NCBI GenBank assembly: GCA_949300345.1
Contig: CASGDR010000001.1
Location: 131,835-195,834 of the forward strand
Reading direction: 5' to 3'
DNA from: an uncultured bacterium
GTDB taxonomy: Bacteria; Bacillota_I; Bacilli_A; RFN20; CAG-826
Length of the DNA stretch: 64,000 nucleotides
In this document: piece after piece, positions 1-64,000 of the stretch
Position numbering within the stretch: position 1 is the first letter of the stretch
How the letters are laid out: every line of letters starts with the position of its first letter
The notes under the pieces: generated by a model
The model's input: the letters and a program-made list of their open reading frames with translations, nothing else
Database searches by the model: none
Told to the model about the DNA's origin: nothing
Translations under genes and position numbers: made by a program

Positions 1-356
1 TAGGCATAGACATCCGCCCTAGCGATATATAGCCCGTCATTCAAATTGAAGGTCAGACTGCCTTCACCGTTGCTAGTTCCGATGCGGGCGGCATAGGTCA
101 AATCATTTTCGTTATCGGGACTAGCATAACTCGATGAAGATTCAATGGAGGCGATAGCCAAAGTAGTGCTGAATCTCTCAAATTTGACAGAACCGCCAGA
201 GGAATACTGCTGGTATCCGAAATAGATTTCCGCACAGGTTTTGGCGGGCTCGTTCACCCCTTGGGCGAGGGGACCGCTGGAAAATACGACCGCCCCGGTC
301 GTGATGGCGGAAACGGCCCCCAGGATCGCCATGATGAAACCAACCCGTCTTTTCAT
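1..356 (-). CDS. Partial CDS: N-terminus of a secreted protein; the gene continues beyond the window start
   Basis: Minus-strand ATG at 356 with no stop before the window edge. Hand translation begins MKRRVGFIMAILGAVSAITTGAVVFSSGPLAQG, a hydrophobic signal-peptide-like N-terminus. The gene is not in the ORF track because it is truncated. Confidence 0.3.
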   Translation of the reverse strand, partial: MKRRVGFIMAILGAVSAITTGAVVFSSGPLAQGVNEPAKTCAEIYFGYQQYSSGGSVKFERFSTTLAIASIESSSSYASPDNENDLTYAARIGTSNGEGSLTFNLNDGLYIARADVYA

Positions 357-398
357 GCTTAACAATTCTACACCAAAAGCCTTAACTAGCCCAAAAGA

Positions 399-1526
399 CT
401 AGACATTGGTCCTGATTCCGCTACGGTAGGTCGATTCGACGATGCCAGAGCCGATCATCCTTTCGCCGATGTAGAAAACGGCAAACTGGCCTGGCGTCAC
501 CGTCTTGGCGGGTTCAAGGCATCTGAGCACGGCTTTGGCACCATCCACATGCAGGGTACAAGGGACATCCTGGCTGCGGTAGCGGAATTTCACCCCTACC
601 TTGGTTCCTTCTTCATAGGTTCCGCCAATAAGGTTGAGGGTATCGACATGGACCTCATCGCTATAGAGGATGGAGTCGTCCTCGTTGGCCACATATAGCA
701 CATTGTTGGGCACATCCTTTTTGGCCACGAACCAGGAAAGGCTCCCCTTGTCCTTGATGCCTCCGATACCTAGGCCGTGCCGCTGCCCGATCGTGTAATA
801 CAGGGTACCGATATGTTCCCCTAGCTTTTCGTCGGTATATAGGTCGCGGATATCCCCCTTTTTGGCTGGGAAATAGTTTTGCAAAAACTGCCGGAAGTTC
901 CTCTCGCCGATGAAGCAGACCCCAGTGGAGTCCTTCTTGTCCATGACCGAGGAAAGGCCGAGCTCATGGGCGATTTTCCTAACTTCGGTCTTTTCGATGT
1001 CCCCTAGGGGGAAGAGACAGGAAGCAATCTGCTTCTCATTTAGCTGGCAAAGGAAGTAGGACTGATCCTTGGATTTGTCCTTGGCCTTATAGATATAATC
1101 GATGCCCTCATAGTTTTCCTTTTTGGCATAATGGCCCATCGCGATGGTTTCAAAGCCCTTGGAGCGGGCAAATTCAAGGAAGGAATCGAACTTGATGAAC
1201 TTGTTGCAGTAGACATCGGGATTGGGGGTCCTGCCCCTGGAGTATTCGGAAAGGAAATATTCGAAGACCTTGTCCCAATACTCCTTCACGAAGTCGACCC
1301 TCAGCAAAGGAATGCCGAGCTTATCGGCGGCTTCCCTAGCGTCATCGTAATCCTTCTCCTGAGGGCATTGGCCATCATTCAAGGTGGGATTGCCTAGATA
1401 ATCATTGTTGGCCAGTGCATCCCAGTTACGCATGAAAGCCCCGGTCACCTCGTGGCCCTGCTGTTTGAGCAGATAGGCAGCAACCGCCGAATCCACCCCG
1501 CCGGAGAAACCGATAAGCACCTTCAC
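399..1526 (-). CDS. mnmA: tRNA-specific 2-thiouridylase MnmA
   Basis: 375 aa. N-terminal PP-loop SGGVDSAV with conserved MnmA-like architecture. Confidence 0.9.
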   Translation of the reverse strand: MKVLIGFSGGVDSAVAAYLLKQQGHEVTGAFMRNWDALANNDYLGNPTLNDGQCPQEKDYDDAREAADKLGIPLLRVDFVKEYWDKVFEYFLSEYSRGRTPNPDVYCNKFIKFDSFLEFARSKGFETIAMGHYAKKENYEGIDYIYKAKDKSKDQSYFLCQLNEKQIASCLFPLGDIEKTEVRKIAHELGLSSVMDKKDSTGVCFIGERNFRQFLQNYFPAKKGDIRDLYTDEKLGEHIGTLYYTIGQRHGLGIGGIKDKGSLSWFVAKKDVPNNVLYVANEDDSILYSDEVHVDTLNLIGGTYEEGTKVGVKFRYRSQDVPCTLHVDGAKAVLRCLEPAKTVTPGQFAVFYIGERMIGSGIVESTYRSGIRTNV

Positions 1527-1975
1527 TTGAAAAGCTCCTTGGAATCCAAAACCAGCGTAAAAGGCCCTTCGTTTATCAGATTTACGTGCATATCCGCCCC
1601 GAAAATCCCCTCTTTTACCTCATAGCCGAACTTACTTATCTCTTGGTTGAAACGGTGATAGAGTTCCTCGCTTAGAGGCGGCCGCATGGCCTTGATGAAA
1701 CTGGGCCTATTGCCATTGGAGGCATCCGCCAAAAGGGTGAATTGGCTGATCGAGAGGATGCTTCCACCTACTTGGATAAGCGAGAGGTTGGTCTTTCCGT
1801 TTTCGTCTTCGAAGACCCTGAGCCCGGCCACTTTTGCTGCCATCTTCAGAACGGTTTCCTCGTCGTCTTTTTCCTCTAGTCCGACCAAAAGCAAATATCC
1901 CTTCCCTATGGAAGAGACAAGGGCCCCATCAACGGAAACGGAGGCGGAGGCTACCCGCTGGAGGACGACTTTCAT
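1523..1975 (-). CDS. dtd: D-aminoacyl-tRNA deacylase
   Basis: 150 aa starting MKVVLQRV with an SQFTL motif, typical Dtd. The stop overlaps the mnmA start by 4 nt. Confidence 0.85.
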   Translation of the reverse strand: MKVVLQRVASASVSVDGALVSSIGKGYLLLVGLEEKDDEETVLKMAAKVAGLRVFEDENGKTNLSLIQVGGSILSISQFTLLADASNGNRPSFIKAMRPPLSEELYHRFNQEISKFGYEVKEGIFGADMHVNLINEGPFTLVLDSKELFK

Positions 1976-1976
1976 C

Positions 1977-3272
1977 TTATTTGATATAGCCGCGGATAAG
2001 GGGCAGCTCGTCAGGCTTTTCTTTCAAGATTTTGAAGGCATGGAGGATGTTTTCCTTTTCCTCGATGGGCTTGCTGCTATGGGCGGTGGCCAAGACTTCG
2101 CCTTTTTCGACCTTGTCGCCGACTTTCTTGGCTAATACGATGCCGGCGGTCGGGTCGATAACATCCTCAAGGGTAGCCCGGCCGGCTCCTAATCTCATCG
2201 CGGATAGGCCGATGCCTAAGGAATCGATATGTCCCACATATCCGGATTCCTCGGCTTTTATTTCCTCAATATAGGGAGCAAGCGGGAATTTGCTTAAGTC
2301 TTCAAGGTAGGAGACATCTCCGCCTTGGGCCTTGAACATGGCTAATAGCTTCTGATATCCGCTTCCGTCATCGATGGCCTTTTTGATCCTCTGCTCCCCT
2401 TCTTCTTCGCTAGAGACGATCTTGGCCTGAAGCAGCATGATGCCGCCGGCCCTTGTGACCAGTTCTACCAAGTCCTTGGGGCCACGTCCCTTCAGAGTCT
2501 CTACGGCTTCCTTGACTTCGAGGATATTTCCTACGGCAAAGCCCAAGGGCTCTTCCATGCCGGAGATAATGGCCCGGGTATCGCGGCCCAGCCTATCGCC
2601 GATGGCCACCATTTCCTTGGCCAGATCCCTAGCAGATTCGAAGGTCTTCATAAAAGCCCCGGCCCCGTATTTGACGTCTAGCAATATGGCGTCGCTGCCG
2701 GAGGCCAGCTTCTTGGACATGACGCTGGAAGCGATGAGGGGGATGGATTCGACCGTCCCGGTCACATCGCGCAGGGCATAGAGTTTTTTGTCGGCCGGAT
2801 CGATGGATTTGGTCTGCCCGATGATGGCGATTCCAATGTCGTTGACCTGATGGATGAATTCCTCGGTGCTTAGGGCAATGCGGGTCCCAGGGACCGACTC
2901 CATCTTGTCTAGGGTGCCTCCGGTATGTCCAAGCCCCCTACCCGACATCTTGGCCAAGACCCCGCCGGAAGCCACGACCAAAGGTCCAAGGACCAAGGAG
3001 GTCTTGTCACCGACCCCGCCGGTGGAATGCTTGTCGCACTTGATGCCCCTTATTTGGCTAAGGTCGATGGTGTCCCCGCTATGGAGCATGCAGTCGGTAA
3101 GATAGGATGTTTCCTCGCTATCCATGCCCCTGAAGAGGATAGCCATCAGCAAGGCGCTGGCCTGGTAATCGGGCACCGAACCCTCTGTTATCCCCCTGAC
3201 GAAAAAAGCAATCTGCTCCCGCGTTAAGGCCAGCCCGTCGCGCTTGGCCTCGATGATGTCGACCATTCTCAT
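1977..3272 (-). CDS. pdp: Pyrimidine-nucleoside (thymidine) phosphorylase
   Basis: The ORF spans 1977..3356, but the canonical start MRMVDIIEAKRDG lies at the internal Met (ATG at 3272). The SGRGLGHTGGTLDK phosphate-binding motif is present. Confidence 0.85.
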   Translation of the reverse strand: MRMVDIIEAKRDGLALTREQIAFFVRGITEGSVPDYQASALLMAILFRGMDSEETSYLTDCMLHSGDTIDLSQIRGIKCDKHSTGGVGDKTSLVLGPLVVASGGVLAKMSGRGLGHTGGTLDKMESVPGTRIALSTEEFIHQVNDIGIAIIGQTKSIDPADKKLYALRDVTGTVESIPLIASSVMSKKLASGSDAILLDVKYGAGAFMKTFESARDLAKEMVAIGDRLGRDTRAIISGMEEPLGFAVGNILEVKEAVETLKGRGPKDLVELVTRAGGIMLLQAKIVSSEEEGEQRIKKAIDDGSGYQKLLAMFKAQGGDVSYLEDLSKFPLAPYIEEIKAEESGYVGHIDSLGIGLSAMRLGAGRATLEDVIDPTAGIVLAKKVGDKVEKGEVLATAHSSKPIEEKENILHAFKILKEKPDELPLIRGYIK

Positions 3273-3374
3273 GTGCCCATTATGGGCCATCCGGAGGGAT
3301 ATTTGAATAAGAAGGTCCGGCGCAGGCAATTTTGATTTGGACATTTTGCAAAGCAAACAAAACTCCTATAATAC

Positions 3375-4691
3375 TTGCGCATGGAACTCAGGGATACTTT
3401 GCCCAAAAGCCTAAGCGAGGAGTCCAAAGGCGCCCTCGAGGAAGCCCTCAGGGGAAGCGAAGCGACCCACGCCCTGCTCCTTAATACCGAAAAGATCTCG
3501 GACGCTTTGTTCTTTTCGCGCTATCCCCATATCAGAAAGCACCCCTATGTAGAGCACGCCTACCTCTACGACAAAAACGAATATCCCTTTGGAAAATCCA
3601 TCTATTACGAAAACGGCGCCATCTCCATCGAAGACGGGGCCGCGATGATGGTCAATTATTTCCTGAAGCCCGAAAAGGATGACATCATCCTCGATATCTG
3701 CGCCGCCCCGGGCGGCAAGTCCATCGGGGCCTCCTTGATGATGGAGGACAAGGGCTGCATCATCGCCAACGACATCTCCTATCCTAGGGCCAAAGCATTA
3801 AGCCAAAACATCGAAAGGATGGGGCGGGGCAACATCATCGCCGCTTCCACCGACTTTGTCTTCAGCCACGTCCATTTTGCCGAGATGTTCGACAAGATCT
3901 TGGTCGATGCCCCCTGCTCGGGTTCGGCCATGTTCAGGAAAGACCACCTCTCCCTTCAGGACTGGAGGGCCGAGAAGGTCAAGGCCAACGCCAAGAGGCA
4001 AAAAGACCTGCTGGAACTGGCCTATGGGATGCTTAAGCCCGGAGGAGTCCTGGCCTATTCGACCTGCTCCTTCTCATATGACGAAAACGAAGGGCAGATG
4101 CTTGCTTTCAAAGAAAGGCATCCGGAAATCGAATTCGTCAATTTGCCCGAGGACGAGGGACTCCACCATAACGAAGAACTCCCCCAGTCGGTGACCCTAT
4201 ATCCCCATGAATTTCTGTGGGGCGAGGGACAGTTCATCTGCCTATTCAAAAAACCCGGGGAACTCATCAAGACCCCACGCAAGGTCAAGGATGCCGACAA
4301 GTTCACCGAGAAGTATAAGGACTTCCTGGGGCAATACGGCCTATCCGAGCGCTCCAACGAGACGATGCGCAACAAGTTCTATTCGATTTACCAGCACTTC
4401 GATACCAGCCACCTGAATCTGCTCCGCTATGGGGTCAAGCTCTTTGAGATGCGCCCCATCTATATCCCCGACCACCATCTGGCCCACTTCCTCGACGATT
4501 CCTATTCCATCGCCGTCAAAGAAAGCGACATGAAGGCCTATATCAACGGGGAAACCTTCCCGTTAGACCTTCCCGATGGCTTCTATATCATCAGCTTCGA
4601 CCACATGAACCTCGGCTTTGTGAAGGTCACCAACGGGGTAGCCAAAAACCACTACCCCAAAGGGCTTAGGAAAAAGATCGAACTCTTCTAG
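3375..4691 (+). CDS. NOL1/NOP2/Sun-family rRNA (cytosine-C5) methyltransferase (RsmF/RsmB-like)
   Basis: 438 aa. SAM motif DICAAPGGKS and catalytic-cysteine motifs DAPCSGSAMFRKD and TCS are present. Confidence 0.8.
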   Translation: MRMELRDTLPKSLSEESKGALEEALRGSEATHALLLNTEKISDALFFSRYPHIRKHPYVEHAYLYDKNEYPFGKSIYYENGAISIEDGAAMMVNYFLKPEKDDIILDICAAPGGKSIGASLMMEDKGCIIANDISYPRAKALSQNIERMGRGNIIAASTDFVFSHVHFAEMFDKILVDAPCSGSAMFRKDHLSLQDWRAEKVKANAKRQKDLLELAYGMLKPGGVLAYSTCSFSYDENEGQMLAFKERHPEIEFVNLPEDEGLHHNEELPQSVTLYPHEFLWGEGQFICLFKKPGELIKTPRKVKDADKFTEKYKDFLGQYGLSERSNETMRNKFYSIYQHFDTSHLNLLRYGVKLFEMRPIYIPDHHLAHFLDDSYSIAVKESDMKAYINGETFPLDLPDGFYIISFDHMNLGFVKVTNGVAKNHYPKGLRKKIELF

Positions 4692-5479
4692 CCGTGGATA
4701 TAAGGCTTGGGTAGCTTCCTTAGGGAAGCTTTTTCTTTGCCTTCCTTAAAGAAGGCCTCGTCATAGGCAATCTGCAGGTTGACCTCGTCCTGGATCAGTT
4801 TGGAGCAGGTGGCGGCCAATTCGGTGGAACCGGCTTCGAATCCTTGCTCGGGCAAGACGGAAATGGAGATGGGAATGCGCTTGGGGTTGGGCTTTTTGGC
4901 TAGAACCCTGAAAGTCCCGTATTGGGCCATGGGCACCACGTTGACCTTGGCCCAGTTGGCCGGCTTGAAGCTACCGGCATGGAATTCTAGCAAGGGAGCC
5001 TTCGGGTCCTTGTTGCGAGTCCCCTCGGGGAAGATGCAATAAGAGAGGTCCCCGACTTTGAGGCGGTCGGCGCATTGCTTGAGGCAAACGGCCGATTGCT
5101 TAAGATCGGCCCTATCCATGAAGATACCGTCGATGGCCCTTACGCATTTGCCGATGACCGGAAACTTGTAGACTTCCTTCTTGGCAATGAAGGAAATGGG
5201 CTTTTCGGACATGTAGATGATGATGAGGGGGTCCATGTCGCTGAGGTGGTTGGATACCAATAGGAAGGAGCCCTTGCGGTTTCTGAAATCCTCAAGCCCC
5301 TTCTGCTTGATGTCCATGCGCATGCGGGCCATTACATAGCAGACAAGGTCACGCACCCTCTTGTAGCGGACTTCCAGCGGATATTTTTCCGGGTGCCTGG
5401 CATAGCGGTTTAGATAGAAAAGAAGATCAAAGACGATCCTAGGGACCACTCTGAAGATATAACGTAGGTACTTAAGCAT
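4688..5479 (-). CDS. plsC: 1-acyl-sn-glycerol-3-phosphate acyltransferase
   Basis: 263 aa with LPLAT-family motifs HLSDMD (an HxxxxD variant), FIAKKEV and PEGTR. Confidence 0.75.
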   Translation of the reverse strand: MLKYLRYIFRVVPRIVFDLLFYLNRYARHPEKYPLEVRYKRVRDLVCYVMARMRMDIKQKGLEDFRNRKGSFLLVSNHLSDMDPLIIIYMSEKPISFIAKKEVYKFPVIGKCVRAIDGIFMDRADLKQSAVCLKQCADRLKVGDLSYCIFPEGTRNKDPKAPLLEFHAGSFKPANWAKVNVVPMAQYGTFRVLAKKPNPKRIPISISVLPEQGFEAGSTELAATCSKLIQDEVNLQIAYDEAFFKEGKEKASLRKLPKPYIHG

Positions 5480-5514
5480 CTTAGAAAGTCTAGCACATGG
5501 CTAGGACTTTGGTA

Positions 5515-5799
5515 TCAGACTCTCACCGTGCCTTCGGGTACAAGCAGTATTTCGTCGAGTTCGGCAATGATGATCACGCCGTATTTTTCATCCCCTTCGA
5601 TGCGGCCTTTGAGGGTGACATAGGAGCCGACCTTGGCCCTCATGAAGATGGATTTGGACCCCGACATCGTACGAACGGGGAAACGGTCGGTCTCATAGTA
5701 TCCAGAGGGTCCGGGAATCACGCGGTCGACTTCGACGATCCGCATCTTTTCCCCGATGACCTCCCCCAGTCTTCCGGACATGAAAATGGAACTAAGCAT
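5515..5799 (-). CDS. Hypothetical small protein (94 aa)
   Basis: ORF lying between plsC and pulA. I recognise no motif in it. Confidence 0.3.
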   Translation of the reverse strand: MLSSIFMSGRLGEVIGEKMRIVEVDRVIPGPSGYYETDRFPVRTMSGSKSIFMRAKVGSYVTLKGRIEGDEKYGVIIIAELDEILLVPEGTVRV

Positions 5800-5839
5800 G
5801 TACTCTCCTTCTGCCCAATTCGGGCCAAACCCAAGGGTG

Positions 5840-7933
5840 CTAAAGCGAGAGGAATGCGAATCCGAACCCGCAGAGCGTTACCTGGCTACCCTCTAGCCTA
5901 ATGGACTCATCGCTGGATAACAAGACCCTCGGGGCTTGGGGGAAATCGATGCTGACGGGAATCCTTTGGGGATTGAATAAGGCCACGTTTTCCTTTTCCG
6001 GAGCCGTGAGATTGGAATCGGAGTTGTATAAAAGGATGGCGCCCTTTTGGTCGACGACCTCGAAAATGCGATAGATGAGGCTAGGATCATAGACCCTGAG
6101 CATCCGCCGATTTCTGCGCAAAGCCACCGCCTTTTTGGCGAATTCGACCATGTGATAACGCTCATCGAGCAGATCATAGTCGAACTGGTTGTAGGAGTCG
6201 GGAAGGTTATAGGTATTATCCTCCCCTTTCTTGGTGCCTCCGATTTCCTGCCCGGCATGGATAAATGGTATGCCTAGTCCGAACAGGGTGAAGGAAAGGC
6301 CCAGTTCGACGAGCTTGAGGATGTCTTCGTGTGAGAGGTCTCCCCTGAAACGGTTCAGATAATCATAGAAGGTGCCGTTATCGTGACACTCGACATAATT
6401 GATCGACCTCAGGGCCGTGTCGAACATCGGGGGCCGGTTGTAGTCGACGCAGGAACCAAGCAAGGCAAACATCGCCGCCGGGCGCTTGGAATCATCCCCA
6501 AAGCAAAGGCCTTTGATGGATTCGCGGAAGAAATCGTTGAAGAAGCCATATTCGGGAAGCAAGGCGTAGTTGCCCATGGTCCCAAGCGGGAAGTCAACCT
6601 CCCCGCCCATGTTCCAACCCTCGCCATAAGCGATGAAGTCCTTCTTGAGCTTCTTGGCCTTGCGGTAGATTTCATTGAGGGTCTCGCAGTCAATGATGCC
6701 CATGAGGTCGAACCTGAAGCCGTCGACCCCATAGTGTTCGATCCAGTGGAGGGCACTGTCGACGATGAGGCGCCTGACCATCGGGCGTTCGGAAGCCAGA
6801 TCGTCCCCGCAGCCGGAGGTGTTGGCCATCCTGCCATTGGGGCGGTGGCGGAAATAATAGCCGGGCACGATCTTCTCATAGACCGATCCTTCATAGGAGT
6901 GGACATGGTTATAGACCACGTCCATGACCACCCTGATGCCCTCCTTATGCAAGGCATCGACCATGGCGATGCATTCCTTGATGCGCGATAGCGGGTCTTC
7001 GGGGTCGGTGGCATAGCTGCCTTCCGGAACGAAGTATTGGGCCGGGTCATAGCCCCAGTTATAGGAATCCAGAGGGTGGAGTTCGTCCACCGTCTCGAAA
7101 TCGTACATCGGTAGGATCTGCAGGTGGGTAATGCCTAGTTCCTTGAGGTAGTCCAAGCCGGCCGGATGGCCCTTCTTGGTCTTCCTTCCCCTTTCGGTCA
7201 GACCTAGGTATTTGCCCTTGTGCTTGATGTCGGTGGAAGGATGGATGGTGAAATCGCGGACCGAGGTCTCATAGATGACCGCATCGGAATTGGCGTTGAG
7301 CACCGGCAGGCACTCATAGTGCTTCGGCGGGGTGATTTTGCTAAAGTCGACGACCACGGATTCCTTGCCATTGGCACTTGAGGCCAAAGCATAGGGGTCG
7401 ACGCAGACGGAAGTCGAGCCCGAATTGGTGACCAGATAGTTATATAGATAGCCCTGGACATTGCCCTCGACTTCGAGTTCATAGACCCCGACCGAAAGGC
7501 GGGACATCGGATAATAGGTCCAGTTTCCGCTCCCTGGCTTTCTCAGGCGCAAGACTACGCCGGAGGCTAAGGGGGCATAGACCCTGAAGGTCGTCTTCTT
7601 GCCTTTATAGATGGCCCCTAGTTCCCCTTCATAGACATAGCGCTTATCGAAATCCTTGAAGGTGACGGCCTCGTTTACGTCAAGGGGTATGCGGCCCAGT
7701 CCCGGGATTTCGATGAAATAGGGATAGCCGAGTTCCAAGGGCTTTTCCAAAGAGAGCTCATAGACCGAGAGGTTGCTCGTGGAGGTCAAGCGCAAAACGC
7801 TAAGAGGATGCCTGATGGAGGTCCCGTCGATGACCAGGCTGGGCTTTACCGGGCCCAGCGGGCTATCGTAGAACATGGTCAGACGGATTTGGTCGTAGTC
7901 GATCAGTTTGGCAACGATGATGGTGTCTTTCAT
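5840..7933 (-). CDS. pulA: Type I pullulanase (GH13), cytoplasmic
   Basis: 697 aa with no signal peptide. GH13 and pullulanase motifs YNWGYDP, GFRFDLMG and YVECHDN are present. Confidence 0.85.
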   Translation of the reverse strand: MKDTIIVAKLIDYDQIRLTMFYDSPLGPVKPSLVIDGTSIRHPLSVLRLTSTSNLSVYELSLEKPLELGYPYFIEIPGLGRIPLDVNEAVTFKDFDKRYVYEGELGAIYKGKKTTFRVYAPLASGVVLRLRKPGSGNWTYYPMSRLSVGVYELEVEGNVQGYLYNYLVTNSGSTSVCVDPYALASSANGKESVVVDFSKITPPKHYECLPVLNANSDAVIYETSVRDFTIHPSTDIKHKGKYLGLTERGRKTKKGHPAGLDYLKELGITHLQILPMYDFETVDELHPLDSYNWGYDPAQYFVPEGSYATDPEDPLSRIKECIAMVDALHKEGIRVVMDVVYNHVHSYEGSVYEKIVPGYYFRHRPNGRMANTSGCGDDLASERPMVRRLIVDSALHWIEHYGVDGFRFDLMGIIDCETLNEIYRKAKKLKKDFIAYGEGWNMGGEVDFPLGTMGNYALLPEYGFFNDFFRESIKGLCFGDDSKRPAAMFALLGSCVDYNRPPMFDTALRSINYVECHDNGTFYDYLNRFRGDLSHEDILKLVELGLSFTLFGLGIPFIHAGQEIGGTKKGEDNTYNLPDSYNQFDYDLLDERYHMVEFAKKAVALRRNRRMLRVYDPSLIYRIFEVVDQKGAILLYNSDSNLTAPEKENVALFNPQRIPVSIDFPQAPRVLLSSDESIRLEGSQVTLCGFGFAFLSL

Positions 7934-8247
7934 ATGATTACCGTGGCGATGGCGTAGTCCCCGTCGTGGGCGATGGAGACCTCATATCGCTTCCCTTCGT
8001 AGATTAGAGTCGGAGACCCGTCTTCAAGATAGAGGATCTCGATTTGGTCAAGCGGGGCTAGCCCGAGGCCTTTCTTCATGGCCTTCATGAAGGCTTCCTT
8101 GGCGGCGAAGCGGCCGGCTAGGAATTCCTTCTTGTCCTTGCGCCGGTCGTATATCTCCCTCTCCTTGGAAGAGAGGATTTTCCCGACGAAGGCTTCGTCA
8201 AGCCGCATCCTGGGGATATAGACGATGTCGGTACCAAGCCTAGGCAT
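7930..8247 (-). CDS. acpS: Holo-[acyl-carrier-protein] synthase (4'-phosphopantetheinyl transferase)
   Basis: 105 aa with an N-terminal GTDIVYIPR motif. It overlaps pulA by 4 nt. Confidence 0.8.
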   Translation of the reverse strand: MPRLGTDIVYIPRMRLDEAFVGKILSSKEREIYDRRKDKKEFLAGRFAAKEAFMKAMKKGLGLAPLDQIEILYLEDGSPTLIYEGKRYEVSIAHDGDYAIATVII

Positions 8248-11200
8248 TCTCGCCCCCGCTTTCAGGGGCCGCTTCGTTTTCCCCGTTTAGATGTTCATAC
8301 AGTTCGGTTTCCGAGTGGATCAAGACCTTGCAGCCCTTATTGGAGAAGGCCGTATCGGGCTGGGCGGCCACCACCCCTTCCTTCTGCAGCCTAGCCATGA
8401 TCTTGCCCGAACGCGGGAATCCGACCGAGAAAGTGCGCTGGATATAGGAGGCCGAGGTGTAGTCCCTGGCCATGATCGCCCGCCTGATTTCCTCATAGGC
8501 TTCCTCGTCGGAAGCGGCCTTGAGTTCCTTAGTGGAAGGCCCGCTTGCGGCAGCGGCCGCGGCGGCCTCTTCCTCTTCCTCGGGATCCCTGAGGTCAAGG
8601 AAGTTAGGATCATATCTTGGCTTGGATTCCTTGCGGATGAAGTTGCAGACCTTGGCGATTTCCAGGTCGGTGACATAGCAGCCCTGCAGCCTCACCAAGG
8701 CATTGCGGCCGATCTCGAAGCAGTTGACGAGCATGTCGCCCTTACCGATGAGCTGTTCGGCCCCTTCGGTATCAAGGATGATGCGGGAGTTGATGCCGTT
8801 TTTGACCATGAGGGCAACCTGGACGCCGAGGTTGGCCTTGATGGAGCCGTCGACGATGTCAGCGGAGGGCCTTTGGGTGGCCAATATCACGTGGATGCCG
8901 GCGGCCCTAGCCTTTGCGGTAAGGCGGATGATGACCGAGTCGACGTCCTTGCAGTTGACCTTGAGGTCGGTGTATTCGTCGATGCAGACAACGATGAACG
9001 GCACCTTCTTCTTGCCGAATTCCTCGCACATGGAATTGTAGCCGCGGATATTGCTGACCCCTAGATCGGCGAAAAGGGCAAAGCGCCTTTCCATCTCGTC
9101 GCAGAGTTTCTGCAGTGCCATCTTGGCTTGGTTTGGAGCGGAGATAACGGGGCAAAGAAGATGGGGAAGGTCATGGTATTTCATGAATTCGACCGTCTTG
9201 GGGTCGACCATCACCAACCGCAGTTCCTCAGGGGTATTGCGCATGACCAAAGAGAGGATCATCCCGTTGACGAAGACGGATTTGCCCGAGCCGGTAGTCC
9301 CGGCCACGAGCATATGCGGGAAGTCGGCCATGTTGGCGGACATGCACTCCCCGGATATGGCCTTGCCAAAGGGAACGTACATGTTTTTCGAGCCATCGGA
9401 GTTATCCGGTAGCGCCAAGAACATTTCCTTGAAGGAAACCGAAGAGGTAAAGGTATTGGGAATCTCCAAACCGGAGGTGGTCTTGCCCCTAACGACCTGC
9501 TCGAAGCGGGCCCCGGTTCCGCCTAGACGGATATTGAGGTCGGTCATGTAGCGGGCCACCTGGCTGACCGAGGCGTCCTTGGCGGTCTGTAGGTCGAAGC
9601 GGGTAATCGAAGGCCCGATGGTATAGCCCACGGCCCTACAGGGAACCGAAAGGTCTTCGAAGATGGAGTTGATGGTAGCCATCTTCTCCTCTGCTTCGAA
9701 GATGAGCTTTTCCTCGTCACCGTTCTGGGGTATTTCGTTTAAAAGCTCGATGGGCGGGAGCACATAGGGAATCTCCGGTTCGGGCTCCGGTTCGGGTTCG
9801 GGCTCTGGTTGCGGGGCTGGAGCGGGCTTAGTTGCCGGCTGGGGTTTTGGAGCCGTAGGTGAGGGCGCGGGAGCGGGCTTGGGTGCTTCTTCAATAGACG
9901 GTGCCGGCTGGGGTTCGGGGACGATGGAAGGTATCTCGATGAGATTGTCTTCCTCTTCTGCTTCGGGAGTGGTTTCCTCTACTTTGGGCTCGCTTTGCGG
10001 GGAAATATCACCGATGGGCGCAATTTCCGGCTCGGGTTCGGGTTCGGAGGATAGCGGAACGGCAATAGGAGCCGGATCCGTCTTTATGGGCTCGCTTACT
10101 GCGGGCGCTACTACTTGTGCGGGCTTAGGAGCAGGGGCTTCCGGCTGGGCGGGAACCTGAAGGGAAGAGAGGCTTGGCACCGCGGTCGGGATTTCATAGA
10201 AAAGGCTTTCCTGGCTCGTGGTTTCGGGATTCTGGATCGGAGGCTGGGCCGGGGCGACCGGTTTGCTGCCGGGGGCCGAGAAAGTGGCCGGGTATAGGCC
10301 CGAATCGGAGAAATCATCCCTATCGAGGTTCAGGAAGATGGGATTATCGTCAGCCGGGATTTCCCGGGCGATGGCCGGGTTGTCAATACGCTCACGCATG
10401 GCGTTTTCAACCCTTGAAAGGGTAGGACGGCTAGCACGGGCGCGGCTTTCTTCCAATGAGCTTTCCTCCATCCCGGCGCTAACAAGGGATTCGCGGGATT
10501 CCTGCTCGTTGATGTATTTTTCATAGAAGGCCCTTAGTTCCTTCTCTTCCTTTTCGGATTCGATCAATTGGCGGCGGCTTTCCTTTTCTTCCTTCCGCTT
10601 GGCCTTGGCGATGGCCCGGTTGGCCCTAGCGCTCCTAAGAAGGATAGCGATGGGCCTAGAGAAAAGGATGATGAAGCCGATGATGATGAAAAGGACGGCA
10701 ATGATGAAGACCAGATAGGCCCCCGCCATGTTGAGGACAGCAGCAAGGCAATAGAACAGAGCGCCACCGCCGAGCTCACTAAGAAGGACCATATCCCCCT
10801 TATCGGGCTGCGAATTGATGAGGCCGAAGCCGATTTCCGGATTGCTTCCATCAAAGATGGAGAAGTCGCTAAGGGATTCATTTCCCCCGCTACCGGCATG
10901 GGCCATGATGAGGCCGAGTCCCACGAAGATGCAAAGGAAGGTCAGCATGATCTTCTTCCCACCCGGGTTTTCCGGAAGCGACCCCAGCAAAAGATAGGAA
11001 ATCCCCACCAGGATCAAAAAGGGAAGCATGAACCAGTAGCCGACCAGACCGAAGACATAGACGATGCCATATCCCACGCCCCAGAAGTTGGAAAACGGGG
11101 AAAGCATGGCAAAGACGCAGGCCAAAGAGAGGATCAAACCCGAAACTTTCTTGATGTCCTTGAAGCTGATGTCGCGTTTCGCCATAGATATCGGGGCCAT
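8240..11200 (-). CDS. ftsK: DNA translocase FtsK/SpoIIIE
   Basis: 986 aa. N-terminal TM helices, a long P/E/A-rich linker containing (PE)6, a Walker A motif GTTGSGKS, and a C-terminal gamma (winged-helix) domain. Confidence 0.9.
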   Translation of the reverse strand: MAPISMAKRDISFKDIKKVSGLILSLACVFAMLSPFSNFWGVGYGIVYVFGLVGYWFMLPFLILVGISYLLLGSLPENPGGKKIMLTFLCIFVGLGLIMAHAGSGGNESLSDFSIFDGSNPEIGFGLINSQPDKGDMVLLSELGGGALFYCLAAVLNMAGAYLVFIIAVLFIIIGFIILFSRPIAILLRSARANRAIAKAKRKEEKESRRQLIESEKEEKELRAFYEKYINEQESRESLVSAGMEESSLEESRARASRPTLSRVENAMRERIDNPAIAREIPADDNPIFLNLDRDDFSDSGLYPATFSAPGSKPVAPAQPPIQNPETTSQESLFYEIPTAVPSLSSLQVPAQPEAPAPKPAQVVAPAVSEPIKTDPAPIAVPLSSEPEPEPEIAPIGDISPQSEPKVEETTPEAEEEDNLIEIPSIVPEPQPAPSIEEAPKPAPAPSPTAPKPQPATKPAPAPQPEPEPEPEPEPEIPYVLPPIELLNEIPQNGDEEKLIFEAEEKMATINSIFEDLSVPCRAVGYTIGPSITRFDLQTAKDASVSQVARYMTDLNIRLGGTGARFEQVVRGKTTSGLEIPNTFTSSVSFKEMFLALPDNSDGSKNMYVPFGKAISGECMSANMADFPHMLVAGTTGSGKSVFVNGMILSLVMRNTPEELRLVMVDPKTVEFMKYHDLPHLLCPVISAPNQAKMALQKLCDEMERRFALFADLGVSNIRGYNSMCEEFGKKKVPFIVVCIDEYTDLKVNCKDVDSVIIRLTAKARAAGIHVILATQRPSADIVDGSIKANLGVQVALMVKNGINSRIILDTEGAEQLIGKGDMLVNCFEIGRNALVRLQGCYVTDLEIAKVCNFIRKESKPRYDPNFLDLRDPEEEEEAAAAAAASGPSTKELKAASDEEAYEEIRRAIMARDYTSASYIQRTFSVGFPRSGKIMARLQKEGVVAAQPDTAFSNKGCKVLIHSETELYEHLNGENEAAPESGGENA
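9772..9815 (-). repeat. Short tandem DNA repeat (ggttcgggctcc-type) encoding a (PE)6 tract in the FtsK linker
   Basis: The DNA periodicity is directly visible and encodes PEPEPEPEPEPE. Confidence 0.6.
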
Positions 11201-12921
11201 TAGGCCACTTCGATGAGCAGGGGCAGGACCATCGGCTCCTTGCCGGTGGAGCGCCTGATCGAGCGCAGGGATTTCTCATAGACCGTCTGCTTGATGGATT
11301 CGATGGAATATTCCTCGGAAGCCAGGCATTCCTCGACGGTAGAGACAAAGATCCGACTGACCTCGCGGATGATGGACTCCGCGTCTTTGACATAGACGAA
11401 GCCCCGCATCTGCACGTCGGGCCCTGCCACGATCCTGCGTTTGGATTTGGAGATGGTAAGGGCGAGGACCACCACGCCTTCGGCGAGCTTTTCGCGGTCG
11501 CTGAGGACCTTGGCCCCGACGTCCCCTACTCCCATGCCGTCGATCATCAGATCGCCATGGGGTATGTCCTCGTTGATGAGGCGTCCTCCCTTTTCGTCGA
11601 TGATGACGGTCAATCCGTTTTCGGGAAGGAAGACGTTTGAATGGTTGAGCTTGATGCCCATGGAAAGGGCCACTTCGGCATTGTTGAGAAGATCCTTGAA
11701 GAAGCCTTTGAGCGGAATGTAGTACTTGGGCTTGAGCAAGGAGAGCATCATCTTCAGGTCCTCTTCGGAGGCGTGCATCTTGCGCAGCTGCTTCTTGGAA
11801 AGGTTGATGACATGGGCCCCGGTGCGATAGAGCTCATCGACCGCATCGGTGAATTCTATTTCGGTATTGTCGTTGGCCGGGCAGGCGACTACGAAGGTAT
11901 CCGAAGCGTCCAAAACGATGCGCTTGTCCTCGTTTTGCCTAGCGGCCAAGAGGCCGATCTTGTTATAGAGATCGGGTCCGGCGGCCAGCATCATGATCAT
12001 TTCGTCGGAATCCTTGATGCGCAATATGTCATCTAGGGGCGCGAAATTCTCCTTGGGAATAGTGAGAACCGAAAGGGTGGAAAGGGTCTTCAGCGTTTCG
12101 GCTGTTTCCTTATCGTAGGGAATGATTTTCTTCCTAGAAGAAACCGCCATAGCCACGGCTTCGGAAATGTTATAGGTATTGGAAGCGAAAAGGGCGACGA
12201 AGACCCGGCCCTTGGCATCCTTGATATCGCGCTCCACCAAGGGGGCGAGCTTGTAGTTGGGGGCGGTATAGCCGGGATGGTCGGCGAATTTGGATTCGCT
12301 AAGCAATGCCAAAGTCGGTTCCTCGGCCAATTTGGCAATGGCCGCCATATCCTGCTGGAAGCCAGGCTTGGCATTGTTTTCGACCACGAAATCGCCGGAG
12401 AAGACGACATTGCCGAGGCTGGTGGAAATGGCCATGCCGCTGGAATCGGCGATGTTATGGGCCGTATGGAAATAGACGACCTTGCGACCGGCTACCTTGA
12501 AGGTGGAAGAAGGCGGGACTTCGTGGAAGTCATACATCTCCGGATCCATCTTGCGGCTGCGGGTAAAGGTCTTGAGCATCTCGATGGTAAAGCGGCTGGC
12601 ATATACCGGGGCAGGAACATCCTGATAGAAATAGGCAATGGCCGCCATATCGTCCTCGTCGCCTTGGAGCAGGAAATAGGCCTTCACGTCATCCTTGCGT
12701 TCGATCAGGTAGTCGTGCCTGGGTATGACATAGTCGATGCCAGGCAAGGTGCGGTCGGGATAGCGGACCCCGCAGCCGACCACGAAAAGGTCGCCCGAGA
12801 TGTCCAGAAGAACACAGTTCTTGCCGTCTTCGTCCAGACCGCCTAGGGAAATTAGTCTAATGGTATCGTTCATTTCTAAATCACTCTCTAAAAAACGCAA
12901 GGCTCCAAACCTTATAGCCAT
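11200..12921 (-). CDS. RNase J-like metallo-beta-lactamase/beta-CASP protein with degenerate active site
   Basis: 573 aa. Clear collinearity with B. subtilis RNase J1 (GIDYVIP..., HSIPDS->HNIADS, HTGDF->FSGDF). The HGHEDH zinc motif is replaced by QGDEDD, and the C-terminal motif-C His appears replaced by Lys (PIHGEY->PLKGFF). Confidence 0.75.
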   Translation of the reverse strand: MAIRFGALRFLESDLEMNDTIRLISLGGLDEDGKNCVLLDISGDLFVVGCGVRYPDRTLPGIDYVIPRHDYLIERKDDVKAYFLLQGDEDDMAAIAYFYQDVPAPVYASRFTIEMLKTFTRSRKMDPEMYDFHEVPPSSTFKVAGRKVVYFHTAHNIADSSGMAISTSLGNVVFSGDFVVENNAKPGFQQDMAAIAKLAEEPTLALLSESKFADHPGYTAPNYKLAPLVERDIKDAKGRVFVALFASNTYNISEAVAMAVSSRKKIIPYDKETAETLKTLSTLSVLTIPKENFAPLDDILRIKDSDEMIMMLAAGPDLYNKIGLLAARQNEDKRIVLDASDTFVVACPANDNTEIEFTDAVDELYRTGAHVINLSKKQLRKMHASEEDLKMMLSLLKPKYYIPLKGFFKDLLNNAEVALSMGIKLNHSNVFLPENGLTVIIDEKGGRLINEDIPHGDLMIDGMGVGDVGAKVLSDREKLAEGVVVLALTISKSKRRIVAGPDVQMRGFVYVKDAESIIREVSRIFVSTVEECLASEEYSIESIKQTVYEKSLRSIRRSTGKEPMVLPLLIEVA

Positions 12922-13007
12922 TATAGGCTATCGCAGGGGTCTATGTTTAGCCCTGAATGGTAAAAATGCAAATCGGGATCAAGAGGTTGCCAGAAGGCAT
13001 AGCCGAA

Positions 13008-13568
13008 CTACTTGGCTAGGTCCTTCCTGGGCCAAGGATAATCAAGCAGGGTTTCCAAGCTGTAAAGGTCCTTGATGCGGATGCCTTTATCGTCCCAAAT
13101 GGCAAAGCTGGGCCTTCTATCCTGTTTAGGGAAGGAGGCCGAGCCGGGATTGAGCCACAAAGCCCCATCTTTCTCAATGAGCCCATAGAGATGGGTATGT
13201 CCGGAAATATAGAGGTCTTGGGATCCCTGCAGCCTTTCAATGGAATAGTCGTCGCCATGGTACAAGGCGGTTTTGACCCCATTGATGTCCAGATAGACGA
13301 TATCCTCGAGGCAGGCAAATTTGAGAAGGTCGCGGTCGATGCGGGAATCGCAGTTGCCGATGCAGCCGTAGGTGATGCTTCCGTGTTTATTGAGAATCTG
13401 GCAGACCTCCATCGGCTCATAGTCCTCGGGTACCCCGTTGCGGGGACCGTTGTACATGAAATCCCCAAGCAAAAAGATCAGATCGGGTTTTTCTTCAGAG
13501 ATGATTTCCTCAAGCCTAGAAGCGGCCTTGACCCTTCCATGGATGTCGCTTGCAATCAGTATTTTCAT
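13008..13568 (-). CDS. YfcE-like metallophosphoesterase (phosphodiesterase)
   Basis: 186 aa with the motifs MKILIASDIHGR and GDFMYNGP. Confidence 0.7.
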   Translation of the reverse strand: MKILIASDIHGRVKAASRLEEIISEEKPDLIFLLGDFMYNGPRNGVPEDYEPMEVCQILNKHGSITYGCIGNCDSRIDRDLLKFACLEDIVYLDINGVKTALYHGDDYSIERLQGSQDLYISGHTHLYGLIEKDGALWLNPGSASFPKQDRRPSFAIWDDKGIRIKDLYSLETLLDYPWPRKDLAK

Positions 13569-13921
13569 TTCTTTACCTCGATGTCGCGGGTGGCGATGAT
13601 CTTACAATCTATGCCTAGCGGCTTATCGTAGACCACATCGCCTAATTTAATCGGAGCGTTGATTTTGATGGTTTTCAGGAAAAGGGAGATTTCTTTTTGC
13701 TTGTCCCTAGGTACCCCAGAATCGGACCTAACGGGGCAGCGGGTCATGGTGCCTCCACTGACTTTGACCGTTGTAGTCAGCGTACGCCTAGGATCAAAGG
13801 TCTCCTGACGTCCATAGGTGGCTCCTCGGGGACAGGAATTGCCACTGACATTTCCTGACTCATCGACTCTCAGGTGGCATGACCTAGGGCAGATAATGCA
13901 CACAAACTCCTTGGTGCTCAT
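13565..13921 (-). CDS. DUF1667-domain protein (small Cys-rich subunit of the GlpA-like dehydrogenase cluster)
   Basis: 118 aa with CxxC motifs. It is the third gene of a three-gene cluster with two FAD oxidoreductases. Confidence 0.6.
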   Translation of the reverse strand: MSTKEFVCIICPRSCHLRVDESGNVSGNSCPRGATYGRQETFDPRRTLTTTVKVSGGTMTRCPVRSDSGVPRDKQKEISLFLKTIKINAPIKLGDVVYDKPLGIDCKIIATRDIEVKK

Positions 13922-15189
13922 GGGTCTACCTCCTTGTCGACTACTGAAACGACTATAGGTTGTTGGTTGTTTTCTAGTAGTTTTTTAGGAATTGATATAA
14001 TTTCCAGTTCACTAGGCAACAACGCTAGTTTTACTATCTTTCTAAGTAGTTTGTCCCCTTGTTTGATTTCAACAGAACATTGTTTGTGCGGTTTTCTGGC
14101 CCTGAATTTGAGCTTCAGAATCTCATTCGGCCCGTTGAGATCTACATGCTCAGGCAAAACATAGGAAATACCATCCCCTACGTTGACATCTAGCAAGCAT
14201 TTCTCATTCTGGGTTTCCCCAAGAACGAATCGGGCCGCTGATAAGCCAGCTTGCCTACCCTCGTCCAAAGCGAAGTCGGCAAGGTCATGGATATGTAGGA
14301 CATTGCCTGCGGTGAAGATGCCTGGCACGCTGGTCTCTAGCGAATCATCGACTTCAGAGCCTTTGGCGCGACCTTGTTTGATACCAATGTTATTTAATAA
14401 TCCATTGTTGGGAATCAAGCCGACGGAAAGTATCAATGCGTCGCATTCATAGATTTTTCCGGTGCCAGCGATGGGCTGGAGTTTATCATCCACTTCCACT
14501 ATCTCCACGGCTTCTAGACGCTCGCGCCCGATAACCCTTCCGACCGTATGGCTGAGCAATAAAGGAATCCCAAAATCATCCAGGCATTGGACCTTGTTCC
14601 TCAATAGTCCGTTGCTATATGGCATGATCTCGGCCACGGCCAAGACCTTGGCCCCTTCTAGGCTGAGCCTTCTAGCCATGATAAGACCGATATCGCCCGA
14701 GCCTAGGATAAAGACCTTCTTCCCGACCATATAGCCCATTTCGTTTAGGGCAAGCTGGGCTTCCCCTGCCGGCATCACGCCTTTTGGCCTATCGCCGGGC
14801 ACGGCAATGGCCCCGGCCGTCCTTTCCAAGGAACCGGCCGCCATGACCACGGCTTTGGCGTATACCTTCACGAATCCTTCCTTTGGAGATAGGTAGGTCA
14901 ATACCTTGTCTGGAGTAAGGGAGGTTACGAAAGCTTCGGTCCTATATTCGATTCCCCTTCTTTTGACTTCATTGGCCAAACGGGTTAAAAACTCAGGGCC
15001 GGTCAGCTCTTCTTTGTATTCATTGAGGCCGAATCCGGCATGGATGCACTGATTTAGGATGCCACCGAGATTGGCCTTTTTTTCAAGGATGAGGATGTCC
15101 CTAACCCCATGATCATAAGCGGCCACGGCAGCCCCTAGTCCGGCCGCTCCGGCTCCGATGATGGCTATATCGACATGCTTTTCCATCAA
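13918..15189 (-). CDS. FAD/NAD(P)-binding pyridine nucleotide-disulfide-type oxidoreductase (GlpB-like subunit)
   Basis: 423 aa with N-terminal IGAGAAG and a second Rossmann motif GSGDIG. Confidence 0.65.
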   Translation of the reverse strand: MMEKHVDIAIIGAGAAGLGAAVAAYDHGVRDILILEKKANLGGILNQCIHAGFGLNEYKEELTGPEFLTRLANEVKRRGIEYRTEAFVTSLTPDKVLTYLSPKEGFVKVYAKAVVMAAGSLERTAGAIAVPGDRPKGVMPAGEAQLALNEMGYMVGKKVFILGSGDIGLIMARRLSLEGAKVLAVAEIMPYSNGLLRNKVQCLDDFGIPLLLSHTVGRVIGRERLEAVEIVEVDDKLQPIAGTGKIYECDALILSVGLIPNNGLLNNIGIKQGRAKGSEVDDSLETSVPGIFTAGNVLHIHDLADFALDEGRQAGLSAARFVLGETQNEKCLLDVNVGDGISYVLPEHVDLNGPNEILKLKFRARKPHKQCSVEIKQGDKLLRKIVKLALLPSELEIISIPKKLLENNQQPIVVSVVDKEVDP

Positions 15190-16610
15190 TCCAACTCCTC
15201 GTAGAAGCCTTTTAGCCCGGTAGAACCGTCGTCCTTGAGACTATTTCCCTTCAATATGACCCGGATATTGGGTTCGCAGAACGAGCCGCCGCATTTGCCG
15301 AATCCGGCCCTGATCCTAAGTTTAAGCATCCTGTATCCGTTGGTGGGCACGGCCCTAGAAAGCAGGTCCTTGACCTCCCCTAGGGTTATCTTTTCGCAGC
15401 CGCAGACGATTTTGCCATAGGCCGGATTCCTAGCGATAAGCGCATCCCTTTCCTCGGGTTTTAGAGTCAGGGGCTTGATATAGGGCCTTACCCTCGGATT
15501 GAAATCATCCTTTTGCACTAGGTTTAGGTTTAGCGCGACCAGCTGTTCTATCACATGCCTAGCGATGGCCGGAGCCGACGCCAAACCCGGGGATTCGATG
15601 CCTGCGCAGTTGATGAAGCCCTTGTGTCCTGGGGCTTCCTCGATGATGAAATCATGGGTCGAAGGCGTAGCCCTAACCCCGGCAAAGACGCGGATTATCT
15701 GGTCCAAAGGGAGTTTCGGGGCAATTTTCAGGGCTCCTTCCTTGACCATCTTCAGGGTGATGGGATCGGTGGATTTGTCATTCAAGTCATCCTCAAATTC
15801 GCTGGAAGGACCAAGCAAGTAGTTATAAGCCGTGGTCGGAACCACCAGGATGCCCTTTCCTTTCTCGCTGGGAAGCGGGAAAAGGACGTGCTTAATGAAG
15901 GAGGGATCGAAATGGTCGAGGACATAGTATTGGCCCTTGCGAGGCAAGATCTTCCAATCGTGATCATAAAGCAAGGAAGCGATGTCCGCGCTATGGACGC
16001 CGGCGCAGTTGATGAGGACTTTGCAGGCATATTCGCCTTTGTTTGTCTTTACTAGGTAGCCGCCTTCTTTTTCGCAAATGGCGACAACTTCCTCGGAAGT
16101 GTGCAGTTCCACCCCGTTTTCGATGGCGTTTTCAAAGGCATGGGCCACCAAGGTAAAGGGATTGATGATGGCGGCCGGGGCCCATAGGGCGGCGGTAGCC
16201 TTTTTGGAGACATTGGGCTCTGCCTTTTGGAGTTCTTCCTGGTCTAAGATGCGGGTTTCTACCCCGTTTAGCTTGCCCCTTTCCTGAAGCTCTTTTAGGA
16301 CATCCTCGTCCTGTTTACCAAAGGCAAGGGTCAAGGAACCGATGGGTTTGAAAGAGACATCGAGATCCTTGCAGATCTGGGGATACATGGCCGCCCCGGC
16401 TACATTGAACAGGGCCTTCTTGGTGCCAGGCTTAGGGTCATAGCCCGAATGGACGATGGCGGAATTGGCGCTGGAGGTGCCCTCTCCGACATCCCTTTGC
16501 TTTTCGATAACCAAAACCGAAACCTTATAGCGGCTCAGTTCGCGAGAGACAAAAGCCCCGATTACCCCGCCGCCGACGATAAGAGCATCGTAGATTTGCC
16601 TGTTGGACAT
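15186..16610 (-). CDS. FAD-dependent glycerol-3-phosphate dehydrogenase-like oxidoreductase with C-terminal BFD-like [2Fe-2S] domain (GlpA-like)
   Basis: 474 aa with N-terminal VGGGVIGAFVSRELS and C-terminal Cys motifs CGCE....C..GGSFC. Confidence 0.7.
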   Translation of the reverse strand: MSNRQIYDALIVGGGVIGAFVSRELSRYKVSVLVIEKQRDVGEGTSSANSAIVHSGYDPKPGTKKALFNVAGAAMYPQICKDLDVSFKPIGSLTLAFGKQDEDVLKELQERGKLNGVETRILDQEELQKAEPNVSKKATAALWAPAAIINPFTLVAHAFENAIENGVELHTSEEVVAICEKEGGYLVKTNKGEYACKVLINCAGVHSADIASLLYDHDWKILPRKGQYYVLDHFDPSFIKHVLFPLPSEKGKGILVVPTTAYNYLLGPSSEFEDDLNDKSTDPITLKMVKEGALKIAPKLPLDQIIRVFAGVRATPSTHDFIIEEAPGHKGFINCAGIESPGLASAPAIARHVIEQLVALNLNLVQKDDFNPRVRPYIKPLTLKPEERDALIARNPAYGKIVCGCEKITLGEVKDLLSRAVPTNGYRMLKLRIRAGFGKCGGSFCEPNIRVILKGNSLKDDGSTGLKGFYEELD

Positions 16611-16755
16611 ATATCGTTTGTATTATAGCCAAAGCCCCGTTCTTTTATTAGCAGGCAGCGCCAATCTGATAGTGTCTAACTTATCGTAGGCACCAAAGCA
16701 AAAGGCCACCGATATTATTGACTTAGGAGATGGTGGCCATATCACAACGGAAGTA

Positions 16756-16788
16756 AGAAAAAGGACCCGGGAGCTACCTCCTGGGTCC
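16756..16788 (-). terminator. Rho-independent terminator downstream of pnp
   Basis: On the minus strand the sequence GGACCCAGGAGGTAGCTCCCGGGTCC is followed by a T-run. Confidence 0.6.
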
Positions 16789-16802
16789 TAATAGATAAGG
16801 GA

Positions 16803-19022
16803 CTACTTATGGAATTTCTTATCGCTACGATGGGGATTTCCGCCGCGGAAGGAACCGTTGCCTTTGCTCGAATTCCTCGGTCCGCGTTCGGGGCGCTCGA
16901 CATAGTCGGCCGGCTTTTCGATGCACTGGCGGTGGCTGACTTTGACCTTGCCGTCTTCGATGCCGATGACCACGACCTGCAGCTTATCCCCGACCGAGAC
17001 CACGTCATGGGCGTTTTCGATGTACTTCCAGTCAAGCTGGGAGACATGGCAGAGCCCGTCGGTATCACCGAAGAGGTTGACGAAGGCGCCGTAGTCTTCG
17101 ACGCGGTTGACGGTCCCTTCGAAGATTTCGCCGATCTTGGCTTCCCTGACGATGTCGTCGATGATGGATTTGCCCTTTTCGATCATTTCCTTATCGACAT
17201 GGTAAAGGGTGACCTTGCCATCGTCTTCGACGTCGATCTTCAAGCCGTTGCAACGGGCGATGATGTCATTGATGACCTTGCCGCCGGTACCGATGACATC
17301 GCGGATCTTGTCCGGATCGATGTAGAAGGTAACCATCTTGGGAGCGTACTTGCTGACCTCGCTCCTGGGGGCGGGGATGACGGCTTCCATGGCAGCGCGG
17401 ATTTCGCCCCTGGCCTTATGGGCCTGGGCGAGGGCCTCGCTTAGGACCTCGCGGGTAACCCCGTGGATCTTGATGTCCATCTGCAGTGCGGTGACGCCTT
17501 TGGCGGTACCGGCTACCTTGAAGTCCATGTCGCCGAAGTGGTCTTCTAGACCCTGGATGTCGGTGAGGATGGTATAGGGATGGTTGCCATCGAGGGGGCC
17601 GGAAGAGATCAGGCCCATGGCAATGCCGGATACGACGCCCTTGATGGGGACGCCGGCAGCCATCAAAGAGAGGCAGTTGGCGCAGATGGAAGCCTGGGAG
17701 GAAGAACCATTGGACTCCACGACGTCGGCGACGCAGCGGATGGTGTACGGGAATTCCTCAACCGAAGGAAGCACGCCCTTGAGGGCCTTCTCGCCGAGGG
17801 CGCCATGTCCGATTTCGCGGCGGCCAGGGCTACCCATGCGTCCGATTTCGCCGACGCTGAAAGGCGGGAAGTTATAGTGATGCATGAAGGTGCGGGTTTC
17901 TTCGGAGGTCAGATTGTCGATGATCTGGGCTTCGGAAATGGGACCTAGGGTCGTGGTGCCGATGACCTGGGTCTGGCCGCGGGTGAACATGGCCGAGCCA
18001 TGGACGCGGGGCAAGAGGTCAACCTGGACGTCAAGGGGACGGATTTCGTCGACCTTGCGGCCGTCGGGACGGATCTTTTCCTCGGTGATGAGGCGGCGGA
18101 CTTCGTTGGCCACCATCTCTTCGAGGATGTCGGCGACCATCATCATGGTCTTGGCATGGGCCTTTTCGTTCTCATAGGGCCTAGCGTCGTAATCTTCGAT
18201 GATTTCGTTCTTCAAGGCGTCGATGGCGTCCTGCCTTTCGAGCTTGTCGAAGATGGAAATGGCCTTGACCATCCTCTCGCCGATGCGGGAGTAGATGTCC
18301 TCCTTGATCTCCGGGGTCGGGGCATAGAGGTCGATGTGGCGCTTTTCCACGCCGATATCGGCGATGATCTTTTCTTGGAATTCGCAGAGCTTCTTGATGG
18401 CCTCATGTCCGAACATGATGGCGTCGAGCATTTCCTCTTCGGGAACCTCAAGGGCCGAGGATTCGACCATCATGATGGCATCCTTGGTGCCGGCCACGGC
18501 GAGGGAAATATCGGAATTCTTGGCTTCTTCTTCGGTCGGGTCGATGATCAACTGGCCATTCACGCGTCCCACATAGACGCCGGCGACGGGTCCCTCGAAG
18601 GGAATGTCGGAGAAGCATAGGGCAAGGCTGGAGCCGAGCATGCCAGTCATTTCGGGAGTGTTGTTGCGGTCGACCGACATCACGGTGTTGACGATCTGGA
18701 CTTCATTGCGGAAACCATCGGCGAACAAAGGACGGATCGGGCGGTCGATCAGACGGGCCGATAGCGTGGCGTGCTCGCCGGGGCGGCCTTCGCGGCGCAG
18801 GAACGATCCCGGGATCTTTCCGACCGAATAGGCCTTTTCCTCATAGTTGACGGTGAGGGGGAAGAAATCCCCTTCCTTGGGTTTGTCCGCACAGCAGGCG
18901 GTGGAGAGGACGACCGTGTCGCCGAAACGCACCAAAACGGCCCCGTCGGCCTGTTTGGCAATCTCTCCGTTCTCGACTACCAGTTTCCTTCCGGCAAAAT
19001 CGAGCTCGAATGTCTTTTTCAT
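16803..19022 (-). CDS. pnp: Polynucleotide phosphorylase (PNPase)
   Basis: 739 aa with two RNase PH domains, a KH domain and an S1 domain, collinear with PNPase. Confidence 0.9.
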   Translation of the reverse strand: MKKTFELDFAGRKLVVENGEIAKQADGAVLVRFGDTVVLSTACCADKPKEGDFFPLTVNYEEKAYSVGKIPGSFLRREGRPGEHATLSARLIDRPIRPLFADGFRNEVQIVNTVMSVDRNNTPEMTGMLGSSLALCFSDIPFEGPVAGVYVGRVNGQLIIDPTEEEAKNSDISLAVAGTKDAIMMVESSALEVPEEEMLDAIMFGHEAIKKLCEFQEKIIADIGVEKRHIDLYAPTPEIKEDIYSRIGERMVKAISIFDKLERQDAIDALKNEIIEDYDARPYENEKAHAKTMMMVADILEEMVANEVRRLITEEKIRPDGRKVDEIRPLDVQVDLLPRVHGSAMFTRGQTQVIGTTTLGPISEAQIIDNLTSEETRTFMHHYNFPPFSVGEIGRMGSPGRREIGHGALGEKALKGVLPSVEEFPYTIRCVADVVESNGSSSQASICANCLSLMAAGVPIKGVVSGIAMGLISSGPLDGNHPYTILTDIQGLEDHFGDMDFKVAGTAKGVTALQMDIKIHGVTREVLSEALAQAHKARGEIRAAMEAVIPAPRSEVSKYAPKMVTFYIDPDKIRDVIGTGGKVINDIIARCNGLKIDVEDDGKVTLYHVDKEMIEKGKSIIDDIVREAKIGEIFEGTVNRVEDYGAFVNLFGDTDGLCHVSQLDWKYIENAHDVVSVGDKLQVVVIGIEDGKVKVSHRQCIEKPADYVERPERGPRNSSKGNGSFRGGNPHRSDKKFHK

Positions 19023-19590
19023 TTGCTTTCTTTTTCCTTATTTATCACAAACGGCAATAATATAGCACACTGCTTGCCCTTCTAGAGAAGGGAAAAGAGC
19101 CTCGCTTGTCAATTTGTGGCAATCCTTAAACGAAAGCAGGCCAAGTGGATACCAATACTCCGCATATGCCTTTTCCTTAATCTATTCGCGCACCTTATGT
19201 AGGGCCTTGGGTCCGATGATCTTCTTGCTAAAGAGAAACTGGGCGTGGTTCCAATCATGACGCAGCGGCTTGGAAAGGCCAACATAACAAGCCACGTAAT
19301 CGATTGGATCCGTGGTTGGGAACTCCAAGTTCCTAGCGGTCTCACCGCGCATGCAAAGTTCGTCTCATCACTGACCCCGCACTGGCAATCCCATAGACCA
19401 TGCATTGTTGCCTAATCCAACAAGCAATGGGGTGCTGTCTCAAATTAACAATCGGCTGAAAAGTCCCGAAAATCCGAATGTTTTTGGTCTCATCTCCCCA
19501 AAACGTGCATAAGCGAAGACCCTTTTTATCCCTATTCACCTTTTCGTCACTTCCACTTAAGATATCTCTAGATACCTCAGGAGGTAAATT

Positions 19591-22482
19591 ATGAAAAGAG
19601 CCCGTCCTCTAACCCTTTTGCTGGCCAGCGGCGTTTTTGCCCTAGCCGGCTGCGGCCCCACCAGTGACAGCTCTTCGGAGTCTTCCTCGACTGATACCAC
19701 TGCATCGAGCTCATCTTCCGACACTACGCCGGACCCCTCACCCAACCTCATCAAAGACGAAACCTCAGGCGACCTGAACATCTATCTCTATACGGAAGAG
19801 TCGGCCGAGAACCGAAATTCGGTCTGGATGTGGGTAGATGGCGGGACCTCGCATGGCTATGTTGGCTCCGAAAGGGGCAAGGAAGCCGTAGAGGGCATCG
19901 ATAGCGACTTCAAATTCATCTCCGTCCACATCAAGTTCAATAAGGACTACGAAACCTATTCGGATTGGGATTTCTCCGCAAAATCCACCTTGAATCTCTC
20001 TGGCATCGACGATGCGGAAATCCCAGAAGGGATCATCTTCCGTTCCAGCGATGGCACTAACCAAACCAGCGACATCGCCTTGGACAAGACCCAGATGGTG
20101 GCGACCTCCGGGGTCTATAACGTCTACGTCCATGAAGAAAAGGGCGTCTTCTATTCCCCGGATGATTTCCCCACCGCCCCCATCCAAGAGGGCTTCTATA
20201 GGGAAGATGCGCTGGATGGAAATAGCCAAGCCGGACCCAAGGTCGTGGCCCAGGGCGTGGACCTTGATGAGATCTTTACTTCCTTTGGAAAAGATCGCGC
20301 CTACCTGCGCCCCTATACCTACTCCGAAAATGGGGAGAAGGTCTATGGCGAGGACATCGCTTTCGATGCCGCCTCTTCCTCGGTCACTGAAACCCAGGTG
20401 GTCCTAGGACTAGGCGAAAACCTCGACATCACCAAACTCTATGAATTCATGGTCTACTCCCCCAGCGATGCCTCCGTCATCTCCAATGGGGACCTGAATT
20501 TCTGCCGCTTCTATAGCGACGATACCTATGATGCCAAATACTCCTCCGATCTCGAGCTCGGGGTGAGCTTCTCCGAAGGGGTAGGCACCGCTAGGCTCTA
20601 TTCGCCTAGGGCCAGCGCCATTTCCATCAACATCTATGGCGAGGACCACACTAACCTCCCCGAAAGCCCCACCCAACACGAAATGAGCAAGGACGCCAAC
20701 GGGGTCTGGTCCTATAGCGGCGCCGACCTCAAGGACGGCACCTATTACACCTTCGACATCAACCTCTTCGGTAGGACCGATAGCGACGTGCCCGATCCCT
20801 ACGCCTATTCCAGCAACGCCAACGCCCAGTACTCCATGGCGGTCGACTTCGATAAGGTCGAAGAGCTCTACTCCGGCCCCCTTTCTCCCGAATACTTGGC
20901 TCCTGAGATCACCATCATGGAAATGCATGTCCGCGATTTTACGGCCCATTCTTCCTGGAACGGCACCCATAAGGGCAAGTTCCTCGGGCTCATCGAGGAA
21001 GGCACTTCCTATCAGAACCACGCTACCGGATTCGACTACGTCAAGGAACTCCATGAAAAGGGCCTGACCCACATCCAGATCCTCCCCTCCTATGACTTCA
21101 ACTCGGTCGATGAGACCAGGCTTGATGACCAGGAATACCAGGATGCCCCCTATGGCGGCATCTATAACTGGGGCTATGACCCGGCCCAATACAATGCTCC
21201 TGAAGGCTCCTACTCCACCGACCCCACCGACGGCACCAAGAGGGTGAGCGAATTCGCCCAGTTCGTCGCCGGCTATAGGGAAGCGGGCATCGGGGTGGTA
21301 CTCGATGTGGTCTATAACCATATGCCTAGCCAAGCCGGTACCGCCTTCGACCGCGTCTTCCCCGACTACTATTTCCGCTCCGTCAACTATTCGGGTGCCG
21401 GAAGCGACATTGCCTCCGAGCACGGCATGGTCCGCAAGTTCATCGTCGACTCGGTCGTCCATTATGCCGAGCACTATGGCATCAACGGCTTCCGCTTCGA
21501 CCTCATGGGCCTGCTTGATTTAGAAACCATGGAAGAAGTCAGGATTGCCCTAAATGAGATCGATCCCAACATCATCGTCTATGGCGAGGGCTGGAGCATG
21601 TTCAGCGGCGACCCGATGAGCGACATCAACGAAACCGACATGGCTTCCCAACGCTATCTGGCCAACATGGGCGAGAATTTCGTCGGGGCCTTCAACGATT
21701 CCTACCGCGATGGCGTGAAGGGCTCGGTCTTCGATGCGGCCGGAAAGGGCTATGTGCAAAAGGCCTTGGAAGGCGCTAGCGGATCGACCATTTCCAAGGG
21801 CGAGATCTACTTTGGCCTCTCAGGCACGACCCGGGTGGGAACCGTCGGCTATAGCTACTCCAATGACGAAAGGGCCCTCTTCTCCTCGATCGCCTATGTC
21901 GAGTGCCATGACAACATGACCCTCTACGACAAGATGATGGTGTCCCTGGATGATCCTAGCGCTGATATCGGCGTGGCCCTATCCATGTCCAATTCCTCGG
22001 TGCTGAGTTCCCTCTCCCCGGCCTTCTTCCAGCTCGGACAGAGCTTCGGCCGCAGCAAGTCCTTCACCGATGAAAAATACAAGGTCGAAGGCAAGTGGGT
22101 CGAAGACCCCAATAACGAAGGGGTCTATTACTCCACCGACTCCTATAACCTCTCCGATGCCGTAAACGCCATCGACTGGGGATTATTGGAAACCCACGCC
22201 GATTGGGAAAGCGACTTCCGCGAGCATCTCAATAACCGCCGCACCCGCGCCCTATTGCTCGATTCCGAATTCGGAAGGACCGACATGAAGGATAGCGAAG
22301 TGATGGTCTGGGACTATGGACTTGAAAGCGGTACCTCCCAACGCAACGTCGTTTCCTTCAAGATCAATTACAAGGGAAGCGAAATCCTCCACGTCCAAAA
22401 CTATGGTTCGACCCCCGTCACCATCGATGGCCACGTCATCGAGGCGGAGGGCATCTACTATAGCCAAAGCAGCGGGAACTAA
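19591..22482 (+). CDS. Secreted lipoprotein pullulanase/amylopullulanase-like GH13 enzyme
   Basis: 963 aa. Signal peptide with lipobox LAGC, a Ser/Thr-rich linker, then GH13 motifs YNWGYDPAQY, GFRFDLMG and YVECHDN. A strong RBS, aggaggtaaatt, precedes the ATG. Confidence 0.85.
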   Translation: MKRARPLTLLLASGVFALAGCGPTSDSSSESSSTDTTASSSSSDTTPDPSPNLIKDETSGDLNIYLYTEESAENRNSVWMWVDGGTSHGYVGSERGKEAVEGIDSDFKFISVHIKFNKDYETYSDWDFSAKSTLNLSGIDDAEIPEGIIFRSSDGTNQTSDIALDKTQMVATSGVYNVYVHEEKGVFYSPDDFPTAPIQEGFYREDALDGNSQAGPKVVAQGVDLDEIFTSFGKDRAYLRPYTYSENGEKVYGEDIAFDAASSSVTETQVVLGLGENLDITKLYEFMVYSPSDASVISNGDLNFCRFYSDDTYDAKYSSDLELGVSFSEGVGTARLYSPRASAISINIYGEDHTNLPESPTQHEMSKDANGVWSYSGADLKDGTYYTFDINLFGRTDSDVPDPYAYSSNANAQYSMAVDFDKVEELYSGPLSPEYLAPEITIMEMHVRDFTAHSSWNGTHKGKFLGLIEEGTSYQNHATGFDYVKELHEKGLTHIQILPSYDFNSVDETRLDDQEYQDAPYGGIYNWGYDPAQYNAPEGSYSTDPTDGTKRVSEFAQFVAGYREAGIGVVLDVVYNHMPSQAGTAFDRVFPDYYFRSVNYSGAGSDIASEHGMVRKFIVDSVVHYAEHYGINGFRFDLMGLLDLETMEEVRIALNEIDPNIIVYGEGWSMFSGDPMSDINETDMASQRYLANMGENFVGAFNDSYRDGVKGSVFDAAGKGYVQKALEGASGSTISKGEIYFGLSGTTRVGTVGYSYSNDERALFSSIAYVECHDNMTLYDKMMVSLDDPSADIGVALSMSNSSVLSSLSPAFFQLGQSFGRSKSFTDEKYKVEGKWVEDPNNEGVYYSTDSYNLSDAVNAIDWGLLETHADWESDFREHLNNRRTRALLLDSEFGRTDMKDSEVMVWDYGLESGTSQRNVVSFKINYKGSEILHVQNYGSTPVTIDGHVIEAEGIYYSQSSGN

Positions 22483-22495
22483 ATACCCCTAAATA

Positions 22496-22528
22496 GACCG
22501 CCGGAGCGCTCCTTCCGGCGGTCTTTTT
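22496..22528 (+). terminator. Rho-independent terminator after pullulanase gene
   Basis: GACCGCCGGAGCGCTCCTTCCGGCGGTC followed by TTTTT. Confidence 0.65.
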
Positions 22529-22593
22529 CTACGCAAAAGGGCCATGGATAAGAAAAAACCGCCCCATTTCTGAGGCGGTATTCGATCGACTGT

Positions 22594-22872
22594 TTACTTG
22601 ACCTTGCTACGGATTCCGAGGGACTCGATCACCTTGCTATACTCCTCGCGGTCGGTGCGGGCGAGGTAGGATAGCAGGCTCTGCCTCTGGCCGACTAGGG
22701 TCAGTAGGCTGCGCCTGGCGTTGGCGTCCTGGCCGTTCTTCTTCAGGTGCTCGGTCAGATCCTTGATCCTCGCGGTGAGGATGGCGATCTGGACGGAAGC
22801 CGAACCGGTATCCTTGCCGGTCTTTCCGTACTTCTTGACCAAGGAAGCGGTCTTCTCTTTGGAAAGTGCCAT
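22594..22872 (-). CDS. rpsO: 30S ribosomal protein S15
   Basis: MALSKEKTASLVKKYG is conserved S15. Start placed at the internal ATG (22872) of ORF 22594..22938. Confidence 0.85.
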   Translation of the reverse strand: MALSKEKTASLVKKYGKTGKDTGSASVQIAILTARIKDLTEHLKKNGQDANARRSLLTLVGQRQSLLSYLARTDREEYSKVIESLGIRSKVK

Positions 22873-23070
22873 TGTCTTTTCTCCTTTCTTTTTGACTTGG
22901 CCTATCAATGGATCGTCCAGGAGAGGGGCAGATCCCATGGTAGGTCGCAGGACGAATTGTATAGCCTATTGGCCCCTAGAGGAAGCAAAATCGCAACTAA
23001 GTTATCTTTGTAAGCCCTTTTCCGAGGCATTTGGTTGAACCATTAGGTTCATAAGGGATAAACTTGCCCC

Positions 23071-24903
23071 GTGAAAATCCGCAACATCGCCATCATTGCC
23101 CACGTCGACCACGGAAAGACCACCCTGGTCGATGCCCTGCTTGCCTCAAGCAATACCTTCAGGGAAAATGAGGAGGTCACCGAAAGGGTCCTCGACTCCA
23201 ATCCCCTCGAGCATGAAAGGGGCATAACCATTTTGGCCAAGACCACGGCCCTTCTTTGGAACGGCACGAAAATCAACATCGTCGACACTCCCGGGCACGC
23301 CGATTTCGGCGGGGAAGTCGAACGCATCATGCACATGGTCGACGGCTGCCTGCTTCTGGTCGACGCTTTCGAAGGCGCGATGCCCCAGACCCGCTTCGTC
23401 TTGAAGAATGCCCTCGAGAACCACATCAAGCCCATCGTGGTCATCAACAAGGTCGATCGGCCAAACGCCAACCCATCCAAGGCGTTCGACGATGTCTTGA
23501 ACCTTCTCATCGAACTCGGCGCCCCCGACGAATTCCTCGAATTCCCGGTCGTATATTGCTCGGCCCTAAACGGCACGTCCTCTTTAAGCGAAGATCCGAC
23601 TACCCAGAAACCAGGCATGGGTCCTTTGTTGGATATGATCGTAAAGGAGATCCCGGAGCCCATCTGCGATCCAAATGGCTGCTTCCAGTGGCAGCCCGCC
23701 ATCCTTGACTACAACGACTTCGTCGGACGCATCGGGATCGGCACCATCAGGAAGGGCTCAGTCAAGATCGGCGACCAGCTCATCGATCTATCCCCCGATG
23801 GCAGCAAACACAAGTTCAAGGCCATGAAGCTTTATACCTTCCTAGGCATGAAGCGGATCGAAGTAAACGAAGTCACCTCCGGGGACGTCTGCGCCATGGC
23901 TGGGCTCGAAGAACTCGGGGTCGGCGATACCGTCTGCCTCGATGGACACGAAGACCCCCTGCCCCCGCTTAGGGTCGATGAACCGACGTTGCAGATGGAA
24001 TTTGGCACCAACTCCTCGCCCCTTAGGGGCAAGGACGGCAAGTTTCTGACCGCCCGCGTCATCGAAGAGAGGCTATATGAGGAAGTCCAAAAGGACGTTT
24101 CCCTGCGCTTTATCCGGGTTCCCAATTCCGAAACCTGGACCGTCTCGGGACGCGGCGAACTCCACCTTGGCATCCTCATTGAGACCATGAGGCGCGAAGG
24201 CTATGAGATCGAAGTCAGCAAGCCCCGCGTCATCATCAAGGAAATCGACGGGGAAAAATGCGAACCCTACGAGGATGTCCAGATCGATATACCCAGCGCC
24301 TATGTCGGCGCCATCATGGAAGCCTTGGGCGGAAGGGGCGCCGAACTCATCGACATGGATGATAACGGAGTCAGTGCCCGCCTAAACTATGTAATTCCTT
24401 CTAGGGGATTGCTAGGTTTCTCCGGCAATTTCATGACCCTTACCCGCGGCTATGGCATCATCAACCATTCCTTTAATGAGTACCGTCCCGTCTTCTCCCA
24501 TAATCTAGGCGAGAGGAACATTGGGGTCTTGGTATCCACCGATAACGGGGCAGCCACGCCCTACGCCATCGAGAAGGTCGAAGAGCACGGCACCATGTTC
24601 ATCTCCCCGGGCGAGGAATGCTACGAAGGCATGGTCATCGGCGAGCACCGCTATCCCAACGATCTGGCGGTCAACTGCACCATGCTCAAGCCCCAAACCA
24701 ACATCAGAAGCGCCCATGCCGACATGACCGTGGTCTTAAAGGCCCCGCGCAAGATGACCCTTGAAGCCTGCCTTGATTACATCAATCCCGACGAACTGGT
24801 GGAGGTGACCCCCGGGGCCATCCGCATCAGGAAAAGGATCCTCAACACGGCCGAACGCAAGAAGTTCGACTCCAAGAAGAAAAAGGAAACCGAGGGAGCC
24901 TAA
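23071..24903 (+). CDS. typA: Translational GTPase TypA/BipA
   Basis: 610 aa with G-domain AHVDHGKTTL and DTPGHADF. Length and architecture match TypA. Confidence 0.9.
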   Translation: MKIRNIAIIAHVDHGKTTLVDALLASSNTFRENEEVTERVLDSNPLEHERGITILAKTTALLWNGTKINIVDTPGHADFGGEVERIMHMVDGCLLLVDAFEGAMPQTRFVLKNALENHIKPIVVINKVDRPNANPSKAFDDVLNLLIELGAPDEFLEFPVVYCSALNGTSSLSEDPTTQKPGMGPLLDMIVKEIPEPICDPNGCFQWQPAILDYNDFVGRIGIGTIRKGSVKIGDQLIDLSPDGSKHKFKAMKLYTFLGMKRIEVNEVTSGDVCAMAGLEELGVGDTVCLDGHEDPLPPLRVDEPTLQMEFGTNSSPLRGKDGKFLTARVIEERLYEEVQKDVSLRFIRVPNSETWTVSGRGELHLGILIETMRREGYEIEVSKPRVIIKEIDGEKCEPYEDVQIDIPSAYVGAIMEALGGRGAELIDMDDNGVSARLNYVIPSRGLLGFSGNFMTLTRGYGIINHSFNEYRPVFSHNLGERNIGVLVSTDNGAATPYAIEKVEEHGTMFISPGEECYEGMVIGEHRYPNDLAVNCTMLKPQTNIRSAHADMTVVLKAPRKMTLEACLDYINPDELVEVTPGAIRIRKRILNTAERKKFDSKKKKETEGA

Positions 24904-24918
24904 GAGCTCCCCTTTCTT

Positions 24919-25824
24919 TTAGTCGGTCGTATAGAGTTCGAGGGTCTTGGCCAAATCCTTTTCGAGTTGTGCTTTCAGTTCTTCTAGGGAAGCGAACTTG
25001 GTCTCATCCCTCAGGCGGTATCCGAAATATAGATAGAGGGTGTCCCCGTATATCTCTTCATCGAAATCCGCCAGATGGGCTTCGATGCGGGGTTCCTTCA
25101 ATTTGCCGACCGTAGGGTTGATGCCGACGTTGATGATGGAAAAATAGGGTTTTCCATGGTGGTAGGCGATTCCGGCATAGACCCCGGCCTTAGGGAGCAC
25201 GAAATCGGCATCCGGCTTGAGGTTGGCGGTCGGAAAGCCGATGGTCCTTCCTAGGTGGAATCCTTCGATCACATGGCCCACCATCTGATAGGGATGGCCC
25301 AAGAGCCAGTTGGCCATTTCCATATCCCCATCCTTGATGAACGACTTGATGCGGCTAGAAGAAATCTTGCTGCCGCCCCCTTCCATCAGGGGTACCTGCA
25401 AAACCTCGGAGAGCTTCTTCAGATCCAAGGCCTCACCCTTGGCCCCTTTTCCGAAACGGAAGTTCTCTCCTACGAAAAGGACCTTGGGTTTTAAAGGTGA
25501 AAGGAAGCGCTTGATGAATTCTTCCTTACTAAGGTCAAAGAGTTCCTTGCGGCTAGGAAGGATGATGGCGACGTCGGCTTGGGCGAAATTCAGATAGGAG
25601 AGCTTTTGGCTGAGGGTACTTAGTATCTCCTTCTCCTTCCCAGGCAGGGTTTCCCCATCATCGAAAAGCAGGGCCCCATAGTACCCTGGCGAGTAATACC
25701 GGGCTTTGGATAGCAATAGCTGGTGCCCCCTATGCATGCCGTCGAAATAGCCGAGGGCCAATCCCAAGGGCGAAGGGACTTCATCCGATAATTTCCCGTT
25801 GATGTCAAAGTAAACTGTTTTCAC
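24919..25824 (-). CDS. ribF: Bifunctional riboflavin kinase / FMN adenylyltransferase
   Basis: 301 aa with GYFDGMHRGHQ and a C-terminal riboflavin kinase domain. Confidence 0.85.
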   Translation of the reverse strand: MKTVYFDINGKLSDEVPSPLGLALGYFDGMHRGHQLLLSKARYYSPGYYGALLFDDGETLPGKEKEILSTLSQKLSYLNFAQADVAIILPSRKELFDLSKEEFIKRFLSPLKPKVLFVGENFRFGKGAKGEALDLKKLSEVLQVPLMEGGGSKISSSRIKSFIKDGDMEMANWLLGHPYQMVGHVIEGFHLGRTIGFPTANLKPDADFVLPKAGVYAGIAYHHGKPYFSIINVGINPTVGKLKEPRIEAHLADFDEEIYGDTLYLYFGYRLRDETKFASLEELKAQLEKDLAKTLELYTTD

Positions 25825-26702
25825 TAGAATAGGCCCCTTTCGCAGACGTAATCATCCCCTTCCCGGCGATATACGGCAAGGGGACGCTCGGCCTTGACCA
25901 TGATTACTTTCTCTCCGTAATCCGGCAGGGCGAGTTTTCTCCCATTGAGCACATAGGTTTCCGTCTCGGGGCTTACTTCAATATGCTTCATCCCCCGGAC
26001 AATAAGCAAGGGGTCCACCAGGTCAGAGGGCGTAATCTCATCGATCTTCTTCGCATTACTGACCAGAATATGGCCGATGGATAGCCGCCTTAGCTTACTT
26101 AGATGGCCAAGGGTTCCTAGCCTAGAAGCAATGTCTTCCCCAAGGACCCGGATGTAGGTGCCTTTGCTAACGGTGCAGGAGAAGAGGACCTCTTGGCTAT
26201 TCCTATCATAGGAAACAAGATTGATGGATTGGACGATGATCTCACGGGGCTTAAGCTGCAGCTCCACCCCCTTGCGGGCGGCCTTATAAGCCACCTGCCC
26301 ATTGACCTTAATAGCGGAATAAGAAGGCGGAATCTGCGAGGATTTTCCTAAAAACGAGCCAAGAACTGCGGAGATTTGCCCCTCATCAAGCTCAGGGACT
26401 TCCTTCTTTTTGATGATGGTTCCGGTCAAATCCCCCGTGTCGGTCTTCGCCCCCAATTTAAGGCAAGCGATGTAGCTCTTGGTGGAGTCATCGATATAGG
26501 GCAATAGCTTCGTAGCCTTGCCCACGGCGATGACTAATAGTCCCGAGGCAAAGGGATCAAGGGTCCCCAGGTGACCGATCTTGCGGGTAGAGAAAAGGCG
26601 GCCAAGCCGGTTATCGGCCTTCCTTGAAGGGATGCCCTCTTGCTTATCTAGCAAAACCAATCCGCTAAGCATGCGGTTTATTTTATAATCTAGAGGTGCC
26701 AA
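25824..26702 (-). CDS. truB: tRNA pseudouridine(55) synthase
   Basis: 292 aa with a GHLGTLDPFASGLL catalytic Asp motif. Confidence 0.85.
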   Translation of the reverse strand: MAPLDYKINRMLSGLVLLDKQEGIPSRKADNRLGRLFSTRKIGHLGTLDPFASGLLVIAVGKATKLLPYIDDSTKSYIACLKLGAKTDTGDLTGTIIKKKEVPELDEGQISAVLGSFLGKSSQIPPSYSAIKVNGQVAYKAARKGVELQLKPREIIVQSINLVSYDRNSQEVLFSCTVSKGTYIRVLGEDIASRLGTLGHLSKLRRLSIGHILVSNAKKIDEITPSDLVDPLLIVRGMKHIEVSPETETYVLNGRKLALPDYGEKVIMVKAERPLAVYRREGDDYVCERGLF

Positions 26703-27820
26703 GCGCTAAGCATTTAAGATCCGTGCTCTCCGCTCTAAGGAGAGCCGATACCGATTATTCCTTGATTGACGAGGGCGACCGCATTGCCGTCGGGCTATCC
26801 GGAGGCAAGGACTCCCTCTCTTTGCTATATGCCCTTTCCTACTACGGCTATTTTGCCAGGAAGAACTTCAAGGTTTTCCCGGTCTATATCGATCTTGGCT
26901 TTGGAAACTCCGACCTGCAGGGCCTCAAGGAATTCGCCGGGAAGCTTGGCTATCAGCTGCAAATCGATGATTCGCGCTTCGTCTATGACGTCCTCAAATC
27001 CCATCAGAAGGAAGGCAAGCACCTACCTTGCTCCATCTGCTCGAGGATGAAGAAGGCCGCCATAAACTCCGCGGCCCACCGGCTCAAATGCAACAAGGTG
27101 GCCTTTGCCCACCATCTCGATGACTGCGTCGAAACCCTGTTCATGAACATGGTGCATGGGGGCAAGGTCGCGACCTTCTCTCCCAAGATGTATCTTTCAG
27201 GCAATGACATCACCTTCATCCGTCCCTTGTTCTACGCTAGGGAAAAGCAGCTCATCGATCTAGCCAACGAACTGCACTTCCCCATCCTCAAATCCCCCTG
27301 TCCGGCCAATGGCAAGACCGAAAGGGAAAAGTCCAAGCTCTTCCTCTTTAGGCTCTATGATGAATTTCCCGATGCCAAAAACAATTTCGCGGGACTATTG
27401 AATAACTACAAAGGGGTGGATATGCCCTTCCTATCGCTAGAGAAGGAAAAAGAAACCTATGATGGCTATACCCTCTCCCCATTGCTCACCCCTGAGCAGA
27501 TGAGGCACTCTGGCTTTGCCCACACCAAGGCCAAGAAGAACGAGGAAATCTTCCTCGTGAACCACATCCACAAAAAAGAAGCCGAATTTGCCATATCTAG
27601 GCCCAACCCCCATCGGGTCTACATCTATGGCCTAAACGGGGATGAGCTGGCCCTACTTTCCGGAATTGACAACCTGATGAAGCGCCTAGCCAAGGAAACC
27701 AACCCCATCTTCTTCATCTTGGAAAGAGGACATAAGGGTTTGGCCAAGGCCTTGGGCTTTGATTATGCAAATGAACCAGGGACCGGAAAAAAGGCCTGGG
27801 TCAAAAGAATCGCCTTCTAA
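26696..27820 (+). CDS. TtcA-like PP-loop tRNA 2-thiocytidine/thiolation ATPase with C-terminal extension
   Basis: 374 aa with an SGGKDS PP-loop and CxxC motifs. Confidence 0.6.
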   Translation: MPSAKHLRSVLSALRRADTDYSLIDEGDRIAVGLSGGKDSLSLLYALSYYGYFARKNFKVFPVYIDLGFGNSDLQGLKEFAGKLGYQLQIDDSRFVYDVLKSHQKEGKHLPCSICSRMKKAAINSAAHRLKCNKVAFAHHLDDCVETLFMNMVHGGKVATFSPKMYLSGNDITFIRPLFYAREKQLIDLANELHFPILKSPCPANGKTEREKSKLFLFRLYDEFPDAKNNFAGLLNNYKGVDMPFLSLEKEKETYDGYTLSPLLTPEQMRHSGFAHTKAKKNEEIFLVNHIHKKEAEFAISRPNPHRVYIYGLNGDELALLSGIDNLMKRLAKETNPIFFILERGHKGLAKALGFDYANEPGTGKKAWVKRIAF

Positions 27821-27894
27821 GAAGAAAAGCAAATCCAAAATTGGCCCTAGGCCTCTTTTTTTATCAAGCAAAAGGAAAAAGGGGCTCTCGGCCC

Positions 27895-28266
27895 TTATTC
27901 TTCATTGTTTTCCTTATGGAACCTTTCGAGGTCTTCCTCTTCCTTATCGAGGGCTTTTTGTAGCCTTTCGGCTTCCTGGAAGCGCCAGTCAAGGACGAAG
28001 CGGACCTCGGGTACCTTGCGGGTGTGCAGCCTTGAGGCCAATTTGCTTCTTACTACCCCCTTCAAGGCATCTAGTTCCTTGAAGTTCTGGGTCGGGTACT
28101 TGGCCCCCATGAAGCTCACATAGACCTTGGCAATCGAATAATCTCCTGAGACGTCAATCTGGTTGATGGAAACGAATCCGATCCTGGGATTGCGGAGCTC
28201 GAAGCTGACGATATCGCGGATATCGCGCTCGATGTTGGCCTTGAGATGGCCCTTGCGGTCAGCCAT
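27895..28266 (-). CDS. rbfA: Ribosome-binding factor A
   Basis: Start placed at the internal Met of ORF 27895..28353 (MADRKGHLKANIERDIRDIV). The ATG lies 1 nt after the infB stop. Confidence 0.8.
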   Translation of the reverse strand: MADRKGHLKANIERDIRDIVSFELRNPRIGFVSINQIDVSGDYSIAKVYVSFMGAKYPTQNFKELDALKGVVRSKLASRLHTRKVPEVRFVLDWRFQEAERLQKALDKEEEDLERFHKENNEE

Positions 28267-28267
28267 A

Positions 28268-30121
28268 TCAGGCCTTCTCCACCATCGAGTAGGCTTCCAC
28301 GAGGTCGCCTTCCTTGATGTCATTGAAGCCTTCGACCATGAAGCCGCACTCATAGCCCTGCTTGACTTCCTTCACATCGTCCTTGAAGCGCTTGAGCGAG
28401 GCGATCTTGCCTTCATAGACGATGACCCCGGACCTTAGGACCCGGACCTTGGAAGCGTTCTTGAGGACCCCGGAGGTGACATAGCTTCCGGCGACGGTTC
28501 CGACGTGGCTGATCTTATAGATGTGCCGCACTTCGGCTTCCCCGTCGACCTGTTCGACCATCTCGGCCTTGTACATGCCCTTGATGGCGTCCTTCATCTC
28601 ATCGAGGAGTTCATAGATGATGCGGTGTAGATGGATTTCCACGCCCTTTTCCTCGGCTTTGGCCCTGACCCGGGCATCGGGACGGACATTGAAGCCATAG
28701 ATGAGGGCCTTGGAGGCTTCGGCCAATAAGACATCGGAATCGGAAATTCCCCCGGCGGAGGCCATGAGGACCTTGATCCTCACGGTGTCGGTGGAGAGTT
28801 TTTCCAAGGAGGCCTTCAGGGCTTCGGCCGAACCGTCGGTATCGGCCTTGACGATGACATTGAGGTCCTGGACCTTGCCGGCATTGACGAGGTTGTTGAG
28901 GTCGCTAAGGGAAAGGGCCGCGGTGCCCGAGCGTTGGGCCGCCTGCTTTTCGAGGGCCCGCTTTTCGGCGATGGACTTGGCTTCCTTTTCGCTAGGGAAG
29001 GCCATGAAGCGGTCACCGGCCCCCGGTACGGCCGATAGTCCGGTTACGGATACCGGGGTGGCCGGGGTGGCCGATTTCAAGACCTCGCCGTGTTCGTTGA
29101 CCATGCGGCGGATCTTGCCATAGATATCCCCGACTACCACATAGTCCCCGGAATTCAGGGTGCCGTTTTGGACCAAAAGGGTAGCCTTGGGGCCTTCGCC
29201 CTTATCGAGATTGGCCTCAAGGACGGTTCCGATGGCGTAACGATTCGGATTGGCCTTGAGTTCCATGATTTCGGAACGTAGCAAAACGGCTTCGAGGAGT
29301 TCCTCGATGCCCTTGCCGGTCTTGGCGGAGAGTTCGCAGGTAATGACCTCGCCTCCGTATTCCTCGGGGACGATGTCATGGGCGAGCAACTGCTCCTTGA
29401 CCTTGCGGGGATTGGCGCCCGGGGCGTCCATCTTGTTGATGGCCACGATGACCGGGCAGTTGGCGGCCTGGGCGTGGGAGATGGCCTCGAGGGTCTGGGG
29501 CATGACGCCGTCATCGGCGGCCACGACCAGGATTACGAGGTCGGTGACCGAAGCGCCGCGGGCCCGCATGGCGGTGAAGGCCGCGTGCCCCGGGGTATCG
29601 ATGAAGGTGATCTTCTTGCCCTTGACTTCCTTCTGGTAGGCGCCGATGGCCTGGGAAATGCCCCCGGCTTCGTTGGCAGCCACGTTGGAATTCCTGATGG
29701 CGTCGATCAAAGTGGTCTTGCCATGGTCGACGTGTCCCATGACGGTGACCACCGGAGGACGCTCGGAAAGATCCTTGGGATCATCGACGATCTCAAGGTC
29801 TTCGAAGTGCTCGGCATCGACGGTTTCTTCCTTCTTGAAGTCATAGTTGAACTCCAAGCAGATGAGCCCGATCATCTCATCATCGAGGATCTGGTTGATG
29901 GTCACGTTCTTGCCCTGGAGGAACAGGAACTTGATTATCGAGGAAATCGGGACGTTGATGGCTTTGGAGAGTTCGCTGACCGATAGCGGCTTGTTGTAGA
30001 CGAAGACGCCGCCGTTGACCTTGGCGAATTCGGTCTTGCGGTGCGCGGGGCGTTCCTCGAAATTGGAAACCCTAGCCCGCTGGGTCTGGTTCTTTTTGGA
30101 GAAGTACTTCTTCTTTTTCAT
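28268..30121 (-). CDS. infB: Translation initiation factor IF-2 (short form)
   Basis: 617 aa with G-domain GHVDHGKTTLIDAIR and DTPGHAAF. Confidence 0.9.
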   Translation of the reverse strand: MKKKKYFSKKNQTQRARVSNFEERPAHRKTEFAKVNGGVFVYNKPLSVSELSKAINVPISSIIKFLFLQGKNVTINQILDDEMIGLICLEFNYDFKKEETVDAEHFEDLEIVDDPKDLSERPPVVTVMGHVDHGKTTLIDAIRNSNVAANEAGGISQAIGAYQKEVKGKKITFIDTPGHAAFTAMRARGASVTDLVILVVAADDGVMPQTLEAISHAQAANCPVIVAINKMDAPGANPRKVKEQLLAHDIVPEEYGGEVITCELSAKTGKGIEELLEAVLLRSEIMELKANPNRYAIGTVLEANLDKGEGPKATLLVQNGTLNSGDYVVVGDIYGKIRRMVNEHGEVLKSATPATPVSVTGLSAVPGAGDRFMAFPSEKEAKSIAEKRALEKQAAQRSGTAALSLSDLNNLVNAGKVQDLNVIVKADTDGSAEALKASLEKLSTDTVRIKVLMASAGGISDSDVLLAEASKALIYGFNVRPDARVRAKAEEKGVEIHLHRIIYELLDEMKDAIKGMYKAEMVEQVDGEAEVRHIYKISHVGTVAGSYVTSGVLKNASKVRVLRSGVIVYEGKIASLKRFKDDVKEVKQGYECGFMVEGFNDIKEGDLVEAYSMVEKA

Positions 30122-30420
30122 GTGTTCTCCTTTCCGGCTTTCCCAAGCAGGGCCAGAGCGGCCTTCTTGGAAGATATGCCGACGAGGCTTACCTCGTCTT
30201 TGCCTAGGGCTTGGCCTAGTTGGCTTTTGCTATAACCCTTCATTAGGATGGGCCCTAGCTTATTGATGAGGGATTCGGCCCGGCGCTGGGCATCCTTGCC
30301 GGCATCGTCGGCGAGGATGAGCAGGGCGAGGTGCCTTTGGCAATCGAGGGCTTCGCCGATGATGAGGTTACCGCCCTTATTGAGCAGTCCGAGGAAGCTG
30401 AGTTGCCTAGAGGAGCCCAT
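30118..30420 (-). CDS. ylxQ: L7Ae-family ribosomal protein-like YlxQ
   Basis: 100 aa L7Ae fold, in the conserved position between ylxR and infB. Confidence 0.7.
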   Translation of the reverse strand: MGSSRQLSFLGLLNKGGNLIIGEALDCQRHLALLILADDAGKDAQRRAESLINKLGPILMKGYSKSQLGQALGKDEVSLVGISSKKAALALLGKAGKENT

Positions 30421-30652
30421 ATAGTTCTCCCTTCAGCCTTTCGCAGGCTTCCTCGCTTATCTTCCCCTTGAAGTGGCGGGGCGAGATGCGCTTTATGGCC
30501 TCTTCCTTCTTCAGGAAGTAATATCCCCTTCCGGGCATGCTATCCACGGAGTCGACCACGGCCTGGCCATCGATTAGGACGACCCGGAAAAGCCGGCTTT
30601 TGGGCTCGCGGGTCCTGCTGACCAAGCACATGCGGGGATTGTCTATTCTCAT
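30407..30652 (-). CDS. ylxR: YlxR/DUF448 RNA-binding protein
   Basis: 81 aa in the conserved position after nusA, with MCLVSR..G and RGYY motifs. Confidence 0.7.
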   Translation of the reverse strand: MRIDNPRMCLVSRTREPKSRLFRVVLIDGQAVVDSVDSMPGRGYYFLKKEEAIKRISPRHFKGKISEEACERLKGELYGLL

Positions 30653-32325
30653 TATTTCTCCGAGTCGTAGTAGGAATCGTAGTCGGCGAGGTCGATGTCG
30701 GAGTAGTCGGTATCTTCGTCGAGGCTATCTTCCTGTTCGATCTCCTCGAGTTCCTCATCCGAATAGATGGGCAGCGCGGTAGCTGCGGAAGTGGCAGCCT
30801 CGCTGGGCTTGACGTGCTCGACTTCCTCTTCGGTGATCTTGCGCGGCTTCTTGCGTTTTTCGGTGGAGACGGTCTTCTTCTCCTTGGCCTTTTCGAGTTC
30901 CTTTTCGAGGGATTCGAGCGAGGTCGTGGTCTTGACCTTGACCACTTCTTCGACCCTCTCTTCTTCCTTCTTGGCCTTCAGGGCTGCCTCTTCGGCCTTC
31001 TTGGCTTCTTCGGCCTTCTTGGCTTCTTCTAGGGCCTTGGCATTTTCCTCGGCAGCCTTCTTGGCGGCTTCCTCTTCGGCGCGCTTGGCCGCTTCCTTGC
31101 GGGACTTCTCGGCGTAGAGGGCCTTTTCCTTTTCCTTGGCGGCGGTTTCGGCCTCGGCTTTGAGCTGTTCGATCGGGGTAAAGGCGATGCCGTCGGCCAA
31201 AGCGTCGGATTCGGTGACGATGTCGAGCTTGTAGCCGGTCAGTTCGCTGGCCAGATGAACGTTGCTGCCCTTGCGGCCGACCGCGACGGCATACTGGTCG
31301 TCCTTAACGATGACATCGGCCTTCTTGAGCCCGTCTTCGTCTTCTTCTTCGATGGCCACGCCGACGACCTGGGCCGGACGCAGCGATTCGGCGATGTATA
31401 GCCCGATGGAATCGCTATAGGGAATGATGTCGATCTTTTCCTTTTCCTTGGAGTTGCCGAGCTGGCTGACCACCTTCTGGATGCGAGATCCGCCCGGGCC
31501 GATGCAGGCTCCGGTGGGATCGACGTCTTCGTTGTTGGAATAGACGGCGACCTTGGAGCGGACCCCGGCGTGCCTGGCGATGCCCTTGATCACGACGGTT
31601 CCGTCATAGACTTCCTGGATTTCGAGTTCGAATAGCCTCTTCAGGAAGCCGGTGGAAGAACGGGTGACCTGGATCTGGGGACCGCGGTCGGGCTTGCCCT
31701 CCTCGTGGGGGGACTGGACTTCCTGGATGTAGACCTTGACCGATTCGCCGACCTTGAAGAATTCGTCGCCGATCATCTCCTTGTGGGAGAGGGCCACGGA
31801 AGCCCGGCCCAGGGAGATGGTGACGGCCCTTTCGTCGACGCGTTCGACGATGCCGGTGGCCATTTCGCCGATGTGGTCCTTGTACATGTCATAAAGGGCG
31901 GCGCGCTCGACCTCGCCCATCTTGGCGGAGAGGGCGTATTTGACGGCCATGGCAAAGCCGCGCTTCATGTCTTCGACCGGGAAGGGAATGTCATAGTAGT
32001 CCCCGACCTTGAAAAGCGGCTCCTTCAGTCCGCGGTTGACCTCTTCATAGCTCACCTCGAGGAAATCGTCGGTGATGTCCTTGTCCATCATGACCTTCTT
32101 GCGTTGGGCCACGTAGATGGCGCCGCTGATGCGGTCGATCTTCGCGACGACGTCGGCGTCATTGCCGGACTTAAGGTTATTGATGAGGGCCCGCTTGAGG
32201 GCTTCTTCGATGGCCCAATAGACCGCTTCGGGCGAGACGCCTTTCTGGGCGGCTAGCTCCTTGACGATCTCCGGGGGGCAAGAGGGCAACTTGGCCTCTT
32301 CTTCGATGATCTTTTTCTTTGGCAT
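30652..32325 (-). CDS. nusA: Transcription termination/antitermination factor NusA with long K/E/A-rich and acidic C-terminal tail
   Basis: 557 aa with S1 and KH domains, followed by an approximately 180 aa low-complexity AEEKAKK-type tail ending in an acidic DE/Y segment. Confidence 0.85.
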   Translation of the reverse strand: MPKKKIIEEEAKLPSCPPEIVKELAAQKGVSPEAVYWAIEEALKRALINNLKSGNDADVVAKIDRISGAIYVAQRKKVMMDKDITDDFLEVSYEEVNRGLKEPLFKVGDYYDIPFPVEDMKRGFAMAVKYALSAKMGEVERAALYDMYKDHIGEMATGIVERVDERAVTISLGRASVALSHKEMIGDEFFKVGESVKVYIQEVQSPHEEGKPDRGPQIQVTRSSTGFLKRLFELEIQEVYDGTVVIKGIARHAGVRSKVAVYSNNEDVDPTGACIGPGGSRIQKVVSQLGNSKEKEKIDIIPYSDSIGLYIAESLRPAQVVGVAIEEEDEDGLKKADVIVKDDQYAVAVGRKGSNVHLASELTGYKLDIVTESDALADGIAFTPIEQLKAEAETAAKEKEKALYAEKSRKEAAKRAEEEAAKKAAEENAKALEEAKKAEEAKKAEEAALKAKKEEERVEEVVKVKTTTSLESLEKELEKAKEKKTVSTEKRKKPRKITEEEVEHVKPSEAATSAATALPIYSDEELEEIEQEDSLDEDTDYSDIDLADYDSYYDSEK

Positions 32326-32336
32326 ATGGTCTCCTT

Positions 32337-32798
32337 CTATATCTCGACCGCGCGGCGCGCCTTGTCGATGTCTTTGATTTCCAAGTCCGCTTTGAGGGTG
32401 CGGTTCTTTTCCTTATATTCCAGGACGATGTGGCCCGGAGTCGGCGATTCCCTGAGATAGCCTTCGAGGCTATTGAGCCCCTTGTAGGGATAGCTGAGGT
32501 GGACGTTCACATAGCGGCCCACGTTCTTGGGAATGTCCTCGATGGCGATGGGCTTTTCCGCCCCCAGCGAGGAAATGTCCAAGGTATAGGCCTCATCGAT
32601 GGGATCGAGCCGGTCGAGCAGGTCGCTCACCTTGCCCGATAGGGCCTCCAGGTCATTCAGCGAGATGGGGTCCTCGCGGTCGACCACTAGGGCCAAGACC
32701 GATTCGGACTTCCCCTTGCTATAGGCGCAGGAGTAGAGGCTATAACCTTCTTCGGCTATGAGTTCGGATAGGTTGTCTTCAAGCTTCTTCAGGTCCAT
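32337..32798 (-). CDS. rimP: Ribosome maturation factor RimP
   Basis: 153 aa, the first gene of the nusA operon, with an LVVDREDPISL motif. Confidence 0.8.
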   Translation of the reverse strand: MDLKKLEDNLSELIAEEGYSLYSCAYSKGKSESVLALVVDREDPISLNDLEALSGKVSDLLDRLDPIDEAYTLDISSLGAEKPIAIEDIPKNVGRYVNVHLSYPYKGLNSLEGYLRESPTPGHIVLEYKEKNRTLKADLEIKDIDKARRAVEI

Positions 32799-32951
32799 TT
32801 TTCCTCCCTACAAACAGAAAGAGTGGCTTCAGCCACCCCACAGGATAGGTTCGCGGAATCCATTCCGGCTTTCCGCAATTAGGAAGATACCACCTAGTTT
32901 CGATTAAGTAAACAAAAAAGCGCCCGCGGGTGGGCGGGCGCCTCAGGCTAC

Positions 32952-33866
32952 TTATTCCTCAGATTCGGACTTGCCCATGATGCGGGAGAGCAAGCCGCCT
33001 TGGGACTGCTTCTTCCTTTCGTAGGCGAAGGCGAATCCCACGACATTGGGTCCTCCGTGGGAGGCATCGGTGCCGTTGGTCTCGGTGAGGTAGACTTCCT
33101 TGAAGCCGTATTCCTTGAGGGTGGCTTCCGCCATCTTCACGGTCTCCTCGGGAGTGACGGTGTAGCCGACGGCGGCAAAACTGAGATCGATCCCCTCATA
33201 GGAATCGAGGGTGGAAAGAAGGTAATCCTTCACGGCCTTATTGAGTTGCCCGCGGAACTTGCGTCCGACGGTGAGCTTGCCATCGTCGGTGGAGACGATG
33301 GCCGGCTTGATCTTCAGGAGGTTGGCCCCTAGCAGGCTGACCTTGGAGCAGCGGCCGCCCTTATACATGTAATCGAGCTTATCGATGAGCAAGGAAGCTT
33401 GGATATGGCTTTGGTACTCAAGGACCTTCTCGACGATCTGGGCAGTACTTAGTTCCCCTTCTTGGGCCAGCTTCTGGGCAAAACGGGCCTGGAAAAAGAT
33501 GCCGAGGCTGATGGTCTTGGAATCGATGACGTGGATCTTATCATTGCCCTCGGCGGCCATCAGGGCATTGGAATAGCCCGCGGACAGGGCACTGGAAATG
33601 GTGAAGTGGATGATTTCGTCATGGTCTTCGAGCAGTTTGGCAAAGTGTTCCTTCAGCTCGCCCACGTTGGCGGCCGAGGTCTTGGGAAGGATGCCGGTGG
33701 AATCCACGAATTCGAAAAGTTTGGCGCAGGTACACTCCTTGGTCCCGTCCAAATAGGATTCTTCCCCTAGCTGGATGTGGAACGGCAAGGTATATAGGCC
33801 CATCCTGGCGGCTTCGTCCGCCTTGATGTCCATAGTGGACTCGCCGGATATAGCAATTTTAATCAT
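32952..33866 (-). CDS. DegV-family fatty-acid-binding protein
   Basis: The ORF begins at 33914, but the DegV-typical start MIKIAISGEST lies at ATG 33866. Confidence 0.75.
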   Translation of the reverse strand: MIKIAISGESTMDIKADEAARMGLYTLPFHIQLGEESYLDGTKECTCAKLFEFVDSTGILPKTSAANVGELKEHFAKLLEDHDEIIHFTISSALSAGYSNALMAAEGNDKIHVIDSKTISLGIFFQARFAQKLAQEGELSTAQIVEKVLEYQSHIQASLLIDKLDYMYKGGRCSKVSLLGANLLKIKPAIVSTDDGKLTVGRKFRGQLNKAVKDYLLSTLDSYEGIDLSFAAVGYTVTPEETVKMAEATLKEYGFKEVYLTETNGTDASHGGPNVVGFAFAYERKKQSQGGLLSRIMGKSESEE

Positions 33867-33949
33867 ATTTTTATAGTTTCTCGTTTCCAATACTAGATAT
33901 TTAGGTAGCCTCAACTAGTTGTCAATAGCATTTTTGAGTTATTGGACAA

Positions 33950-34891
33950 TCAAGCCTCCTTTATCGCAATTCTGCCCCAAAGGAAGCAGCTGAGCAAGTG
34001 ATAGGCAGAGCCTAGGATGGCATAGATAAGAATGAGTAGTTCCCCTATTCCCATGCCGGCCATGAAGGACAAAGGGAAATAGGCCTGGCTGGCTTCGACG
34101 ATGGCCCGGGGATCGACGGCGACCGAAACGAAGAGATTGACGAGGGCCATGATGGATAATAGCAAGAGAACGATGCTTACTGTCGCATCGATTTTGAATT
34201 TCCTAACCTTGGGGAAGAGTTCCTTGGCCCAATAGTAGGCATAATGTAGGCTCGGAAGAAGAAGCCCAAAGGATAGTGCGAAGATGAAATAGCCGTGTTT
34301 GCCCGAGGTATCGGCGAAGGCCATGGAGCATAGCAAAACCCCCAAAAGTTCCGGGGAGGCGAGCATGAAGAAGGACCCGAAAGCCCCGAAGACTCCCCTT
34401 CTAAGCAGGCTGGTTTTCGTCCTTAGAGGCAGGTCCTTTTTGTAATAGGACCTCTGCTTCAAACCATATAGATATAGGCCGGCTCCGAGGAACATCGCGA
34501 AGATGTGCCCGATGATGGCGCTTAAAGGATATAAGGGCGTGGGATAGCCCAGAATCGGGTTCGAATACACCCCGTTATAGAGCATCACGAAGGCATAGAT
34601 GAGGGCGCTGCAGGACCAGGCTACCAGAACCAATCCGAAGACGATGAGCAAAAGCCATCTGCCCTTCAGCGTCTTCCTCGAATAATAGACATGGAAAGCG
34701 AATAGCAAAGCCAAAGGCACGATGGAGATGGCCAAAGCCGGATAGATCTGGCCTAGGCCTTGGAAGAATTCGCTGCCCATGATGGTCGAACCCAGGACGT
34801 TGCAGAATTCATAGACGAAAAGGAAGGTAGATAAGCCCGCGGCCACGTAAAGGACGAGGAGCAAGGCAATGAAGATGATTCTCTTCTTCAC
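33950..34891 (-). CDS. Polytopic integral membrane protein (hypothetical)
   Basis: 313 aa with about 8 predicted TM helices by hydrophobicity. It overlaps the downstream gene by 4 nt. Confidence 0.5.
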   Translation of the reverse strand: MKKRIIFIALLLVLYVAAGLSTFLFVYEFCNVLGSTIMGSEFFQGLGQIYPALAISIVPLALLFAFHVYYSRKTLKGRWLLLIVFGLVLVAWSCSALIYAFVMLYNGVYSNPILGYPTPLYPLSAIIGHIFAMFLGAGLYLYGLKQRSYYKKDLPLRTKTSLLRRGVFGAFGSFFMLASPELLGVLLCSMAFADTSGKHGYFIFALSFGLLLPSLHYAYYWAKELFPKVRKFKIDATVSIVLLLLSIMALVNLFVSVAVDPRAIVEASQAYFPLSFMAGMGIGELLILIYAILGSAYHLLSCFLWGRIAIKEA

Positions 34892-35949
34892 GCTAGGGGC
34901 ACCTCGCTGAACAGGCTCAGGTCGCCTTCCTGAAGATAGTAATGCGTGAGATCGGCCCTACCGTCATAGGTCCCGTCCTCATGGATGGTAAGAAGGGCGG
35001 CCCCGGTAAGATCGAAGGACTTTTCAGGGTAGGTCTTGGACATCCCCTCCTCTACCTTTCCGAAGTAGAGTTCGCGGCTGGTCTTAACCCCATATCCCAG
35101 CAAAACCCCGTCATAAATCGCTGAAAAGGAGTTTCCGTGCTCATGGCCGACGAACATGCCCAGCACGCCCCTTTGCCTAGATTCCTCGAATAGGAGGTTT
35201 TCCTTGGTGGGGAAATGCTGGTCTTCGAGCAGATAGCCGCCCCTTGCGCTTACAAGGGGGTTATCCTCTTCAGCGGCGAATAGGAATTCCTTGATGGGGA
35301 TATGGTAGTACATGGTCGAAGGCAGGTATTTGCCCCCGTTTGCTTCCCTAGCGAGTTCGGCTTGCTCTTTGAACCATTCGATCTGGTCATCATAGATGTA
35401 TTCATAGTCCCAGTCGATGGGGTTATAGGCAATATAGGAACCCGAATCCAAAACATATAGCTGATGGAAAGGCACCCCGTTCCTAGTCAGGTTGATGACA
35501 TAGTTGGACCAGCCGGTCACATCATCGTCGACCACGTTGAAAAGGCTATGGGGATATTCCATCTGCTTTTCATTTAACCAATCGATCGAATAGGTACCTT
35601 GGAAATCGTGGTTCCCATAGGCAAAGGCATAAGGAAGCTCGTAGGTTTCAAGATGCTCTAATAAGCTGATGACCTCGGCTTTGCTACCGCCCATGAACTG
35701 GTCGCCGGTCAGCATCAATAAATCCGGGGATGTGGCTTCGATTAGGGTATCCAGATATTCCTTCTGGAATTCCAGATCGGTGGAAAAATTCCAGTGGAGG
35801 TCGGATAACTGCAGGACCTTGAAATCACCAGGTCCCGCTTCGAGGGTTCTGATGTATTCCTCGGGTTGGGCAACCCTTGCCGAGGAGCCGCACGAGGACA
35901 GGGATAATACCAAGGCGCTAGCTAAGGTTAGCCGCTTTGCTCTCATCAC
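34888..35949 (-). CDS. Secreted lipoprotein calcineurin-like metallophosphoesterase
   Basis: 353 aa with lipobox LSSCGS, plus the motifs LQLSDLHW, GDQF and GNHD. Confidence 0.7.
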   Translation of the reverse strand: MMRAKRLTLASALVLSLSSCGSSARVAQPEEYIRTLEAGPGDFKVLQLSDLHWNFSTDLEFQKEYLDTLIEATSPDLLMLTGDQFMGGSKAEVISLLEHLETYELPYAFAYGNHDFQGTYSIDWLNEKQMEYPHSLFNVVDDDVTGWSNYVINLTRNGVPFHQLYVLDSGSYIAYNPIDWDYEYIYDDQIEWFKEQAELAREANGGKYLPSTMYYHIPIKEFLFAAEEDNPLVSARGGYLLEDQHFPTKENLLFEESRQRGVLGMFVGHEHGNSFSAIYDGVLLGYGVKTSRELYFGKVEEGMSKTYPEKSFDLTGAALLTIHEDGTYDGRADLTHYYLQEGDLSLFSEVPLA

Positions 35950-36809
35950 TTATGCTCGATGGGATGATCGCCGTCGTTGAAGTAGAGAATGCCTAGGGTG
36001 TGGGGGCCGCAGTGGGTGCCGATGGTACCCCCAGCCTTGGTGACCATGATTTCCTCGAAATTTTCCTTTTCGAGCCTTTCGCGGACCGCGGCGATGACAT
36101 CATCGGGAGCGGTGCTATAGGTGATGAAGATTCTCTTCTTATCGGGTTTGTTGAATTTCCTGAGGGTATCTTCGACGTATTCCAAGACCACTTTCTTCAT
36201 GGGTCCGCGGTGCTTGGCCCCGGCGATCATGGCGCCGTTTTTGACAATGATTTCGGGCTTCAGGCCCAGAAGTCCGGCCGCCATGGCCTTGATGGCCGAG
36301 CAACGTCCGCCCATCTTGAGGTATTCAAGGGTCTCGATGACGAAGGAAGCTTGGACCGCGGGTACGCGGGCCTGAACCAAATCATAGATTTCCTTGGGTT
36401 CATAGCCGGCATCGATGAGGTCGCGGGCATAGAAGCATAGAAGGGCCATGCCGGTGGAAAGGGAACGGCTATCGATGACATAGACCGGCTTGCTGGCACG
36501 CGAGGCCGAGTCCATGGCATTGCGGGTAGTCGAAGTGATTTCGCTGGATAGCGAGATGTGGATTACCGCATCGTAATCCTTGAGCAATTCCTCAAAATAG
36601 ACATCGAATTCGGCGGGGTTGATGGCCGAGGTCTTCGGCAGCTTCTTGTACTTGTCGGCATATTCGTACATCTCTTCCGTGGAGATGTCCCCGTCCTTGT
36701 ATTCGGTATCGCCCAAAATGACGGAATAGCGGGCCACATGGACACCGATGCGTTCCAAAAGCTCCTTGGGCAAATCAACGGTTGATTCGGTAGATAGTGC
36801 GATTTTCAT
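35946..36809 (-). CDS. DegV-family protein (second paralogue)
   Basis: 287 aa starting MKIALSTESTVDLP. Confidence 0.75.
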   Translation of the reverse strand: MKIALSTESTVDLPKELLERIGVHVARYSVILGDTEYKDGDISTEEMYEYADKYKKLPKTSAINPAEFDVYFEELLKDYDAVIHISLSSEITSTTRNAMDSASRASKPVYVIDSRSLSTGMALLCFYARDLIDAGYEPKEIYDLVQARVPAVQASFVIETLEYLKMGGRCSAIKAMAAGLLGLKPEIIVKNGAMIAGAKHRGPMKKVVLEYVEDTLRKFNKPDKKRIFITYSTAPDDVIAAVRERLEKENFEEIMVTKAGGTIGTHCGPHTLGILYFNDGDHPIEHK

Positions 36810-36884
36810 TATTTCTCTCCTGCGCTAGGCCTATTATCACACAACCCTTTGGCCTTGTTGTAGAATTTCCTTGAGGAAAAGAAC

Positions 36885-37394
36885 ATGGAAACGATCAAGA
36901 CCATCTTTGCCCGCTACTCGTGCAGGGGTTATGAGCACGAACCCTTCAATGAGGAAAAAGCCATCGAAATAATTAGATGCGGAATGGCCGCCCCCAGCGC
37001 CATGAACAAGAAGCCCTATGAGTTCGTGCTGGTCGATGATCCCACTACCCTTGAGCCATTAAGCCAATACCACAGGACCTTGGAAATCGCCAAGAAGGCT
37101 TCCTTCTGCATCCTCATCGTCGGCGATAGGCAAAAGCAGCCCACCGATGCCTTCCTGCAGCAGGATTGCTCCGCTGTGGCCGAGAACATGCTACTAGCGG
37201 CCACCGATCTAGGCCTAAACACCCTGTGGAACGGCATCATTCCCGACGGGGATTACATGAATGCCCTCATCAAGCACTTCAATATCCCTGATATGAAGGT
37301 TCCCGTCTGCCTGCTCATCTTCGGTCGCGGAAGCGTCGGACCCACTAGGGAAAAGGAATTCGACGAAAAGCGCATCATCAGGGGGTCATATTGA
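36885..37394 (+). CDS. Nitroreductase-family protein
   Basis: 169 aa with an N-terminal RYSCRGY (RxSxRxF/Y) nitroreductase signature. Confidence 0.7.
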   Translation: METIKTIFARYSCRGYEHEPFNEEKAIEIIRCGMAAPSAMNKKPYEFVLVDDPTTLEPLSQYHRTLEIAKKASFCILIVGDRQKQPTDAFLQQDCSAVAENMLLAATDLGLNTLWNGIIPDGDYMNALIKHFNIPDMKVPVCLLIFGRGSVGPTREKEFDEKRIIRGSY

Positions 37395-37548
37395 TGTTTC
37401 CCAAAGAAGTTACGGTCAATTACTACGCCAACGAAAGCGCCTACCGCACCGGGACCATTGCCTTTTCCGAGACCTATCCCGACCGCAATACCGCCCTCTT
37501 TGCCGCTAGGAGCAAAAAGAACGTCTTCCCCTATTTCGACATCGTCGG

Positions 37549-38265
37549 ATGAAACTATCCCGTTATAAAAAAGATAGTCCTTTCTCCTATTGTCTTGGGG
37601 CTTTCCCGAGCATGGAGCTTCTTTCAAGCCGTCCTGAGGCTTGCCTTTCTTTGCATATCCATTCCACCTTTTCCAACCAGGAGTATCTGGATAAGGCCCT
37701 GGATATTTGCAGTCGCCATCAAATCCCGGTCTATAGGGATGATGATAGGAACATCGCTAGGCTTAACGAGAAGGAAAACGTCTATGTGGTGGCCACCTTC
37801 AAGAAATATGAAGATAGCCTTGATAAGGAAGGAGACCACCTGCTGCTGGACAAGCCTTCCAACATGGGCAATCTAGGGACCATCATCCGCTCGTCCCTGG
37901 GCTTTAGTGTAAAAGACATCGCCCTCATATCCCCCTGCCCCGACTATTTCGATCCCAAGGTAGTCCGCTCCAGCATGGGTGCCCTGTTCAAGGTAAGGAT
38001 TTCCAAATTTGCTTCCTACAAGGAATATAAGGAAGGCTTCCCCGACCACATCGTCCATGCTTTCATGCTCGATGGGAAAAACATCCTTCAGGAATATAGC
38101 TTTCCTAAGGGCAAAAGGACTTTGGCTTTCGGAAACGAGGCCACGGGACTACCCCCTGAGTATTTGGATGAAAATTCCATCTACATCCGCCATAGCCATG
38201 ACATCGATTCACTCAACATAACCAATGCGGTCTCGATCGGGCTATACGAACTGAAGCGCAAATAA
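37549..38265 (+). CDS. SPOUT-superfamily TrmH/SpoU-type RNA 2'-O-methyltransferase
   Basis: 238 aa with motifs NMGNLGTIIRSS, FGNEATGLP and SLNITNAVSIGLYEL. Confidence 0.75.
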   Translation: MKLSRYKKDSPFSYCLGAFPSMELLSSRPEACLSLHIHSTFSNQEYLDKALDICSRHQIPVYRDDDRNIARLNEKENVYVVATFKKYEDSLDKEGDHLLLDKPSNMGNLGTIIRSSLGFSVKDIALISPCPDYFDPKVVRSSMGALFKVRISKFASYKEYKEGFPDHIVHAFMLDGKNILQEYSFPKGKRTLAFGNEATGLPPEYLDENSIYIRHSHDIDSLNITNAVSIGLYELKRK

Positions 38266-38395
38266 CCATAGCAAACAAAAACCCCGAACGGGTCGGGGGC
38301 GATTGCGGGTTTGCCTTCCTACTACGCTTTTGATACAGTGCACACCCCAAGGCAATTTACACGGCGTAAGGAAATAGTTTCAAACAATCCCCATT

Positions 38396-39004
38396 TTATC
38401 GGTATTTTCCGAAGAACTTCTCCTCTCCTGCCTTCCTTGCTTTGATGGCGTCCCTTTTATGCTTGAACCTGCCCAACAAATATGCCTTACGTTGGAACAT
38501 AATCTGAGCCACCCATAGCCCTCGCCGCCTATCGAAATGAACGCCCCTGACGCCGGACGTGTTGTTTCTGTTGAGCTTTCTGTCGGCCTTGGTTCCGCTC
38601 TTCATAGTCCCATCGACCAGTCCCCTATCTAGGTGAGGAAGGTTCGCCCTGTTCTCGTCGTTCTTGCATCCGCAGGAAACGGTCTCCCCGGTGGTAAGCT
38701 GTGAGGTCGCAACGTAGCAGACATTCCCGCAGTCGCACTGGCACCTCCAATAGTTCTTCCTGTTCTTGGCATAGGCAAACTCAAGGACGGTCAGCCTGCC
38801 GAATTTCTGGCCTGTGAGGTCTTTCCATCTGAATCTCCTGCAGCCACAGGATTTGACGTGGCCGGTATGGAGCTTGTTGATGTTGATCTCGATGATCTTT
38901 CCACAGACGCATCGGCATTTATAGATCTTGGTGGAATGATATTTCTTTCCCGTATCCTCAAGGACAGTCAGATAGCCATATTGCTTTCCGATTTCACTAT
39001 TCAT
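38396..39004 (-). CDS. AP2-domain DNA-binding protein with tandem CxxC zinc-ribbon repeats (phage/MGE-associated)
   Basis: 202 aa. It has two repeats of G(Y/R)LTVLE...C.C.CG and a C-terminal AP2-like SGVRGVHFDRRRGLWVAQI...LGRF. Confidence 0.6.
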   Translation of the reverse strand: MNSEIGKQYGYLTVLEDTGKKYHSTKIYKCRCVCGKIIEININKLHTGHVKSCGCRRFRWKDLTGQKFGRLTVLEFAYAKNRKNYWRCQCDCGNVCYVATSQLTTGETVSCGCKNDENRANLPHLDRGLVDGTMKSGTKADRKLNRNNTSGVRGVHFDRRRGLWVAQIMFQRKAYLLGRFKHKRDAIKARKAGEEKFFGKYR

Positions 39005-39017
39005 TCAGTCACCACAT

Positions 39018-39677
39018 CTATTGTCTTCTGGTCCACTTATATCTTGAATAGACCTCATTCACAGCTTCGATGTAGCAAATGAATGATGGATGATTATGGT
39101 CGTTCCTACTCAAATAGAGATTCTTTTTGTCAAGATAGCAGCCTCTTACTTCTTCCCATAAGTTATTGTCTTTAAGTGCTGCAGCCTTTTGTGATACTTC
39201 GCTTGAGTCAGGCACTTGATTCCAAAAATAATTGTCAGAGTCAGCAAACCCGGTTTTTTTGTGAATCAAGCGATACCAGTTACCATCATCATCCTTTGCA
39301 ATGATACAAACATCCATACTAAATTGGATGTCGGGATAATCATTAAAATGGCATGGATAAGTAGTTAAAGATGATGTTGAATCTTGGACGTCTCTGAGAT
39401 TTTGTTTTCTCATTACCTTGTTGAGGCACTTTCTTGCAGTTTCCTTTAGATATTGGCAGTCGTTGATATCCTCGCATTTCTGAATCAGAAGGTTGTAATC
39501 AAGATCGATGTCACCATTTTCATTTTGAGTGACCATGTTCCTTCCACCACTTCCAACTAATATAAATTGAGAACTAATGCCTTCCTCTTGTAATAAATGA
39601 ACCAACTCCTGCAAATCCTTAACACAGGAATTTTGAGCCCTTTTAAGAAAATTTTTGTCCTCTACAAAACGATACAT
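39018..39677 (-). CDS. Pol-beta-type nucleotidyltransferase-fold protein (GS...DxDxD), minimal NTase/SMODS-like
   Basis: 219 aa with LVGSGGRNMVTQNENGDIDLD and a downstream acidic MDVCII. The region is AT-rich. It lies 13 nt upstream of the AP2 gene. Confidence 0.55.
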   Translation of the reverse strand: MYRFVEDKNFLKRAQNSCVKDLQELVHLLQEEGISSQFILVGSGGRNMVTQNENGDIDLDYNLLIQKCEDINDCQYLKETARKCLNKVMRKQNLRDVQDSTSSLTTYPCHFNDYPDIQFSMDVCIIAKDDDGNWYRLIHKKTGFADSDNYFWNQVPDSSEVSQKAAALKDNNLWEEVRGCYLDKKNLYLSRNDHNHPSFICYIEAVNEVYSRYKWTRRQ

Positions 39678-39810
39678 ACTTAAAACCTCCTTAAGTGATA
39701 AATTTCCCCTAGCCGACCATCTGAAGTATGTATCTTTGCTTCAAATCATTAGATTTTATCATCGACATTCATCTTTGTCGATAATCTAGAATGTTTTCAT
39801 TCATTTTCAT

Positions 39811-39836
39811 AAAAAGACCGGGGATTTCACTCCCCA
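39811..39836 (-). terminator. Rho-independent terminator overlapping stop of serine recombinase
   Basis: On the minus strand, GGGGAGTGAAATCCCC is followed by GGTCTTTTTAT. Confidence 0.55.
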
Positions 39837-41407
39837 GCCTTGATGGTGGCCTCATAGCCGCAATAGAATCTGAACGTTATTGATTTGTCCCTATGGACGA
39901 TTGCCTTCTCCAGCGTGAAATTGAATATCGCCTCATCCCAGTCGAGCATTGCCTCGCCTTTTCGGAGCGTCGCAAGGAAGGCTTCGAGGTTCCCGGCTTT
40001 CAGCCTCTTCCCCTCCTTCTCGCCGATGAGTTTCTTGCATTCCTCTTCCTTCCTTTTGTATTCATCCTCGAGCTCTGCGTACTTTCTTCGCCAAACTGCT
40101 TGATCCTGCGGGCTTCTGGTGTTCATCTTCACCAGCAGGTTGAACTCCTTCGACATCTCCTCGAGTTCCTTTTTTAGCCCGCCGATGTCCGCATCGAGCT
40201 TGGAAGTGTCGGTAAGCAACGACATCGCGGCTTGGATGTCATCCATGACCGTCTCCTTGCCCGAAATCATCAGGTTGTAGGCTTTCATGAACCTTGCCTT
40301 TATGTCCTCTTCCTCCAGGTTCGGCGTATGGCATTTGTTCCTGAACTTGTCGTTGCACTGGATGATCTCCTTTTCATGGGGAGTCCCGGAATGCCACTTC
40401 TTCTTTCCGTAGTACCCGCCGCAGTCCTCGCATATCAGCCTGGCCGCAAAAGGGTTCTTGTACGAGTAGGAATAGCTAAGCTCCTTCCTTCTGTGGATTT
40501 CTATCTGCACCAGCTCCCAGTCCTCCTTCGGGATGATGGTCGGATGCGAATCATGAACATAGTATTGAGGGACCTCGCCTTCGTTCTTCTTCGTCCTGTG
40601 CTGGAGGAAGTCGACCACGAAGCTTTTCTGAAGGAGGGCGTCGCCTTTGTATTTCTCGTTCTGGAGTATGGAGAGGGCGGTCGTCTTCGTCCACTTCGTC
40701 TTCCCCTTCGGCGTCAGTATCCCGTCCTTCATCAAGTCGGAGCAGATCTTGCCGATGCTCTCGCCCTTGAGGAAGCGGTAGTAGATCCTCCTAACGGTTT
40801 CCGCCTCCTGCTCGTTTATCCTGATCTCGCCGTTCTCGCCCTTTTCGTACCCGAGGAAGGCTTTGTAAGGCATGCTTACCTTCCCGTCGGCGAATCTCTT
40901 TCTCTGCCCCCAAGTGACGTTTTGGGAGATTGACCTGCTTTCCTCCTGAGCCAAGCTCGACATGATGGTGATGAGGAGCTCGCCCTTGGAGTCGAAGGTG
41001 TTGATGTTCTCCTTCTCGAAATAGCACTCGACGTTGTGCTCCTTGAGCTTCCTTATGTTCACCAAGCTATCGACGGTGTTGCGGGCGAATCTGGATATGG
41101 ACTTGGTGATTATCAAATCGATCTTCCCGCCGAGGGCATCGTCGATCATCCTTTTGAAGCCTTCTCTCCTTTTGGTGTTGGTCCCGCTGATGCCTTCGTC
41201 CGTGTAGACGCCCACGAGTTCCCAATCGGGCCTTCTTTTGATGTAATTGGTGTAATAGTCCACTTGGGCCTCATAGGAGGTCTGCTGCTCCTCTTGGTCT
41301 GTCGAGACGCGGGCGTAGGCGGCAACCTTCCTCTTCCTTAAGCTGCCTTGGGGAAGCCTGGTCAATGGATTTATGGTTGGCTCAATCTTGGTTATCGTTC
41401 TTGCCAT
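39827..41407 (-). CDS. Large serine recombinase (resolvase/recombinase/zinc-ribbon/coiled-coil), CcrB-sized
   Basis: 526 to 536 aa. N-terminal resolvase domain AAYARVSTDQ...Y with a catalytic Ser, a recombinase domain, a Cys zinc ribbon and a C-terminal coiled coil. The ORF extends to 41437. Start placed at MARTITK (41407). Confidence 0.8.
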   Translation of the reverse strand: MARTITKIEPTINPLTRLPQGSLRKRKVAAYARVSTDQEEQQTSYEAQVDYYTNYIKRRPDWELVGVYTDEGISGTNTKRREGFKRMIDDALGGKIDLIITKSISRFARNTVDSLVNIRKLKEHNVECYFEKENINTFDSKGELLITIMSSLAQEESRSISQNVTWGQRKRFADGKVSMPYKAFLGYEKGENGEIRINEQEAETVRRIYYRFLKGESIGKICSDLMKDGILTPKGKTKWTKTTALSILQNEKYKGDALLQKSFVVDFLQHRTKKNEGEVPQYYVHDSHPTIIPKEDWELVQIEIHRRKELSYSYSYKNPFAARLICEDCGGYYGKKKWHSGTPHEKEIIQCNDKFRNKCHTPNLEEEDIKARFMKAYNLMISGKETVMDDIQAAMSLLTDTSKLDADIGGLKKELEEMSKEFNLLVKMNTRSPQDQAVWRRKYAELEDEYKRKEEECKKLIGEKEGKRLKAGNLEAFLATLRKGEAMLDWDEAIFNFTLEKAIVHRDKSITFRFYCGYEATIKAGE

Positions 41408-42692
41408 ATAGCCTTTCCAGCTCCCTTCTTCTGGCATCTTCTTTCATCTCAGGTGTCCACGAATCCTTTCTCGACTTGAATTCGAAGTGCAGCGTCTTGA
41501 TGCTTCCGTCCATGAAGACGAAATCGACGTCCTTGCTTTCGTGGACGACTATCCTGTCTATCTTCTCCTTGAACGCCTTCTCGTCGAACTCCTTTATGCC
41601 CAACGCTTGGTTCGTCAGCTCGTAAAGGGTGTCTTCCCTAAGGGCGAGCGTCTGGCGGCATGCCGACTTCGAGAGGACGCTCATCGTCCCGCACGCCCAG
41701 AAGGTCCTGTATTTCGAATTCTTCCTCACGTAGTTCTTCCCGCATGTGGCGCACTTCAACTTCTTGGTGAAGGGGCTCAGGTTGTTGTTCGGTCCATAGC
41801 GGACCGGCCTTCTTTTCTCCATCAGCTCCTGCGCCCTGAGGAATTCCTCTTTGCCGACTATTGCATCGTGGTCCTCCGCGACCTTGTAAAGTGAGTATTT
41901 CCCAATATTCGCCTTGCAGTGCTCGTTTATGCCGCAAGAATACCTCCCCAGGACCAGCTCCCCTGTATAGGTCGGGTTCCTGAGTATCCATCTAACGGTG
42001 CTCTCCCTCCAAATGGATCCCATGGGCGAGGGGATCCCGTCCCCGTTGAGCCTCCTGGCAATCTTCTGGGTGCCGACGCCCTGTTTGGCGTACTCATCGA
42101 ATATCCTCCTTACTACCTTCGCTTCCTCCTCCTTGATTTCGTATCTTCCGTTCACCACCTTGTATCCGAAGAAATCGTGGAGCCCCCAGACCTTGCCTTC
42201 CTCGAAGAACTTGCCTACTTTCCACCTTACGTTGTTGGACATCGACACGACCTCCTCCTCGGCAAAACCTGCCAATAGGGAAAGCATCAGTTCCCCGTCC
42301 ACGCTCATCGAATGCATGTTCTGCTCCTCGAAGTAGACGTCGACGTTGAGCTTTTTTAGAAGCCTCGTCGTCTCCAAAAGCAGCATGGTGTTCCTCGCGA
42401 ACCTCGATATCGATTTGGTGACGATCATGTCGATTCTGCCCTGCTTGCAGTCCTCGATCATTCGATTGAATTCCGGTCTGTTGGCCTTGGTCCCGCTTAT
42501 CCCCTCGTCGGCGTAGATCCCGGCGAACATCCAGTCGGGGTTGCTTGATATGTAGTCCTGGTAATAGGACACCTGCGCCACAAATGAATGGAGGGTGGCG
42601 TCCTTGCTTACGGAGACCCTGCAATAGGCGGCAACCTTCTTCTTGCTCGGAAGGGTTGGCTTGGCTTTGATCTTCACTATTTGCCTATCCAT
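41382..42692 (-). CDS. Large serine recombinase (CcrA-sized), overlapping the downstream recombinase gene
   Basis: 436 aa with a resolvase N-terminus AAYCRVSVSKD, a recombinase domain and a zinc ribbon CATCGK. Confidence 0.8.
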   Translation of the reverse strand: MDRQIVKIKAKPTLPSKKKVAAYCRVSVSKDATLHSFVAQVSYYQDYISSNPDWMFAGIYADEGISGTKANRPEFNRMIEDCKQGRIDMIVTKSISRFARNTMLLLETTRLLKKLNVDVYFEEQNMHSMSVDGELMLSLLAGFAEEEVVSMSNNVRWKVGKFFEEGKVWGLHDFFGYKVVNGRYEIKEEEAKVVRRIFDEYAKQGVGTQKIARRLNGDGIPSPMGSIWRESTVRWILRNPTYTGELVLGRYSCGINEHCKANIGKYSLYKVAEDHDAIVGKEEFLRAQELMEKRRPVRYGPNNNLSPFTKKLKCATCGKNYVRKNSKYRTFWACGTMSVLSKSACRQTLALREDTLYELTNQALGIKEFDEKAFKEKIDRIVVHESKDVDFVFMDGSIKTLHFEFKSRKDSWTPEMKEDARRRELERLYGKNDNQD

Positions 42693-42732
42693 TTTGTAAG
42701 CCTCCTTTCATTCCATACATCGCTCTTTTCGC

Positions 42733-42918
42733 CTAGGTATTCAACCCATATAGGCGATAAACGCTGCCTGTTTTGATATGGTGCCTCTTGGCGATCTCCT
42801 TCTCGGCGACGATGTACTCCCTTTCGTCCAAAAGACCCCTTTTCTGCATGGTTTTCAACACGAAAACGGCGGTGAGGTAGCTTTGGGCGTCAACCTGGTA
42901 TTCCGCCAAATCACGCAT
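42733..42918 (-). CDS. Small hypothetical protein (approximately 62 aa) in recombinase leader
   Basis: Start at the internal Met MRDLAEYQVD. The upstream part of ORF 42733..43161 overlaps the next gene and has an R/S-rich, junk-like composition. Confidence 0.35.
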   Translation of the reverse strand: MRDLAEYQVDAQSYLTAVFVLKTMQKRGLLDEREYIVAEKEIAKRHHIKTGSVYRLYGLNT

Positions 42919-43210
42919 CGCCACCACCGCCTTTTTCCGCCTTGGCCTCCTGCTTTCTCCTTTCGTTCCACCAGGAATATTTGCATCCATGGGAGCAGAA
43001 GACTTGGTTAATGTGCCTCCTGTCGAGGACGAACGGCTTCCCGCATCTTCTGCAGTATCGGACCAGCCCCGCCGTATCCCTGTCCATGACGTTCCTCTTG
43101 CAGAAGGAAGCCACTGTGTTCTTTGAAATCCCCAAAAGGAAGGCGATCCTCTTGTAGCCAAGCCCCGCTTTGCGGTATTCGACGATCTTCCTCTCGTTTT
43201 CTCTTTCCAT
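42911..43210 (-). CDS. Sigma-70 region-4-like HTH protein with C-terminal zinc ribbon
   Basis: About 100 aa with the HTH YKRIAFLLGISKNTVASFCKRN followed by CRRCGKPF...CSHGC. Confidence 0.5.
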   Translation of the reverse strand: MERENERKIVEYRKAGLGYKRIAFLLGISKNTVASFCKRNVMDRDTAGLVRYCRRCGKPFVLDRRHINQVFCSHGCKYSWWNERRKQEAKAEKGGGGDA

Positions 43211-43239
43211 GCGAATCACCTCAACATACTGGAGAAAAC

Positions 43240-43668
43240 TCACCCTCTTTGATGGGGGTCGCCGAACAGCTTCACGTATTTTTTCTTCAGCTGCTCCTTC
43301 GTTTCGTGGACGGACTTGAAATCGACGTTCTCTATCCTGGCGACTTCCCTTTCGCTATGCCCTTCCTCGAAAAGCCTGTACCTTCTTAGCTGAACCGGCG
43401 TCAAAGAGGACAGGAACAGCTCGTATTTCCTCTGCTGTTCTTCCCTCTCCTCCTTCTTCAAAGCCGCCTCCAATGGGTCCGGGTCATTGGATTTGAACGT
43501 CTCGCCCTCGTAATCGGCATCGTCAAGGCTGAACGCCACATGGTATTTGTATCTTTGGTTGCTGGCGTCCTCTTCCCTGTCCAAAGAGACCATGAGTTCG
43601 CCGATTCGGTCGTCAACGTCTACGATATCGACGACGCGACCATCCAAGTCTTTTAACTTGATCTTCAT
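43240..43668 (-). CDS. Sigma-70 region-4/LuxR-like HTH regulatory protein
   Basis: About 143 aa from MKIKLKDLDG, with a C-terminal HTH LTPVQLRRYRLFEEGHSEREVARIENV. The ORF upstream extension is P/G-rich and unlikely to be coding. Confidence 0.45.
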   Translation of the reverse strand: MKIKLKDLDGRVVDIVDVDDRIGELMVSLDREEDASNQRYKYHVAFSLDDADYEGETFKSNDPDPLEAALKKEEREEQQRKYELFLSSLTPVQLRRYRLFEEGHSEREVARIENVDFKSVHETKEQLKKKYVKLFGDPHQRG

Positions 43669-44071
43669 TGAAAAAACCTCCATTCGGTTGGGAAATGGAG
43701 GCTTTCCTTCCGGTCCCTCTGGGCACGCTAAAGAGGCGGGCAACGGGAATGGAATGAGGCTTCCATTTCGTGTTGCACCTGGCCCCTTACGAGGGTTCGG
43801 ATGCTTCGACAATGCGCCGGCGTAAGTGCCATGGATCCGACGGCTTCCAGAGCCGGTTTCCCGGCTGGCAAGAACAGGTTATCTTCTGGAGTCTGCCATC
43901 AAAATTCCGCGGACACACGCAAGCACACGCAAATCCACACGCAGCCAAAAAGCTGATGAACAAGAGAGGGAAATCGAAGCAAAAAGCCGCACGCATTCGG
44001 CATAGTTTTTTGGCCTATGTCTTTTGCGTGTAGTTGCAAAAGCCGTGCGCTATAATGGTTAATGGTAAGAA

Positions 44072-45532
44072 ATGATGAGATTCAACCTGGACTTTCTGAC
44101 GGTATTCACCCTGGTAAAGCAATCCCTGACGAACGACTTGTCGGAGAACGAGATTTACAGGCGCCTGATATGCCTCGGCAACGAAAATCTGGACGGAAAG
44201 AACGACCCCCATCGTCACATAACAGGTGAAACGCAGATCAATGGGTCCAGAAACTCGTCCATCATAGGCAAATCTTCGATTGAGGTAATGGCCCGCTCAT
44301 ATGACTCGCTTTTCAGCGATTATATGAGCGTCTCCACGCGGAAGCGGATGGTATCCGTTCTCAAGGAAATACTGAAATCGTGCAACTGGCCCGACCCAGA
44401 ATTGGAAATAGGTGAAGGCAGCGGATTTACGCTCGAATCGGTCATCAACGGGAAGAGCTTTTGCTTCCCCTACCTCCTTGCGGCTTTGGTTAAATTCACG
44501 GTGCCAAGGGAAAACCCGCACAGGAAAGACTTCAAGGAATACCGCGTCACTGTCGTCGACTGCTACAACAGCGCGCCGGATGAGAACCTGGATTTGGTTC
44601 CGATCGACCTTGCGCTCCCCCGCGAAAAGGACACTTCGAGAATCGACGGAGCCGAATTCCGGAGGTTCTTCACGGAGGTGAATTCCGAGAAGTTTCCGGA
44701 GCAGTTCAAAGGCGCGGGCGACGTGAAGATTTTTCGTCTGAACATCAGGAACTCCCGGTTCGACTACGAAGGCCTCTCGGGATTCCTCGAGGAGAACATC
44801 GAGCATTATGTGATGAGCTCGCTCGAGGAAAAGTCCTACTATGACGAGCAGAGGACAAAGCATCTCACGCACGACGCAATAAAGAGGTTCGCGGCCTCCG
44901 CTTCCGGCAAAGACCTCCGCGAAGTTTATTCGCGGCTCATGCTTTACGTCTTCATGGAAGGCGGCCTCGGCGCGCCGAAGATATTCAACGCCGTCGAGAT
45001 AAAGGACAAGAACATTAGGAGCGACGGTGTTTACTACCTGCGAAAAGGGGTTATTTCCGACAAGCCTATGCTCATCCTCGGCGCATCGCAAACCTTCCCG
45101 ACGCTGGATGAGGCCATGGAAAACGGGCTTGCCCAAATCGACGTGATTTCGAGAGAGCAGGACAAGATGCTGTCTTTCATAAACCCCGCGTTCCTACGGA
45201 TGAGATTCGAGCAAGATGATCTCTCCTACATAGTCGACCGTCTCATAAAAGCGGAAGGAATTCTACAGAACGACGCGGCGTTCGGAGTGTTCCTCTCCTA
45301 TTCGCTCGATGAGTCGAACGATGGCAACTTATCCTCTAACGAGTTCAGGCAGAAAGTAGAGGAAAGAATGGAAAGGGACATAGCCGATGCGGTTCCCATG
45401 ATTTACGCGAAGATCAAGGAGCACGGGCTGCAAAACTATGGTTTCTTCGTGTTCGTCCTTCCCCTAACGAACGTGGAGACTGACGCCGAGAAGGTAATAC
45501 GCGGATTCGCCGGAGGAGAAATGAATGGCTAA
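44072..45532 (+). CDS. Unknown 486 aa protein, first gene of helicase/nuclease module (candidate HamA/DUF1837-like, unverified)
   Basis: No signal peptide and no recognised canonical motif. There is a possible restriction-endonuclease-like E...ExK segment, LYVFMEGG...NAVEIKDK. It overlaps the downstream helicase gene by 8 nt. Confidence 0.5.
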   Translation: MMRFNLDFLTVFTLVKQSLTNDLSENEIYRRLICLGNENLDGKNDPHRHITGETQINGSRNSSIIGKSSIEVMARSYDSLFSDYMSVSTRKRMVSVLKEILKSCNWPDPELEIGEGSGFTLESVINGKSFCFPYLLAALVKFTVPRENPHRKDFKEYRVTVVDCYNSAPDENLDLVPIDLALPREKDTSRIDGAEFRRFFTEVNSEKFPEQFKGAGDVKIFRLNIRNSRFDYEGLSGFLEENIEHYVMSSLEEKSYYDEQRTKHLTHDAIKRFAASASGKDLREVYSRLMLYVFMEGGLGAPKIFNAVEIKDKNIRSDGVYYLRKGVISDKPMLILGASQTFPTLDEAMENGLAQIDVISREQDKMLSFINPAFLRMRFEQDDLSYIVDRLIKAEGILQNDAAFGVFLSYSLDESNDGNLSSNEFRQKVEERMERDIADAVPMIYAKIKEHGLQNYGFFVFVLPLTNVETDAEKVIRGFAGGEMNG

Positions 45533-48110
45533 CCGCGTCCAAGAGATTCTTTTCCCTCGGCTAGAAGCAAGCCCCGTACTGAAACTACTTTTCTCTAAGC
45601 TTCTACAGGCCTACACAAGACTTAATTTCGGGATGGCACCGCCATCATTTGCCGAAAAGGAGATTAACCAGCTCATATCGTTCGCAAGCCTGCTCTCCAA
45701 ATCGAACGATTCCGGCCAAAAGGTCATATCCGAGCAAATCGTGGCACTGCTCGGAAAGCTCTACCCCGCCTCGGAAAGCATCAGGAAAGCCAAGGCGGAA
45801 GTGCTTTCCTCATGCACAAACTACGTCGGGATGAAGGTGGAAAAAATGGAGGGAAGGAGCGACGACGTATTCCAGGAAATCAGCTCGGAAATCCAAATGG
45901 AATCGCTGAAGATTCCGTTTCAGGACGGCAAGTTCTTCATAGACGACCAAAAGGAGATATTCGACAGCTTCGAGAAATACCAATTCGTCAGCTACTCCGC
46001 CCCCACGTCGCTTGGGAAATCGTTCGTAATGAGGATCTACCTCAAATACAAGGTTGCCAGCGGATACCGAGGAAACTTCGCGATAATCGTCCCAACAAAG
46101 GCCCTCATCAACGAGATGAGGAACAGCGTCGTCGAAGAGGACCTGAAGGACCTTCTCCGGAAGATGCACTACAGGGAGGTTTCGTCGGTCAACGAGGTAT
46201 TCGTCACCGAAGACAAGGAATCGAAGTTCATCTTCATAGTGACACCGGAGAGGCTCCACTATCTCCTCAACAGCACCGACATAGCCATCGACTGCTGCTT
46301 CGTCGACGAGTCATACAAGATATCGGAGCCCGACTCAAGGAGCCTCTACTACTATCAGGCAATAAACCAGCTCCTTGCTCGGAACCCTAAGACGAAAATA
46401 TTCTTCTCGTCCCCGAACATACCGAACCCCGAAGTCTATCTCGAAACGATAAAGGCGCCCGGGACAAGATACAGGAAGGCGACCGGGTACTCGCCCGTCA
46501 GCCAGATCAAGTACCTCATCTCGCTGAAGGAAAAAGACCGGCCAATCAAGGTGTTCAACGACCTCACCCAGGTGTTGGAGGACACGGGCATGACGAACCC
46601 GTCCACGAACATCAACGACATAATATCCACGCTGAAGACGAAGGGCGGGAACATCGTCTATTGCTCAGGGAAGGACAAGACCGTTGAGCTTGCCCTGCAA
46701 TATGCCAATTTCCTGCCCGCCTTCCAGCCCAGCACGCCTGAGGAAAGGGAAAATCAGGAAAAGCTTGACGCCCTGGCTAAGAGCATCGAGCAGGACATCC
46801 ACGAGGATTACTACCTCGCCGCTCTCATGCGAAAGGGCGTCGCCTACCACGTCGGCTACCTGCCGAATTCGCTCAGGAACAGCATAGAGAAGGCGTTCAA
46901 GACCGGGCTCATAAAGACCATCTTCTGCACGAGCACCCTAATGGAGGGGGTCAACCTCCCCGCGGACAACCTCTTCGTGACGAGCACGAGGAATGGCTCA
47001 GAGGCCATGTCTCCGACTGCGTTCAAAAACCTCCTCGGTAGGATTGGAAGGATCAATTACAGTCTTTTCGGGAACGTCTACCTCTTAGTCATCCCTCGCT
47101 ATGCCAATGCCGAAAAGTACGAGGAGCTGCTCACGTCAAAGGTCGAACCACAAAAACTGTCGCTCGATAAGATAGTCACGGACGGGTCGATCGTCGACCA
47201 CATCAGCGACGATGCATATTTCTTCGGACGCGAGGACGAGGACCAGACGAAAAGGATAGCGGCCAACATCTACATAAACGACGTTAAGAATGGCACGGAA
47301 TCACTCATCAGGGAAAGGGTCGACTCAAAAAGCGAGGAGACATTGGTTGACAAGGCTATAAGGAAAATCGAATTGCTGGAAACATCGGAAAGCATAGACA
47401 TCTCACCGGACCAGCACGTGAGCCTCAAAAAGTACATAGAAAACGGCGGCCATTACCCCGATCCCGTGAACGGCCGGTTTGAACACAGCGACGTCTGGCG
47501 CTTCCTCAACGAGCTTTCGGACATTTATAAATGGGACAAGTACGAGTTCGAGACACTTAAGAACGGCAATTCGAACTCGTATTTCGCGACCGTCCTCTCC
47601 CAGTGGATGAGCGGACTCAAAGTAAAGGAAATCGTCGACCGATCGATAGAGAGCAAGAAAAAGAACCCATATGACGCGATCTTCGACAGAAAGCTCCACA
47701 TGAAGGTCGATTACATCGGCACGGTCGAGCAAAACAACATAATCATCAACGACACGCTCAGGACGATTGAGCAAACAATCCTTTTCACCATAGCGAACTA
47801 CTTCAGAGAGTTTTCGAGGGAATACAAGAACTTCCACCACCTGGAATATTTCGACAACGACTGGTACGAGTACGTAGAGTTTGGAACCAGCAACCCAATA
47901 ACCATCGCACTTCAAAGGAACGGATACATCCGCGAAACGGCCAAATGGATACACGAAAACGATTCAAAGTACCATCTGATCGATCAAACCCGCCGATGCA
48001 AATTCGCTCCATTCACCTTAGACCTCGACAACCTTTTGAAATGCGGCGAGCAGAAAGTAATTGAAGAGACGCTCGTCATCAAACTAAATGTCCCAGAGCT
48101 TTTTAGATAG
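45525..48110 (+). CDS. SF2 (Ski2/DExH-like) helicase, candidate HamB-like
   Basis: 861 aa with motif I SAPTSLGKSF, motif II CFVDESYK (DESY in place of DExH), a motif VI-like LLGRIGRIN, and FCTSTLMEGVNLP. Confidence 0.65.
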   Translation: MANRVQEILFPRLEASPVLKLLFSKLLQAYTRLNFGMAPPSFAEKEINQLISFASLLSKSNDSGQKVISEQIVALLGKLYPASESIRKAKAEVLSSCTNYVGMKVEKMEGRSDDVFQEISSEIQMESLKIPFQDGKFFIDDQKEIFDSFEKYQFVSYSAPTSLGKSFVMRIYLKYKVASGYRGNFAIIVPTKALINEMRNSVVEEDLKDLLRKMHYREVSSVNEVFVTEDKESKFIFIVTPERLHYLLNSTDIAIDCCFVDESYKISEPDSRSLYYYQAINQLLARNPKTKIFFSSPNIPNPEVYLETIKAPGTRYRKATGYSPVSQIKYLISLKEKDRPIKVFNDLTQVLEDTGMTNPSTNINDIISTLKTKGGNIVYCSGKDKTVELALQYANFLPAFQPSTPEERENQEKLDALAKSIEQDIHEDYYLAALMRKGVAYHVGYLPNSLRNSIEKAFKTGLIKTIFCTSTLMEGVNLPADNLFVTSTRNGSEAMSPTAFKNLLGRIGRINYSLFGNVYLLVIPRYANAEKYEELLTSKVEPQKLSLDKIVTDGSIVDHISDDAYFFGREDEDQTKRIAANIYINDVKNGTESLIRERVDSKSEETLVDKAIRKIELLETSESIDISPDQHVSLKKYIENGGHYPDPVNGRFEHSDVWRFLNELSDIYKWDKYEFETLKNGNSNSYFATVLSQWMSGLKVKEIVDRSIESKKKNPYDAIFDRKLHMKVDYIGTVEQNNIIINDTLRTIEQTILFTIANYFREFSREYKNFHHLEYFDNDWYEYVEFGTSNPITIALQRNGYIRETAKWIHENDSKYHLIDQTRRCKFAPFTLDLDNLLKCGEQKVIEETLVIKLNVPELFR

Positions 48111-48119
48111 GAGGATACC

Positions 48120-50063
48120 GTGGAAACTCCCGATAAAATCATTCAATCATGCGATCCTTTGGATCTTCTTTCCAAACTTTCATATCTCAAGTGGCTAATG
48201 GCGACAGACGCTTTTTCGGATAGAGACAAGCAGCCATTCACCTTTTTGGAAGTCAAATACGCACTGCATTACGTCATGTCCTATCTGCTGTCCCATAAGC
48301 TTGGCGAAGCAGCTAATCAATCCATACAGTATGAAACAATTTCCACCTTAATCTGCGCGCTTGCCCAAGAAGAAATAAATAGAAAGTTTAACGAGGAAGC
48401 GACACTGGATAAGCTGTCAGGAAAACTTCAATACACTCAGAAAGACTCAGGCGAATTGCTTCCTTTATTCTACTCCGTTCCATTTCGCCACATTTTAGAA
48501 GGGGAAGATGACATAATCTCAGCAAAATACGGATGCAATTCGAATGACATACTCAATGATTTCGCGACATTGGTGGGCGCTTTCAATAACTCAGTAAGAG
48601 CCAAAGGAATGAAAGTTTTCGATTTCGTCAATAGGTTCAACGACTACTGCAACTCCTCCGCCTTGGCAATCCAAAAAAACATGAAAAGTTACGGCTTGTT
48701 CAAAACAATGTCAGGCCGAATAGGCCAATTCGCAGAAGACGAATTTGATCACGGTTACCCAATTTCGCTAATTAAGAAATTCAGGAAACTCTTCATCAGA
48801 GTTGACGATATTTTGTACTGCCCAGATTTGGAGCTTGTCCCAAATCTAATCGTCCGCTGCGTAGAAAGAGCGATGCAGCAAGACAAAAGGCAAAATCCAG
48901 AATGGGATCTGCGGATGAAGGAAAGAACAGAGAAACTCGTGAATGGCGCCCTTTCGCACTATTTCAAAGGAGGGACATACCATGCGAACTCAGAGTTTGG
49001 CCAGAAAGAAAAAGGGGAAAGCGATGGCCTCTTTGAATTCTTGGGACATCTTTTCATAATTGAAGTTAAAGCCGGAAAGCTTAGTCCCGATCCTGTCGAG
49101 TCAAATAACACCACTGTTCATCAATCCTACAAGGCAACGATAGGAAAAGGGACCAAGCAATGTGACAAGGCAGAAAATCATATTCTCGAACATGGCGGCA
49201 AATTCAAAGAAGACGGCCACGAATTCCGAGTGAATTACGATATTGAGCACATCATCAAACTCGTCATTTCATTTGAAGACCTTTCCGCTGTTTTGCCGGA
49301 TGAGAATATTCAAACCCCTAATCACACAATTCTCATGACTTATTTTGATTTGCTTATAGTGCTTGACTATATAAACGAACCAATTCTTTCCCTCAAATAT
49401 TTCTTGGAGAGAAGAAAGGCATTGGAGCATTGCTGGGATATTTCAGACGAAATGATTTATCTGGGTTTATTTAGCGACGACATGAATTTTACGTATCGCT
49501 TAAATTCCCAACCCTTTTCTTCTTCGGCAGACAACTCCACAAATTTCGTCCTTGATCCGCATTCGTTCACGCACGAAATAGAGATGCACTACACGCAACC
49601 AGAACGATATCCCAAACCAAAAATACATTTGAGTGAATTTCAAAGGCTGGTATTGGCGGCACTCAATGGAAAGGATAGCATCTCGTCTAAATGGGCAATG
49701 CCACTGCTTATGCTTCCTACTCAATTCGGAGATAAATTGATGTTGCTTTTCCAAAGGAATAATTGTCACAGAGGTTTTGCCCCACAAGTAGGCATGGCTG
49801 GGTTCGCAAACGGAAAACATATCGCCGTTATGGTGTCAAAAAAGCACATAGGAGAACAAAGATATATCTATTATGCCATTGCGAATAGGTTCTTCAGAAA
49901 GCATGGAGAAGCGAAAGAAATCGTAAGCCTGATTGTTGACGGCCAGCGTTCCCACCTCGAGGAAATTGACCATTCGCGAAAGGAATTAAACTATCAAAAG
50001 ACCCTAGATGCGCTTCAACAAATAGAAGCCAAATTTGGGTTTAGACAAAAGATCTACAAATAA
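48120..50063 (+). CDS. Large PD-(D/E)xK nuclease-fold protein of unknown family (AT-rich)
   Basis: 647 aa. A central motif ESDGLFEFLGHLFIIEVKAGK gives D...E-V-K. It starts 9 nt after the helicase stop. Its GC is markedly lower than that of its neighbours. Confidence 0.55.
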   Translation: METPDKIIQSCDPLDLLSKLSYLKWLMATDAFSDRDKQPFTFLEVKYALHYVMSYLLSHKLGEAANQSIQYETISTLICALAQEEINRKFNEEATLDKLSGKLQYTQKDSGELLPLFYSVPFRHILEGEDDIISAKYGCNSNDILNDFATLVGAFNNSVRAKGMKVFDFVNRFNDYCNSSALAIQKNMKSYGLFKTMSGRIGQFAEDEFDHGYPISLIKKFRKLFIRVDDILYCPDLELVPNLIVRCVERAMQQDKRQNPEWDLRMKERTEKLVNGALSHYFKGGTYHANSEFGQKEKGESDGLFEFLGHLFIIEVKAGKLSPDPVESNNTTVHQSYKATIGKGTKQCDKAENHILEHGGKFKEDGHEFRVNYDIEHIIKLVISFEDLSAVLPDENIQTPNHTILMTYFDLLIVLDYINEPILSLKYFLERRKALEHCWDISDEMIYLGLFSDDMNFTYRLNSQPFSSSADNSTNFVLDPHSFTHEIEMHYTQPERYPKPKIHLSEFQRLVLAALNGKDSISSKWAMPLLMLPTQFGDKLMLLFQRNNCHRGFAPQVGMAGFANGKHIAVMVSKKHIGEQRYIYYAIANRFFRKHGEAKEIVSLIVDGQRSHLEEIDHSRKELNYQKTLDALQQIEAKFGFRQKIYK

Positions 50064-50111
50064 TTTTTACGTTCATGGTAACTGTTAAACGCAGAATGAC
50101 AGCGTTACTTA

Positions 50112-52166
50112 TCAATCATTCAACTGCTTTTCAAACGACTGCTTGATGATGTCCATGACGTCGTCCAACTGGCCCAAGTTATCCAGAATAACTTCGACGT
50201 TTCCATTCCCCCACCTTCCAACGCCGGTAACGTCTTTGCATATTCCCTTTGGATCGTTCACCTCGGAGAAATCCATGTTGATGGCGATTCTCAGCCTGCT
50301 TTCCTGAAAGACGATGTCCGTGAAATTCGTGTCCAGCTTATAGGCAACGTAGAGTTTTTTGAACTCCCTTCGCACCGAGGAAGACAAGTTCATAATCCTG
50401 GTGTCAAGTTTCTCGAAAAACATCTTAGTCAGTAAATTCGGCCTGTAGGAATCGAGACTGTACTTCGGCTCGTTTCCCTTATCCTGCACGTAGGGAGCGA
50501 GTTGCTCCGATGCAAGGTTTGGATATTGCCATATTTCAAGAGCCTTGGCTGCCAAAAGTTTGGCCCTTTCCTCGATCTTGTCTCCGTTCCAAGTGCTCTG
50601 AAGAACAATGTACTCATTAAGCCTACAAGCCGTCTGGCGGAATCCGCCTTTCATGACCATTTTCTCCATGAAAGGCTTGTCGCTCATCTCTGAGTTGTAT
50701 CCGGTTAGGGTGAGATTGCCGATGGTATGTAGATATTTCGAATGGGCTGCTTTCCAATCGCTTCCTAGCATGGCCTTCCAGTCGTCGTTTAGCCGATCGT
50801 TTTGGGGCATGATATGCTCGATCGTCATCGAAAGCACGTCCACCGGGGACTTGTTGTCGTAGTTTTCAAGGCGGTCAAGGATGTAGTTCCTGTTCCGCAT
50901 GTTGTAGATATCCCTGCTAACAAATGCCTTTTCGAATTCCTCGTCGTTAGGGAACTCCTTATACCCCTCACGGGTGAGGAAGAACGCCTTCAAGGAGACA
51001 AGGTAATCGTCCTTTTTTATTTCGTTTTCCAAGGTGGCGAATGTCTTGTTGAGCGAGTTTGTGGCAAGATCGCATATGCTTCTTCTCAGCACGTAGCTTA
51101 TACATAGACGGATGATTTCGCCCGTATCGGAATTGCTTACAAGGCCGGAAGCGTTGTCACGGAGGACTGCCATTAGAAATGGGTTGGCAACGCCCATGTT
51201 TAGTTCCTTAACCTCACGGAATAACTCGGCCAAATTCTGATCCTTGCTTCTGGCAAAGATGATGTCTGTGTATATCTTTCCCATCCGGTAGATGTCATTG
51301 CAAAGCTCTTCGCTGCTTGCGAAAGGACAGTTGATCCGCCACGATTTGAACTCGTCATACACGTTCGCCTTGTTCGGGATTCTGTGGTTATACATCGTCA
51401 AGTAGTCCCTGAAGAACGAATCCATGTTGGAGTCCTGGCTTTCGTGCCCGAAGAGTTCCTCGAATGGGCGCCACACCTTGGAATAAAGGCTTTCCTGAGC
51501 TTCCTTCGTCATCCCCATGAGGACGAAGTTTCTAATCAAGTCAGACTGCGAGAGAGCCTTGCCAGTGGAATTGAGACTTTCAAAGATGGCTTGCGGATCA
51601 TCACGGCCCCTTTCGAGCGTGATGATGACTATTTGCAGCTTCCCCGTTGCCTCAAACAGAGAATCGGTAGAGATTTCGTTTTTTGCAATCTTGCTTTTAA
51701 AGAACTCGTAGGCATTGAGCAGCTTCGACTTGGTTCCTTCTGCTATGGGCTTAGATTCGACGAGGGAAACGAGGACGTCCTTGTCCTCCTCCGTCAGCAG
51801 TAGCTTGTACTTCTGCTCGCCGCTTTCATACTGGTTCATGAGAAACGATGTGTTGATCTTCTGCTTTTCGAGATCGCCGTCTATGGAATCTCGGAGCGCG
51901 ATAAGGACGAGGGCCAAGGTCGTGAGGCGCTGCTGCCCGTCGATGACCATGTATTTTTGGACACCAGTTGGAGCCGTTTTCTCCGCAATGCAGACTATTG
52001 AACCCAAGAAGTGACTGTCCCTGTTTTCCTTCTGCATTTCCACGATATCGTCCCAAAGGCGGCCGTACTGGGATTCATCCCAGCTGTATAGTCTCTGGTA
52101 AATTGGGACTATGTACTGTTTCAGCCCGTTCAGCAATTCGAATATGTTCCCCTTGTTAGCGTCCAT
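50112..52166 (-). CDS. DUF262 (ParB/GmrS-like) + DUF1524 (HNH/His-Me, GmrD-like) fusion protein; GmrSD-family defense/type IV restriction-like
   Basis: 684 aa with N-terminal IYQRLYSW...IDGQQRLTTL and C-terminal TIEHIMPQN. It overlaps the hsdR stop by 11 nt. Confidence 0.75.
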   Translation of the reverse strand: MDANKGNIFELLNGLKQYIVPIYQRLYSWDESQYGRLWDDIVEMQKENRDSHFLGSIVCIAEKTAPTGVQKYMVIDGQQRLTTLALVLIALRDSIDGDLEKQKINTSFLMNQYESGEQKYKLLLTEEDKDVLVSLVESKPIAEGTKSKLLNAYEFFKSKIAKNEISTDSLFEATGKLQIVIITLERGRDDPQAIFESLNSTGKALSQSDLIRNFVLMGMTKEAQESLYSKVWRPFEELFGHESQDSNMDSFFRDYLTMYNHRIPNKANVYDEFKSWRINCPFASSEELCNDIYRMGKIYTDIIFARSKDQNLAELFREVKELNMGVANPFLMAVLRDNASGLVSNSDTGEIIRLCISYVLRRSICDLATNSLNKTFATLENEIKKDDYLVSLKAFFLTREGYKEFPNDEEFEKAFVSRDIYNMRNRNYILDRLENYDNKSPVDVLSMTIEHIMPQNDRLNDDWKAMLGSDWKAAHSKYLHTIGNLTLTGYNSEMSDKPFMEKMVMKGGFRQTACRLNEYIVLQSTWNGDKIEERAKLLAAKALEIWQYPNLASEQLAPYVQDKGNEPKYSLDSYRPNLLTKMFFEKLDTRIMNLSSSVRREFKKLYVAYKLDTNFTDIVFQESRLRIAINMDFSEVNDPKGICKDVTGVGRWGNGNVEVILDNLGQLDDVMDIIKQSFEKQLND

Positions 52167-55100
52167 CGCTTTCCCCTCCCATTACGTTGTCCGTCCAAAG
52201 TTCGCACTGCTCGAGAACGGTCTGGATGGCCTTCTCGCGCTCCTCTCCTTCGGGCGGATACTTGTATTTCTTCAAGAGCCTTTTCACTAACATTTTCATG
52301 TGCGAGCGGGCACCCTCGCGCTTCTGCCAGTCTATCGTCTCGTTCTTCCTGAGGAGCTCGGTCAGTTCCTTGGTCATCGCCACCAGTTCGTCGTTCGTGT
52401 AGAAGTCCATGACCGCGGCTGGCTGCGTAAGCGCGTCGTAGAAAGCCTTCTCTTCGGTAGTAAGCCCAAGTTCCTTGCCCTGCTCCGTCGCTTTGCGAAT
52501 CTGCTCGGCCAAATCGAGAAGCTCGTGCATGACCTCCTCGTTCGTCAACATCCCGTTCAGGTACTTGGTGACGATTCTCTGGATGATCTCGCTGAATTTA
52601 ACGGACTGGACCAGGTTGGTCTTCCTGAATATCCTAATCTGCTCGCTGATGAGCTTCTTCAAAAGCTCGACCGCGATGTTCTTCTCCTTCATCTTCGATA
52701 TCTCAGCTAGGAAGTCGGGATTGAATAGCGAAAAGCTCACTTCCCTGTCCTCGAAGAGGTTGATTACACCTTCGGAGATCACGCTTTGTTTGAGCAGCTC
52801 GCTGACCTTGTCGTTGACCTCTGACAGGCTGTATTTCTTGGGCCCGCCGGCGCTTTCGAGCCTGTTGAGGAGGACCCTCACGGATTCGAAGAAAGAGGCT
52901 TCGTGCCTTTCCTCTGCGGTCGCGAGGGACGAGCAAAGAGAAAGAGCTTGGTGGCAAAGGAGGCCCTGTTTGAGGAAATCCTTCTTGGTCTCGGCAAGCT
53001 CCGGCGCGACCATGAAGTTGACGGCCCCTGTGATCGTCTGGGCCTTTACGAGGTCGTCTCCGCTGTTGAAGGCCGCCCAGTCGAATCCGTGGAACAGGTC
53101 CTTGCATACCTGGAGCTTCTCCTGGAACTTCGGATAGGCTTCCTTTGAGACGTCCATGTCGCCGAAGTTCTTCTGGTCGCGGACCGTGTATTCCCTCATG
53201 GCTTGCTTTAGGGCGTTCGCTATCCCGATGTAGTCGACGACTAGGCCGCCCTCCTTGTCCTCGAAAACGCGGTTCACCCTCGCGATTGCCTGCATGAGGT
53301 TGTGGCCGACCATCGGCTTGTAGACGTACATGGTCGCAAGGGACGGTATGTCGAAGCCGGTCAGCCACATGTCGACGACGATGGCAATCTTGAGCGGCGA
53401 CGAGTTGTCCTTGAACCTCGTCGCGAGTTCCTGTTTGCGCGCCTTGTTGCCGATGATGTCCCTCCACCATTCAGGGTCTCGGTTGTCGCTCGTCATCACC
53501 ACCGCCACCTTCTCGGTCCAAGTCGGCCTCTGCCGGAGGATTTCCTTGTAGATCTCCATTGCAATCGGCCTTGAATAGGCGACGATCATCGCCTTGCCAG
53601 TAAGCAGGTGCTCGCGGTTGTTCTCGTAGTGGCCGATGATGTCGGTCACCAACGAGTTTATGGTCTTCGGGTTCCCCAAGACTGCCTCAAGCTGGCCGAG
53701 CTTCCGCTTGCTGGCTTCGATGACGGAAGGATCGGAATCCTCCTCCAGCTTATCGTAGAGGTCGTCAATCTTGCCTATGGTCTCCTCGTCGAGCTTCAGC
53801 TTGATGACGCGGCTTTCGTAATAGACCGGCCTTGTGGCCCCGTCGGCCACGGACTGTGTCATGTCGTAGATGTCGATGTAGTCGCCGAATATCTCCTTGG
53901 TGTTGTGGTCCTTGCTGAACACCGGGGTCCCGGTGAAACCGATGTAGGTGGCGTTCGGGAGGGCGTCCCTGACCTTCCTGGCGTAGCCTATGGTCGTTAC
54001 GGCGACATCGTTGCCGTTCTCATCTTTCTTTATTCGCACTTTTTCCGTGAGGCCGTATTGGCTTCGGTGCGCCTCGTCGGACATGACGACGATGTTCTTC
54101 CTCGTCGAAAGGGGCTTGGCTGACTCGGTGAACTTCTCGATCGTGGTGAAGAAGATGCCGTTGGCCTTCCTTTCGTCGAGTAGCTTGACGAGGTGCTCGC
54201 GCGACTCGGCCTGGATGGGCTTTTGCCTCAGGAACTCGGAGCACTTGGCGAACTGCGAGAAAAGCTGATCGTCAAGGTCGTTTCTGTCGGTAAGGACAAC
54301 GATCGTAGGACTATCTAGGTGCTGCTGGAGTAGATGTGCGTAAAAGACCATCGAAAGGGACTTGCCGCTCCCCTGAGTGTGCCAGAAGACGCCGCCCTTC
54401 CCGTCGGTAGCCACCGCCCTTTCCGTCGACTTGATGGCCTTGTTGACGGCGAAGTACTGGTGGTAGGCCGCCATGATCTTGAACGTCTTTATCCCCTCGT
54501 TGGAGAAGCAGATGAAGTTCCGGATGATGTCGAGGAGGCGCTCCTTCGGGAATATCCCCTCGAAGAAAACGTCGAAGGTGGCGACGCAATCGGTGGTGTA
54601 CGTACCATCCTTGCTCTTCCATTCCATGAACCTCTCCTCGTCGGAGGTGATGGTCCCGGCCTTCGAAAGAAGGAGGTCCGACATGACGCATAAGGCATTG
54701 TAGATGAACATCGACGGGATTTCGTGGATGTAGTTCCTTATCTGAGAGTATGCCTCCGAAGCATTCGTCTCCTCCCTAGAAGGCGACTTCAGTTCCATGA
54801 GCACCACCGGGAGGCCGTTTAGGAAGATAAGGATGTCCGGGCGCTTGTTGCTCCTTTCCACAAAGGTCCACTGGTTCGCCACGACGAACGAATTCCTCTC
54901 CGGGTGATCATAGTCGACCAAGTAGCACATGTCGGACTTGGACTCCCCGTTCTCACGGTAACGGACCGGAAGGCCGTTCTGCAGATAGTCCATGAATAGC
55001 TTGTTTTTTTGGATGAGGTCGGCGTTTTCAAAGTGATGGAGCTTGTTCAAGGCGTCTTGGATGGCCTCTTCTTTGAGCGACGGATTTATCCTCCGCAGGG

Positions 55101-55236
55101 ATTCCTCCAATTCTCCCTCGTAAAGAGGCGATTCGTAGTCCCTATCCGGAAGGTCGGGGCCATAAACATGCCTGTAGCCGAGGCCTTCGAGAAGCTGGAC
55201 TATAGAATTCTCGTATGTATTTTCAGTGAATGGCAT
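52156..55236 (-). CDS. hsdR: Type I restriction enzyme R subunit
   Basis: 1026 aa with an N-terminal HsdR_N region, SF2 motifs GSGKSLSM and SDEAHRSQ, and a C-terminal helical domain. Confidence 0.9.
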   Translation of the reverse strand: MPFTENTYENSIVQLLEGLGYRHVYGPDLPDRDYESPLYEGELEESLRRINPSLKEEAIQDALNKLHHFENADLIQKNKLFMDYLQNGLPVRYRENGESKSDMCYLVDYDHPERNSFVVANQWTFVERSNKRPDILIFLNGLPVVLMELKSPSREETNASEAYSQIRNYIHEIPSMFIYNALCVMSDLLLSKAGTITSDEERFMEWKSKDGTYTTDCVATFDVFFEGIFPKERLLDIIRNFICFSNEGIKTFKIMAAYHQYFAVNKAIKSTERAVATDGKGGVFWHTQGSGKSLSMVFYAHLLQQHLDSPTIVVLTDRNDLDDQLFSQFAKCSEFLRQKPIQAESREHLVKLLDERKANGIFFTTIEKFTESAKPLSTRKNIVVMSDEAHRSQYGLTEKVRIKKDENGNDVAVTTIGYARKVRDALPNATYIGFTGTPVFSKDHNTKEIFGDYIDIYDMTQSVADGATRPVYYESRVIKLKLDEETIGKIDDLYDKLEEDSDPSVIEASKRKLGQLEAVLGNPKTINSLVTDIIGHYENNREHLLTGKAMIVAYSRPIAMEIYKEILRQRPTWTEKVAVVMTSDNRDPEWWRDIIGNKARKQELATRFKDNSSPLKIAIVVDMWLTGFDIPSLATMYVYKPMVGHNLMQAIARVNRVFEDKEGGLVVDYIGIANALKQAMREYTVRDQKNFGDMDVSKEAYPKFQEKLQVCKDLFHGFDWAAFNSGDDLVKAQTITGAVNFMVAPELAETKKDFLKQGLLCHQALSLCSSLATAEERHEASFFESVRVLLNRLESAGGPKKYSLSEVNDKVSELLKQSVISEGVINLFEDREVSFSLFNPDFLAEISKMKEKNIAVELLKKLISEQIRIFRKTNLVQSVKFSEIIQRIVTKYLNGMLTNEEVMHELLDLAEQIRKATEQGKELGLTTEEKAFYDALTQPAAVMDFYTNDELVAMTKELTELLRKNETIDWQKREGARSHMKMLVKRLLKKYKYPPEGEEREKAIQTVLEQCELWTDNVMGGESDGR

Positions 55237-55253
55237 AGCAGCCCTCCTTTCAT

Positions 55254-55281
55254 CCGTTTAAACGATAATTTATCGAAGCAG
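55254..55281 (+). repeat. hsdS recombination repeat R1 (forward; encodes NDNLSKQ)
   Basis: ccgtttaaacgataatttatcgaagcag. It is a 22 bp perfect inverted match to 55971..55992 and a 22 bp direct match to 57546..57567. Confidence 0.8.
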
Positions 55282-55344
55282 ATATCTACACTTATCGCTC
55301 ATGAATTCCCATATACAGCCGATGAATTCATAAGTGGTTGGCAT

Positions 55345-55968
55345 ATGGTTAACCTTACTGAAGTAGCTAGTTTTACGAATGGCTATTCATATAAGAGTGA
55401 TGATCTCAAGCCGAATGATGACATTGCCTTGGTCACCATTAAAAACTTTGATAGATATGGTGGATTCAAATTGGATGGCTTCAAAGAACTAATACCGTCT
55501 AGTCGAGTGAAGCCTGAGCAGTATGCTGATTTGTTCGATATTCTCGTAGCACACACAGATTTAACGCAAAACGCCGAAGTCATTGGTAATTCAGAAGTTG
55601 TGCTTTCAAAAGGGAGATATGGCAAACTGGTATTCTCGATGGACTTAGTTTGTGTAAGGCCAATAGGGAATTTTGGCAAATTCCTTCTAGCGGCTCTTTT
55701 GCACGACAGGCGCTTCAAAAAGCACTGTTTGGGGTATGTCAATGGGACTACAGTTTTACACCTAAATAAAAACGCTCTAAAAGAATATTGTTTTCTTGTT
55801 CCGGATGACCCTTCAATACTATGCAAGTTAGATTTGCTTCTCGGTGACTTATATCGAAAACAGTCAGAAATCATCGAAGAAAACATTCGCCTCTCAGAAA
55901 CAAGAGATCTTCTGTTAAAAAAGTTGTTGTCTGGTGAGACAGAATCGCTAGATTTTTTAGAAAGGTAA
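55345..55968 (+). CDS. hsdS: Silent partial hsdS cassette (single target-recognition domain plus conserved C-terminus)
   Basis: 207 aa from MVNLTEV, ending LLLKKLLSGETESLDFLER. It is in frame with the upstream repeat R1 and flanked by inverted repeats R1 and R2. Confidence 0.7.
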   Translation: MVNLTEVASFTNGYSYKSDDLKPNDDIALVTIKNFDRYGGFKLDGFKELIPSSRVKPEQYADLFDILVAHTDLTQNAEVIGNSEVVLSKGRYGKLVFSMDLVCVRPIGNFGKFLLAALLHDRRFKKHCLGYVNGTTVLHLNKNALKEYCFLVPDDPSILCKLDLLLGDLYRKQSEIIEENIRLSETRDLLLKKLLSGETESLDFLER

Positions 55969-55992
55969 GACGATAAATTATCGTTTAAACGG
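55969..55992 (-). repeat. hsdS recombination repeat R2 (inverted copy)
   Basis: gacgataaattatcgtttaaacgg is the reverse complement of R1. Confidence 0.8.
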
Positions 55993-56066
55993 ACGTAGCT
56001 CCCCCGCGGCGGGAGGCCGAGAGAAACAGCCGCGGAAAGCGCTTCTCCAGTAATAAGGAGGAGAAC

Positions 56067-57053
56067 ATGAAAGAAGAATTCGTCAACCTCGTCGTTCAGG
56101 ACATGCTTCCGTTCCTGAACAACGCTCAGCTCGAGAAGCTCAAGGAATCCCTTGAGAGAGAACTGATTGGGAAGCAAATCGTCGAAGAAAGAAAGGAGGA
56201 CAAGATGGACTGGAACGAAGGATACGTCCAGAAGTTCATTTCATCGAAAAGGCTTGAAGGGTGCTCCGAGAAATCGCTCCTTTACTACGAAAAGACGATT
56301 AACAGGGTCTTAGGCGAAATAGGAAAGCCCCTTAAGACTATCGTTACTGATGACCTTAGATCATATCTAACCGCTTATCAGGCAAAAAACGAGGTGAGCA
56401 AGGTCACAATCGACAACGTCAGGAGGATTCTTTCTAGCTTCTTCTCATGGCTGGAAGACGAAGACTACATCCTGAAAAGCCCTGCCAGGAGGATCCATAA
56501 GGTCAAGGCGACGATCAGCATCAAAAACACATTCACGGACGAAGAGATAGAGATGATGCGTGACGCCTGCGAATCCCCTCGCGACCTTGCGATAATCGAC
56601 ATGCTTTCTTCGACCGGCATGAGGGTGGGGGAGATGATCAAGCTCAAGCGCTCCGACGTTAACCTAGTCGAGAGGGAATGCGTGGTTCTCGGCAAGGGCG
56701 ATAAACAAAGAACCGTGTACTTCGACGCACGAACGAAGATTCATCTTCAAAGATATCTGGAGACTCGTACCGATTCTCTGGATTCCCTGTTTTTATCTAG
56801 ATGCAGGTCCGGCCAGCCGCTGGGCATAGGCGGAATAGAGCATCTTATAAAGAAATTAGGAACGCTTATCGGTATCAAAAAGGCACATCCACATAAGTTC
56901 AGAAGAACGTTAGCAACTGGTGCTATAGATAAGGGGATGCCAATTGAGCAAGTTCAACAGTTACTAGGACATAAGCGCATTGACACCACATTGATGTATG
57001 CAATGGTTAAACAAGCAAACGTCAAAGCTTCTCACAGACGATACATAGGTTAG
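56067..57053 (+). CDS. Tyrosine site-specific recombinase (XerC/D-like, shufflon invertase)
   Basis: 328 aa with the R (MRVGE), K (GKGDKQR), H-x-x-R (HPHKFRRT) and Y (TTLMYA) catalytic signature. It lies between the hsdS cassettes. Confidence 0.85.
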   Translation: MKEEFVNLVVQDMLPFLNNAQLEKLKESLERELIGKQIVEERKEDKMDWNEGYVQKFISSKRLEGCSEKSLLYYEKTINRVLGEIGKPLKTIVTDDLRSYLTAYQAKNEVSKVTIDNVRRILSSFFSWLEDEDYILKSPARRIHKVKATISIKNTFTDEEIEMMRDACESPRDLAIIDMLSSTGMRVGEMIKLKRSDVNLVERECVVLGKGDKQRTVYFDARTKIHLQRYLETRTDSLDSLFLSRCRSGQPLGIGGIEHLIKKLGTLIGIKKAHPHKFRRTLATGAIDKGMPIEQVQQLLGHKRIDTTLMYAMVKQANVKASHRRYIG

Positions 57054-57066
57054 GGAGGAAAAAGAC

Positions 57067-58131
57067 ATGAAAAAAACCAGACTTGGTGACATTGCCATAA
57101 TAACGATGGGCCAATCGCCTGAATCCTGTTTTTACAATACTGAAGGGCGAGGAATGCCTTTCTTACAGGGCAGCAAAACATTTGGAAGAATATTTCCGAC
57201 ATTTTCCTCTTTTACTGAGAGAACTACTAAAACCGCATTGAAAGGGGACGTTTTAATGAGCGTTCGGGCACCTGTCGGCGACATTAACATCGCTCCAACT
57301 GATATGTGCATCGGCCGTGGTCTTTGTTCTATCAGAATGAAAAACGGCAACCAAAAATACCTTTTCTATCTTTTGAAGAATAACATTCACAATATTCTCA
57401 GCAAACAAAATGGAACAGTGTTTGCTTCCGTAAACAGAAAAGATTTAGAGAGCCTAGAACTGTATGTTTTGAACGAAGAGGAGCAGAAATCTTTCGGGGA
57501 TTTCTTGGCACTCTTCGATGAAAAAATTAATTTGAATGATGAGATAAACGATAATTTATCGAAGCAGGCAGAAGCTATTTTTGAAGCCGCCTTTGCCGAT
57601 TCGATGTATGGTGACAAGAAGATTTCCGACTTTATTTTGCCTAAGCGAGGCAAGTCCCTTCTATCAAAGGATGCAACTGCCGGAGATGTTCCAGTTGTAG
57701 CTGGCGGACTTGAGCCGGCAACATTTCACAATGCAGCTAATACGGTAGCTCCGGTCATAACGATTTCAGCTTCTGGGGCAAATGCCGGTTTTGTGAGGCT
57801 TTGGAACGTTCCGGTTTGGTCTTCTGACTCATCTTTCATTGATAAGACGATGACGGACATAGTCTATTTCTGGTATTTGGCGTTGAAGACCAGGCAAGAT
57901 GAGATTTATGGGGCCCAAACTGGTTCGGCCCAGCCACATGTTTATCCTCAGAATGTCAGTTCGTTACCAATCGGCGAATTAGATCAAGTGAAGGCGAAAG
58001 AGGTTAATAGCCTACTCACGCCTCTATTTGAAAAGATAGGAGAAAACGAACTAGAGAACCAAAAACTTGCAAGCCTAAGAGATTCATTGCTTCCGCGATT
58101 GCTCAGCGGAGAGATAAATCCGGCGGAATAA
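57067..58131 (+). CDS. hsdS: hsdS gene copy with two target-recognition domains, inverted relative to hsdM (silent donor or alternately expressed)
   Basis: 354 aa. TRD-A is followed by the central conserved NDEINDNLSKQAEAIFEAAF (repeat R3), then TRD-B and a C-terminus LLPRLLSGEINPAE. Confidence 0.75.
   Translation: MKKTRLGDIAIITMGQSPESCFYNTEGRGMPFLQGSKTFGRIFPTFSSFTERTTKTALKGDVLMSVRAPVGDINIAPTDMCIGRGLCSIRMKNGNQKYLFYLLKNNIHNILSKQNGTVFASVNRKDLESLELYVLNEEEQKSFGDFLALFDEKINLNDEINDNLSKQAEAIFEAAFADSMYGDKKISDFILPKRGKSLLSKDATAGDVPVVAGGLEPATFHNAANTVAPVITISASGANAGFVRLWNVPVWSSDSSFIDKTMTDIVYFWYLALKTRQDEIYGAQTGSAQPHVYPQNVSSLPIGELDQVKAKEVNSLLTPLFEKIGENELENQKLASLRDSLLPRLLSGEINPAE
57544..57567 (+). repeat. 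hsdS recombination repeat R3 (forward)
   Basis: ataaacgataatttatcgaagcag is identical to the core of R1 and inverted relative to R4. Confidence 0.8.
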
Positions 58132-58664
58132 AAGGTTCGCTTCGATAAATTATCGTTTATCTTGTTGTTTTGAGTAATTTTGTCATCAAGGTCGCTCAGG
58201 AGCCGAGAAACAGCTTTCTGCTCATCCAAACTTGGAAGATCAATTGAAATTTCGCCAAAAATATGGGAAGTGATCGTGTCAAATACAGATCCATTGGCCG
58301 CCTTTTTCAGTATACGGACAGCATTCTTCAAAAAATAGAAAAGGTAATCTGGGTCAACAAGGGTCGCATGTGGATGGATTCCAAAGCACGATTGGTTAAA
58401 AGCCATCGTCTTTTTTATCATGGCTATTTCTCCAACCGTTCCCCTTGCTGATATTACGATGTCATTTTCACTCAAGAGTTTAGTTGAACTATTTTTAAGT
58501 CCCTCTTCTGTAATACTTTTTTCCGTCTTCTCAACATATTTCGATCCCTCACGGATATCTTTGACTGAAATCCAAGGAATATCTCCATTCCAATAACACG
58601 GAACTGTTGTTTTGGGAGTGCCACCACCAATAATGTCGGAAATTTCGGAGATTTTATAAGTCAT
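57984..58664 (-). CDS. hsdS: Expressed-locus hsdS (TRD1) downstream of hsdM; reading frame leaves HsdS-like sequence after repeat R4
   Basis: MTYKISEISDIIGGGTP... is an N-terminal TRD, then KINDNLSK at repeat R4. After that the frame reads antisense of the plus-strand hsdS C-terminus, non-HsdS-like, until the stop at 57984. It overlaps the hsdM stop by 11 nt. Confidence 0.65.
   Translation of the reverse strand: MTYKISEISDIIGGGTPKTTVPCYWNGDIPWISVKDIREGSKYVEKTEKSITEEGLKNSSTKLLSENDIVISARGTVGEIAMIKKTMAFNQSCFGIHPHATLVDPDYLFYFLKNAVRILKKAANGSVFDTITSHIFGEISIDLPSLDEQKAVSRLLSDLDDKITQNNKINDNLSKRTFYSAGFISPLSNRGSNESLRLASFWFSSSFSPIFSNRGVSRLLTSFAFT
58141..58160 (-). repeat. hsdS recombination repeat R4 (inverted copy)
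   Basis: ttcgataaattatcgtttat is the reverse complement of 57544..57563. Confidence 0.8.
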
Positions 58665-60168
58665 AGCCGAGCCCCTTTAGATTTTTCCGAATTTCTGTTT
58701 CAAGCTCGTGTGATTTTTCGAACAGTTCGGATAATTCACTTGTAAGTCGGCTCATTTTTTCTTCGAACGGTTCGCCGTCATCCTCTTGCTCCTCAATTCC
58801 GACGTATCGGCCAGGGGTAAGCACAAATCCATGCTCCCCAATCGTCGCTATATCCGCCACGGCACAATAGCCTTTCTCATCGCTTAGAGTTCCGTTTTGG
58901 AATTGCTCAAAAGTATCAGCAAGCTTCTTGATGTCGTCATCCGAGAAGTCGCGATGAGTCCGGTCCACCATGTGACCCATCTTCCTAGCATCAATGAACA
59001 AGGTCCTACCCTTCCGCTTCTTGTTTTTGGTTATGAACCAAAGCGAAACCGGGATAGTAACGCTGTAGAAAAGCTGAGTCGGCATTGCAATGATCCCCTC
59101 GATGAGATCGGCTTGGATGATCTTTTTGCGTATCTCTCCTTCACCGCTGGAATTCGATGTTAGGGCACCGTTTGCAAGGACAAGGCCGATTTTACCGTTT
59201 GGCGCAAGATGATAAATCATGTGCTGTATCCAGGCAAAGTTGGCATTCCCGGCAGGTGGAAGTCCATAAGCCCAACGCACGTCGTCAACAAGGTTCTCTT
59301 GCCCCCACGGGTGGTAATTGAACGGTGGGTTTGCCAAAACAAAATCAGCCCGCAATGTCTTATGAAGGTCGTGAGCGAACGTATCATCCGGATTAGGGCC
59401 GAAATCGGCATCGATTCCACGGATTGCCATGTTCATCTTGGCCATCTTCCAAGTGTCGGGATTGGCTTCCTGCCCGTAAACGGAAATTGTTCCTCTCCTT
59501 CCGGTATGCTCTTGGATAAAGTTGGCCGATTGCACGAACATGCCGCCGCTTCCGCAACATGGGTCATAGACCCGACAGTTCGAAAAGGGCTTAAGAATGG
59601 AAACTAGTGTTTTGACGATGCTTGAAGGCGTGTAATATTCGCCACCCTTCTTGCCCTCTTTCGCAGCGAACTTCGCAATGCAGTACTCATAAGTCCTGCC
59701 CAAAAGATCTTTTTCTTCATTGTCGCTCATGTTCACGTTGGTGAAAATGTCGACGACGTTTCCAAGGACAGACTGGTCCAAATCCGGATTGGCGTAATTC
59801 TTCGGAAGGACGTTTTTCAAACTTGGATTTTCTTTCTCAATGGCCTCCATGGCCGTATCAATAACTTTTCCAATCTCGGGCTTATGGGCGTTTGCGGAAA
59901 TGGTTTCCCACCTGGATTCCTTCGGCAAGTAGAAAACATTCACCTCTTTGTAAGCATCTTTATCGTCTTCAAAACCATCGCCTTCAGCGACAAGTTCCTG
60001 ATAGCGATGTTCGAAGGCCGTGGAGACATAGCGAAGGAAGATTAGCCCAATCACTACTTGCCGATACTCGGTTGTAGGAATGTGCCCCCAAAGAACGCAG
60101 GCAGCATCCCAGATTTCCTTCTCAAAACCAATAGTAGCGTTTGATTTGTTTTTGTCAGCCATTATCAC
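58654..60168 (-). CDS. hsdM: Type I R-M N6-adenine DNA methyltransferase subunit
   Basis: 504 aa with an HsdM N-domain, a SAM motif and the catalytic NPPF (VLANPPFNYHPWGQE). Confidence 0.9.
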   Translation of the reverse strand: MIMADKNKSNATIGFEKEIWDAACVLWGHIPTTEYRQVVIGLIFLRYVSTAFEHRYQELVAEGDGFEDDKDAYKEVNVFYLPKESRWETISANAHKPEIGKVIDTAMEAIEKENPSLKNVLPKNYANPDLDQSVLGNVVDIFTNVNMSDNEEKDLLGRTYEYCIAKFAAKEGKKGGEYYTPSSIVKTLVSILKPFSNCRVYDPCCGSGGMFVQSANFIQEHTGRRGTISVYGQEANPDTWKMAKMNMAIRGIDADFGPNPDDTFAHDLHKTLRADFVLANPPFNYHPWGQENLVDDVRWAYGLPPAGNANFAWIQHMIYHLAPNGKIGLVLANGALTSNSSGEGEIRKKIIQADLIEGIIAMPTQLFYSVTIPVSLWFITKNKKRKGRTLFIDARKMGHMVDRTHRDFSDDDIKKLADTFEQFQNGTLSDEKGYCAVADIATIGEHGFVLTPGRYVGIEEQEDDGEPFEEKMSRLTSELSELFEKSHELETEIRKNLKGLGYDL

Positions 60169-60371
60169 TTCTCCTCTGTTATGGGTGCGATATCCTTATC
60201 CTTCATCAACTGTTCTAACTTGGCCTTAGCGATTTTTGTGGGCTCAAAATGCCCATTTTCCCACCGATTGACTGTTTGGAAGGTTACATCCAAAAGGTCA
60301 GCTAATCCTTGTTGAGAAAGTCCTAGTTCAGTGCGTATTTTTACTATCGTTTTTTTATAATCGACCCTCAT
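60165..60371 (-). CDS. XRE-family (Cro/cI-type) HTH transcriptional regulator
   Basis: 68 aa with the HTH LGLSQQGLADLLDVTFQTVNRWENG. The stop overlaps the hsdM start by 4 nt. Confidence 0.7.
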   Translation of the reverse strand: MRVDYKKTIVKIRTELGLSQQGLADLLDVTFQTVNRWENGHFEPTKIAKAKLEQLMKDKDIAPITEEK

Positions 60372-60507
60372 TTTTGCCTCCGCCTTATAACAGTCTATAT
60401 CATTTTATAACACTTTATATGTTCATGCCTAGGAAAACATCATCTTTCCCTCAATAAAAAAAGAGCCACCCAACCCCGTCAGGAGTCAGATGGCTTCGCG
60501 TCATTGA

Positions 60508-60900
60508 TTATGCTTTTTGGCTGGCGGTCTTGAGCGTGTTTATGCTCGCCTCGATCTGCGTGGTGACCCAGGCGTCGACGTCCCCGAAGTGCGTCTCGAT
60601 GTAGTCCCTGACGTCATCGCCAAGCTGGGCGAGGACGATGCCCTTGGCCTTGTTGAGCGCAGTGAGTTGGGCGTCCTTGCCGAAGTTCCCCTCCTTCTTC
60701 AAGGAATCGACATAGGTCTGGAACACGCACCTCACGGCATCCAAGACAATCGTTGTTGCATCCGTGATGTACTTCTCGGTCTTTTCATTGTCTATCTTGG
60801 CAGAGATCCACTTGATGAGTTTGCCTCCAAGCAAGGTGATGAGCGGAATGATTACGGCTGTCACAATGCAGCTCAAAACATTCAATAAGATTTCGTTCAT
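60508..60900 (-). CDS. Phage holin (LL-H-like family)
   Basis: 130 aa with an N-terminal TM helix, then KWISAKIDNEK...QTYVDSLKKEGNF..., reminiscent of LL-H holins. Confidence 0.55.
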   Translation of the reverse strand: MNEILLNVLSCIVTAVIIPLITLLGGKLIKWISAKIDNEKTEKYITDATTIVLDAVRCVFQTYVDSLKKEGNFGKDAQLTALNKAKGIVLAQLGDDVRDYIETHFGDVDAWVTTQIEASINTLKTASQKA

Positions 60901-61211
60901 GTGTTGTTTGCTCCTTTCATTTCGTCATGAAGTTCGGTGATTCTTTTGTGGGCGTTCTTGGTGCTTTCCTCGACCTTGACTAGCCTGTTGGAAAGGTCGG
61001 CGTACCTCTCCTCCAGATGGTTTAGAGATTTCTCGATCCTGTCGATGGAGGACTTGATGTAGCCAATCTCGGAGAGCATCACGCCCTCGTTCTTTCCTTC
61101 ATCCTTATGTTCCTGCTTGTTTCCTCTTTTGAAGGCCAAATACGCAAAAAGGATGCTGGATAAGGTTCCCATCACGCTGATTACGGTCAAGACTATATCC
61201 GTGCTATCCAT
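60897..61211 (-). CDS. Phage lysis-cassette membrane protein (N-terminal TM + coiled coil; XhlA-like/holin accessory)
   Basis: 104 aa with a TM helix followed by a heptad-like coiled coil. It overlaps the holin gene by 4 nt. Confidence 0.45.
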   Translation of the reverse strand: MDSTDIVLTVISVMGTLSSILFAYLAFKRGNKQEHKDEGKNEGVMLSEIGYIKSSIDRIEKSLNHLEERYADLSNRLVKVEESTKNAHKRITELHDEMKGANNT

Positions 61212-61893
61212 CTTTCAGTCCCTCCTTTGTTTCGTAGATTTCTTCCAGATATTTCTCCATGAGCGAAAGGAACTCCTTCTGCCTTTCCTTCTTTGCCCAG
61301 TTGAGCTTGAAGTCGATTTCCTCTTTGAAGTACTTGTCGTCAAGCGCAAGGCTGAAGACACCCGTTTTCTTATAGTTCTCAAGCTGCCCCCTCATCCTGA
61401 CGACATGGTAGAACTTCTTCCCGACGATTGGAGAGTCGTTGAAGCAGAAAGCGAAATACTCATAGAAATTCGAGAGAAAACCATGCAAAACCTTGCTTAA
61501 ATCGAAGTTTTTGTAGGCTTCGTATTCCTTTTTGTATTTCTCGTTTAGAAAGATCAAAGTGTCTGGAAGGGTGAGGATGTCGTCGATGAAGCACTTCTTG
61601 TAAAGGGAGATCCCGCTATTGGGATTTAACCTTTCCATGTAGACGTCCTTCCCATAGCAGAAAACGTCGATATCATCTATCTTTGTCTTGAAAGCACCTT
61701 CGAAGCCATCAAGAGACACATTGACGTCATAGTCGCTCGTTCCGCTTAGGAATGTGCCATAGCCTATGCTTCCGCCGAAATACATGAACATGCAGGTCAT
61801 GTTCGGGAAATTGGACATAACCTTGTCGTATATTCTTTTCTTGTCCAAAGTCCCAATCAGTTTGTTCCTTTTGAGTACTATTTCCTTAATCAT
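61204..61893 (-). CDS. Pol-beta-type nucleotidyltransferase-fold protein (KNTase/ANT-like size), phage-embedded
   Basis: About 229 aa from MIKEIVLKRNKL. It has the motif YFGGSIGYGTFLSGTSDYDVNV (GS...DxD) and a later acidic DDIDVF. Confidence 0.55.
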   Translation of the reverse strand: MIKEIVLKRNKLIGTLDKKRIYDKVMSNFPNMTCMFMYFGGSIGYGTFLSGTSDYDVNVSLDGFEGAFKTKIDDIDVFCYGKDVYMERLNPNSGISLYKKCFIDDILTLPDTLIFLNEKYKKEYEAYKNFDLSKVLHGFLSNFYEYFAFCFNDSPIVGKKFYHVVRMRGQLENYKKTGVFSLALDDKYFKEEIDFKLNWAKKERQKEFLSLMEKYLEEIYETKEGLKDG

Positions 61894-62167
61894 CCAATCC
61901 GTCCTCCAATCCGACGACGTTTTCCTTGAGCCACCTGTACCCGGCCTTGAAAACATCGCAAACTAAAAAGGATTCGTAGTCTTCCTTCGGGACAATGATG
62001 TCGATTGAGTCTATCGGATCACAACCGCTGTCCCTCGTTTCCTTGGAGACGTATGAACCCACGCATATGATTGCTTCCTTGTCCATGGCGTTGAGCGAGA
62101 TGTTGGTTATTCTATGATAGCTGGGCTTTATGCCATAGCTTGAAGCAAGTTCCTTGATAATCGCCAT
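61886..62167 (-). CDS. Hypothetical phage protein
   Basis: 93 aa, between the tail-fiber and lysis genes. No motif recognised. Confidence 0.35.
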   Translation of the reverse strand: MAIIKELASSYGIKPSYHRITNISLNAMDKEAIICVGSYVSKETRDSGCDPIDSIDIIVPKEDYESFLVCDVFKAGYRWLKENVVGLEDGLDD

Positions 62168-62175
62168 AGGCCCTC

Positions 62176-62364
62176 CTAACTCGTGGTGTTCCCACTGCTA
62201 GAGGAACTCGAGACTATGGAATTCGTGTTGACGCACATTATCCCCTTGGTGCATCTGAGGTAGAGTTTGCCGGTGCTGTAGTTCACGGCGAGCTCACCAT
62301 ATTTGCCAAGCTTTGATGTCGTCGGCACAGTCGTTCCTCTTTTGATCAGAATGGTCGCCATCAA
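62176..62364 (-). CDS. Short tail-fiber N-terminal-domain protein (possible truncated duplicate)
   Basis: 62 aa. MATILIKRGTTVPTTSKLGKYGELAVNYSTGKLYLR matches the N-terminus of the upstream 283 aa protein (ATIQLRRKTTSGNG...GEPLIDLNGGNLYI). Confidence 0.45.
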   Translation of the reverse strand: MMATILIKRGTTVPTTSKLGKYGELAVNYSTGKLYLRCTKGIMCVNTNSIVSSSSSSGNTTS

Positions 62365-63212
62365 TAAGTTCCTCCGTCGATTGTCGAGCTTGGAGTCAGG
62401 ACCTTTGATTTGTTGATGCCAATCTCAAACTTTCTGTTTTTCATCTCATACGCAGTTTCATAGGTCGATCTGACAATCAGCCCTCCGTCTAGGGTATTGC
62501 CGTCAAAATTGGAGGCATTGTCCTCCCAAGTTGTGCTTCTCGATTCGATTATTTCGGATACATAGACATTCTCTAATATGCTCCTTTGCTTTGAGGTCAA
62601 ATGGGTGTTGTCGCTCTTGTGTGAATTAAACGTTGAAGTCGAGACACCACCTAGTTCGCTTAAGGAGATGGTGACTGCTCCGGTCTTGCCATTGACCGAT
62701 GTGACCTTATCTGTCGGAGTCTTTAATTCTTGCCAATTGGCAAGCGTCGAATAAGGCTCAGATTTCAGGATGTAGGTTTTGGATACATCGTTTCTGACGC
62801 AGATGTCGCCGAGCTCGGCTTGGCTGAGCTTCAACATCTCGGCTTCGCTATTAACGACGTAGGTATTGGTGATGGCGATCTGCGGAATGATGGAGCTAGG
62901 AAGGAATCCATCGCTGTCTATGACAGGAATGTTCCCGCTTTCCTTGCCGACGTTGTATCTTGAGGCAGATCCCAAATCGAGTTCATCAATCTTGTCGTTA
63001 AGGACACCAGTGAGGTTATCCTTGTTTACGAACTCAAAATAATCGGAAGCGCTGAGCGGATTGGAGCTCGAGGCTGTCTTGTTGGCCTTGGCGATGTAGA
63101 GGTTTCCTCCGTTAAGGTCGATGAGAGGCTCGCCTTGCTTTACGGTTCCTGAAGTTCCTGTAAGCGGACCGTTTCCGCTTGTGGTCTTTCTTCTAAGTTG
63201 TATTGTTGCCAT
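62361..63212 (-). CDS. Phage tail fiber protein (conserved N-terminal prophage tail-fiber motif)
   Basis: 283 aa with an N-terminal ATIQLRRKTTSG...GEPLIDLNGGNLYIAKA, similar to Firmicutes prophage tail-fiber N-terminal domains. It is Ser/Thr/Asn-rich. Confidence 0.55.
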   Translation of the reverse strand: MATIQLRRKTTSGNGPLTGTSGTVKQGEPLIDLNGGNLYIAKANKTASSSNPLSASDYFEFVNKDNLTGVLNDKIDELDLGSASRYNVGKESGNIPVIDSDGFLPSSIIPQIAITNTYVVNSEAEMLKLSQAELGDICVRNDVSKTYILKSEPYSTLANWQELKTPTDKVTSVNGKTGAVTISLSELGGVSTSTFNSHKSDNTHLTSKQRSILENVYVSEIIESRSTTWEDNASNFDGNTLDGGLIVRSTYETAYEMKNRKFEIGINKSKVLTPSSTIDGGTY

Positions 63213-63226
63213 TTCTCATTCCTCCT

Positions 63227-64000
63227 TTAGTAATAGCAAAAGAGCTTCTTGACGCTATGAAGCGAACTTCCAAGTTCGATGTAGAGGTCGTTGCCGCTTC
63301 TCTCGAGATAGCCTTGGTAATCCGTGCCTAAATACTTGTAGCTGAACGTGATGTTCGTGGTCCCTTTGAGCAGGTTCAATGAGACTGCGAAGATGTTGTT
63401 GCAACAGGCAAAAGTGATGAGGCAGGCATCCTTGTTTATGATGCTCGAGATATTGAACTTGAACGTCTCCCTGTCCTGGCTCGGATATTGGATGATTTCA
63501 CACTTCATTCCGTGCTGTTTTCCTTCGATCGTGTCATTGAGCTTACTCACCTCGCTATTTATCCTCAGGATCAAAGTGTTGTAGACGTTGTCCGAGATGG
63601 TCTTGTTGAGGTTTATGAACGTGATGACGCTCTTGTCCAAAGCAAGCGATGTCGTGGTCTTGGAATAGCCGACCATCGGGAACTCGAATGTTCCGTCGCT
63701 TTCAAGAAGGTTCGTTTGAGTAAGGCTAGGATAATTGCTTGAAGTCCCCTCCTTGGCAAGAAGAGTCGCTTCGTTGTTTACGGTGTCCAACTTAAGCACT
63801 ACATAACCTTTTTTGGTGCTATCAAGACTTACGGAAATGCTTGTTCCGTTCTCTATGTAGATCCTTCTGCCATATATCGAAACAAATCCATCCTTGAAGG
63901 TGATTTTTCCGTTACTAGATGTTGCTTCGCATTCGTCGCCCAAGTCGGCAAAAATTCCGTTTGTCTTGTTCGTGAGATACCAGTTGAAGAAGGCGTCGTC
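63227..64000 (-). CDS. Phage tail/baseplate structural protein (partial, continues past window end)
   Basis: The ORF frame stays open to the window edge. It is Ser/Thr/Asn-rich with beta-rich composition typical of tail proteins. Confidence 0.4.
   Translation of the reverse strand, partial: DDAFFNWYLTNKTNGIFADLGDECEATSSNGKITFKDGFVSIYGRRIYIENGTSISVSLDSTKKGYVVLKLDTVNNEATLLAKEGTSSNYPSLTQTNLLESDGTFEFPMVGYSKTTTSLALDKSVITFINLNKTISDNVYNTLILRINSEVSKLNDTIEGKQHGMKCEIIQYPSQDRETFKFNISSIINKDACLITFACCNNIFAVSLNLLKGTTNITFSYKYLGTDYQGYLERSGNDLYIELGSSLHSVKKLFCYY

Follow-up and report, generated by a model that had tools for sequence, protein, structure and literature searches.

An RNase J2 orthologue that has lost four of seven metal ligands in an uncultured Enteromonas/Alloenteromonas-group bacterium: a probable partner subunit of RNase J1

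The window, that is, the whole 64-kb stretch of DNA analysed here, carries an RNase J-type open reading frame (ORF) of 573 aa on the minus strand (11200-12921), where the original prediction had placed it. The start is probably annotated 16 codons too far upstream and M17 (12873) is probably the true start, because relatives are 557 aa long, an RBS-like GAGAGTGA lies ahead of M17, and the upstream ATG falls within the TATAAT box of a promoter-like site. The match of that site, TAAACA-18-TATAAT, is weak taken alone, since four promoter-like sites were found against 7.7 expected in shuffles. An Rfam search of the window returned no RNA family match. At the other end of the window, a contig that matches the right-end gene carries phage and type I R-M genes. 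The features of the locus are collected in Table 1.

Table 1. Features of the rnj locus in the window; residues are numbered on the 573-aa ORF and compared with B. subtilis J1 or, at the dimer interface, with B. subtilis
Feature	Position	Strand	Basis or remark
ftsK	8240..11200	-	Directly downstream of rnj, same strand; conserved rnjB-ftsK pair
Probable true CDS, RNase J2-like protein	11200..12873	-	557 aa, counted from M17 of the 573-aa ORF; the coordinates take in the stop codon; full-length alignment to J2/J1 structures, predicted RNase J fold
RNase J C-terminal (dimerisation) domain	11206..11508	-	PF17770, 72.9 bits
Putative interface residue K561 (R544)	11239-11241	-	Inside the C-terminal domain
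Putative interface partner residue D467 (D449)	11521-11523	-	Just upstream of the C-terminal domain
Motif C position, K405 replacing His390	11707..11709	-	Alignment
Motif B His, H383 (H368)	11773..11775	-	Kept; alignment
beta-CASP domain, aa 237-346	11884..12213	-	PF22505, 35.2 bits, cut-off 27
Motif IV Asp, D177 (D164)	12391..12393	-	Bridging ligand kept; alignment
Motif III His, H155 (H142)	12457..12459	-	Metal ligand kept; alignment
Motif II, QGDEDD replacing HGHEDH (Q86, D88, D90, D91)	12649..12666	-	Structure-sequence alignment
Upstream in-frame extension, 16 codons	12874..12921	-	Probably untranslated; without RBS, missing in relatives, ATG overlaps TATAAT box
Promoter-like site TAAACA-18-TATAAT	12920..12949	-	10/12, consensus match only; just upstream of rnj
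pnp (PNPase)	16803..19022	-	Upstream of rnj, same strand; part of conserved rpsO-pnp...rnjB-ftsK order

The window protein is recognized by profile models unevenly along its length. The Pfam models RNase_J_b_CASP and RNase_J_C both score above their cut-offs; the N-terminal domain is undetected by Lactamase_B, and RMMBL reaches 13 bits against a cut-off of 21.6. With the NCBIfam models, TIGR00649 (RNase J) gives 359.6 bits, below its cut-off of 400, and RNase_J1_RnjA gives 360.9 bits against 820. In a PDB sequence search, residues 17-572 align with residues 21-571 of S. epidermidis RNase J2 (6k6w, E=4.3e-95), and B. subtilis J1 (3zq4) is matched at E=6.8e-77; the bit scores are 322.7 for J2 vs 262.7 for J1. 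The AlphaFold model has a pLDDT of 85.5, and its top fold match is chain A (RNJ2) in 9a5v, an integrative model of RNJ2 with RNJ1 (E=1e-54). The core of the model fits S. epidermidis J2 with a TM score of 0.90 and an rmsd of 2.7 A, and the full-length model fits RNase J structures with TM scores of 0.72-0.76. The three-domain architecture of RNase J is present, namely an MBL domain with an inserted beta-CASP domain, followed by the RNase J C-terminal domain. The residue-by-residue alignment with RNase J1 that had been claimed for this gene is confirmed by the end-to-end alignment to solved RNase J structures and by the predicted fold. Judged by alignment and model, the window gene encodes a full-length RNase J.

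The metal-ligand positions were assigned through the alignment with B. subtilis J1 and S. epidermidis J1/J2 from the PDB matches. Compared with B. subtilis J1, H74 is replaced by Q86, H76 by D88, H79 by D91 and H390 by K405, whereas D78 is kept as D90. Two motif readings of the original prediction, HGHEDH to QGDEDD and PIHGEY to PLKGFF with the motif C His changed to Lys, hold in this alignment. Its wording that all zinc-ligand histidines are replaced is overstated, because the motif III ligand H155 survives; three of the seven ligands (D90, H155 and D177) remain and four are lost. A shifted motif was also considered, and no intact HxHxDH was found elsewhere in the protein. Next to the motif B His, the 5'-phosphate-pocket residues S366/G367 are K381/M382 in the window protein. 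From these substitutions, the changed site would be expected to fail to bind metal.

The unusual motif is not a sequencing error, since the same protein occurs on at least six contigs of several ENA assemblies, with flanks that differ by 0.3-0.8%, and QGDEDD is found in 6/6 members of its 90% cluster. The dN/dS of the rnj gene is 0.19-0.25. With 73% amino acid identity to its nearest relative, the protein is the second most conserved among 11 syntenic genes, and it departs from 8 of 178 family-invariant columns (family median 5). That three strains show zero SNPs in the gene carries no weight for special constraint, because the look-up was made by exact protein sequence and flank SNPs are patchy. 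The QGDEDD allele is real and under strong purifying selection; the earlier claim of selection, argued from gene length and neighbourhood, is borne out by the dN/dS of about 0.2, the few invariant columns changed and the conservation rank.

Tree, neighbourhood and motif state identify the paralogue. In a simple neighbour-joining tree on Kimura distances, the window protein falls in a 68-tip clade that contains S. epidermidis J2 and excludes B. subtilis and S. epidermidis J1, with moderate support (46/60 bootstraps, 77%). Its nearest intact relative (P0153) is itself J2-like (668 vs 594 bits). The gene order is rimP-nusA-infB-rbfA-truB-ribF...rpsO-pnp...rnj-ftsK, and ftsK directly follows rnj in all 68 of the related GTDB loci with enough flank. 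A sister J2 family sits at dapA-rnj-ftsK; the order in B. subtilis is dapA-rnjB-(tepA)-ftsK. In S. aureus, PNPase (SAR1250) adjoins RNase J2 (SAR1251) (PMC4419217). Like the characterised RNase J2 (RnjB) of B. subtilis, S. aureus and S. epidermidis, the window protein has the three-domain fold, with J2 as its best match in sequence and structure, and is encoded downstream of pnp and next to ftsK (PMC4419217). It also shares the J2 traits of a degenerate motif II and a lost motif C His, as well as a conserved C-terminal dimerisation domain with its salt-bridge residues. The window gene is an rnjB (RNase J2) orthologue, and the J2-like reading proposed earlier agrees with the PDB scores, the tree and the gene position.

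The loss of ligands can be followed through the relatives. The family of the window protein is drawn from Enteromonas/Alloenteromonas-type gut and rumen MAGs, and its usual state is HGHDD[E/Q]...K. QGHEDD is present in the four closest protein clusters (three GTDB species), and QGDEDD only in the window species. Among 80 GTDB species representatives, H74 and H76 are both kept in 76, three have Q-H and Q-D is confined to the window species, which the scan did not itself return (best match 73% identical); H79 or H390 is kept in 0/80. These distributions demonstrate the ligand losses and their order. Metal site A was lost first and family-wide, with E, Q or D for H79 and Lys for the motif C His. 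Site B was dismantled later in two single-base steps, H74Q, common to the closest relatives, and then H76D, in the window species only; a single base separates each of the codons for Q86 (CAA) and D88 (GAC) from a His codon. The pattern extends to the whole J2 clade, where at least one ligand is missing from 67 of 68 representatives and 21 keep two or fewer, whereas 74 of 81 representatives outside the clade keep all seven. Mollicutes-type members of the clade keep 0-2 of 7. Lys or Arg stands at motif C in 39/68 J2-clade representatives and in nearly all members of the window protein's family. In short, the J2 clade has lost ligands repeatedly, while a basic residue, Lys or Arg, is maintained at motif C.

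We consider it probable that this rnjB orthologue of an uncultured small-genome gut/rumen Enteromonas/Alloenteromonas-group bacterium works like characterised RNase J2, as a partner of J1 with little or no cleavage of its own. Through its C-terminal domain, the window protein would bind a catalytically intact RNase J1, whose gene we assume to lie in another part of the genome, and would serve J1 as a structural subunit or specificity factor by stabilising, stimulating or directing it. Its own cleavage would be little or none. D449 and R544 are dimer-interface salt-bridge residues in B. subtilis (bioRxiv 10.64898/2026.05.27.728192), and in the family the former position is D in 118/120 members and the latter K or R in 118/120; by analogy, heterodimerisation with J1 through the C-terminal domain may be expected here. 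Since the fold, the dimerisation domain and the salt-bridge residues are kept and the gene is under purifying selection, the selected trait appears not to be metal-dependent hydrolysis at the changed site, and catalysis has presumably been lost. In the literature on B. subtilis and staphylococci, RNase J2's active site is dispensable and the protein itself is needed. An H76A-G-H78A mutant of S. aureus J2 had no phenotype, whereas the deletion had one (PMC3937233); in B. subtilis, J2 H76A left target half-lives unchanged and J2 was described as a cofactor of J1 (bioRxiv 10.64898/2026.05.27.728192). Both J1 and J2 are present in all Mollicutes analysed (PMC4014445). The original suggestion of a non-catalytic partner, similar to a further-degenerated RNase J2, is supported by this genetics (PMC3937233; bioRxiv 10.64898/2026.05.27.728192), and the degeneration does go further, with QGDEDD compared with HGHDEN in B. 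subtilis and HGHEHA in S. aureus.

A different reading, which we regard as unlikely but worth weighing, is that the window protein remains active as a ribonuclease through a re-tooled centre. This could be a hard-cation pocket for Ca2+, Mg2+ or Mn2+ rather than Zn2+, formed by D88, D90, D91 and D177 with Q86, H155 and K405, or the acid-base mechanism proposed for staphylococcal J2. Each substitution is to a potential metal ligand and none to a hydrophobic residue; the Gln and the two Asp can all bind hard divalent cations, and as D90, H155, D177 and H383 persist, residual or altered catalysis is conceivable. The J2 of S. epidermidis binds one Mn2+ and shows its highest activity with Ca2+ (PMC7864078). 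For the in vitro activity of S. aureus J2, the residues at the D78 and D164 positions were the only ones that mattered, positions kept here as D90 and D177, and alanine at two of the positions changed here left activity unaffected or raised it (PMC11815676), which makes it doubtful that a J2 background requires the lost residues. The conserved Lys/Arg at motif C in 39/68 J2-clade representatives is not random either. Against this, characterised J2 proteins are orders of magnitude less active than J1 and can do without their active site in vivo, and activity is not known for any RNase J with a Q-x-D-x-D-D centre. Moreover, other J2-clade lineages are down to 0-2 of 7 ligands, which shows that the metal site is not required for what the clade conserves as its function.

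The partnership reading depends on a J1, and we looked for one in the sequence at hand. A six-frame tblastn search of the 64-kb window for a second rnj found only the rnj gene itself, no J1 was found in about 10 kb beyond the left end of the window, and 88 related loci had no second RNase J in their flanks. The check proposed earlier, a search of the genome for a second, intact rnj, was thus carried out over about 84 kb and these related loci, and none was found in them. Three MBL-fold genes in the left flank (548, 402 and 346 aa) were rejected as J1, being ComEC/Avs1a-like and without a beta-CASP or RNase J C-terminal domain. Searches for J1 seeded with other RNase J proteins led elsewhere: P0166 led to a different family at the rnjB position, with Ile at motif C (Turicibacter, Haloplasma), rather than to J1, and P0255 to a Clostridia-type RNase J with no shared contigs. 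P0175 was rejected as the partner, as it is a Paenibacillaceae J1.

It is improbable, in our judgement, that the genome has no RNase J1 and that the window protein, as its sole RNase J homologue, is an RNA-binding protein, a scaffold, a regulator or a protein with a function tied to pnp or ftsK. The absence of J1 from all sequence examined (window, left flank and related loci) would fit this, as would the small genomes of the group, with relatives on contigs of 1.41-1.49 Mb, and the score of the window protein under NCBI's curated RNase J cut-off. However, about 84 kb was seen of a genome of about 1.4 Mb or more, which makes the absence uninformative. The single-copy RNase J of other phyla keeps all its ligands (74/81 outside the J2 clade), J2 is described in the literature only alongside J1, and the dimer-interface residues are conserved. 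Still less probable is the more specific form, a lineage without catalytic J1 in which the window protein, again the sole RNase J homologue, would be either a metal-free or hard-metal nuclease, with the motif C Lys standing in for metal A, or a pure RNA-binding or scaffold protein. If J1 were indeed absent, this would be a Bacillota lineage that runs RNA decay without the canonical 5'-3' exonuclease.

Finally, we reject the idea of a decaying pseudogene or of an assembly or sequencing artefact, to which we give practically no credence: although the catalytic residues are gone and the Lactamase_B Pfam model misses the N-terminal domain, an intact ORF of 557 aa is present, several independent assemblies and strains share the identical allele, dN/dS is about 0.2, 9 of 10 neighbours are less conserved than the gene, just 8 of 178 family-invariant positions are changed, and the fold prediction is a confident one.

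It was known before that the zinc motif of RNase J2 is degenerate and that its active site can be dispensed with, so a single new case is of little weight alone. Its value is that of a natural experiment. A stepwise change under purifying selection, with relatives that keep both His, has produced what are essentially the laboratory mutants of J2 (the AGA mutant of S. aureus and H76A of B. subtilis), and such comparative data favour the view of RNase J2 as a 'specificity factor or structural subunit'. Where metal A used to bind, the conserved basic residue also deserves attention. Public records call such proteins 'ribonuclease J', and many of them cannot be canonical metallonucleases.

Within RNase J2, the window protein stands apart in several positions. 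Characterised J2 proteins keep the first two motif II His (HGHDEN in B. subtilis, HGHEHA in S. aureus) and bind one Mn2+, whereas Q and D replace these His in the window protein. It carries Asp at the positions of D78 and D164, where His and Glu are found in staphylococcal J2; at motif C it has Lys instead of Gln; and its 5'-phosphate pocket reads K-M-H instead of S-S-H. Its identity to S. epidermidis J2 is about 28-31%. It is like Mollicutes-type RNase J2, for example that of Mesoplasma photuris (WP_031543288), in belonging to the J2 clade and remaining full length despite far-reaching ligand loss; those proteins are, however, more degenerate (0-2 of 7 ligands, with the motif III His also gone), lie on another sub-branch and are about 32% identical to it. 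RNase J1 (RnjA) and the single-copy RNase J of T. thermophilus, D. radiodurans and M. tuberculosis share the MBL, beta-CASP and C-terminal domains and align over the full length (E=1e-52 to 1e-77), but these catalytic 5'-3' exo/endonucleases keep seven ligands (74/81 outside the J2 clade), and the window protein three.

A wider parallel is found in eukaryotes, where CPSF100 with CPSF73 and IntS9 with IntS11 are cases in which a catalytically degenerate MBL/beta-CASP paralogue is maintained as obligate partner to its active counterpart; the analogy of J2 to inactive eukaryotic beta-CASP paralogues has been drawn before (bioRxiv 10.64898/2026.05.27.728192). CPSF100 and IntS9 differ in being an independent duplication in another domain of life, with 11-16% identity and without the RNase J C-terminal domain. 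The fold search of the window protein also finds the CPSF73 and IntS11 complexes, as distant matches.

Translation of the RNase J gene probably starts at M17 of the 573-codon open reading frame (window position 12873); relatives are 557 aa long, an RBS-like GAGAGTGA precedes M17, and the upstream ATG lies inside the TATAAT box of a promoter-like site, itself a weak consensus match. A PDB sequence search aligned the protein end to end with solved RNase J proteins. The top match was S. epidermidis RNase J2 (6k6w, E=4.3e-95, 322.7 bits), and the J1 structures scored below it (B. subtilis J1 3zq4, 262.7 bits; S. epidermidis J1, 261.4 bits). Pfam scores passed the threshold for two domains, RNase J beta-CASP and RNase J C-terminal, and Lactamase_B was no longer detected. 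Among NCBIfam models, the score was 359.6 bits for TIGR00649 (RNase J; cut-off 400) and 360.9 bits for the J1 model (cut-off 820). AlphaFold2, run with 40 family sequences, gave a model with a mean pLDDT of 85.5 and a pTM of 0.74; its closest fold is chain A of 9a5v, the RNJ2-RNJ1 integrative model (E=1.1e-54), and its catalytic core matches S. epidermidis J2 with a TM of 0.90 and an rmsd of 2.7 A.

On its sequence relationships and gene order, the protein is a J2 paralogue, RnjB. HMMER, run exhaustively over 1.84 billion cluster representatives, gave 7780 matches. The best 150 of these, filtered to at least 500 aa (about 140), were placed in a neighbour-joining (NJ) tree together with PDB references and five further members of the window protein's own family (the window family). 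One clade of 68 representatives unites this family with S. epidermidis J2 and P0153; its bootstrap, 46/60, is moderate, and the NJ method is simple. The active site of P0153 is intact, and by score this protein is J2-like (668 bits to J2 vs. 594 to J1). Left outside are the J1 proteins of B. subtilis and S. epidermidis, and P0175, a Paenibacillaceae J1. In S. aureus, the PNPase and RNase J2 locus tags are adjacent (PMC4419217). The minus-strand order in the window is rimP-nusA-infB-rbfA-truB-ribF ... rpsO-pnp-(three glpA-like genes)-metallophosphoesterase-rnj-ftsK. Wherever the flank of a related locus was long enough (68 loci), ftsK is directly downstream of rnj; pnp is upstream in 48 of 59. 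A sister family (Turicibacter, Haloplasma) has the order rpsO-pnp-...-dpaA-dpaB-asd-dapG-dapA-rnj-ftsK, which we take to be the B. subtilis rnjB neighbourhood. Presumably, it is also the dpaAB-asd-dapG-dapA genes that Bacillus carries at the pnp-rnj position.

That position is taken here, relative to the sister-family locus L007, by the glpA-like trio (DAO/BFD, Pyr_redox_2 and DUF1667 proteins) and a YfcE-like metallophosphoesterase. FtsK contains a low-complexity, Pro/Ala/Glu-rich linker of about 300 aa. Public gene calls start FtsK 15 nt past the rnj stop (981 aa), not at the overlapping ATG. A 963-aa open reading frame on the opposite strand between rpsO and pnp is conserved in other strains of the window species; it has no Pfam domain except a faint alpha-amylase match.

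The active site was read against three ruler sequences taken from PDB alignments: J1 of B. subtilis, and J1 and J2 of S. epidermidis. The site B ligands H74/H76/H142/D164 of B. subtilis J1 become Q86/D88/H155/D177, and the site A ligands D78/H79/D164/H390 become D90/D91/D177/K405 (573-aa numbering); three of the seven ligands are kept. The original prediction had read motif II as QGDEDD and motif C as PLKGFF, and both readings are correct, because the ruler alignment gives Q86/D88/D90/D91 and places K405 at the H390 position. No intact HxHxDH is present elsewhere in the protein. The prediction overstated its case on one point, that all zinc-ligand histidines were replaced, since H155 survives; otherwise the observation is real and its interpretation sound. 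The motif B His is kept as H383, and the 5'-phosphate-pocket pair before it is K-M vs. S-G or S-S. The codons of Q86 (CAA) and D88 (GAC) are each a single base off a His codon.

Ligand loss can be followed within the family, which counts more than 120 protein-database clusters with at least 54% identity to the window protein. Among GTDB species representatives, a scan picked up 145 relatives, and ligand states were counted in the 80 that were kept. These are labelled Candidatus Enteromonas, Candidatus Alloenteromonas, or uncultured Mollicutes, Erysipelotrichaceae or Bacilli, and are mostly gut/rumen MAGs; we take the lineage to be GTDB order RFN20, and NCBI places Alloenteromonas under Bacillota incertae sedis. 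The genomes appear to be small, because some members are on contigs of 1.41-1.47 Mb. The commonest state is H-H-D-[E/Q/V/A]-H-D ... K/R, with site B whole and site A without two of its four ligands. Both H74 and H76 are kept in 76/80 representatives, Q-H occurs in the three species closest to the window species, and Q-D in the window species only. Since site A loss is family-wide and the other changes are nested in this way, the comparison shows a stepwise loss: site A first, then H74Q, then H76D. A second, independent site B loss inside the family is seen in the GTDB representative CAMYXQ01 (locus L072, 1376-3049), an unrelated member that reads N-H-E-E-Y...R.

Across the J2 clade, 67 of the 68 representatives fall short of the full seven ligands, and the motif C His is absent from the same 67; outside it, 74 of 81 keep all seven (counts cover the representatives in the NJ tree, the best of the 7780 matches). 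Two or fewer ligands are left in 21/68, including a branch with a Mesoplasma photuris 'ribonuclease J' (1/7). By these counts, the window protein lies in the middle range of the clade, yet is extreme within its own family. At motif C, 39/68 J2-clade representatives (P0121-P0237) and nearly all window-family members carry Lys or Arg; in the window protein this is K405 (11707-11709). The residue at this position is not random; a basic side chain at the metal A position appears to be selected, unlike neutral decay. A large sister rnjB-position family (L007 10001-11698, P0166, P0309-P0427; Turicibacter, Haloplasma and Mycoplasmatota-labelled genomes) keeps all ligands but one, with Ile (PVIGEY) at the motif C His position, and may represent an early stage of J2 degeneration. 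Motif II is also degenerate (SGK--Y) in P0180, which groups with J1 of B. subtilis and of S. epidermidis; given this protein, ligand loss may extend beyond the J2 clade.

Characterised J2 proteins offer a comparison. B. subtilis J2 (motif II HGHDEN) was termed a specificity factor for J1; H76A left target half-lives unchanged, deletion stabilised about one third of transcripts, and D449 and R544 are interface residues (bioRxiv 10.64898/2026.05.27.728192). The D449 equivalent is D, and the R544 equivalent K/R, each in 118/120 window-family members. S. aureus J2 (HGHEHA) carrying H76A-G-H78A grew as wild type, unlike the deletion, and a structural role was proposed (PMC3937233). In staphylococcal J2, one Mn2+, proposed to be structural, occupies site B; H76A had no effect, H78A raised activity, and H80 and E166 alone mattered for the weak activity (PMC7864078, PMC11815676). 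The window Q-G-D is in effect a natural counterpart of the laboratory mutants AGA (S. aureus J2) and H76A (B. subtilis J2). We present the window protein as a somewhat more degenerate new RNase J2; that J2 is non-catalytic was already experimentally established, and only the comparative J2-clade pattern and the conserved Lys at the old metal site are additions to knowledge.

We think it fairly likely that this RnjB is a non-catalytic partner of an intact J1. It would no longer build the canonical metal centre and would be kept for C-terminal-domain pairing with J1, tuning the stability, activity or substrate choice of J1. The data show the J2 identity, the ligand states with the sequence of their loss, and the selection; loss of catalysis, the pairing and the presence of J1 are inferred. 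Residual or re-tooled catalysis is an unlikely alternative; in its favour, every replacement residue is a possible hard-cation ligand, D90, H155, D177 and H383 persist, and the weak activity of staphylococcal J2 is independent of the two positions changed here. Less probable still is a genome without J1, in which the protein has an autonomous non-nuclease role; only about 84 kb of the genome was covered, and all Mollicutes analysed have both J1 and J2 (PMC4014445). This is the sole rnj of the 64-kb window, and no further RNase J occurs in the sequence flanking 88 related loci or within about 10 kb past the left end of the window. Two database searches for a J1 on the same long contig as a family member found none: one returned the other rnjB-type family, the second Clostridia-type RNase J, and no contig was shared. 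Three MBL-fold genes past the left end were rejected as RNase J, having neither a beta-CASP nor an RNase J C-terminal domain. This tandem trio (548, 402 and 346 aa), between mnmA and alaS, is weakly similar to the ComEC MBL domain and Avs1a, and corresponds to 11195-15325 of L089, a locus covering the left flank.

At least six contigs, from different ENA assemblies, carry the identical protein; across 21.7 kb, two of these contigs are 0.3% and 0.8% divergent from the window. QGDEDD is present in 6/6 members of the protein's 90% cluster. dN/dS is 0.215 against the closest relative (73% identity) and 0.19 against a more distant member; in the same two genomes, rnj ranks second in conservation among 11 syntenic genes, behind PNPase. 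The protein differs at 8 of the 178 family-conserved columns (>=90%; family median 5, maximum 17), and 3 of these 8 departures are in or beside motif II. The allele is real and under selection, and the gene is not decaying. A pseudogene or artefact, refuted by the shared allele, the dN/dS values, the conservation rank and the few family-invariant changes, can be set aside.

Features of the window (coordinates in nt)
Feature	Position	Strand	Remark
MBL-fold trio	1-332 and beyond left end	minus	
FtsK	8240-11200	minus	
RNase J ORF	11200-12921	minus	573 codons; ORF call
glpA-like trio and YfcE-like gene	13008-16610	minus	between pnp and rnj
963-aa ORF	19591-22482	plus	
Large serine recombinase	39827-41437	minus	
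Large serine recombinase	41382-42692	minus	
HamA	44072-45532		Hachiman-like pair
DEAD helicase	45525-48110		Hachiman-like pair
647-aa ORF	48120-50063		no Pfam domain
GmrSD	50112-52166		
HsdR	52156-55236		type I R-M
HsdS/HsdM	~57.5-60.2 kb		type I R-M

The right side of the window (39827-64000) has a lower GC of 0.42-0.48 and is a probable integrated defence island. A separate 34.8-kb contig, L090, carries the same 283-aa gene as the right end of the window, and the region there is bordered by phage portal, capsid and tail genes on the side matching beyond that end.

Follow-up and report, generated by a model that had tools for sequence, protein, structure and literature searches.

A minimal CD-NTase-like gene and an AP2-domain gene, probably independent passengers of a recombinase-driven mobile defence island

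A gene for a small nucleotidyltransferase (NTase) and, close behind it, a gene for a protein with a C-terminal AP2 domain mark the left end of a mobile defence island. Comparison of this locus with its relatives leads us to propose that the two genes are probably independent passengers of an island driven by serine recombinases, and that they would have become neighbours through the insertion of a single-gene NTase cassette between the recombinase operon and the AP2 gene. The NTase belongs to a minimal CD-NTase-like family that is carried, without an effector, by mobile elements of gut Bacillota, and its mRNA begins with a conserved structured leader.

Layout of the locus and boundaries of the NTase cassette

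The features of the locus are collected in Table 1; the window is the whole stretch of DNA that was analysed, 64,000 nucleotides in length. An earlier note on this DNA had delimited the two ORFs exactly, and its description of a 13-nt gap and of a position next to the recombinases, at the left end of the island, proved accurate. Both genes lie on the same strand, the pair adjoins both recombinases, and the defence cargo of the island comprises Hachiman, GmrSD and a type I restriction-modification (R-M) system. The terminator scan of the window reported none between the NTase and AP2 genes, and this short terminator-free gap implies that they would be co-transcribed here. The description of the pair as a two-gene AT-rich module had to be abandoned, because only the NTase gene is AT-rich (37% GC, with 33% in its upstream spacer); the AP2 gene has a GC content of 50.6%, in line with its surroundings.

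Table 1. Positions of the features of the NTase-AP2 locus within the window
Feature	Position	Strand	Basis and details
Apparently autonomous NTase cassette (terminator-like hairpin, promoter, leader, ORF)	39019..39840	(-)	DNA homology to loci without an AP2 gene
NTase ORF	39018..39677	(-)	Open reading frame calls; 219 aa
AP2-domain protein ORF	38396..39004	(-)	Open reading frame calls; 202 aa
Tandem large serine recombinases	39827..42692 (39827-41437, 41382-42692)	(-)	536 aa + 436 aa; Pfam Resolvase, Recombinase, Zn_ribbon_recom
SigA/sigma-70-type promoter of the NTase cassette	39753..39781	(-)	Promoter scan
Conserved 5' leader motif of the NTase mRNA	39706..39748	(-)	Covariance model R1
Shine-Dalgarno (SD) AAGGAGG	39686..39692	(-)	By reading; 8 nt 5' of the NTase ATG
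Possible intrinsic terminator of the recombinase operon	39811..39836	(-)	Identified by eye; GGGGA-GUGAAA-UCCCC then GGUCUUUUU
Intrinsic terminator 3' of the AP2 gene	38282..38298	(-)	Terminator scan; CCCCGACCCGTTCGGGG then TTTTTGTTTG
Terminal segment of the mobile element	38303..38369		blastn; 87% identity over 69 bp to L001 10075-10140

The intrinsic terminator 3' of the AP2 gene stands between this gene and a convergent SpoU methylase gene (37549-38265). The terminal segment of the element is the last stretch that the window has in common with L001, the locus of the same lineage; according to blastn, homology to L001 is absent past 38303, and the flanking SpoU gene is absent from the common stretch. 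On the other side of the pair, the possible terminator of the recombinase operon overlaps the recombinase stop codon; this hairpin was omitted by the terminator scan because its T-run begins 4 nt past the stem.

The boundaries of the cassette emerged from comparison with the loci L002, L003 and L004. blastn aligned the cassette with them at ~74-75% identity, from window positions 39840, 39815 and 39692, respectively, to 39019, and the homology ends at the NTase stop codon. With L001 the cassette is 96-100% identical and the AP2 gene 79-95%. The promoter of the cassette consists of a -35 element TCGACA (39781-39776), a 17-nt spacer and a TG-extended -10 element TAAAAT (39758-39753). Promoters match the consensus at 10 or more of 12 positions in 66 of 72 leaders, and the distance from the end of the -10 element to the leader motif (4 nt in the window) is identical in all 72. 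SD sites of the AAAGGAG type are also kept across the leader alignment. Judging from these alignments, the NTase appears to travel as a self-contained single-gene cassette of ~0.8 kb with a near-consensus promoter and a leader.

The NTase family and its 5' leader

The NTase carries a GS loop (G42-S43), the catalytic aspartates D58, D60 and D122 and a conserved DSTS motif at residues 99-102. The earlier note had read its signature as G-S-x10-D-I-D-L-D plus a third acidic residue. The motif itself stands, down to 28% identity, with a spacing of x12 and not x10 (GS-x12-D-I-D58-L-D60, then D122). The note had also made its reading depend on conservation in homologues, and this was borne out: G42, D58, D60 and D122 are invariant in 50 homologues, and of 93 homologues with 28-52% identity, 88 retain G42, 82 D58, 88 D60 and 88 D122. 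D56 is not conserved and is mostly Pro among homologues. From the conserved residues we infer that the GS loop together with D58, D60 and D122 would bind Mg-NTP and catalyse nucleotidyl transfer.

An AlphaFold (AF2) model of the NTase (pLDDT 89.6, pTM 0.86) was compared with the PDB using Foldseek. All of the 50 best matches were CD-NTases, cGAS-type enzymes (one of them a cGAS-like receptor, cGLR) or OAS, with CdnB, CdnE, CdnC, CdnG, DncV and cGAS in the lead and a best E of 1.4e-6 (8yss). The similarity is moderate (TMq 0.40-0.56, with 0.56 for 7ljo; rmsd 5-8 A), over alignments of ~140-300 columns (~205-230 for the best-scoring CdnB, CdnC and CdnE entries). According to the model and Foldseek, the protein has the bilobed cGAS/DncV-like fold by which CD-NTase/SMODS enzymes are recognised. 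The fold check against SMODS, CD-NTase, MNT and Pol-beta families that the earlier note had proposed thus came out in favour of the SMODS/CD-NTase half of its assignment, while the MNT toxin-type half fell away. We class the modelled NTase as a cGAS/DncV (SMODS/CD-NTase) type with intact catalytic residues, neither an MNT nor a plain Pol-beta enzyme, and the model depicts it as trimmed at both lobes relative to the CD-NTase fold.

Sequence models see little of this relationship. There was no SMODS or other NTase Pfam match at E up to 1, no NCBIfam match with AMR models included, and nothing meaningful in searches of PDB sequences with either the single protein or a family profile. PADLOC models for CBASS cyclases match a minority of family members weakly (E 9e-5 to 5.5e-7) and make up four of the five models matched; the fifth, PDC-M02B, an uncharacterised candidate among the PADLOC models, matched a single member, again weakly. 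The homologues bear no informative names in their sources, and we did not find the family described in the literature on orphan or minimal CD-NTases and on NTases in plasmid leading regions.

The family comprises about 950 clusters at 50% identity and is restricted to mobile elements and viral contigs, occurring on integrative and conjugative elements (ICEs), recombinase-borne islands and viral contigs of gut Bacillota. It was absent from the PLSDB plasmids searched, and the two matches among INPHARED phages are both unannotated or hypothetical. Clustering of the neighbours in 80 genome loci revealed no conserved partner, and no Cap effector (phospholipase, nuclease, TM, TIR, SAVED or others) is adjacent to the NTase in these loci or in the window. 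The commonest +1 gene, at 9 of the 80 loci, encodes a T4SS PrgI-like protein; in 6-9 loci of Lachnospiraceae type the NTase lies inside the T4SS operon, between TrbL-like and PrgI/VirB4 genes. At 5-6 loci a zinc-ribbon transmembrane protein is encoded 3' of the NTase with an overlap of 7 nt, and such arrangements suggest that some clades may have partners. A Rosetta-stone search returned one PIN7 fusion and two unknown C-terminal domains, and fusions were ruled out as a pointer to a partner gene because they are too rare. By analogy with its structural relatives, the NTase may produce a nucleotide, an oligonucleotide or a nucleotidylated target, and a reader or receiver of this product would be encoded away from the next-door position.

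In the leader motif, YGAUUU is followed by a 7-bp hairpin with a variable loop and then by AAAUGG-NN-GG-NUU-GGG. Transcription in the window is predicted to start within its GAUUU element, at the G or the A (39747-39746). The R1 covariance model locates it in the window at 32.3 bits (E 7.6e-6), as the sole significant match. The hairpin is 96.9% paired, with compensatory changes in five of the seven pairs, a level reached by none of 500 shuffles. The motif lies 5' of the NTase in 72 of the 80 genome loci and in all 26 IMG/VR (viral-contig) hits, and it was found nowhere other than before NTase genes. Searches of Rfam 15 (window 39600-39900 and L029 7860-8060) gave chance-level matches, with E of at least 0.4. 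The leader is better conserved than the NTase protein, the motif being near-invariant where proteins share ~30% identity. We consider it a candidate for a previously undescribed, family-specific cis-regulatory RNA.

One helix of the leader is supported, and no evidence emerged for a ligand, a terminator or an alternative structure that sequesters the SD. A strong long-range helix between the G-rich tail and codons 9-15 is found in a Lachnospiraceae ICE subgroup; as a feature of the whole family it was rejected, its duplex energy being no better than that of controls (median -11.35 vs -10.5 permuted and -9.55 shuffled). A two-tier G-quadruplex that includes the SD was unsupported, with one of 59 leaders and one of 295 shuffles predicted to form it by ViennaRNA G4 energies, an energy model that is weak for two-tier G4s. 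The AUG within AAAUGG was discarded as a start codon or uORF, as its frame relative to the NTase AUG is unconserved and no SD precedes it. Nor does the leader qualify as a recombination site of the cassette, since each locus has one copy and there is none at the 3' boundary.

We infer that the leader, with its 5'-terminal hairpin and its G-tracts just 5' of the SD, would gate the amount of enzyme, with a ligand, a host factor or the NTase itself as its possible trigger. It might even be a new class of RNA sensor that controls a stand-alone minimal cGAS-like enzyme, acting as a riboswitch or else through binding by the NTase that it precedes, much as OAS and cGAS bind nucleic acids. Promoter, leader and NTase would in that case form a complete sensing and signalling cassette with a single gene, used by mobile elements of gut Bacillota in defence or counter-defence, and the receptor of its product would lie elsewhere or be absent; we put this forward as speculation and think it unlikely.

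The AP2 protein and the meaning of its adjacency to the NTase

The AP2 protein has no HNH Pfam match, its 202 residues being filled by two CxCxC...CGC beta-repeats (~10-55 and ~68-113) and a C-terminal AP2 domain (~150-201). Each repeat contains five Cys and is modelled (AF2, pLDDT 87.2) as three strands and a short helix. The tandem repeats described earlier are present, but they depart from classical Cys4 ribbons. The C-terminal AP2 domain was confirmed. A Pfam AP2 match is weak (E 0.006, below cutoff), matches to PHROG 'HNH endonuclease' families (E down to 7.6e-49) extend over the Cys repeats as well as the AP2 part, where they cover residues 139-201, and Foldseek retrieves the AP2 domain of TEM1 (probability 1.00, rmsd 1.4 A, 51 columns, 27% identity) as well as WRINKLED1. 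Pfam and PADLOC detected no recognisable nucleotide-sensing domain (SAVED, STING, CARF). We assign the protein to the HNH-AP2 lineage as a DNA binder without a nuclease, and it would derive from the DNA-binding modules of HNH-AP2 homing endonucleases.

The AP2/Cys-repeat family is very abundant, with >4000 clusters, and one homologue is named 'transcriptional regulator' in its source. The AP2 gene of L001 is followed by a separate 260-aa ORF, which matches HNH_5 weakly. Judged by gene order, the real linkage of the family appears to be to tandem serine recombinases. AP2 homologues at 63-84% identity hold the same place behind recombinases without any NTase, and in L085/L086 and L087-L090 the order is recombinase, recombinase, AP2, with a spacer of ~57-66 nt and no NTase. 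This association, at the end of the element, suggests that the AP2 protein may be a regulator or accessory factor of the element and not an effector of the NTase. The literature on AP2 domains with serine recombinases yielded nothing describing the NTase family.

The earlier note had asked whether the two genes are ever co-encoded elsewhere. The pair does recur, yet only 4 of ~107 NTase loci have an AP2 homologue beside the NTase, and these belong to three lineages (window/L001, L043/L045 and L095). It is present in 3 of the 80 genome loci, where each AP2 homologue detected is the immediate neighbour of the NTase, and in none of the 26 IMG/VR loci. A survey from the AP2 side found an NTase in 1 of 90 loci (L095), with the order reversed. 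Three gene orders were seen (recombinase-NTase-AP2, NTase-AP2...recombinase and AP2-NTase...recombinase), and the spacing between the two ORFs varies (13, 88 and ~264 nt). Adjacency is thus more frequent than expected from random placement, and its recurrence is explained by a shared cargo slot. The elements at L095 and L096 are 96% identical, and where one of them carries the NTase cassette, the other has an unrelated 339-aa ORF in that slot. With so few loci, a variable order and no conserved neighbour, the signalling, toxin-antitoxin or other two-gene system envisaged at the outset does not hold up; a facultative functional link, such as regulation of adjacent cargo by the AP2 protein, may still exist.

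How probable are the individual alternatives? A signalling pair, with a nucleotide signal produced by the NTase and the AP2/zinc-repeat protein as its nucleic-acid-binding effector, would account for the tight, terminator-free spacing on one strand and for the recurrence in L001, in L043/L045 and, reversed, in L095, and the fold class of the NTase (CD-NTase) is one of signalling enzymes. We nevertheless regard it as highly improbable, given the rarity of the arrangement and its varying order and spacing, the close AP2 homologues that lack an NTase, an AP2 protein that is all DNA-binding modules without SAVED, STING or CARF, and the differences in composition and divergence between the two genes. 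Hardly any credence can be given to a toxin-antitoxin-like pair, with the NTase as a MenT/AbiEii-type toxin or MNT-type antitoxin and the AP2 protein as its DNA-binding partner or autoregulator. Neither Pfam, NCBIfam nor PADLOC gave a match to MNT, AbiEii/DUF1814 or HEPN, the fold matches are to CD-NTases and not to MenT/MNT, and >95% of the family has neither an AP2 neighbour nor any other conserved neighbour; all this outweighs the mobile-element setting, the tight spacing and a strong promoter and elaborate leader which suggest that expression needs control. It is quite unlikely, too, that the AP2 protein controls the transcription of any cargo that happens to fill the slot next to it, which would make the adjacency functional but generic. 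The occupation of that slot by the NTase or the 339-aa ORF in sibling elements, the 'transcriptional regulator' name and the sequence-specific DNA binding of AP2 domains (Foldseek matches; PMC10448857) are in its favour. Against it, the AP2 gene of the window lies downstream of the cargo and is not divergent, and the NTase has the same leader and promoter in ~100 loci that lack an AP2 gene; therefore NTase expression is not AP2-dependent.

Two further readings concern the NTase by itself. As a stand-alone counter-defence or establishment factor expressed with transfer genes, it might provide decoy nucleotides, consume immune signals or modify host sensors. Its place inside a T4SS operon at 6-9 loci, its restriction to mobile elements and viral contigs and the absence of a linked effector point in this direction, but homology to known anti-defence proteins was not found, and in the window it rides with Hachiman, GmrSD and a type I R-M system, where defence fits equally. 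We hold this for doubtful, if worth keeping in mind. It is very unlikely that the NTase, as cargo of ICEs, confers resistance by modifying small molecules in the manner of ANT/Lnu enzymes. Resistance genes controlled by leaders exist, for example those with the erm and cat attenuators, and the NTase, as the only gene of a cassette that brings its promoter along on gut Firmicutes ICEs, would suit such a role. However, NCBIfam gave no match even with its AMR models, ANT, Lnu and KNTase structures are absent from the 50 best fold matches, no PLSDB plasmid carries the NTase, and the leader encodes no leader peptide in a conserved frame, its upstream AUG being in frame at some loci only. Independent carriage of the NTase cassette and the AP2 gene beside the recombinases is the reading that we prefer.

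Comparison with known systems

CD-NTases are understood as one half of cyclase-effector operons. The family described here keeps the catalytic core, is one third smaller, has no linked effector and occurs only on mobile elements of gut Bacillota, which raises the questions of what an effector-less cGAS-like enzyme produces, what reads this product and which signal the leader senses. The result also corrects a piece of annotation logic, as neighbouring genes at an island's edge may have nothing more in common than a cargo slot beside recombinases.

The CBASS CD-NTases (CdnB, CdnE, CdnC, CdnG, DncV; SMODS) resemble the NTase in the GS loop, the DxD and the third Asp, and in having an N-terminal spine helix, an NTase core and a C-terminal helical lobe. 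The NTase differs from them in its length (~220 aa vs ~270-390 aa in the matched structures), in lacking a Pfam/NCBIfam model match, a Cap effector and a conserved neighbour, and in having a dedicated structured 5' leader; to our knowledge no such leader has been reported for CD-NTases. OAS and cGAS share the fold class (cGAS, OAS2 and one cGLR are among the matches), and by analogy the NTase could in principle bind the 5'-terminal hairpin of its own mRNA. Here the leader lies in cis on the NTase's own mRNA, and we treat the resemblance as a lead only. The leader is similar to the orphan riboswitch candidates and structured 5' leaders in Rfam in being a short conserved, covarying hairpin with conserved single-stranded nucleotides between promoter and SD of a single gene family; it differs in having no Rfam 15 match and a single supported helix.

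Among other NTases, HalB of the Hailong system makes oligodeoxyadenylate that keeps the HalA channel closed, according to the summary in PMC13434031 (Tan et al. 2025). It too is a small NTase associated with defence, with a product that serves as a signal, and the 5-6 loci with an overlapping zinc-ribbon transmembrane protein loosely recall its combination of NTase and membrane effector. On the other hand, HalB is absent from the 50 best PDB fold matches, a HalA-like partner is absent from the window and most loci, and the PADLOC matches of the family are to CBASS cyclases and PDC-M02B only. Unlike the MNT-HEPN and AbiEii-MenT systems, the NTase has no NTP_transf_2 or DUF1814 match and no HEPN or AbiEi neighbour, and it is set apart from the ANT/Lnu nucleotidyltransferases by the lack of an AMR-model or fold match.

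HNH-AP2 homing endonucleases were reportedly treated by Magnani and co-workers in 2004. A family of them ('IPA-HNH' HEGs) is described in PMC10448857. With these enzymes and with the plant AP2/ERF factors the AP2 protein shares the C-terminal AP2 fold (TEM1). It departs from the homing endonucleases in having no HNH domain and in being stably linked to tandem serine recombinases, instead of forming a free-standing homing gene.

The nucleotidyltransferase cassette and its AP2 neighbor

The earlier note placed the nucleotidyltransferase (NTase) and AP2 ORFs 13 nt apart and adjoining recombinases, and both the coordinates and the Pfam domains of the recombinases agree; the two ORFs are on the minus strand. 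The pair is probably co-transcribed, since the gap contains no terminator. Base composition contradicts the label of a two-gene AT-rich module: the NTase gene is 37% GC and its upstream spacer 33%, against 50.6% for the AP2 gene and about 53% for the recombinases. AT-richness in the pair is limited to the NTase gene.

Features of the window (positions in nt)
Feature	Position	Strand	Remarks
NTase ORF	39677-39018	-	219 aa; AAGGAGG ahead of start
AP2 protein ORF	39004-38396	-	202 aa; 13 nt 3' of NTase ORF
Two large serine recombinases	upstream of NTase	-	536 and 436 aa; each with Resolvase, Recombinase and Zn_ribbon_recom domains
Intrinsic terminator	38298-38282		past AP2 gene
SpoU methylase gene	beyond 38298-38282 terminator		convergent with AP2 gene
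Promoter plus leader	39706-39781	-	
NTase -35	39781-39776	-	
NTase -10	39758-39753	-	
Leader motif	39748-39706	-	R1 match
NTase SD	39692-39686	-	
Small genes	42733-43812	-	upstream of recombinase pair
Hachiman, complete	44072-48110	+	HamA (DUF1837, PADLOC E 6.7e-54), then overlapping HamB helicase (E 1.8e-248)
647-aa ORF	48120-50063	+	begins 10 nt past HamB
GmrSD-type type IV restriction enzyme	50112-52166	-	GmrSD_N and GmrSD_C, C-terminal DUF5655; strong PADLOC matches Orf5/HEC-06
Type I R-M	52156-60168		
hsdR	52156-55236	-	
Tyrosine integrase	56067-57053	+	between/beside the opposed hsdS genes
hsdS	57067-58131	+	
hsdS	57984-58664	-	
hsdM	58654-60168	-	

The two ORFs had been read as one module, whether a signalling pair, a toxin-antitoxin-like pair or a moron. 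The co-occurrence check proposed with that reading was run on 80 genome loci encoding NTase homologues, whose hosts are gut Clostridia, Bacilli, Erysipelotrichales, Acholeplasmatales and one Metamycoplasma. By tblastn, AP2 homologues were found at only three of them (comparison loci L001, L043 and L045); L001 has a near-identical NTase-AP2 block in common with the window, and L043 and L045 are one and the same element. None of 26 NTase-bearing IMG/VR loci encodes an AP2 homologue. Among 80 further metagenomic loci of the AP2 family, an NTase occurs only at L095, downstream of the AP2 gene.

DNA comparisons separate the two genes as well. Loci L002-L004 match the window at about 74-75% identity from 39840, 39815 or 39692 to 39019, the match stopping at the NTase stop codon, and the AP2 gene is absent there. 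DNA of L085 aligns to the window's recombinases and AP2 gene while skipping the 0.8 kb between. Between L001 and the window the NTase cassette (the gene with its own promoter and leader) is 96-100% identical and the AP2 gene 79-95%; the recombinase differs. In L095 and L096 the AP2 gene adjoins a slot whose two flanks are 96% identical between the loci; the slot holds an NTase cassette in L095 (6619-7530) and an unrelated 339-aa ORF in L096 (6660-7679), the latter without match in Pfam or PADLOC. This slot is a swappable cargo position. The NTase cassette, whose boundaries are demonstrated, can be exchanged independently. The AP2 gene, for its part, belongs to the recombinase module. Its homologues (63-84% identity) lie directly 3' of tandem large serine recombinases where NTase is absent, with a spacer of about 57-66 nt in L085/L086 and L087-L090, and in L081-L084 they stand beside recombinase remnants.

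The adjacency nevertheless recurs in three lineages, with the orders recombinase-NTase-AP2 in the window, NTase-AP2...recombinase in L045 and AP2-NTase...recombinase in L095. A slot for cargo next to the AP2 and recombinase genes accounts best for this recurrence, a facultative interaction being the less likely explanation. As a system the NTase-AP2 pair is not a real feature, the original hypothesis being largely refuted by the locus survey and the DNA comparisons. We consider it likely, by a fair margin over even odds, that these genes form no dedicated pair and that a stand-alone NTase cassette was inserted beside a recombinase-associated DNA binder; in the window, insertion would have been between the recombinase operon and the AP2 gene of the recombinase module.

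The AP2 protein carries two copies of G-x-L-T-V...Y-x-C-x-C-x-C-G...L-x-x-G...S-C-G-C, followed by NNTSGVxGV...W-x-A-Q-I...LGRF...A-x-x-A-R. Tandem Cys repeats and a C-terminal AP2 domain had thus been recognized correctly, but the repeats are not Cys4, since each has five conserved Cys. An AlphaFold2 model (pLDDT 87.2) gives three strands and a short helix per repeat and the canonical AP2 sheet and helix at residues 155-201; Foldseek aligns it with the AP2 domain of Arabidopsis TEM1 (27% identity and rmsd 1.4 A across 51 columns) and with WRINKLED1 on DNA. PHROG 'HNH endonuclease' families match the repeats as well as the AP2 segment, with E as low as 7.6e-49, and a Pfam search finds no HNH domain in the protein. 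The family comprises more than 4000 clusters and varies in repeat number. HNH-AP2 proteins are described as a homing-endonuclease family of phages and cyanobacteria (Magnani et al. 2004, as cited in PMC10448857). The AP2 protein may regulate or assist the mobile element. At L001 a 260-aa ORF (9292-10074, +), missing from the window, lies 6 nt past the AP2 gene and weakly matches HNH_5 (E 3.6e-4); the two ORFs may represent an HNH-AP2 endonuclease that has split or decayed.

The remaining island cargo is defence: Hachiman HamA/HamB, a GmrSD-type enzyme and a type I R-M system. The ORF following HamB, without match in Pfam or PADLOC, could be a third Hachiman component or separate cargo. The type I system, in which an integrase adjoins inverted hsdS genes, looks like a phase-variable specificity shufflon. 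The small genes upstream of the recombinases (also L045 9845-10448 and L095 8497-9139) are a gene for an HTH plus Cys-rich protein and, overlapping with it, an ORF of some 90 aa; both are conserved beside tandem serine recombinases in several elements and are likely part of the recombination module.

Family and fold of the nucleotidyltransferase

The NTase motif reads LVGS-GGRNMVTQNENG-DIDLD, that is GS-x12-D56-I-D58-L-D60, with a third acidic residue, D122, in FSMD122. The GS, the last two Asp of DIDLD and the third acidic residue of the earlier reading are conserved, but the spacing is x12 rather than x10. G42, D58, D60 and D122 are invariant in 50 homologues, as are N47, N62, K78, D99, S100, S102, R136, H139, K141 and W152. 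Across 93 distant full-length homologues (28-52% identity) the motif is mostly retained (G42 in 88, S43 in 83, D58 in 82, D60 in 88, D122 in 88), the D56 position being mostly Pro. Judged from the alignment, the catalytic residues are intact.

The family is unnamed and numbers 965 clusters by word-indexed search, or 947 representatives at 50% identity by exhaustive profile search; nearly all members have 205-240 aa and lack Pfam annotation, and the NTase itself has no match in Pfam or NCBIfam. In PADLOC, family members match four 'oligonucleotide cyclase' models of CBASS, all weakly and at best with E 5.5e-7; the one other match is of a single member to the uncharacterised candidate PDC-M02B (E 0.0019). 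An AlphaFold2 model built from the family alignment (pLDDT 89.6, pTM 0.86) was compared with the PDB by Foldseek. The best 50 matches are all CD-NTases (DwCdnB, BfCdnB, ClCdnE, EmCdnE, EcCdnC, BdCdnG, DncV), cGAS-type, including one cGAS-like receptor, or OAS (best E 1.4e-6; TMq 0.40-0.56), and the top-scoring CdnB, CdnC and CdnE entries cover about 205-230 alignment columns against the NTase's 219 residues. Structures of MNT, MenT/AbiEii, ANT/Lnu and HalB are absent from those 50. This fold check supports the SMODS/CD-NTase side of the proposed class but not MNT. The NTase is roughly one third shorter than the solved CD-NTases matched. Taken together, motif conservation and best 50 matches confined to CD-NTase, cGAS and OAS point to a minimal cGAS/DncV-like NTase.

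All-against-all clustering of five genes per side at the 80 loci revealed no conserved neighbor. The commonest +1 gene encodes a PrgI-like T4SS protein (9 loci), the NTase there lying inside a conjugation operon between a TrbL-like gene and PrgI/VirB4. The sole neighbor of operonic look is a zinc-ribbon two-TM protein (about 233 aa), whose gene overlaps the end of the NTase gene by 7 nt in L039, L057, L061, L062 and L075 and is the +2 gene in L040; this protein may be a membrane partner specific to a clade. The family is restricted to mobile elements.

Rare C-terminal fusions join family members to a PIN7 domain (P0351) or, in two pairs (P0346/P0370 and P0277/P0305), to shared unclassified domains of about 80-130 aa. 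Four proteins (P0300, P0341, P0356, P0404) have near-identical C-terminal NTase segments, unrelated N-termini and differing breakpoints; by eye, two of these N-termini resemble a P-loop ATPase/helicase (P0404) and an Mrr-type restriction enzyme (P0356). These are either assembly chimeras or products of repeated intragenic recombination.

The leader of nucleotidyltransferase genes

Upstream of NTase genes lies a motif of YGAUUU, a stem-loop and AAAUGG-NN-GG-NUU-GGG, followed by the SD. The promoter is near the consensus TTGACA-17-TATAAT: 66 of 72 distinct leaders agree with it at 10 or more of the 12 positions, and in all 72 exactly 4 nt separate the end of the -10 hexamer from the motif. The same arrangement is found about 50 nt upstream of the NTase in L001-L080, and in L173-L237. 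The 7-bp hairpin is 96.8-96.9% paired, with compensatory changes at five of seven pairs (49 cells in 50 sequences, 77 in 80); none of 500 shuffles reached the observed covariation, and slid registers all dropped to 14-51% paired. Near-invariant in 72-80 of 80 sequences (columns of the leader alignment) are G2, A3, U4, U5, U6, the AAAU stem base, G35/G36, G39/G40 and G44-46, and conservation of the leader exceeds that of the protein. Given G-U pairs on the sense strand and the position downstream of the promoter, the element is most simply read as an RNA structure at the extreme 5' end of the NTase mRNA.

A covariance model of the motif (R1) has a single match in the 64-kb window. Of the 80 NTase loci it matches 72, and from each match the NTase ATG lies 12-58 nt downstream, with a median of 16. 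The only extra match in these loci (L080 11374-11408) precedes a second NTase; this locus has two divergent paralogues about 3 kb apart (7942-8642, +; about 11408-10700, -), each with its own leader motif. Over 637 kb of AP2-family loci R1 found only L095, which carries an NTase. A degenerate pattern gave 67 matches in IMG/VR. All 26 scoring at least 31 bits have an NTase homologue immediately 3', which in some cases shares only 29-35% identity with family members. None of the 41 weaker matches has one downstream, and eight of these that were inspected lie inside open reading frames, lacking promoter or SD. The leader is associated exclusively with NTase-family genes, and no Rfam 15 family matches it. 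It presumably controls NTase expression. A tail-to-CDS helix was family-wide no better than controls, no G-quadruplex is predicted, and the upstream AUG is discounted as a start, its frame not being conserved.

Comparison with known systems

We infer that the NTase is active, giving a nucleotide-type product or nucleotidylating a target, and that its function benefits the mobile element via defence or counter-defence; any specific biochemical role is held with far less confidence than the stand-alone cassette. A literature search found no description of an NTase family with this leader. The NTase has neither the curated-model match nor the linked effector by which CBASS membership is judged. 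Small size is shared by HalB of Hailong, an NTase that makes a signal (summarised in PMC13434031); HalB is absent from the best 50 fold matches, and the NTase lacks a HalA-like partner. By modelled fold and by motif the NTase would work like CD-NTases. In place of the pair there is a widespread, effector-less enzyme, predicted to be mini-cGAS-like, whose dedicated RNA leader is apparently novel; this offers a concrete, testable lead.

Follow-up and report, generated by a model that had tools for sequence, protein, structure and literature searches.

Two large serine recombinases encoded in tandem, LSR-A and LSR-B, probably constitute the integrase module of a temperate prophage of the siphovirus type that is inserted at the end of a tRNA-Thr gene and carries defence genes, a reading to which we assign a probability of about 0.7. 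The carrier element is a tailed phage of known type. The window, i.e. the whole stretch of 64,000 nucleotides that was analysed, contains one end of this prophage, which starts at position 38314, extends beyond 64000 and measures at least 45 kb.

Architecture of the recombinase pair

The recombinases and the small open reading frames (ORFs) upstream of them are as follows.

39827..41407, minus strand: LSR-B, 526 aa, intact ORF (alternative start at 41437, the first ATG, giving 536 aa)
41382..42692, minus strand: LSR-A, 436 aa, intact ORF
42733..42918, minus strand: conserved small protein of 61 aa, directly upstream of LSR-A, no family match
42911..43210, minus strand: 99-aa protein with HTH and Cys motifs, PHROG 2308 (3e-19), weak HTH matches
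43240..43668, minus strand: small protein of 142 aa, PHROG 11138 (3e-13)

The preliminary description of this DNA had recognized tandem overlapping large serine recombinases of 436 and about 530 aa with resolvase, recombinase and zinc-ribbon domains, and both statements hold. The two intact minus-strand ORFs overlap by 26 nt, or by 56 nt if the longer form of LSR-B is taken. For LSR-B, the start at 41407 is more likely the true one than that at 41437, being preceded 3 nt upstream by an AAAGGA Shine-Dalgarno sequence, fitting the N-termini of homologues and being chosen in three of four public gene calls. Both proteins match the Pfam families Resolvase (1e-27 to 1e-33), Recombinase (1e-21 to 1e-25) and Zn_ribbon_recom (∼1e-6, exceeding the gathering score), far beyond chance, and both match PHROG 95 'integrase', with 384 bits for LSR-A and 462 bits for LSR-B. 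The catalytic motifs RVS, DEG..GT and KSISRFARNT are at least 95% conserved in LSR-A and LSR-B alike across 62 homologous pairs, RVS being strictly invariant in the LSR-A alignment (54 sequences).

Structurally, both proteins comprise a catalytic domain, a recombinase domain, a Zn ribbon and a C-terminal beta-sheet, with a conserved tail SR..SWT.EM in LSR-A. In LSR-B a long helical hairpin (coiled coil) is also predicted, with helices at residues 366-427 and 433-482 of ∼50-60 residues each, in a model built from a single sequence and confident only for residues 400-470. No such hairpin is present in the AF2 model of LSR-A (pLDDT 82), which matches the SPβ, φC31 and Bxb1 integrases in Foldseek (E 1e-14 to 1e-18). 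The three-domain fold is thus shared with the single-subunit phage integrases (φC31, Bxb1, A118/LI, TP901-1 and SPβ SprA), but here there are two paralogous subunits, one of which is devoid of the coiled-coil motif.

The small ORFs have weaker signatures. The preliminary description presented them as three HTH and zinc-ribbon regulators; three small ORFs do exist and the 99-aa protein has CxxC...CxxxC cysteines and HTH matches, all below the Pfam gathering scores, but no domain match was obtained for the 61-aa and 142-aa ORFs. The PHROGs matched by the 99-aa and 142-aa ORFs are of unknown function. The 99-aa gene recurs in 68 of 80 related loci, again upstream of LSR-A, and is a candidate regulator or directionality factor. 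A small ORF occupies the position of the 61-aa protein in 45 of 71 related loci, with the motif Y..a..ak.M..G.I...(D/E)y...E/D...KY.I...S.YR in alignable homologues; this protein is a candidate accessory or directionality factor. Homologues of the 142-aa protein were found only in two related loci (L010 and L011).

The insertion site

The junction at this end is described by four features, the last three of which are strandless.

37549..38265, plus strand: SpoU/TrmH-family RNA methyltransferase gene (SPOUT clan), Pfam PF00588 (2.3e-26)
38266..38311: attL B arm, chromosomal, intergenic, with hairpin CCCCGA-ACGGG-TCGGGG, collinear with the empty site L090
38312..38313: crossover core TG, complementary to the final CA in the encoded CCA of tRNA-Thr
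38314..38353: attL P' arm, phage, identical in the attP-type contig L004

Comparison with an empty site, suggested in the preliminary description as a means of defining attL and attR, was possible, as such a site is present in a conspecific strain (L090); the proposal of a mobile integrative element bounded just past the SPOUT gene is thereby borne out. The empty site contains SpoU, 48 bp, tRNA-Thr(GGU) and rimO, and two other assemblies have this order. The window is collinear with it until 38313 (98.96% over 10.7 kb), and foreign DNA sets in at 38312-38314, 47-48 bp past the SpoU stop codon. The far junction, from the same sample as the lysogen, reads rimO, tRNA-Thr, CCA and then the phage replication arm, and the tRNA-Thr is intact there.

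Alignment of attB (L090), attL (window), attR (L093) and attP (L004) shows that TG are the only bases common to all four; attB and attP diverge in the flanking bases, and the comparison revealed no long direct repeats. The phage sequence is thus inserted through a serine-recombinase-type exchange at a 2-bp TG core. Since TG is the complement of CA in the tRNA CCA end, the target is the tRNA end and not the SPOUT gene. The SpoU gene, 99% identical to its copy at the empty site, is a chromosomal neighbour lying 46 bp away on the opposite side of the core, neither part of the element nor target of recombination. The earlier placement of the island immediately 3′ of a SPOUT gene is therefore accurate as to position but not as to target, and the parallel drawn with insertion at rlmH/orfX fails, the gene here being SpoU/TrmH (PF00588) and not RlmH.

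In the P' arm, a distal motif, TGATACA (38331-38337), is separated from the core by 17 nt, with a GGGGTGTGCAC repeat just past it. A mirror motif lies at equal spacing on the opposite phage arm, giving an attP of the form TGTATCA-N17-core-N17-TGATACA, and the same symmetry is found in attP of two related phages (L011 and L103). The 2-bp crossover, the short quasi-palindromic attP and the lack of long direct repeats are also features of the single-subunit phage serine integrases. On the tRNA side of attB, T.GA..C (+17 to +23) is the distal motif and keeps the register of attP, unlike in A118/LI integrase, where the attB motif is shifted inward. Tyrosine integrases that target tRNAs, such as that of phage mv4 at the 3′ end of tRNA-Ser, likewise use the conserved 3′ part of the tRNA as attB and leave the tRNA intact, but they belong to an unrelated enzyme family with a different chemistry and rebuild the tRNA end through longer blocks of identity, compared with the 2 bp in common here.

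The attP-type contig matches the window with 100% identity along 13.7 kb and joins the LSR arm to the replication arm. It derives from a variant phage, whose left arm differs from that of the lysogen beside the core and has a 1.2-kb deletion, and the joint could instead be a junction of tandem prophages.

The carrier phage and its cargo

The remainder of the element consists of defence and phage genes.

38396..39004, minus strand: 202-aa Cys-rich protein at the LSR-proximal prophage end, weak AP2 match only
39018..39677, minus strand: 219-aa nucleotidyltransferase-fold protein, GS...DxD motif, 39% GC patch
44072..48110, plus strand: Hachiman, HamA and HamB (PADLOC, 6.7e-54 and 1.8e-248)
48120..50063, plus strand: 647-aa ORF directly after hamB, no family match
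50112..52166, minus strand: GmrSD-type type IV restriction enzyme with DUF5655 tail (Pfam GmrSD_N, GmrSD_C, DUF5655; PADLOC)
52156..60371, minus strand: type I R-M system and Xre-type HTH gene (Pfam, PADLOC), with hsdR at 52156-55236, two hsdS genes at 57067-58664 and hsdM at 58654-60168
56067..57053, plus strand: tyrosine recombinase within the type I R-M block
60165..60371: the Xre-type HTH gene of this block
60508..61211, minus strand: lysis genes, holin (60508-60900) and XhlA-like protein (60897-61211) (PHROG)
61204..64000, minus strand: tail-fibre and late phage genes (PHROG), the prophage running on past the window

The phage nature of the element is evident in the window and beyond. The holin corresponds to PHROG 13712 (5e-30), the lysis region also matches PHROG 1863, and 62361-63212 matches PHROG tail and minor tail proteins. 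Contigs that are 100% identical to the end of the window continue past it with structural genes; L006, identical until 64000, goes on with genes for Dit, tape measure and HK97 capsid, and with protease and portal genes. No endolysin was recognized in the prophage, which may therefore be defective. The LSR cassette (99-aa HTH protein, 61-aa protein, LSR-A, LSR-B) follows the lysis genes and lies at the prophage end. In a related phage (L012), homologues of the holin and XhlA-like genes are separated from the LSR cassette by ∼0.8 kb that contains no defence genes, and a homologue of the 202-aa protein (64% identity) has the same position after LSR-B. The gene for the nucleotidyltransferase-fold protein, which has a weak PADLOC oligonucleotide-cyclase match (9e-5), is absent from the related loci compared and resembles a moron carried at the end of the prophage.

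The defence cargo announced in the preliminary description is corroborated by PADLOC and Pfam for HamA/HamB, GmrSD and the type I R-M system, while the 647-aa ORF has no match in Pfam, PADLOC or NCBIfam. Judged from sequence comparison, Hachiman, this ORF, GmrSD and the type I R-M system are phage cargo placed between the lysis genes and the LSR cassette; Hachiman is absent from related phages having the same flanking modules. The type I R-M system is phase-variable, with an invertible hsdS segment: L006 has 57542-58159 in the opposite orientation, and another contig (L007) has lost 55282-57544.

The absence of the defence block from related phages, together with a patchy base composition (39-43% GC patches), could also indicate nested elements, with an LSR pair from a separate defence island, in or beside an unrelated prophage, mobilizing only ∼38.3 to 60.4 kb. 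This is highly improbable, given that in related phages without defence cargo this cassette also follows the lysis genes at an equivalent position, that the distal att junction is found beside the tRNA, past the genes for phage replication, and that the attP-type joint connects the LSR arm with the replication arm.

Relationship to Ccr proteins and other systems

The preliminary description interpreted the island as an SCC-like integrative element with defence cargo. On this reading a CcrAB-family pair would direct a non-phage cassette to the 3′ end of a SPOUT methyltransferase gene, in the manner of SCCmec and rlmH. The likeness in layout is real: CcrA and CcrB of SCCmec are also adjacent, co-oriented short (∼440 aa) and long (∼540 aa) LSRs, the pair here adjoins a SPOUT-clan gene, and defence cargo lies within the element, as SCC elements can carry defence genes (PMC11470126). 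Yet this interpretation is scarcely credible. The carrier is a tailed phage and not a cassette, with structural and lysis genes inside the element (the window encodes a holin and tail proteins, and the adjoining DNA portal, protease, HK97 capsid and tape measure). SCCmec targets the 3′ coding end of rlmH, whereas the target here is a tRNA end in an intergenic region, with the core in the tRNA-Thr CCA end, and relatives sit at other tRNAs without a SPOUT gene nearby. LSR-A and LSR-B are not orthologous to CcrA and CcrB: with the NCBI CcrA/CcrB/CcrC equivalog models they reach 133-136 bits against a cut-off of 900 and 60-78 bits against 700, bona fide phage LSRs obtain scores equal to those of the pair (∼135 bits with the CcrB model, cut-off 900), and both proteins are nearer CcrB than CcrA. 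Because the Ccr scores fall far short while PHROG 95 and the proteins of Streptococcus phage Φ1207.3 match, the latter over their full length, the pair groups with phage integrases rather than with the Ccr family.

LSR-A and LSR-B are positional homologues of orf56 and orf57 of Φ1207.3 (S. pyogenes; related to Φ10394.4 and Javan phages), with 36% identity for LSR-A and orf56 and 47% for LSR-B and orf57. The Φ1207.3 genes likewise overlap (products of 412 and 521 aa) and occupy the right end of their siphovirus prophage, where a lysis cassette and a small ORF precede them and a moron gene comes next; cooperation of the two serine recombinases was proposed by the authors of that work (PMC4260502). 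Phages of this type differ in inserting into the protein-coding genes comEC and rum (PMC4260502), compared with a tRNA CCA end here, and in carrying macrolide efflux and toxin genes instead of anti-phage defence. Serine integrase triplets of Streptococcus ICEs are also co-oriented multi-gene LSR modules at one end of the element; they cluster by position and leave 2-8 bp repeats, but consist of three genes, reside on conjugative carriers and target mutT, traG and hsdM (PMC4701971).

Proposed cooperation between the two subunits

Pairing is a constant feature of related viral loci. The A homologue is directly upstream of B in 79 of 80, the lone exception being cut by a contig end. Among 71 intact pairs, 60 combine an A protein of 424-440 aa with a B protein of 523-534 aa, and, with longest-ORF starts, the genes overlap by 1-26 nt in 51 and by 35-109 nt in 18. 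The A and B distance matrices correlate with r = 0.91, a co-variation that plain co-inheritance also predicts. Of 14 distinct flanks from relatives, 13 show the LSR-proximal arm next to the TGG of a gene for tRNA-Leu, Met, Arg or Pro, with no involvement of a SPOUT gene, and LSR pairs that are 98.6-100% identical are found beside the CCA ends of different tRNA genes.

The two recombinases could alternatively act independently, LSR-B as the integrase and LSR-A as an excision-specific or resolution enzyme, a DNA invertase or an alternative-site integrase. They are paralogues with ∼40% identity, each with complete catalytic and DNA-binding domains, A-type proteins are labelled 'DNA invertase' in GenBank and PHROG, and the recombinase cluster was interpreted in terms of host-range switching in the Heliusvirales (PMC11283538). 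Moreover, a homodimer could read attP because its arms are fairly symmetric. Independent action is nevertheless unlikely in view of the obligate pairing, gene overlap and conserved sizes. LSR-A has integrase-like recombinase and Zn-ribbon domains where Hin/Gin invertases have a small HTH; the LSR pair has no invertible segment associated with it, and the sole shufflon in the element comes with its own tyrosine recombinase. In other serine integrases the coiled-coil hairpin controls synapsis and direction, and LSR-A is without this motif, which stand-alone enzymes need.

From gene linkage, co-variation and analogy, we infer that LSR-A and LSR-B, probably co-translated from their overlapping genes, would act jointly as one hetero-oligomeric integrase, as CcrA and CcrB do; CcrAB have been reported to collaborate on an asymmetric site (PMC4363357). 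In such an enzyme both subunits would retain catalytic residues while LSR-B alone would contribute the coiled-coil hairpin, and one of the small proteins encoded upstream of LSR-A probably sets directionality. The attB site is strongly asymmetric, with the tRNA acceptor and T-arm on one side and arbitrary intergenic DNA on the other, and the possession of two different subunits may allow the enzyme to read it.

Insertion at the 3′ end of a tRNA gene

The left neighbour of the element is a SpoU/TrmH-family gene (PF00588) with its stop codon at 38265. The preliminary description placed the insertion immediately 3′ of this SPOUT gene, as staphylococcal cassette chromosome (SCC) elements insert at rlmH/orfX, and proposed a comparison with genomes lacking the insert; this comparison has supplied an empty site and defined the att junctions. 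Located by protein search and contig look-up, the empty site occurs in L090/L091, a conspecific 294-kb scaffold whose flank is 98.96% identical over 10.7 kb, and in L092, from a second assembly. It consists of the SpoU gene, 48 bp, tRNA-Thr(GGU) on the opposite strand, rimO, galT and galK. The far junction, from the same sample as a contig identical to the window, passes from rimO and an intact tRNA-Thr directly into the replication arm of a phage (DUF2800 nuclease, AAA_24, helicase, primase, RusA and ParB-methylase). A joint of attP type occurs in contig L004, which matches window 52034..38312 at 100% identity before passing into a variant of the same replication arm.

Sequences at the four att sites (core set apart by spaces)
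attB: ...GCGGGTT TG GTGCCCCGCC...
attL: ...GCGGGTT TG CCTTCCTACT...
attR: ...TTCAAATA TG GTGCCCCGCC...
attP: ...(A/T)A TG CCTTCCTACT...

Only the TG at 38312-38313 is common to the four sites, and the bases flanking it differ between attB and attP. Two shared bases are what is expected of serine recombinases, and a TG-only overlap with differing flanks is the signature of their 2-bp staggered cut. The sites are also of serine-integrase type in having a short attB, a quasi-palindromic attP and no long direct repeats. In attP, which reads TGTATCA-N17-TG-N17-TGATACA, the motif TGATACA lies 17 nt from the core on both arms, and the free attP of L011, the closest relative, reads TGTATCA-N17-CA-N17-TGATACA; the arms of attB have no symmetry between them. 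At the level of sequence, a quasi-palindromic attP and an asymmetric attB are thus established. The TG lies 47-48 bp beyond the SpoU stop codon and is complementary to the CA with which the encoded CCA of the tRNA finishes. Together, the TG core, the symmetry of attP and the position in the tRNA CCA identify the 3′ end of tRNA-Thr as the integration target and leave the SPOUT gene as a neighbour. The alignment of the four sites demonstrates a prophage inserted at the CA of the tRNA CCA end by a 2-bp exchange.

The attP-type contig (L004 13724-14444, compared with attR contig L093 11486-13423) derives from a variant phage. On its left arm, ∼1.2 kb is missing, which removes two small open reading frames (ORFs) and ∼280 residues from the N-terminus of the DUF2800 nuclease, and the 5 bases adjoining the core are different. 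Short repeats, GGGGTGTGCA(C) and GGGTGTCG, recur several times on both phage arms within ∼250 bp of attP, some of them beside ACGGCGT (window 38338-38395; L004 13760-13960; L093 11530-11700; L012 12255-12350, the last with five tandem copies). They may be binding sites of an accessory or regulatory protein, and are unusual for the att sites of serine integrases.

The chromosome to the left (window 1-37500) is ordinary, with rimP, a nusA-like gene, ylxR, infB, rbfA, DegV genes and a nitroreductase, and the nearest named relatives are uncultured 'Bacilli bacterium' and Erysipelotrichaceae MAGs at ∼55% protein identity. A scan of GTDB species-representative genomes with the SpoU protein returned no close relative, only a 34% match in a Prolixibacteraceae MAG, and an exact look-up of the protein returned the lysogen contig only. 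The host belongs to a Bacilli lineage that has seldom been sampled.

The phage carrier and its cargo

To the right of the recombinases, Hachiman (HamA/HamB), a 647-aa ORF, GmrSD, a type I restriction-modification (R-M) system with two hsdS genes and a tyrosine recombinase, an Xre-type HTH gene, a holin (PHROG 13712), an XhlA-like gene and tail-fibre genes follow in this order. Contigs that are 100% identical up to base 64000 run on into genes for Dit, tape-measure, head-tail connector, HK97 capsid, protease and portal. As in a temperate tailed prophage, the two att junctions enclose virion, lysis and replication modules, and relatives hold an empty site. The anticipated defence cargo is indeed present, in the form of Hachiman, GmrSD and type I R-M, and its carrier is a phage. 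The related viral contig L012 has these tail-fibre, XhlA and holin genes too, and there ∼0.8 kb, free of defence genes, separates them from the small-ORF and recombinase cassette; the ∼16-kb defence block is therefore cargo in that slot.

Several genes of this region stand apart. The 647-aa ORF (48120-50063, plus strand), starting 10 nt after hamB, has no Pfam, PADLOC or NCBIfam match and may be either an additional gene associated with Hachiman or a defence gene in its own right. The hsdS region (55282-58664) forms a shufflon, of which several states were captured. Compared with the window, L006 has segment 57542-58159 in the opposite orientation. In L007, position 57545 adjoins 55281, so that the tyrosine recombinase gene (56067-57053) is lost together with part of hsdS, and one public scaffold ends at ∼55357, within the region. 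A GS...DxD motif like that of nucleotidyltransferases is found in the ORF preceding XhlA (61204-61956; 229-250 aa), of which L012 and L078 hold conserved counterparts. A 238-aa tail ORF has no exact match on record. No endolysin was recognised next to the holin and XhlA genes (60371-61956), whereas NatCom_11393, a gut phage of Ca. Heliusvirales, and the Streptococcus pyogenes prophage Φ1207.3 have one near theirs; the prophage may therefore be defective.

Membership of Ca. Heliusvirales was considered and rejected, as the major capsid protein has no relative among the NatCom phages of that group. These phages nevertheless carry the same recombinase pair, which implies that the cassette moves between phage lineages.

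Architecture of the recombinase pair

The preliminary description reported two tandem, overlapping large serine recombinases (LSRs) with resolvase, recombinase and zinc-ribbon domains, and the ORFs and Pfam searches bear it out.

Genes of the cassette and its surroundings (window positions)
41382..42692, minus strand: LSR-A, 436 aa, intact ORF
39827..41437, minus strand: LSR-B, 536 aa from the first ATG, intact ORF (39827..41407, 526 aa with the alternative start)
Upstream of LSR-A: three small ORFs of 61, 99 and 142 aa
39018-39677, minus strand: 219-aa ORF of nucleotidyltransferase fold, between the att site and LSR-B in a patch of 39% GC
Between LSR-B and the SpoU gene: 202-aa Cys-rich ORF

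For LSR-B, the start at 41407 is more likely: an AAAGGA ribosome-binding site precedes it, the N-termini of homologues agree with it and three of four public gene calls adopt it. The two genes would then overlap by 26 nt. Resolvase (with the nucleophilic serine), Recombinase and Zn_ribbon_recom domains score above the Pfam thresholds in both proteins, which also match PHROG 95 'integrase' at 384-462 bits and share ∼40% identity across their first 340 residues.

The three small upstream ORFs had been described as HTH and zinc-ribbon regulators. All three are present, and weak HTH matches and cysteine motifs are confined among them to the 99-aa ORF. The 219-aa ORF, absent from related phages, has a weak PADLOC oligonucleotide-cyclase match (9e-5) and occupies the moron position held in Φ1207.3 by an ADP-ribosyltransferase toxin.

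The AlphaFold model of LSR-A (pLDDT 82) comprises catalytic, recombinase and Zn-ribbon domains and a three-stranded C-terminal sheet, finds the solved SPβ, φC31 and Bxb1 integrases as fold matches, and contains no helical hairpin. LSR-B was modelled with single-sequence AF2, poorly outside residues 400-470 (pLDDT 76-90 for these residues only); its model has helices at 366-427 and 433-482 (∼50-60 residues) ahead of an equivalent sheet. Since a MAFFT alignment of A and B does not place the gap cleanly, the matching C-terminal β-strands of the two models are what suggests that the coiled-coil hairpin has been deleted in A relative to B. The main rival to joint action of the two proteins is that B alone integrates and that A has another role.

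Conservation and known relatives

A scan of IMG/VR with LSR-B confirmed at least 598 relatives among the 600 pattern matches listed. Of the best 80 loci, 79 have an LSR-A homologue immediately upstream of B on the same strand, and the remaining one is cut by a contig end. Intact pairs mostly keep their dimensions (A 424-440 aa and B 523-534 aa in 60/71) and overlap by 1-26 nt (51/71) or 35-109 nt (18/71), as counted from longest-ORF starts. Across 62 pairs, the R-V-S and other catalytic motifs show conservation of at least 95% in both proteins, RVS is strictly invariant in an alignment of 54 LSR-A sequences, and the pairwise distances of A and B correlate (r = 0.91). These comparisons establish a conserved overlapping A–B operon in which both active sites are kept. 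The 99-aa ORF precedes the pair in 68 of the best 80 loci, and a small ORF fills the position of the 61-aa ORF in 45/71. A-type relatives also occur in 224 GenBank phage records, including the NatCom phages, labelled 'DNA invertase'.

In some contigs, one or more additional serine-recombinase-like genes accompany the pair (L019-L023, L028 and L074, ∼1.8 kb downstream of LSR-B; L041/L068 14928-17515; L079 7353-8693), and in L079 two A-type genes stand in tandem ahead of B; the cassette thus varies from doublets to triplets.

The closest described module is that of Φ1207.3, where two overlapping resolvase genes follow the lysis cassette, and for which cooperation was suggested and the SCCmec parallel noted (PMC4260502). 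Gene order is the same: at the end of the prophage, the lysis genes are followed by a short and a long LSR gene that overlap. The proteins align over their full length (LSR-B with orf57 at 47% identity and 461 bits; LSR-A with orf56 at 36% and 220 bits). Serine integrase triplets are known from streptococcal ICEs (PMC4701971). No description of tandem LSRs targeting tRNA ends was found in the literature searched, the nearest items being Φ1207.3, the ICE triplets, and a few tycheposons and related cryptic elements encoding an LSR. The element is a tandem-LSR prophage of a kind already known, and its insertion at a tRNA CCA end is possibly under-described.

Relation to Ccr recombinases

The pair had been likened to ccrA/ccrB, and the element to an SCC outside staphylococci. 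The two adjacent, co-oriented, overlapping and conserved LSR genes do recall SCC in their layout, and the proteins, the target and the carrier depart from it. On the NCBIfam equivalog models, LSR-B scores 136.4 bits for CcrB (NF047343; cut-off 900), 60.1 for CcrA (NF047344; 700) and 79.7 for CcrC (NF047347; 900), and LSR-A 132.7, 77.7 and 80.0, respectively. These HMM scores were calibrated against known phage LSRs: Φ1207.3 orf56/orf57 and NatCom_11393 reach 121-139 bits on CcrB, so the similarity to Ccr is at family level only. Both proteins prefer CcrB, so they do not correspond one to one to the A and B of SCC. SCC elements enter the 3′ end of the rlmH/orfX coding sequence; here the neighbour is of SpoU/TrmH type and the core lies in the CCA end of tRNA-Thr. 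SCC is a cassette without virion genes, and this element contains holin, tail, tape-measure, capsid, protease and portal genes. Scores far under the cut-offs, virion genes and the tRNA target together speak strongly against a Ccr/SCC identity.

Possible generic recognition of tRNA ends by a proposed two-subunit integrase

In a sub-group of relatives, the LSR-proximal arm reads ...TGTATCAAAA(T)TGGTGTCCAGTTA and is followed by TGG and a tRNA 3′ half in 13 of 14 distinct flanks, the fourteenth being an attP. ARAGORN calls the tRNAs at these flanks as Leu-GAG, Leu-CAA, Met-CAT, Arg-CCG, Pro-CGG and Pro-GGG, and integrase pairs 98.6-100% identical have different targets. The motif-N17-TG spacing equals that of the window phage with inverted core polarity, so these relatives sit the opposite way round relative to the tRNA. 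The tRNA arms share a G at +1 and GGA.T(T/C)GAACC at +13 to +23 (the T-arm), a partial match to the attP motif in the same register.

We put at roughly 0.4 the probability that the A/B cassette is a widespread, overlooked two-subunit serine integrase, often labelled 'DNA invertase', which recognises the generic tRNA 3′ end (T-arm plus CCA) and crosses over in CA, near-identical enzymes using many tRNA genes and A handling the non-conserved half of attB. On the favoured reading of the pair, A and B would form one hetero-oligomeric integrase, by analogy with the hetero-oligomer reported for CcrA/CcrB (PMC4363357); B would provide the coiled coil for synapsis and direction control, and one of the small ORFs is a candidate directionality factor.

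The tempting reading of an SCC outside staphylococci is corrected: the element is a temperate phage, and the SPOUT gene beside it is not involved. The lysis genes and the integrase cassette of the phage are separated by a slot that holds ∼16 kb of defence systems as cargo. Hundreds of gut viral contigs share this conserved two-gene serine integrase, and some members of the family sit at the CCA ends of assorted tRNA genes. If generic reading of tRNA ends is true, it would help phages to lysogenise many hosts; if the insertion at assorted tRNA ends is upheld experimentally, it would be relevant to phage host range and to the building of integrase tools, since tRNA ends are landing sites in every genome.
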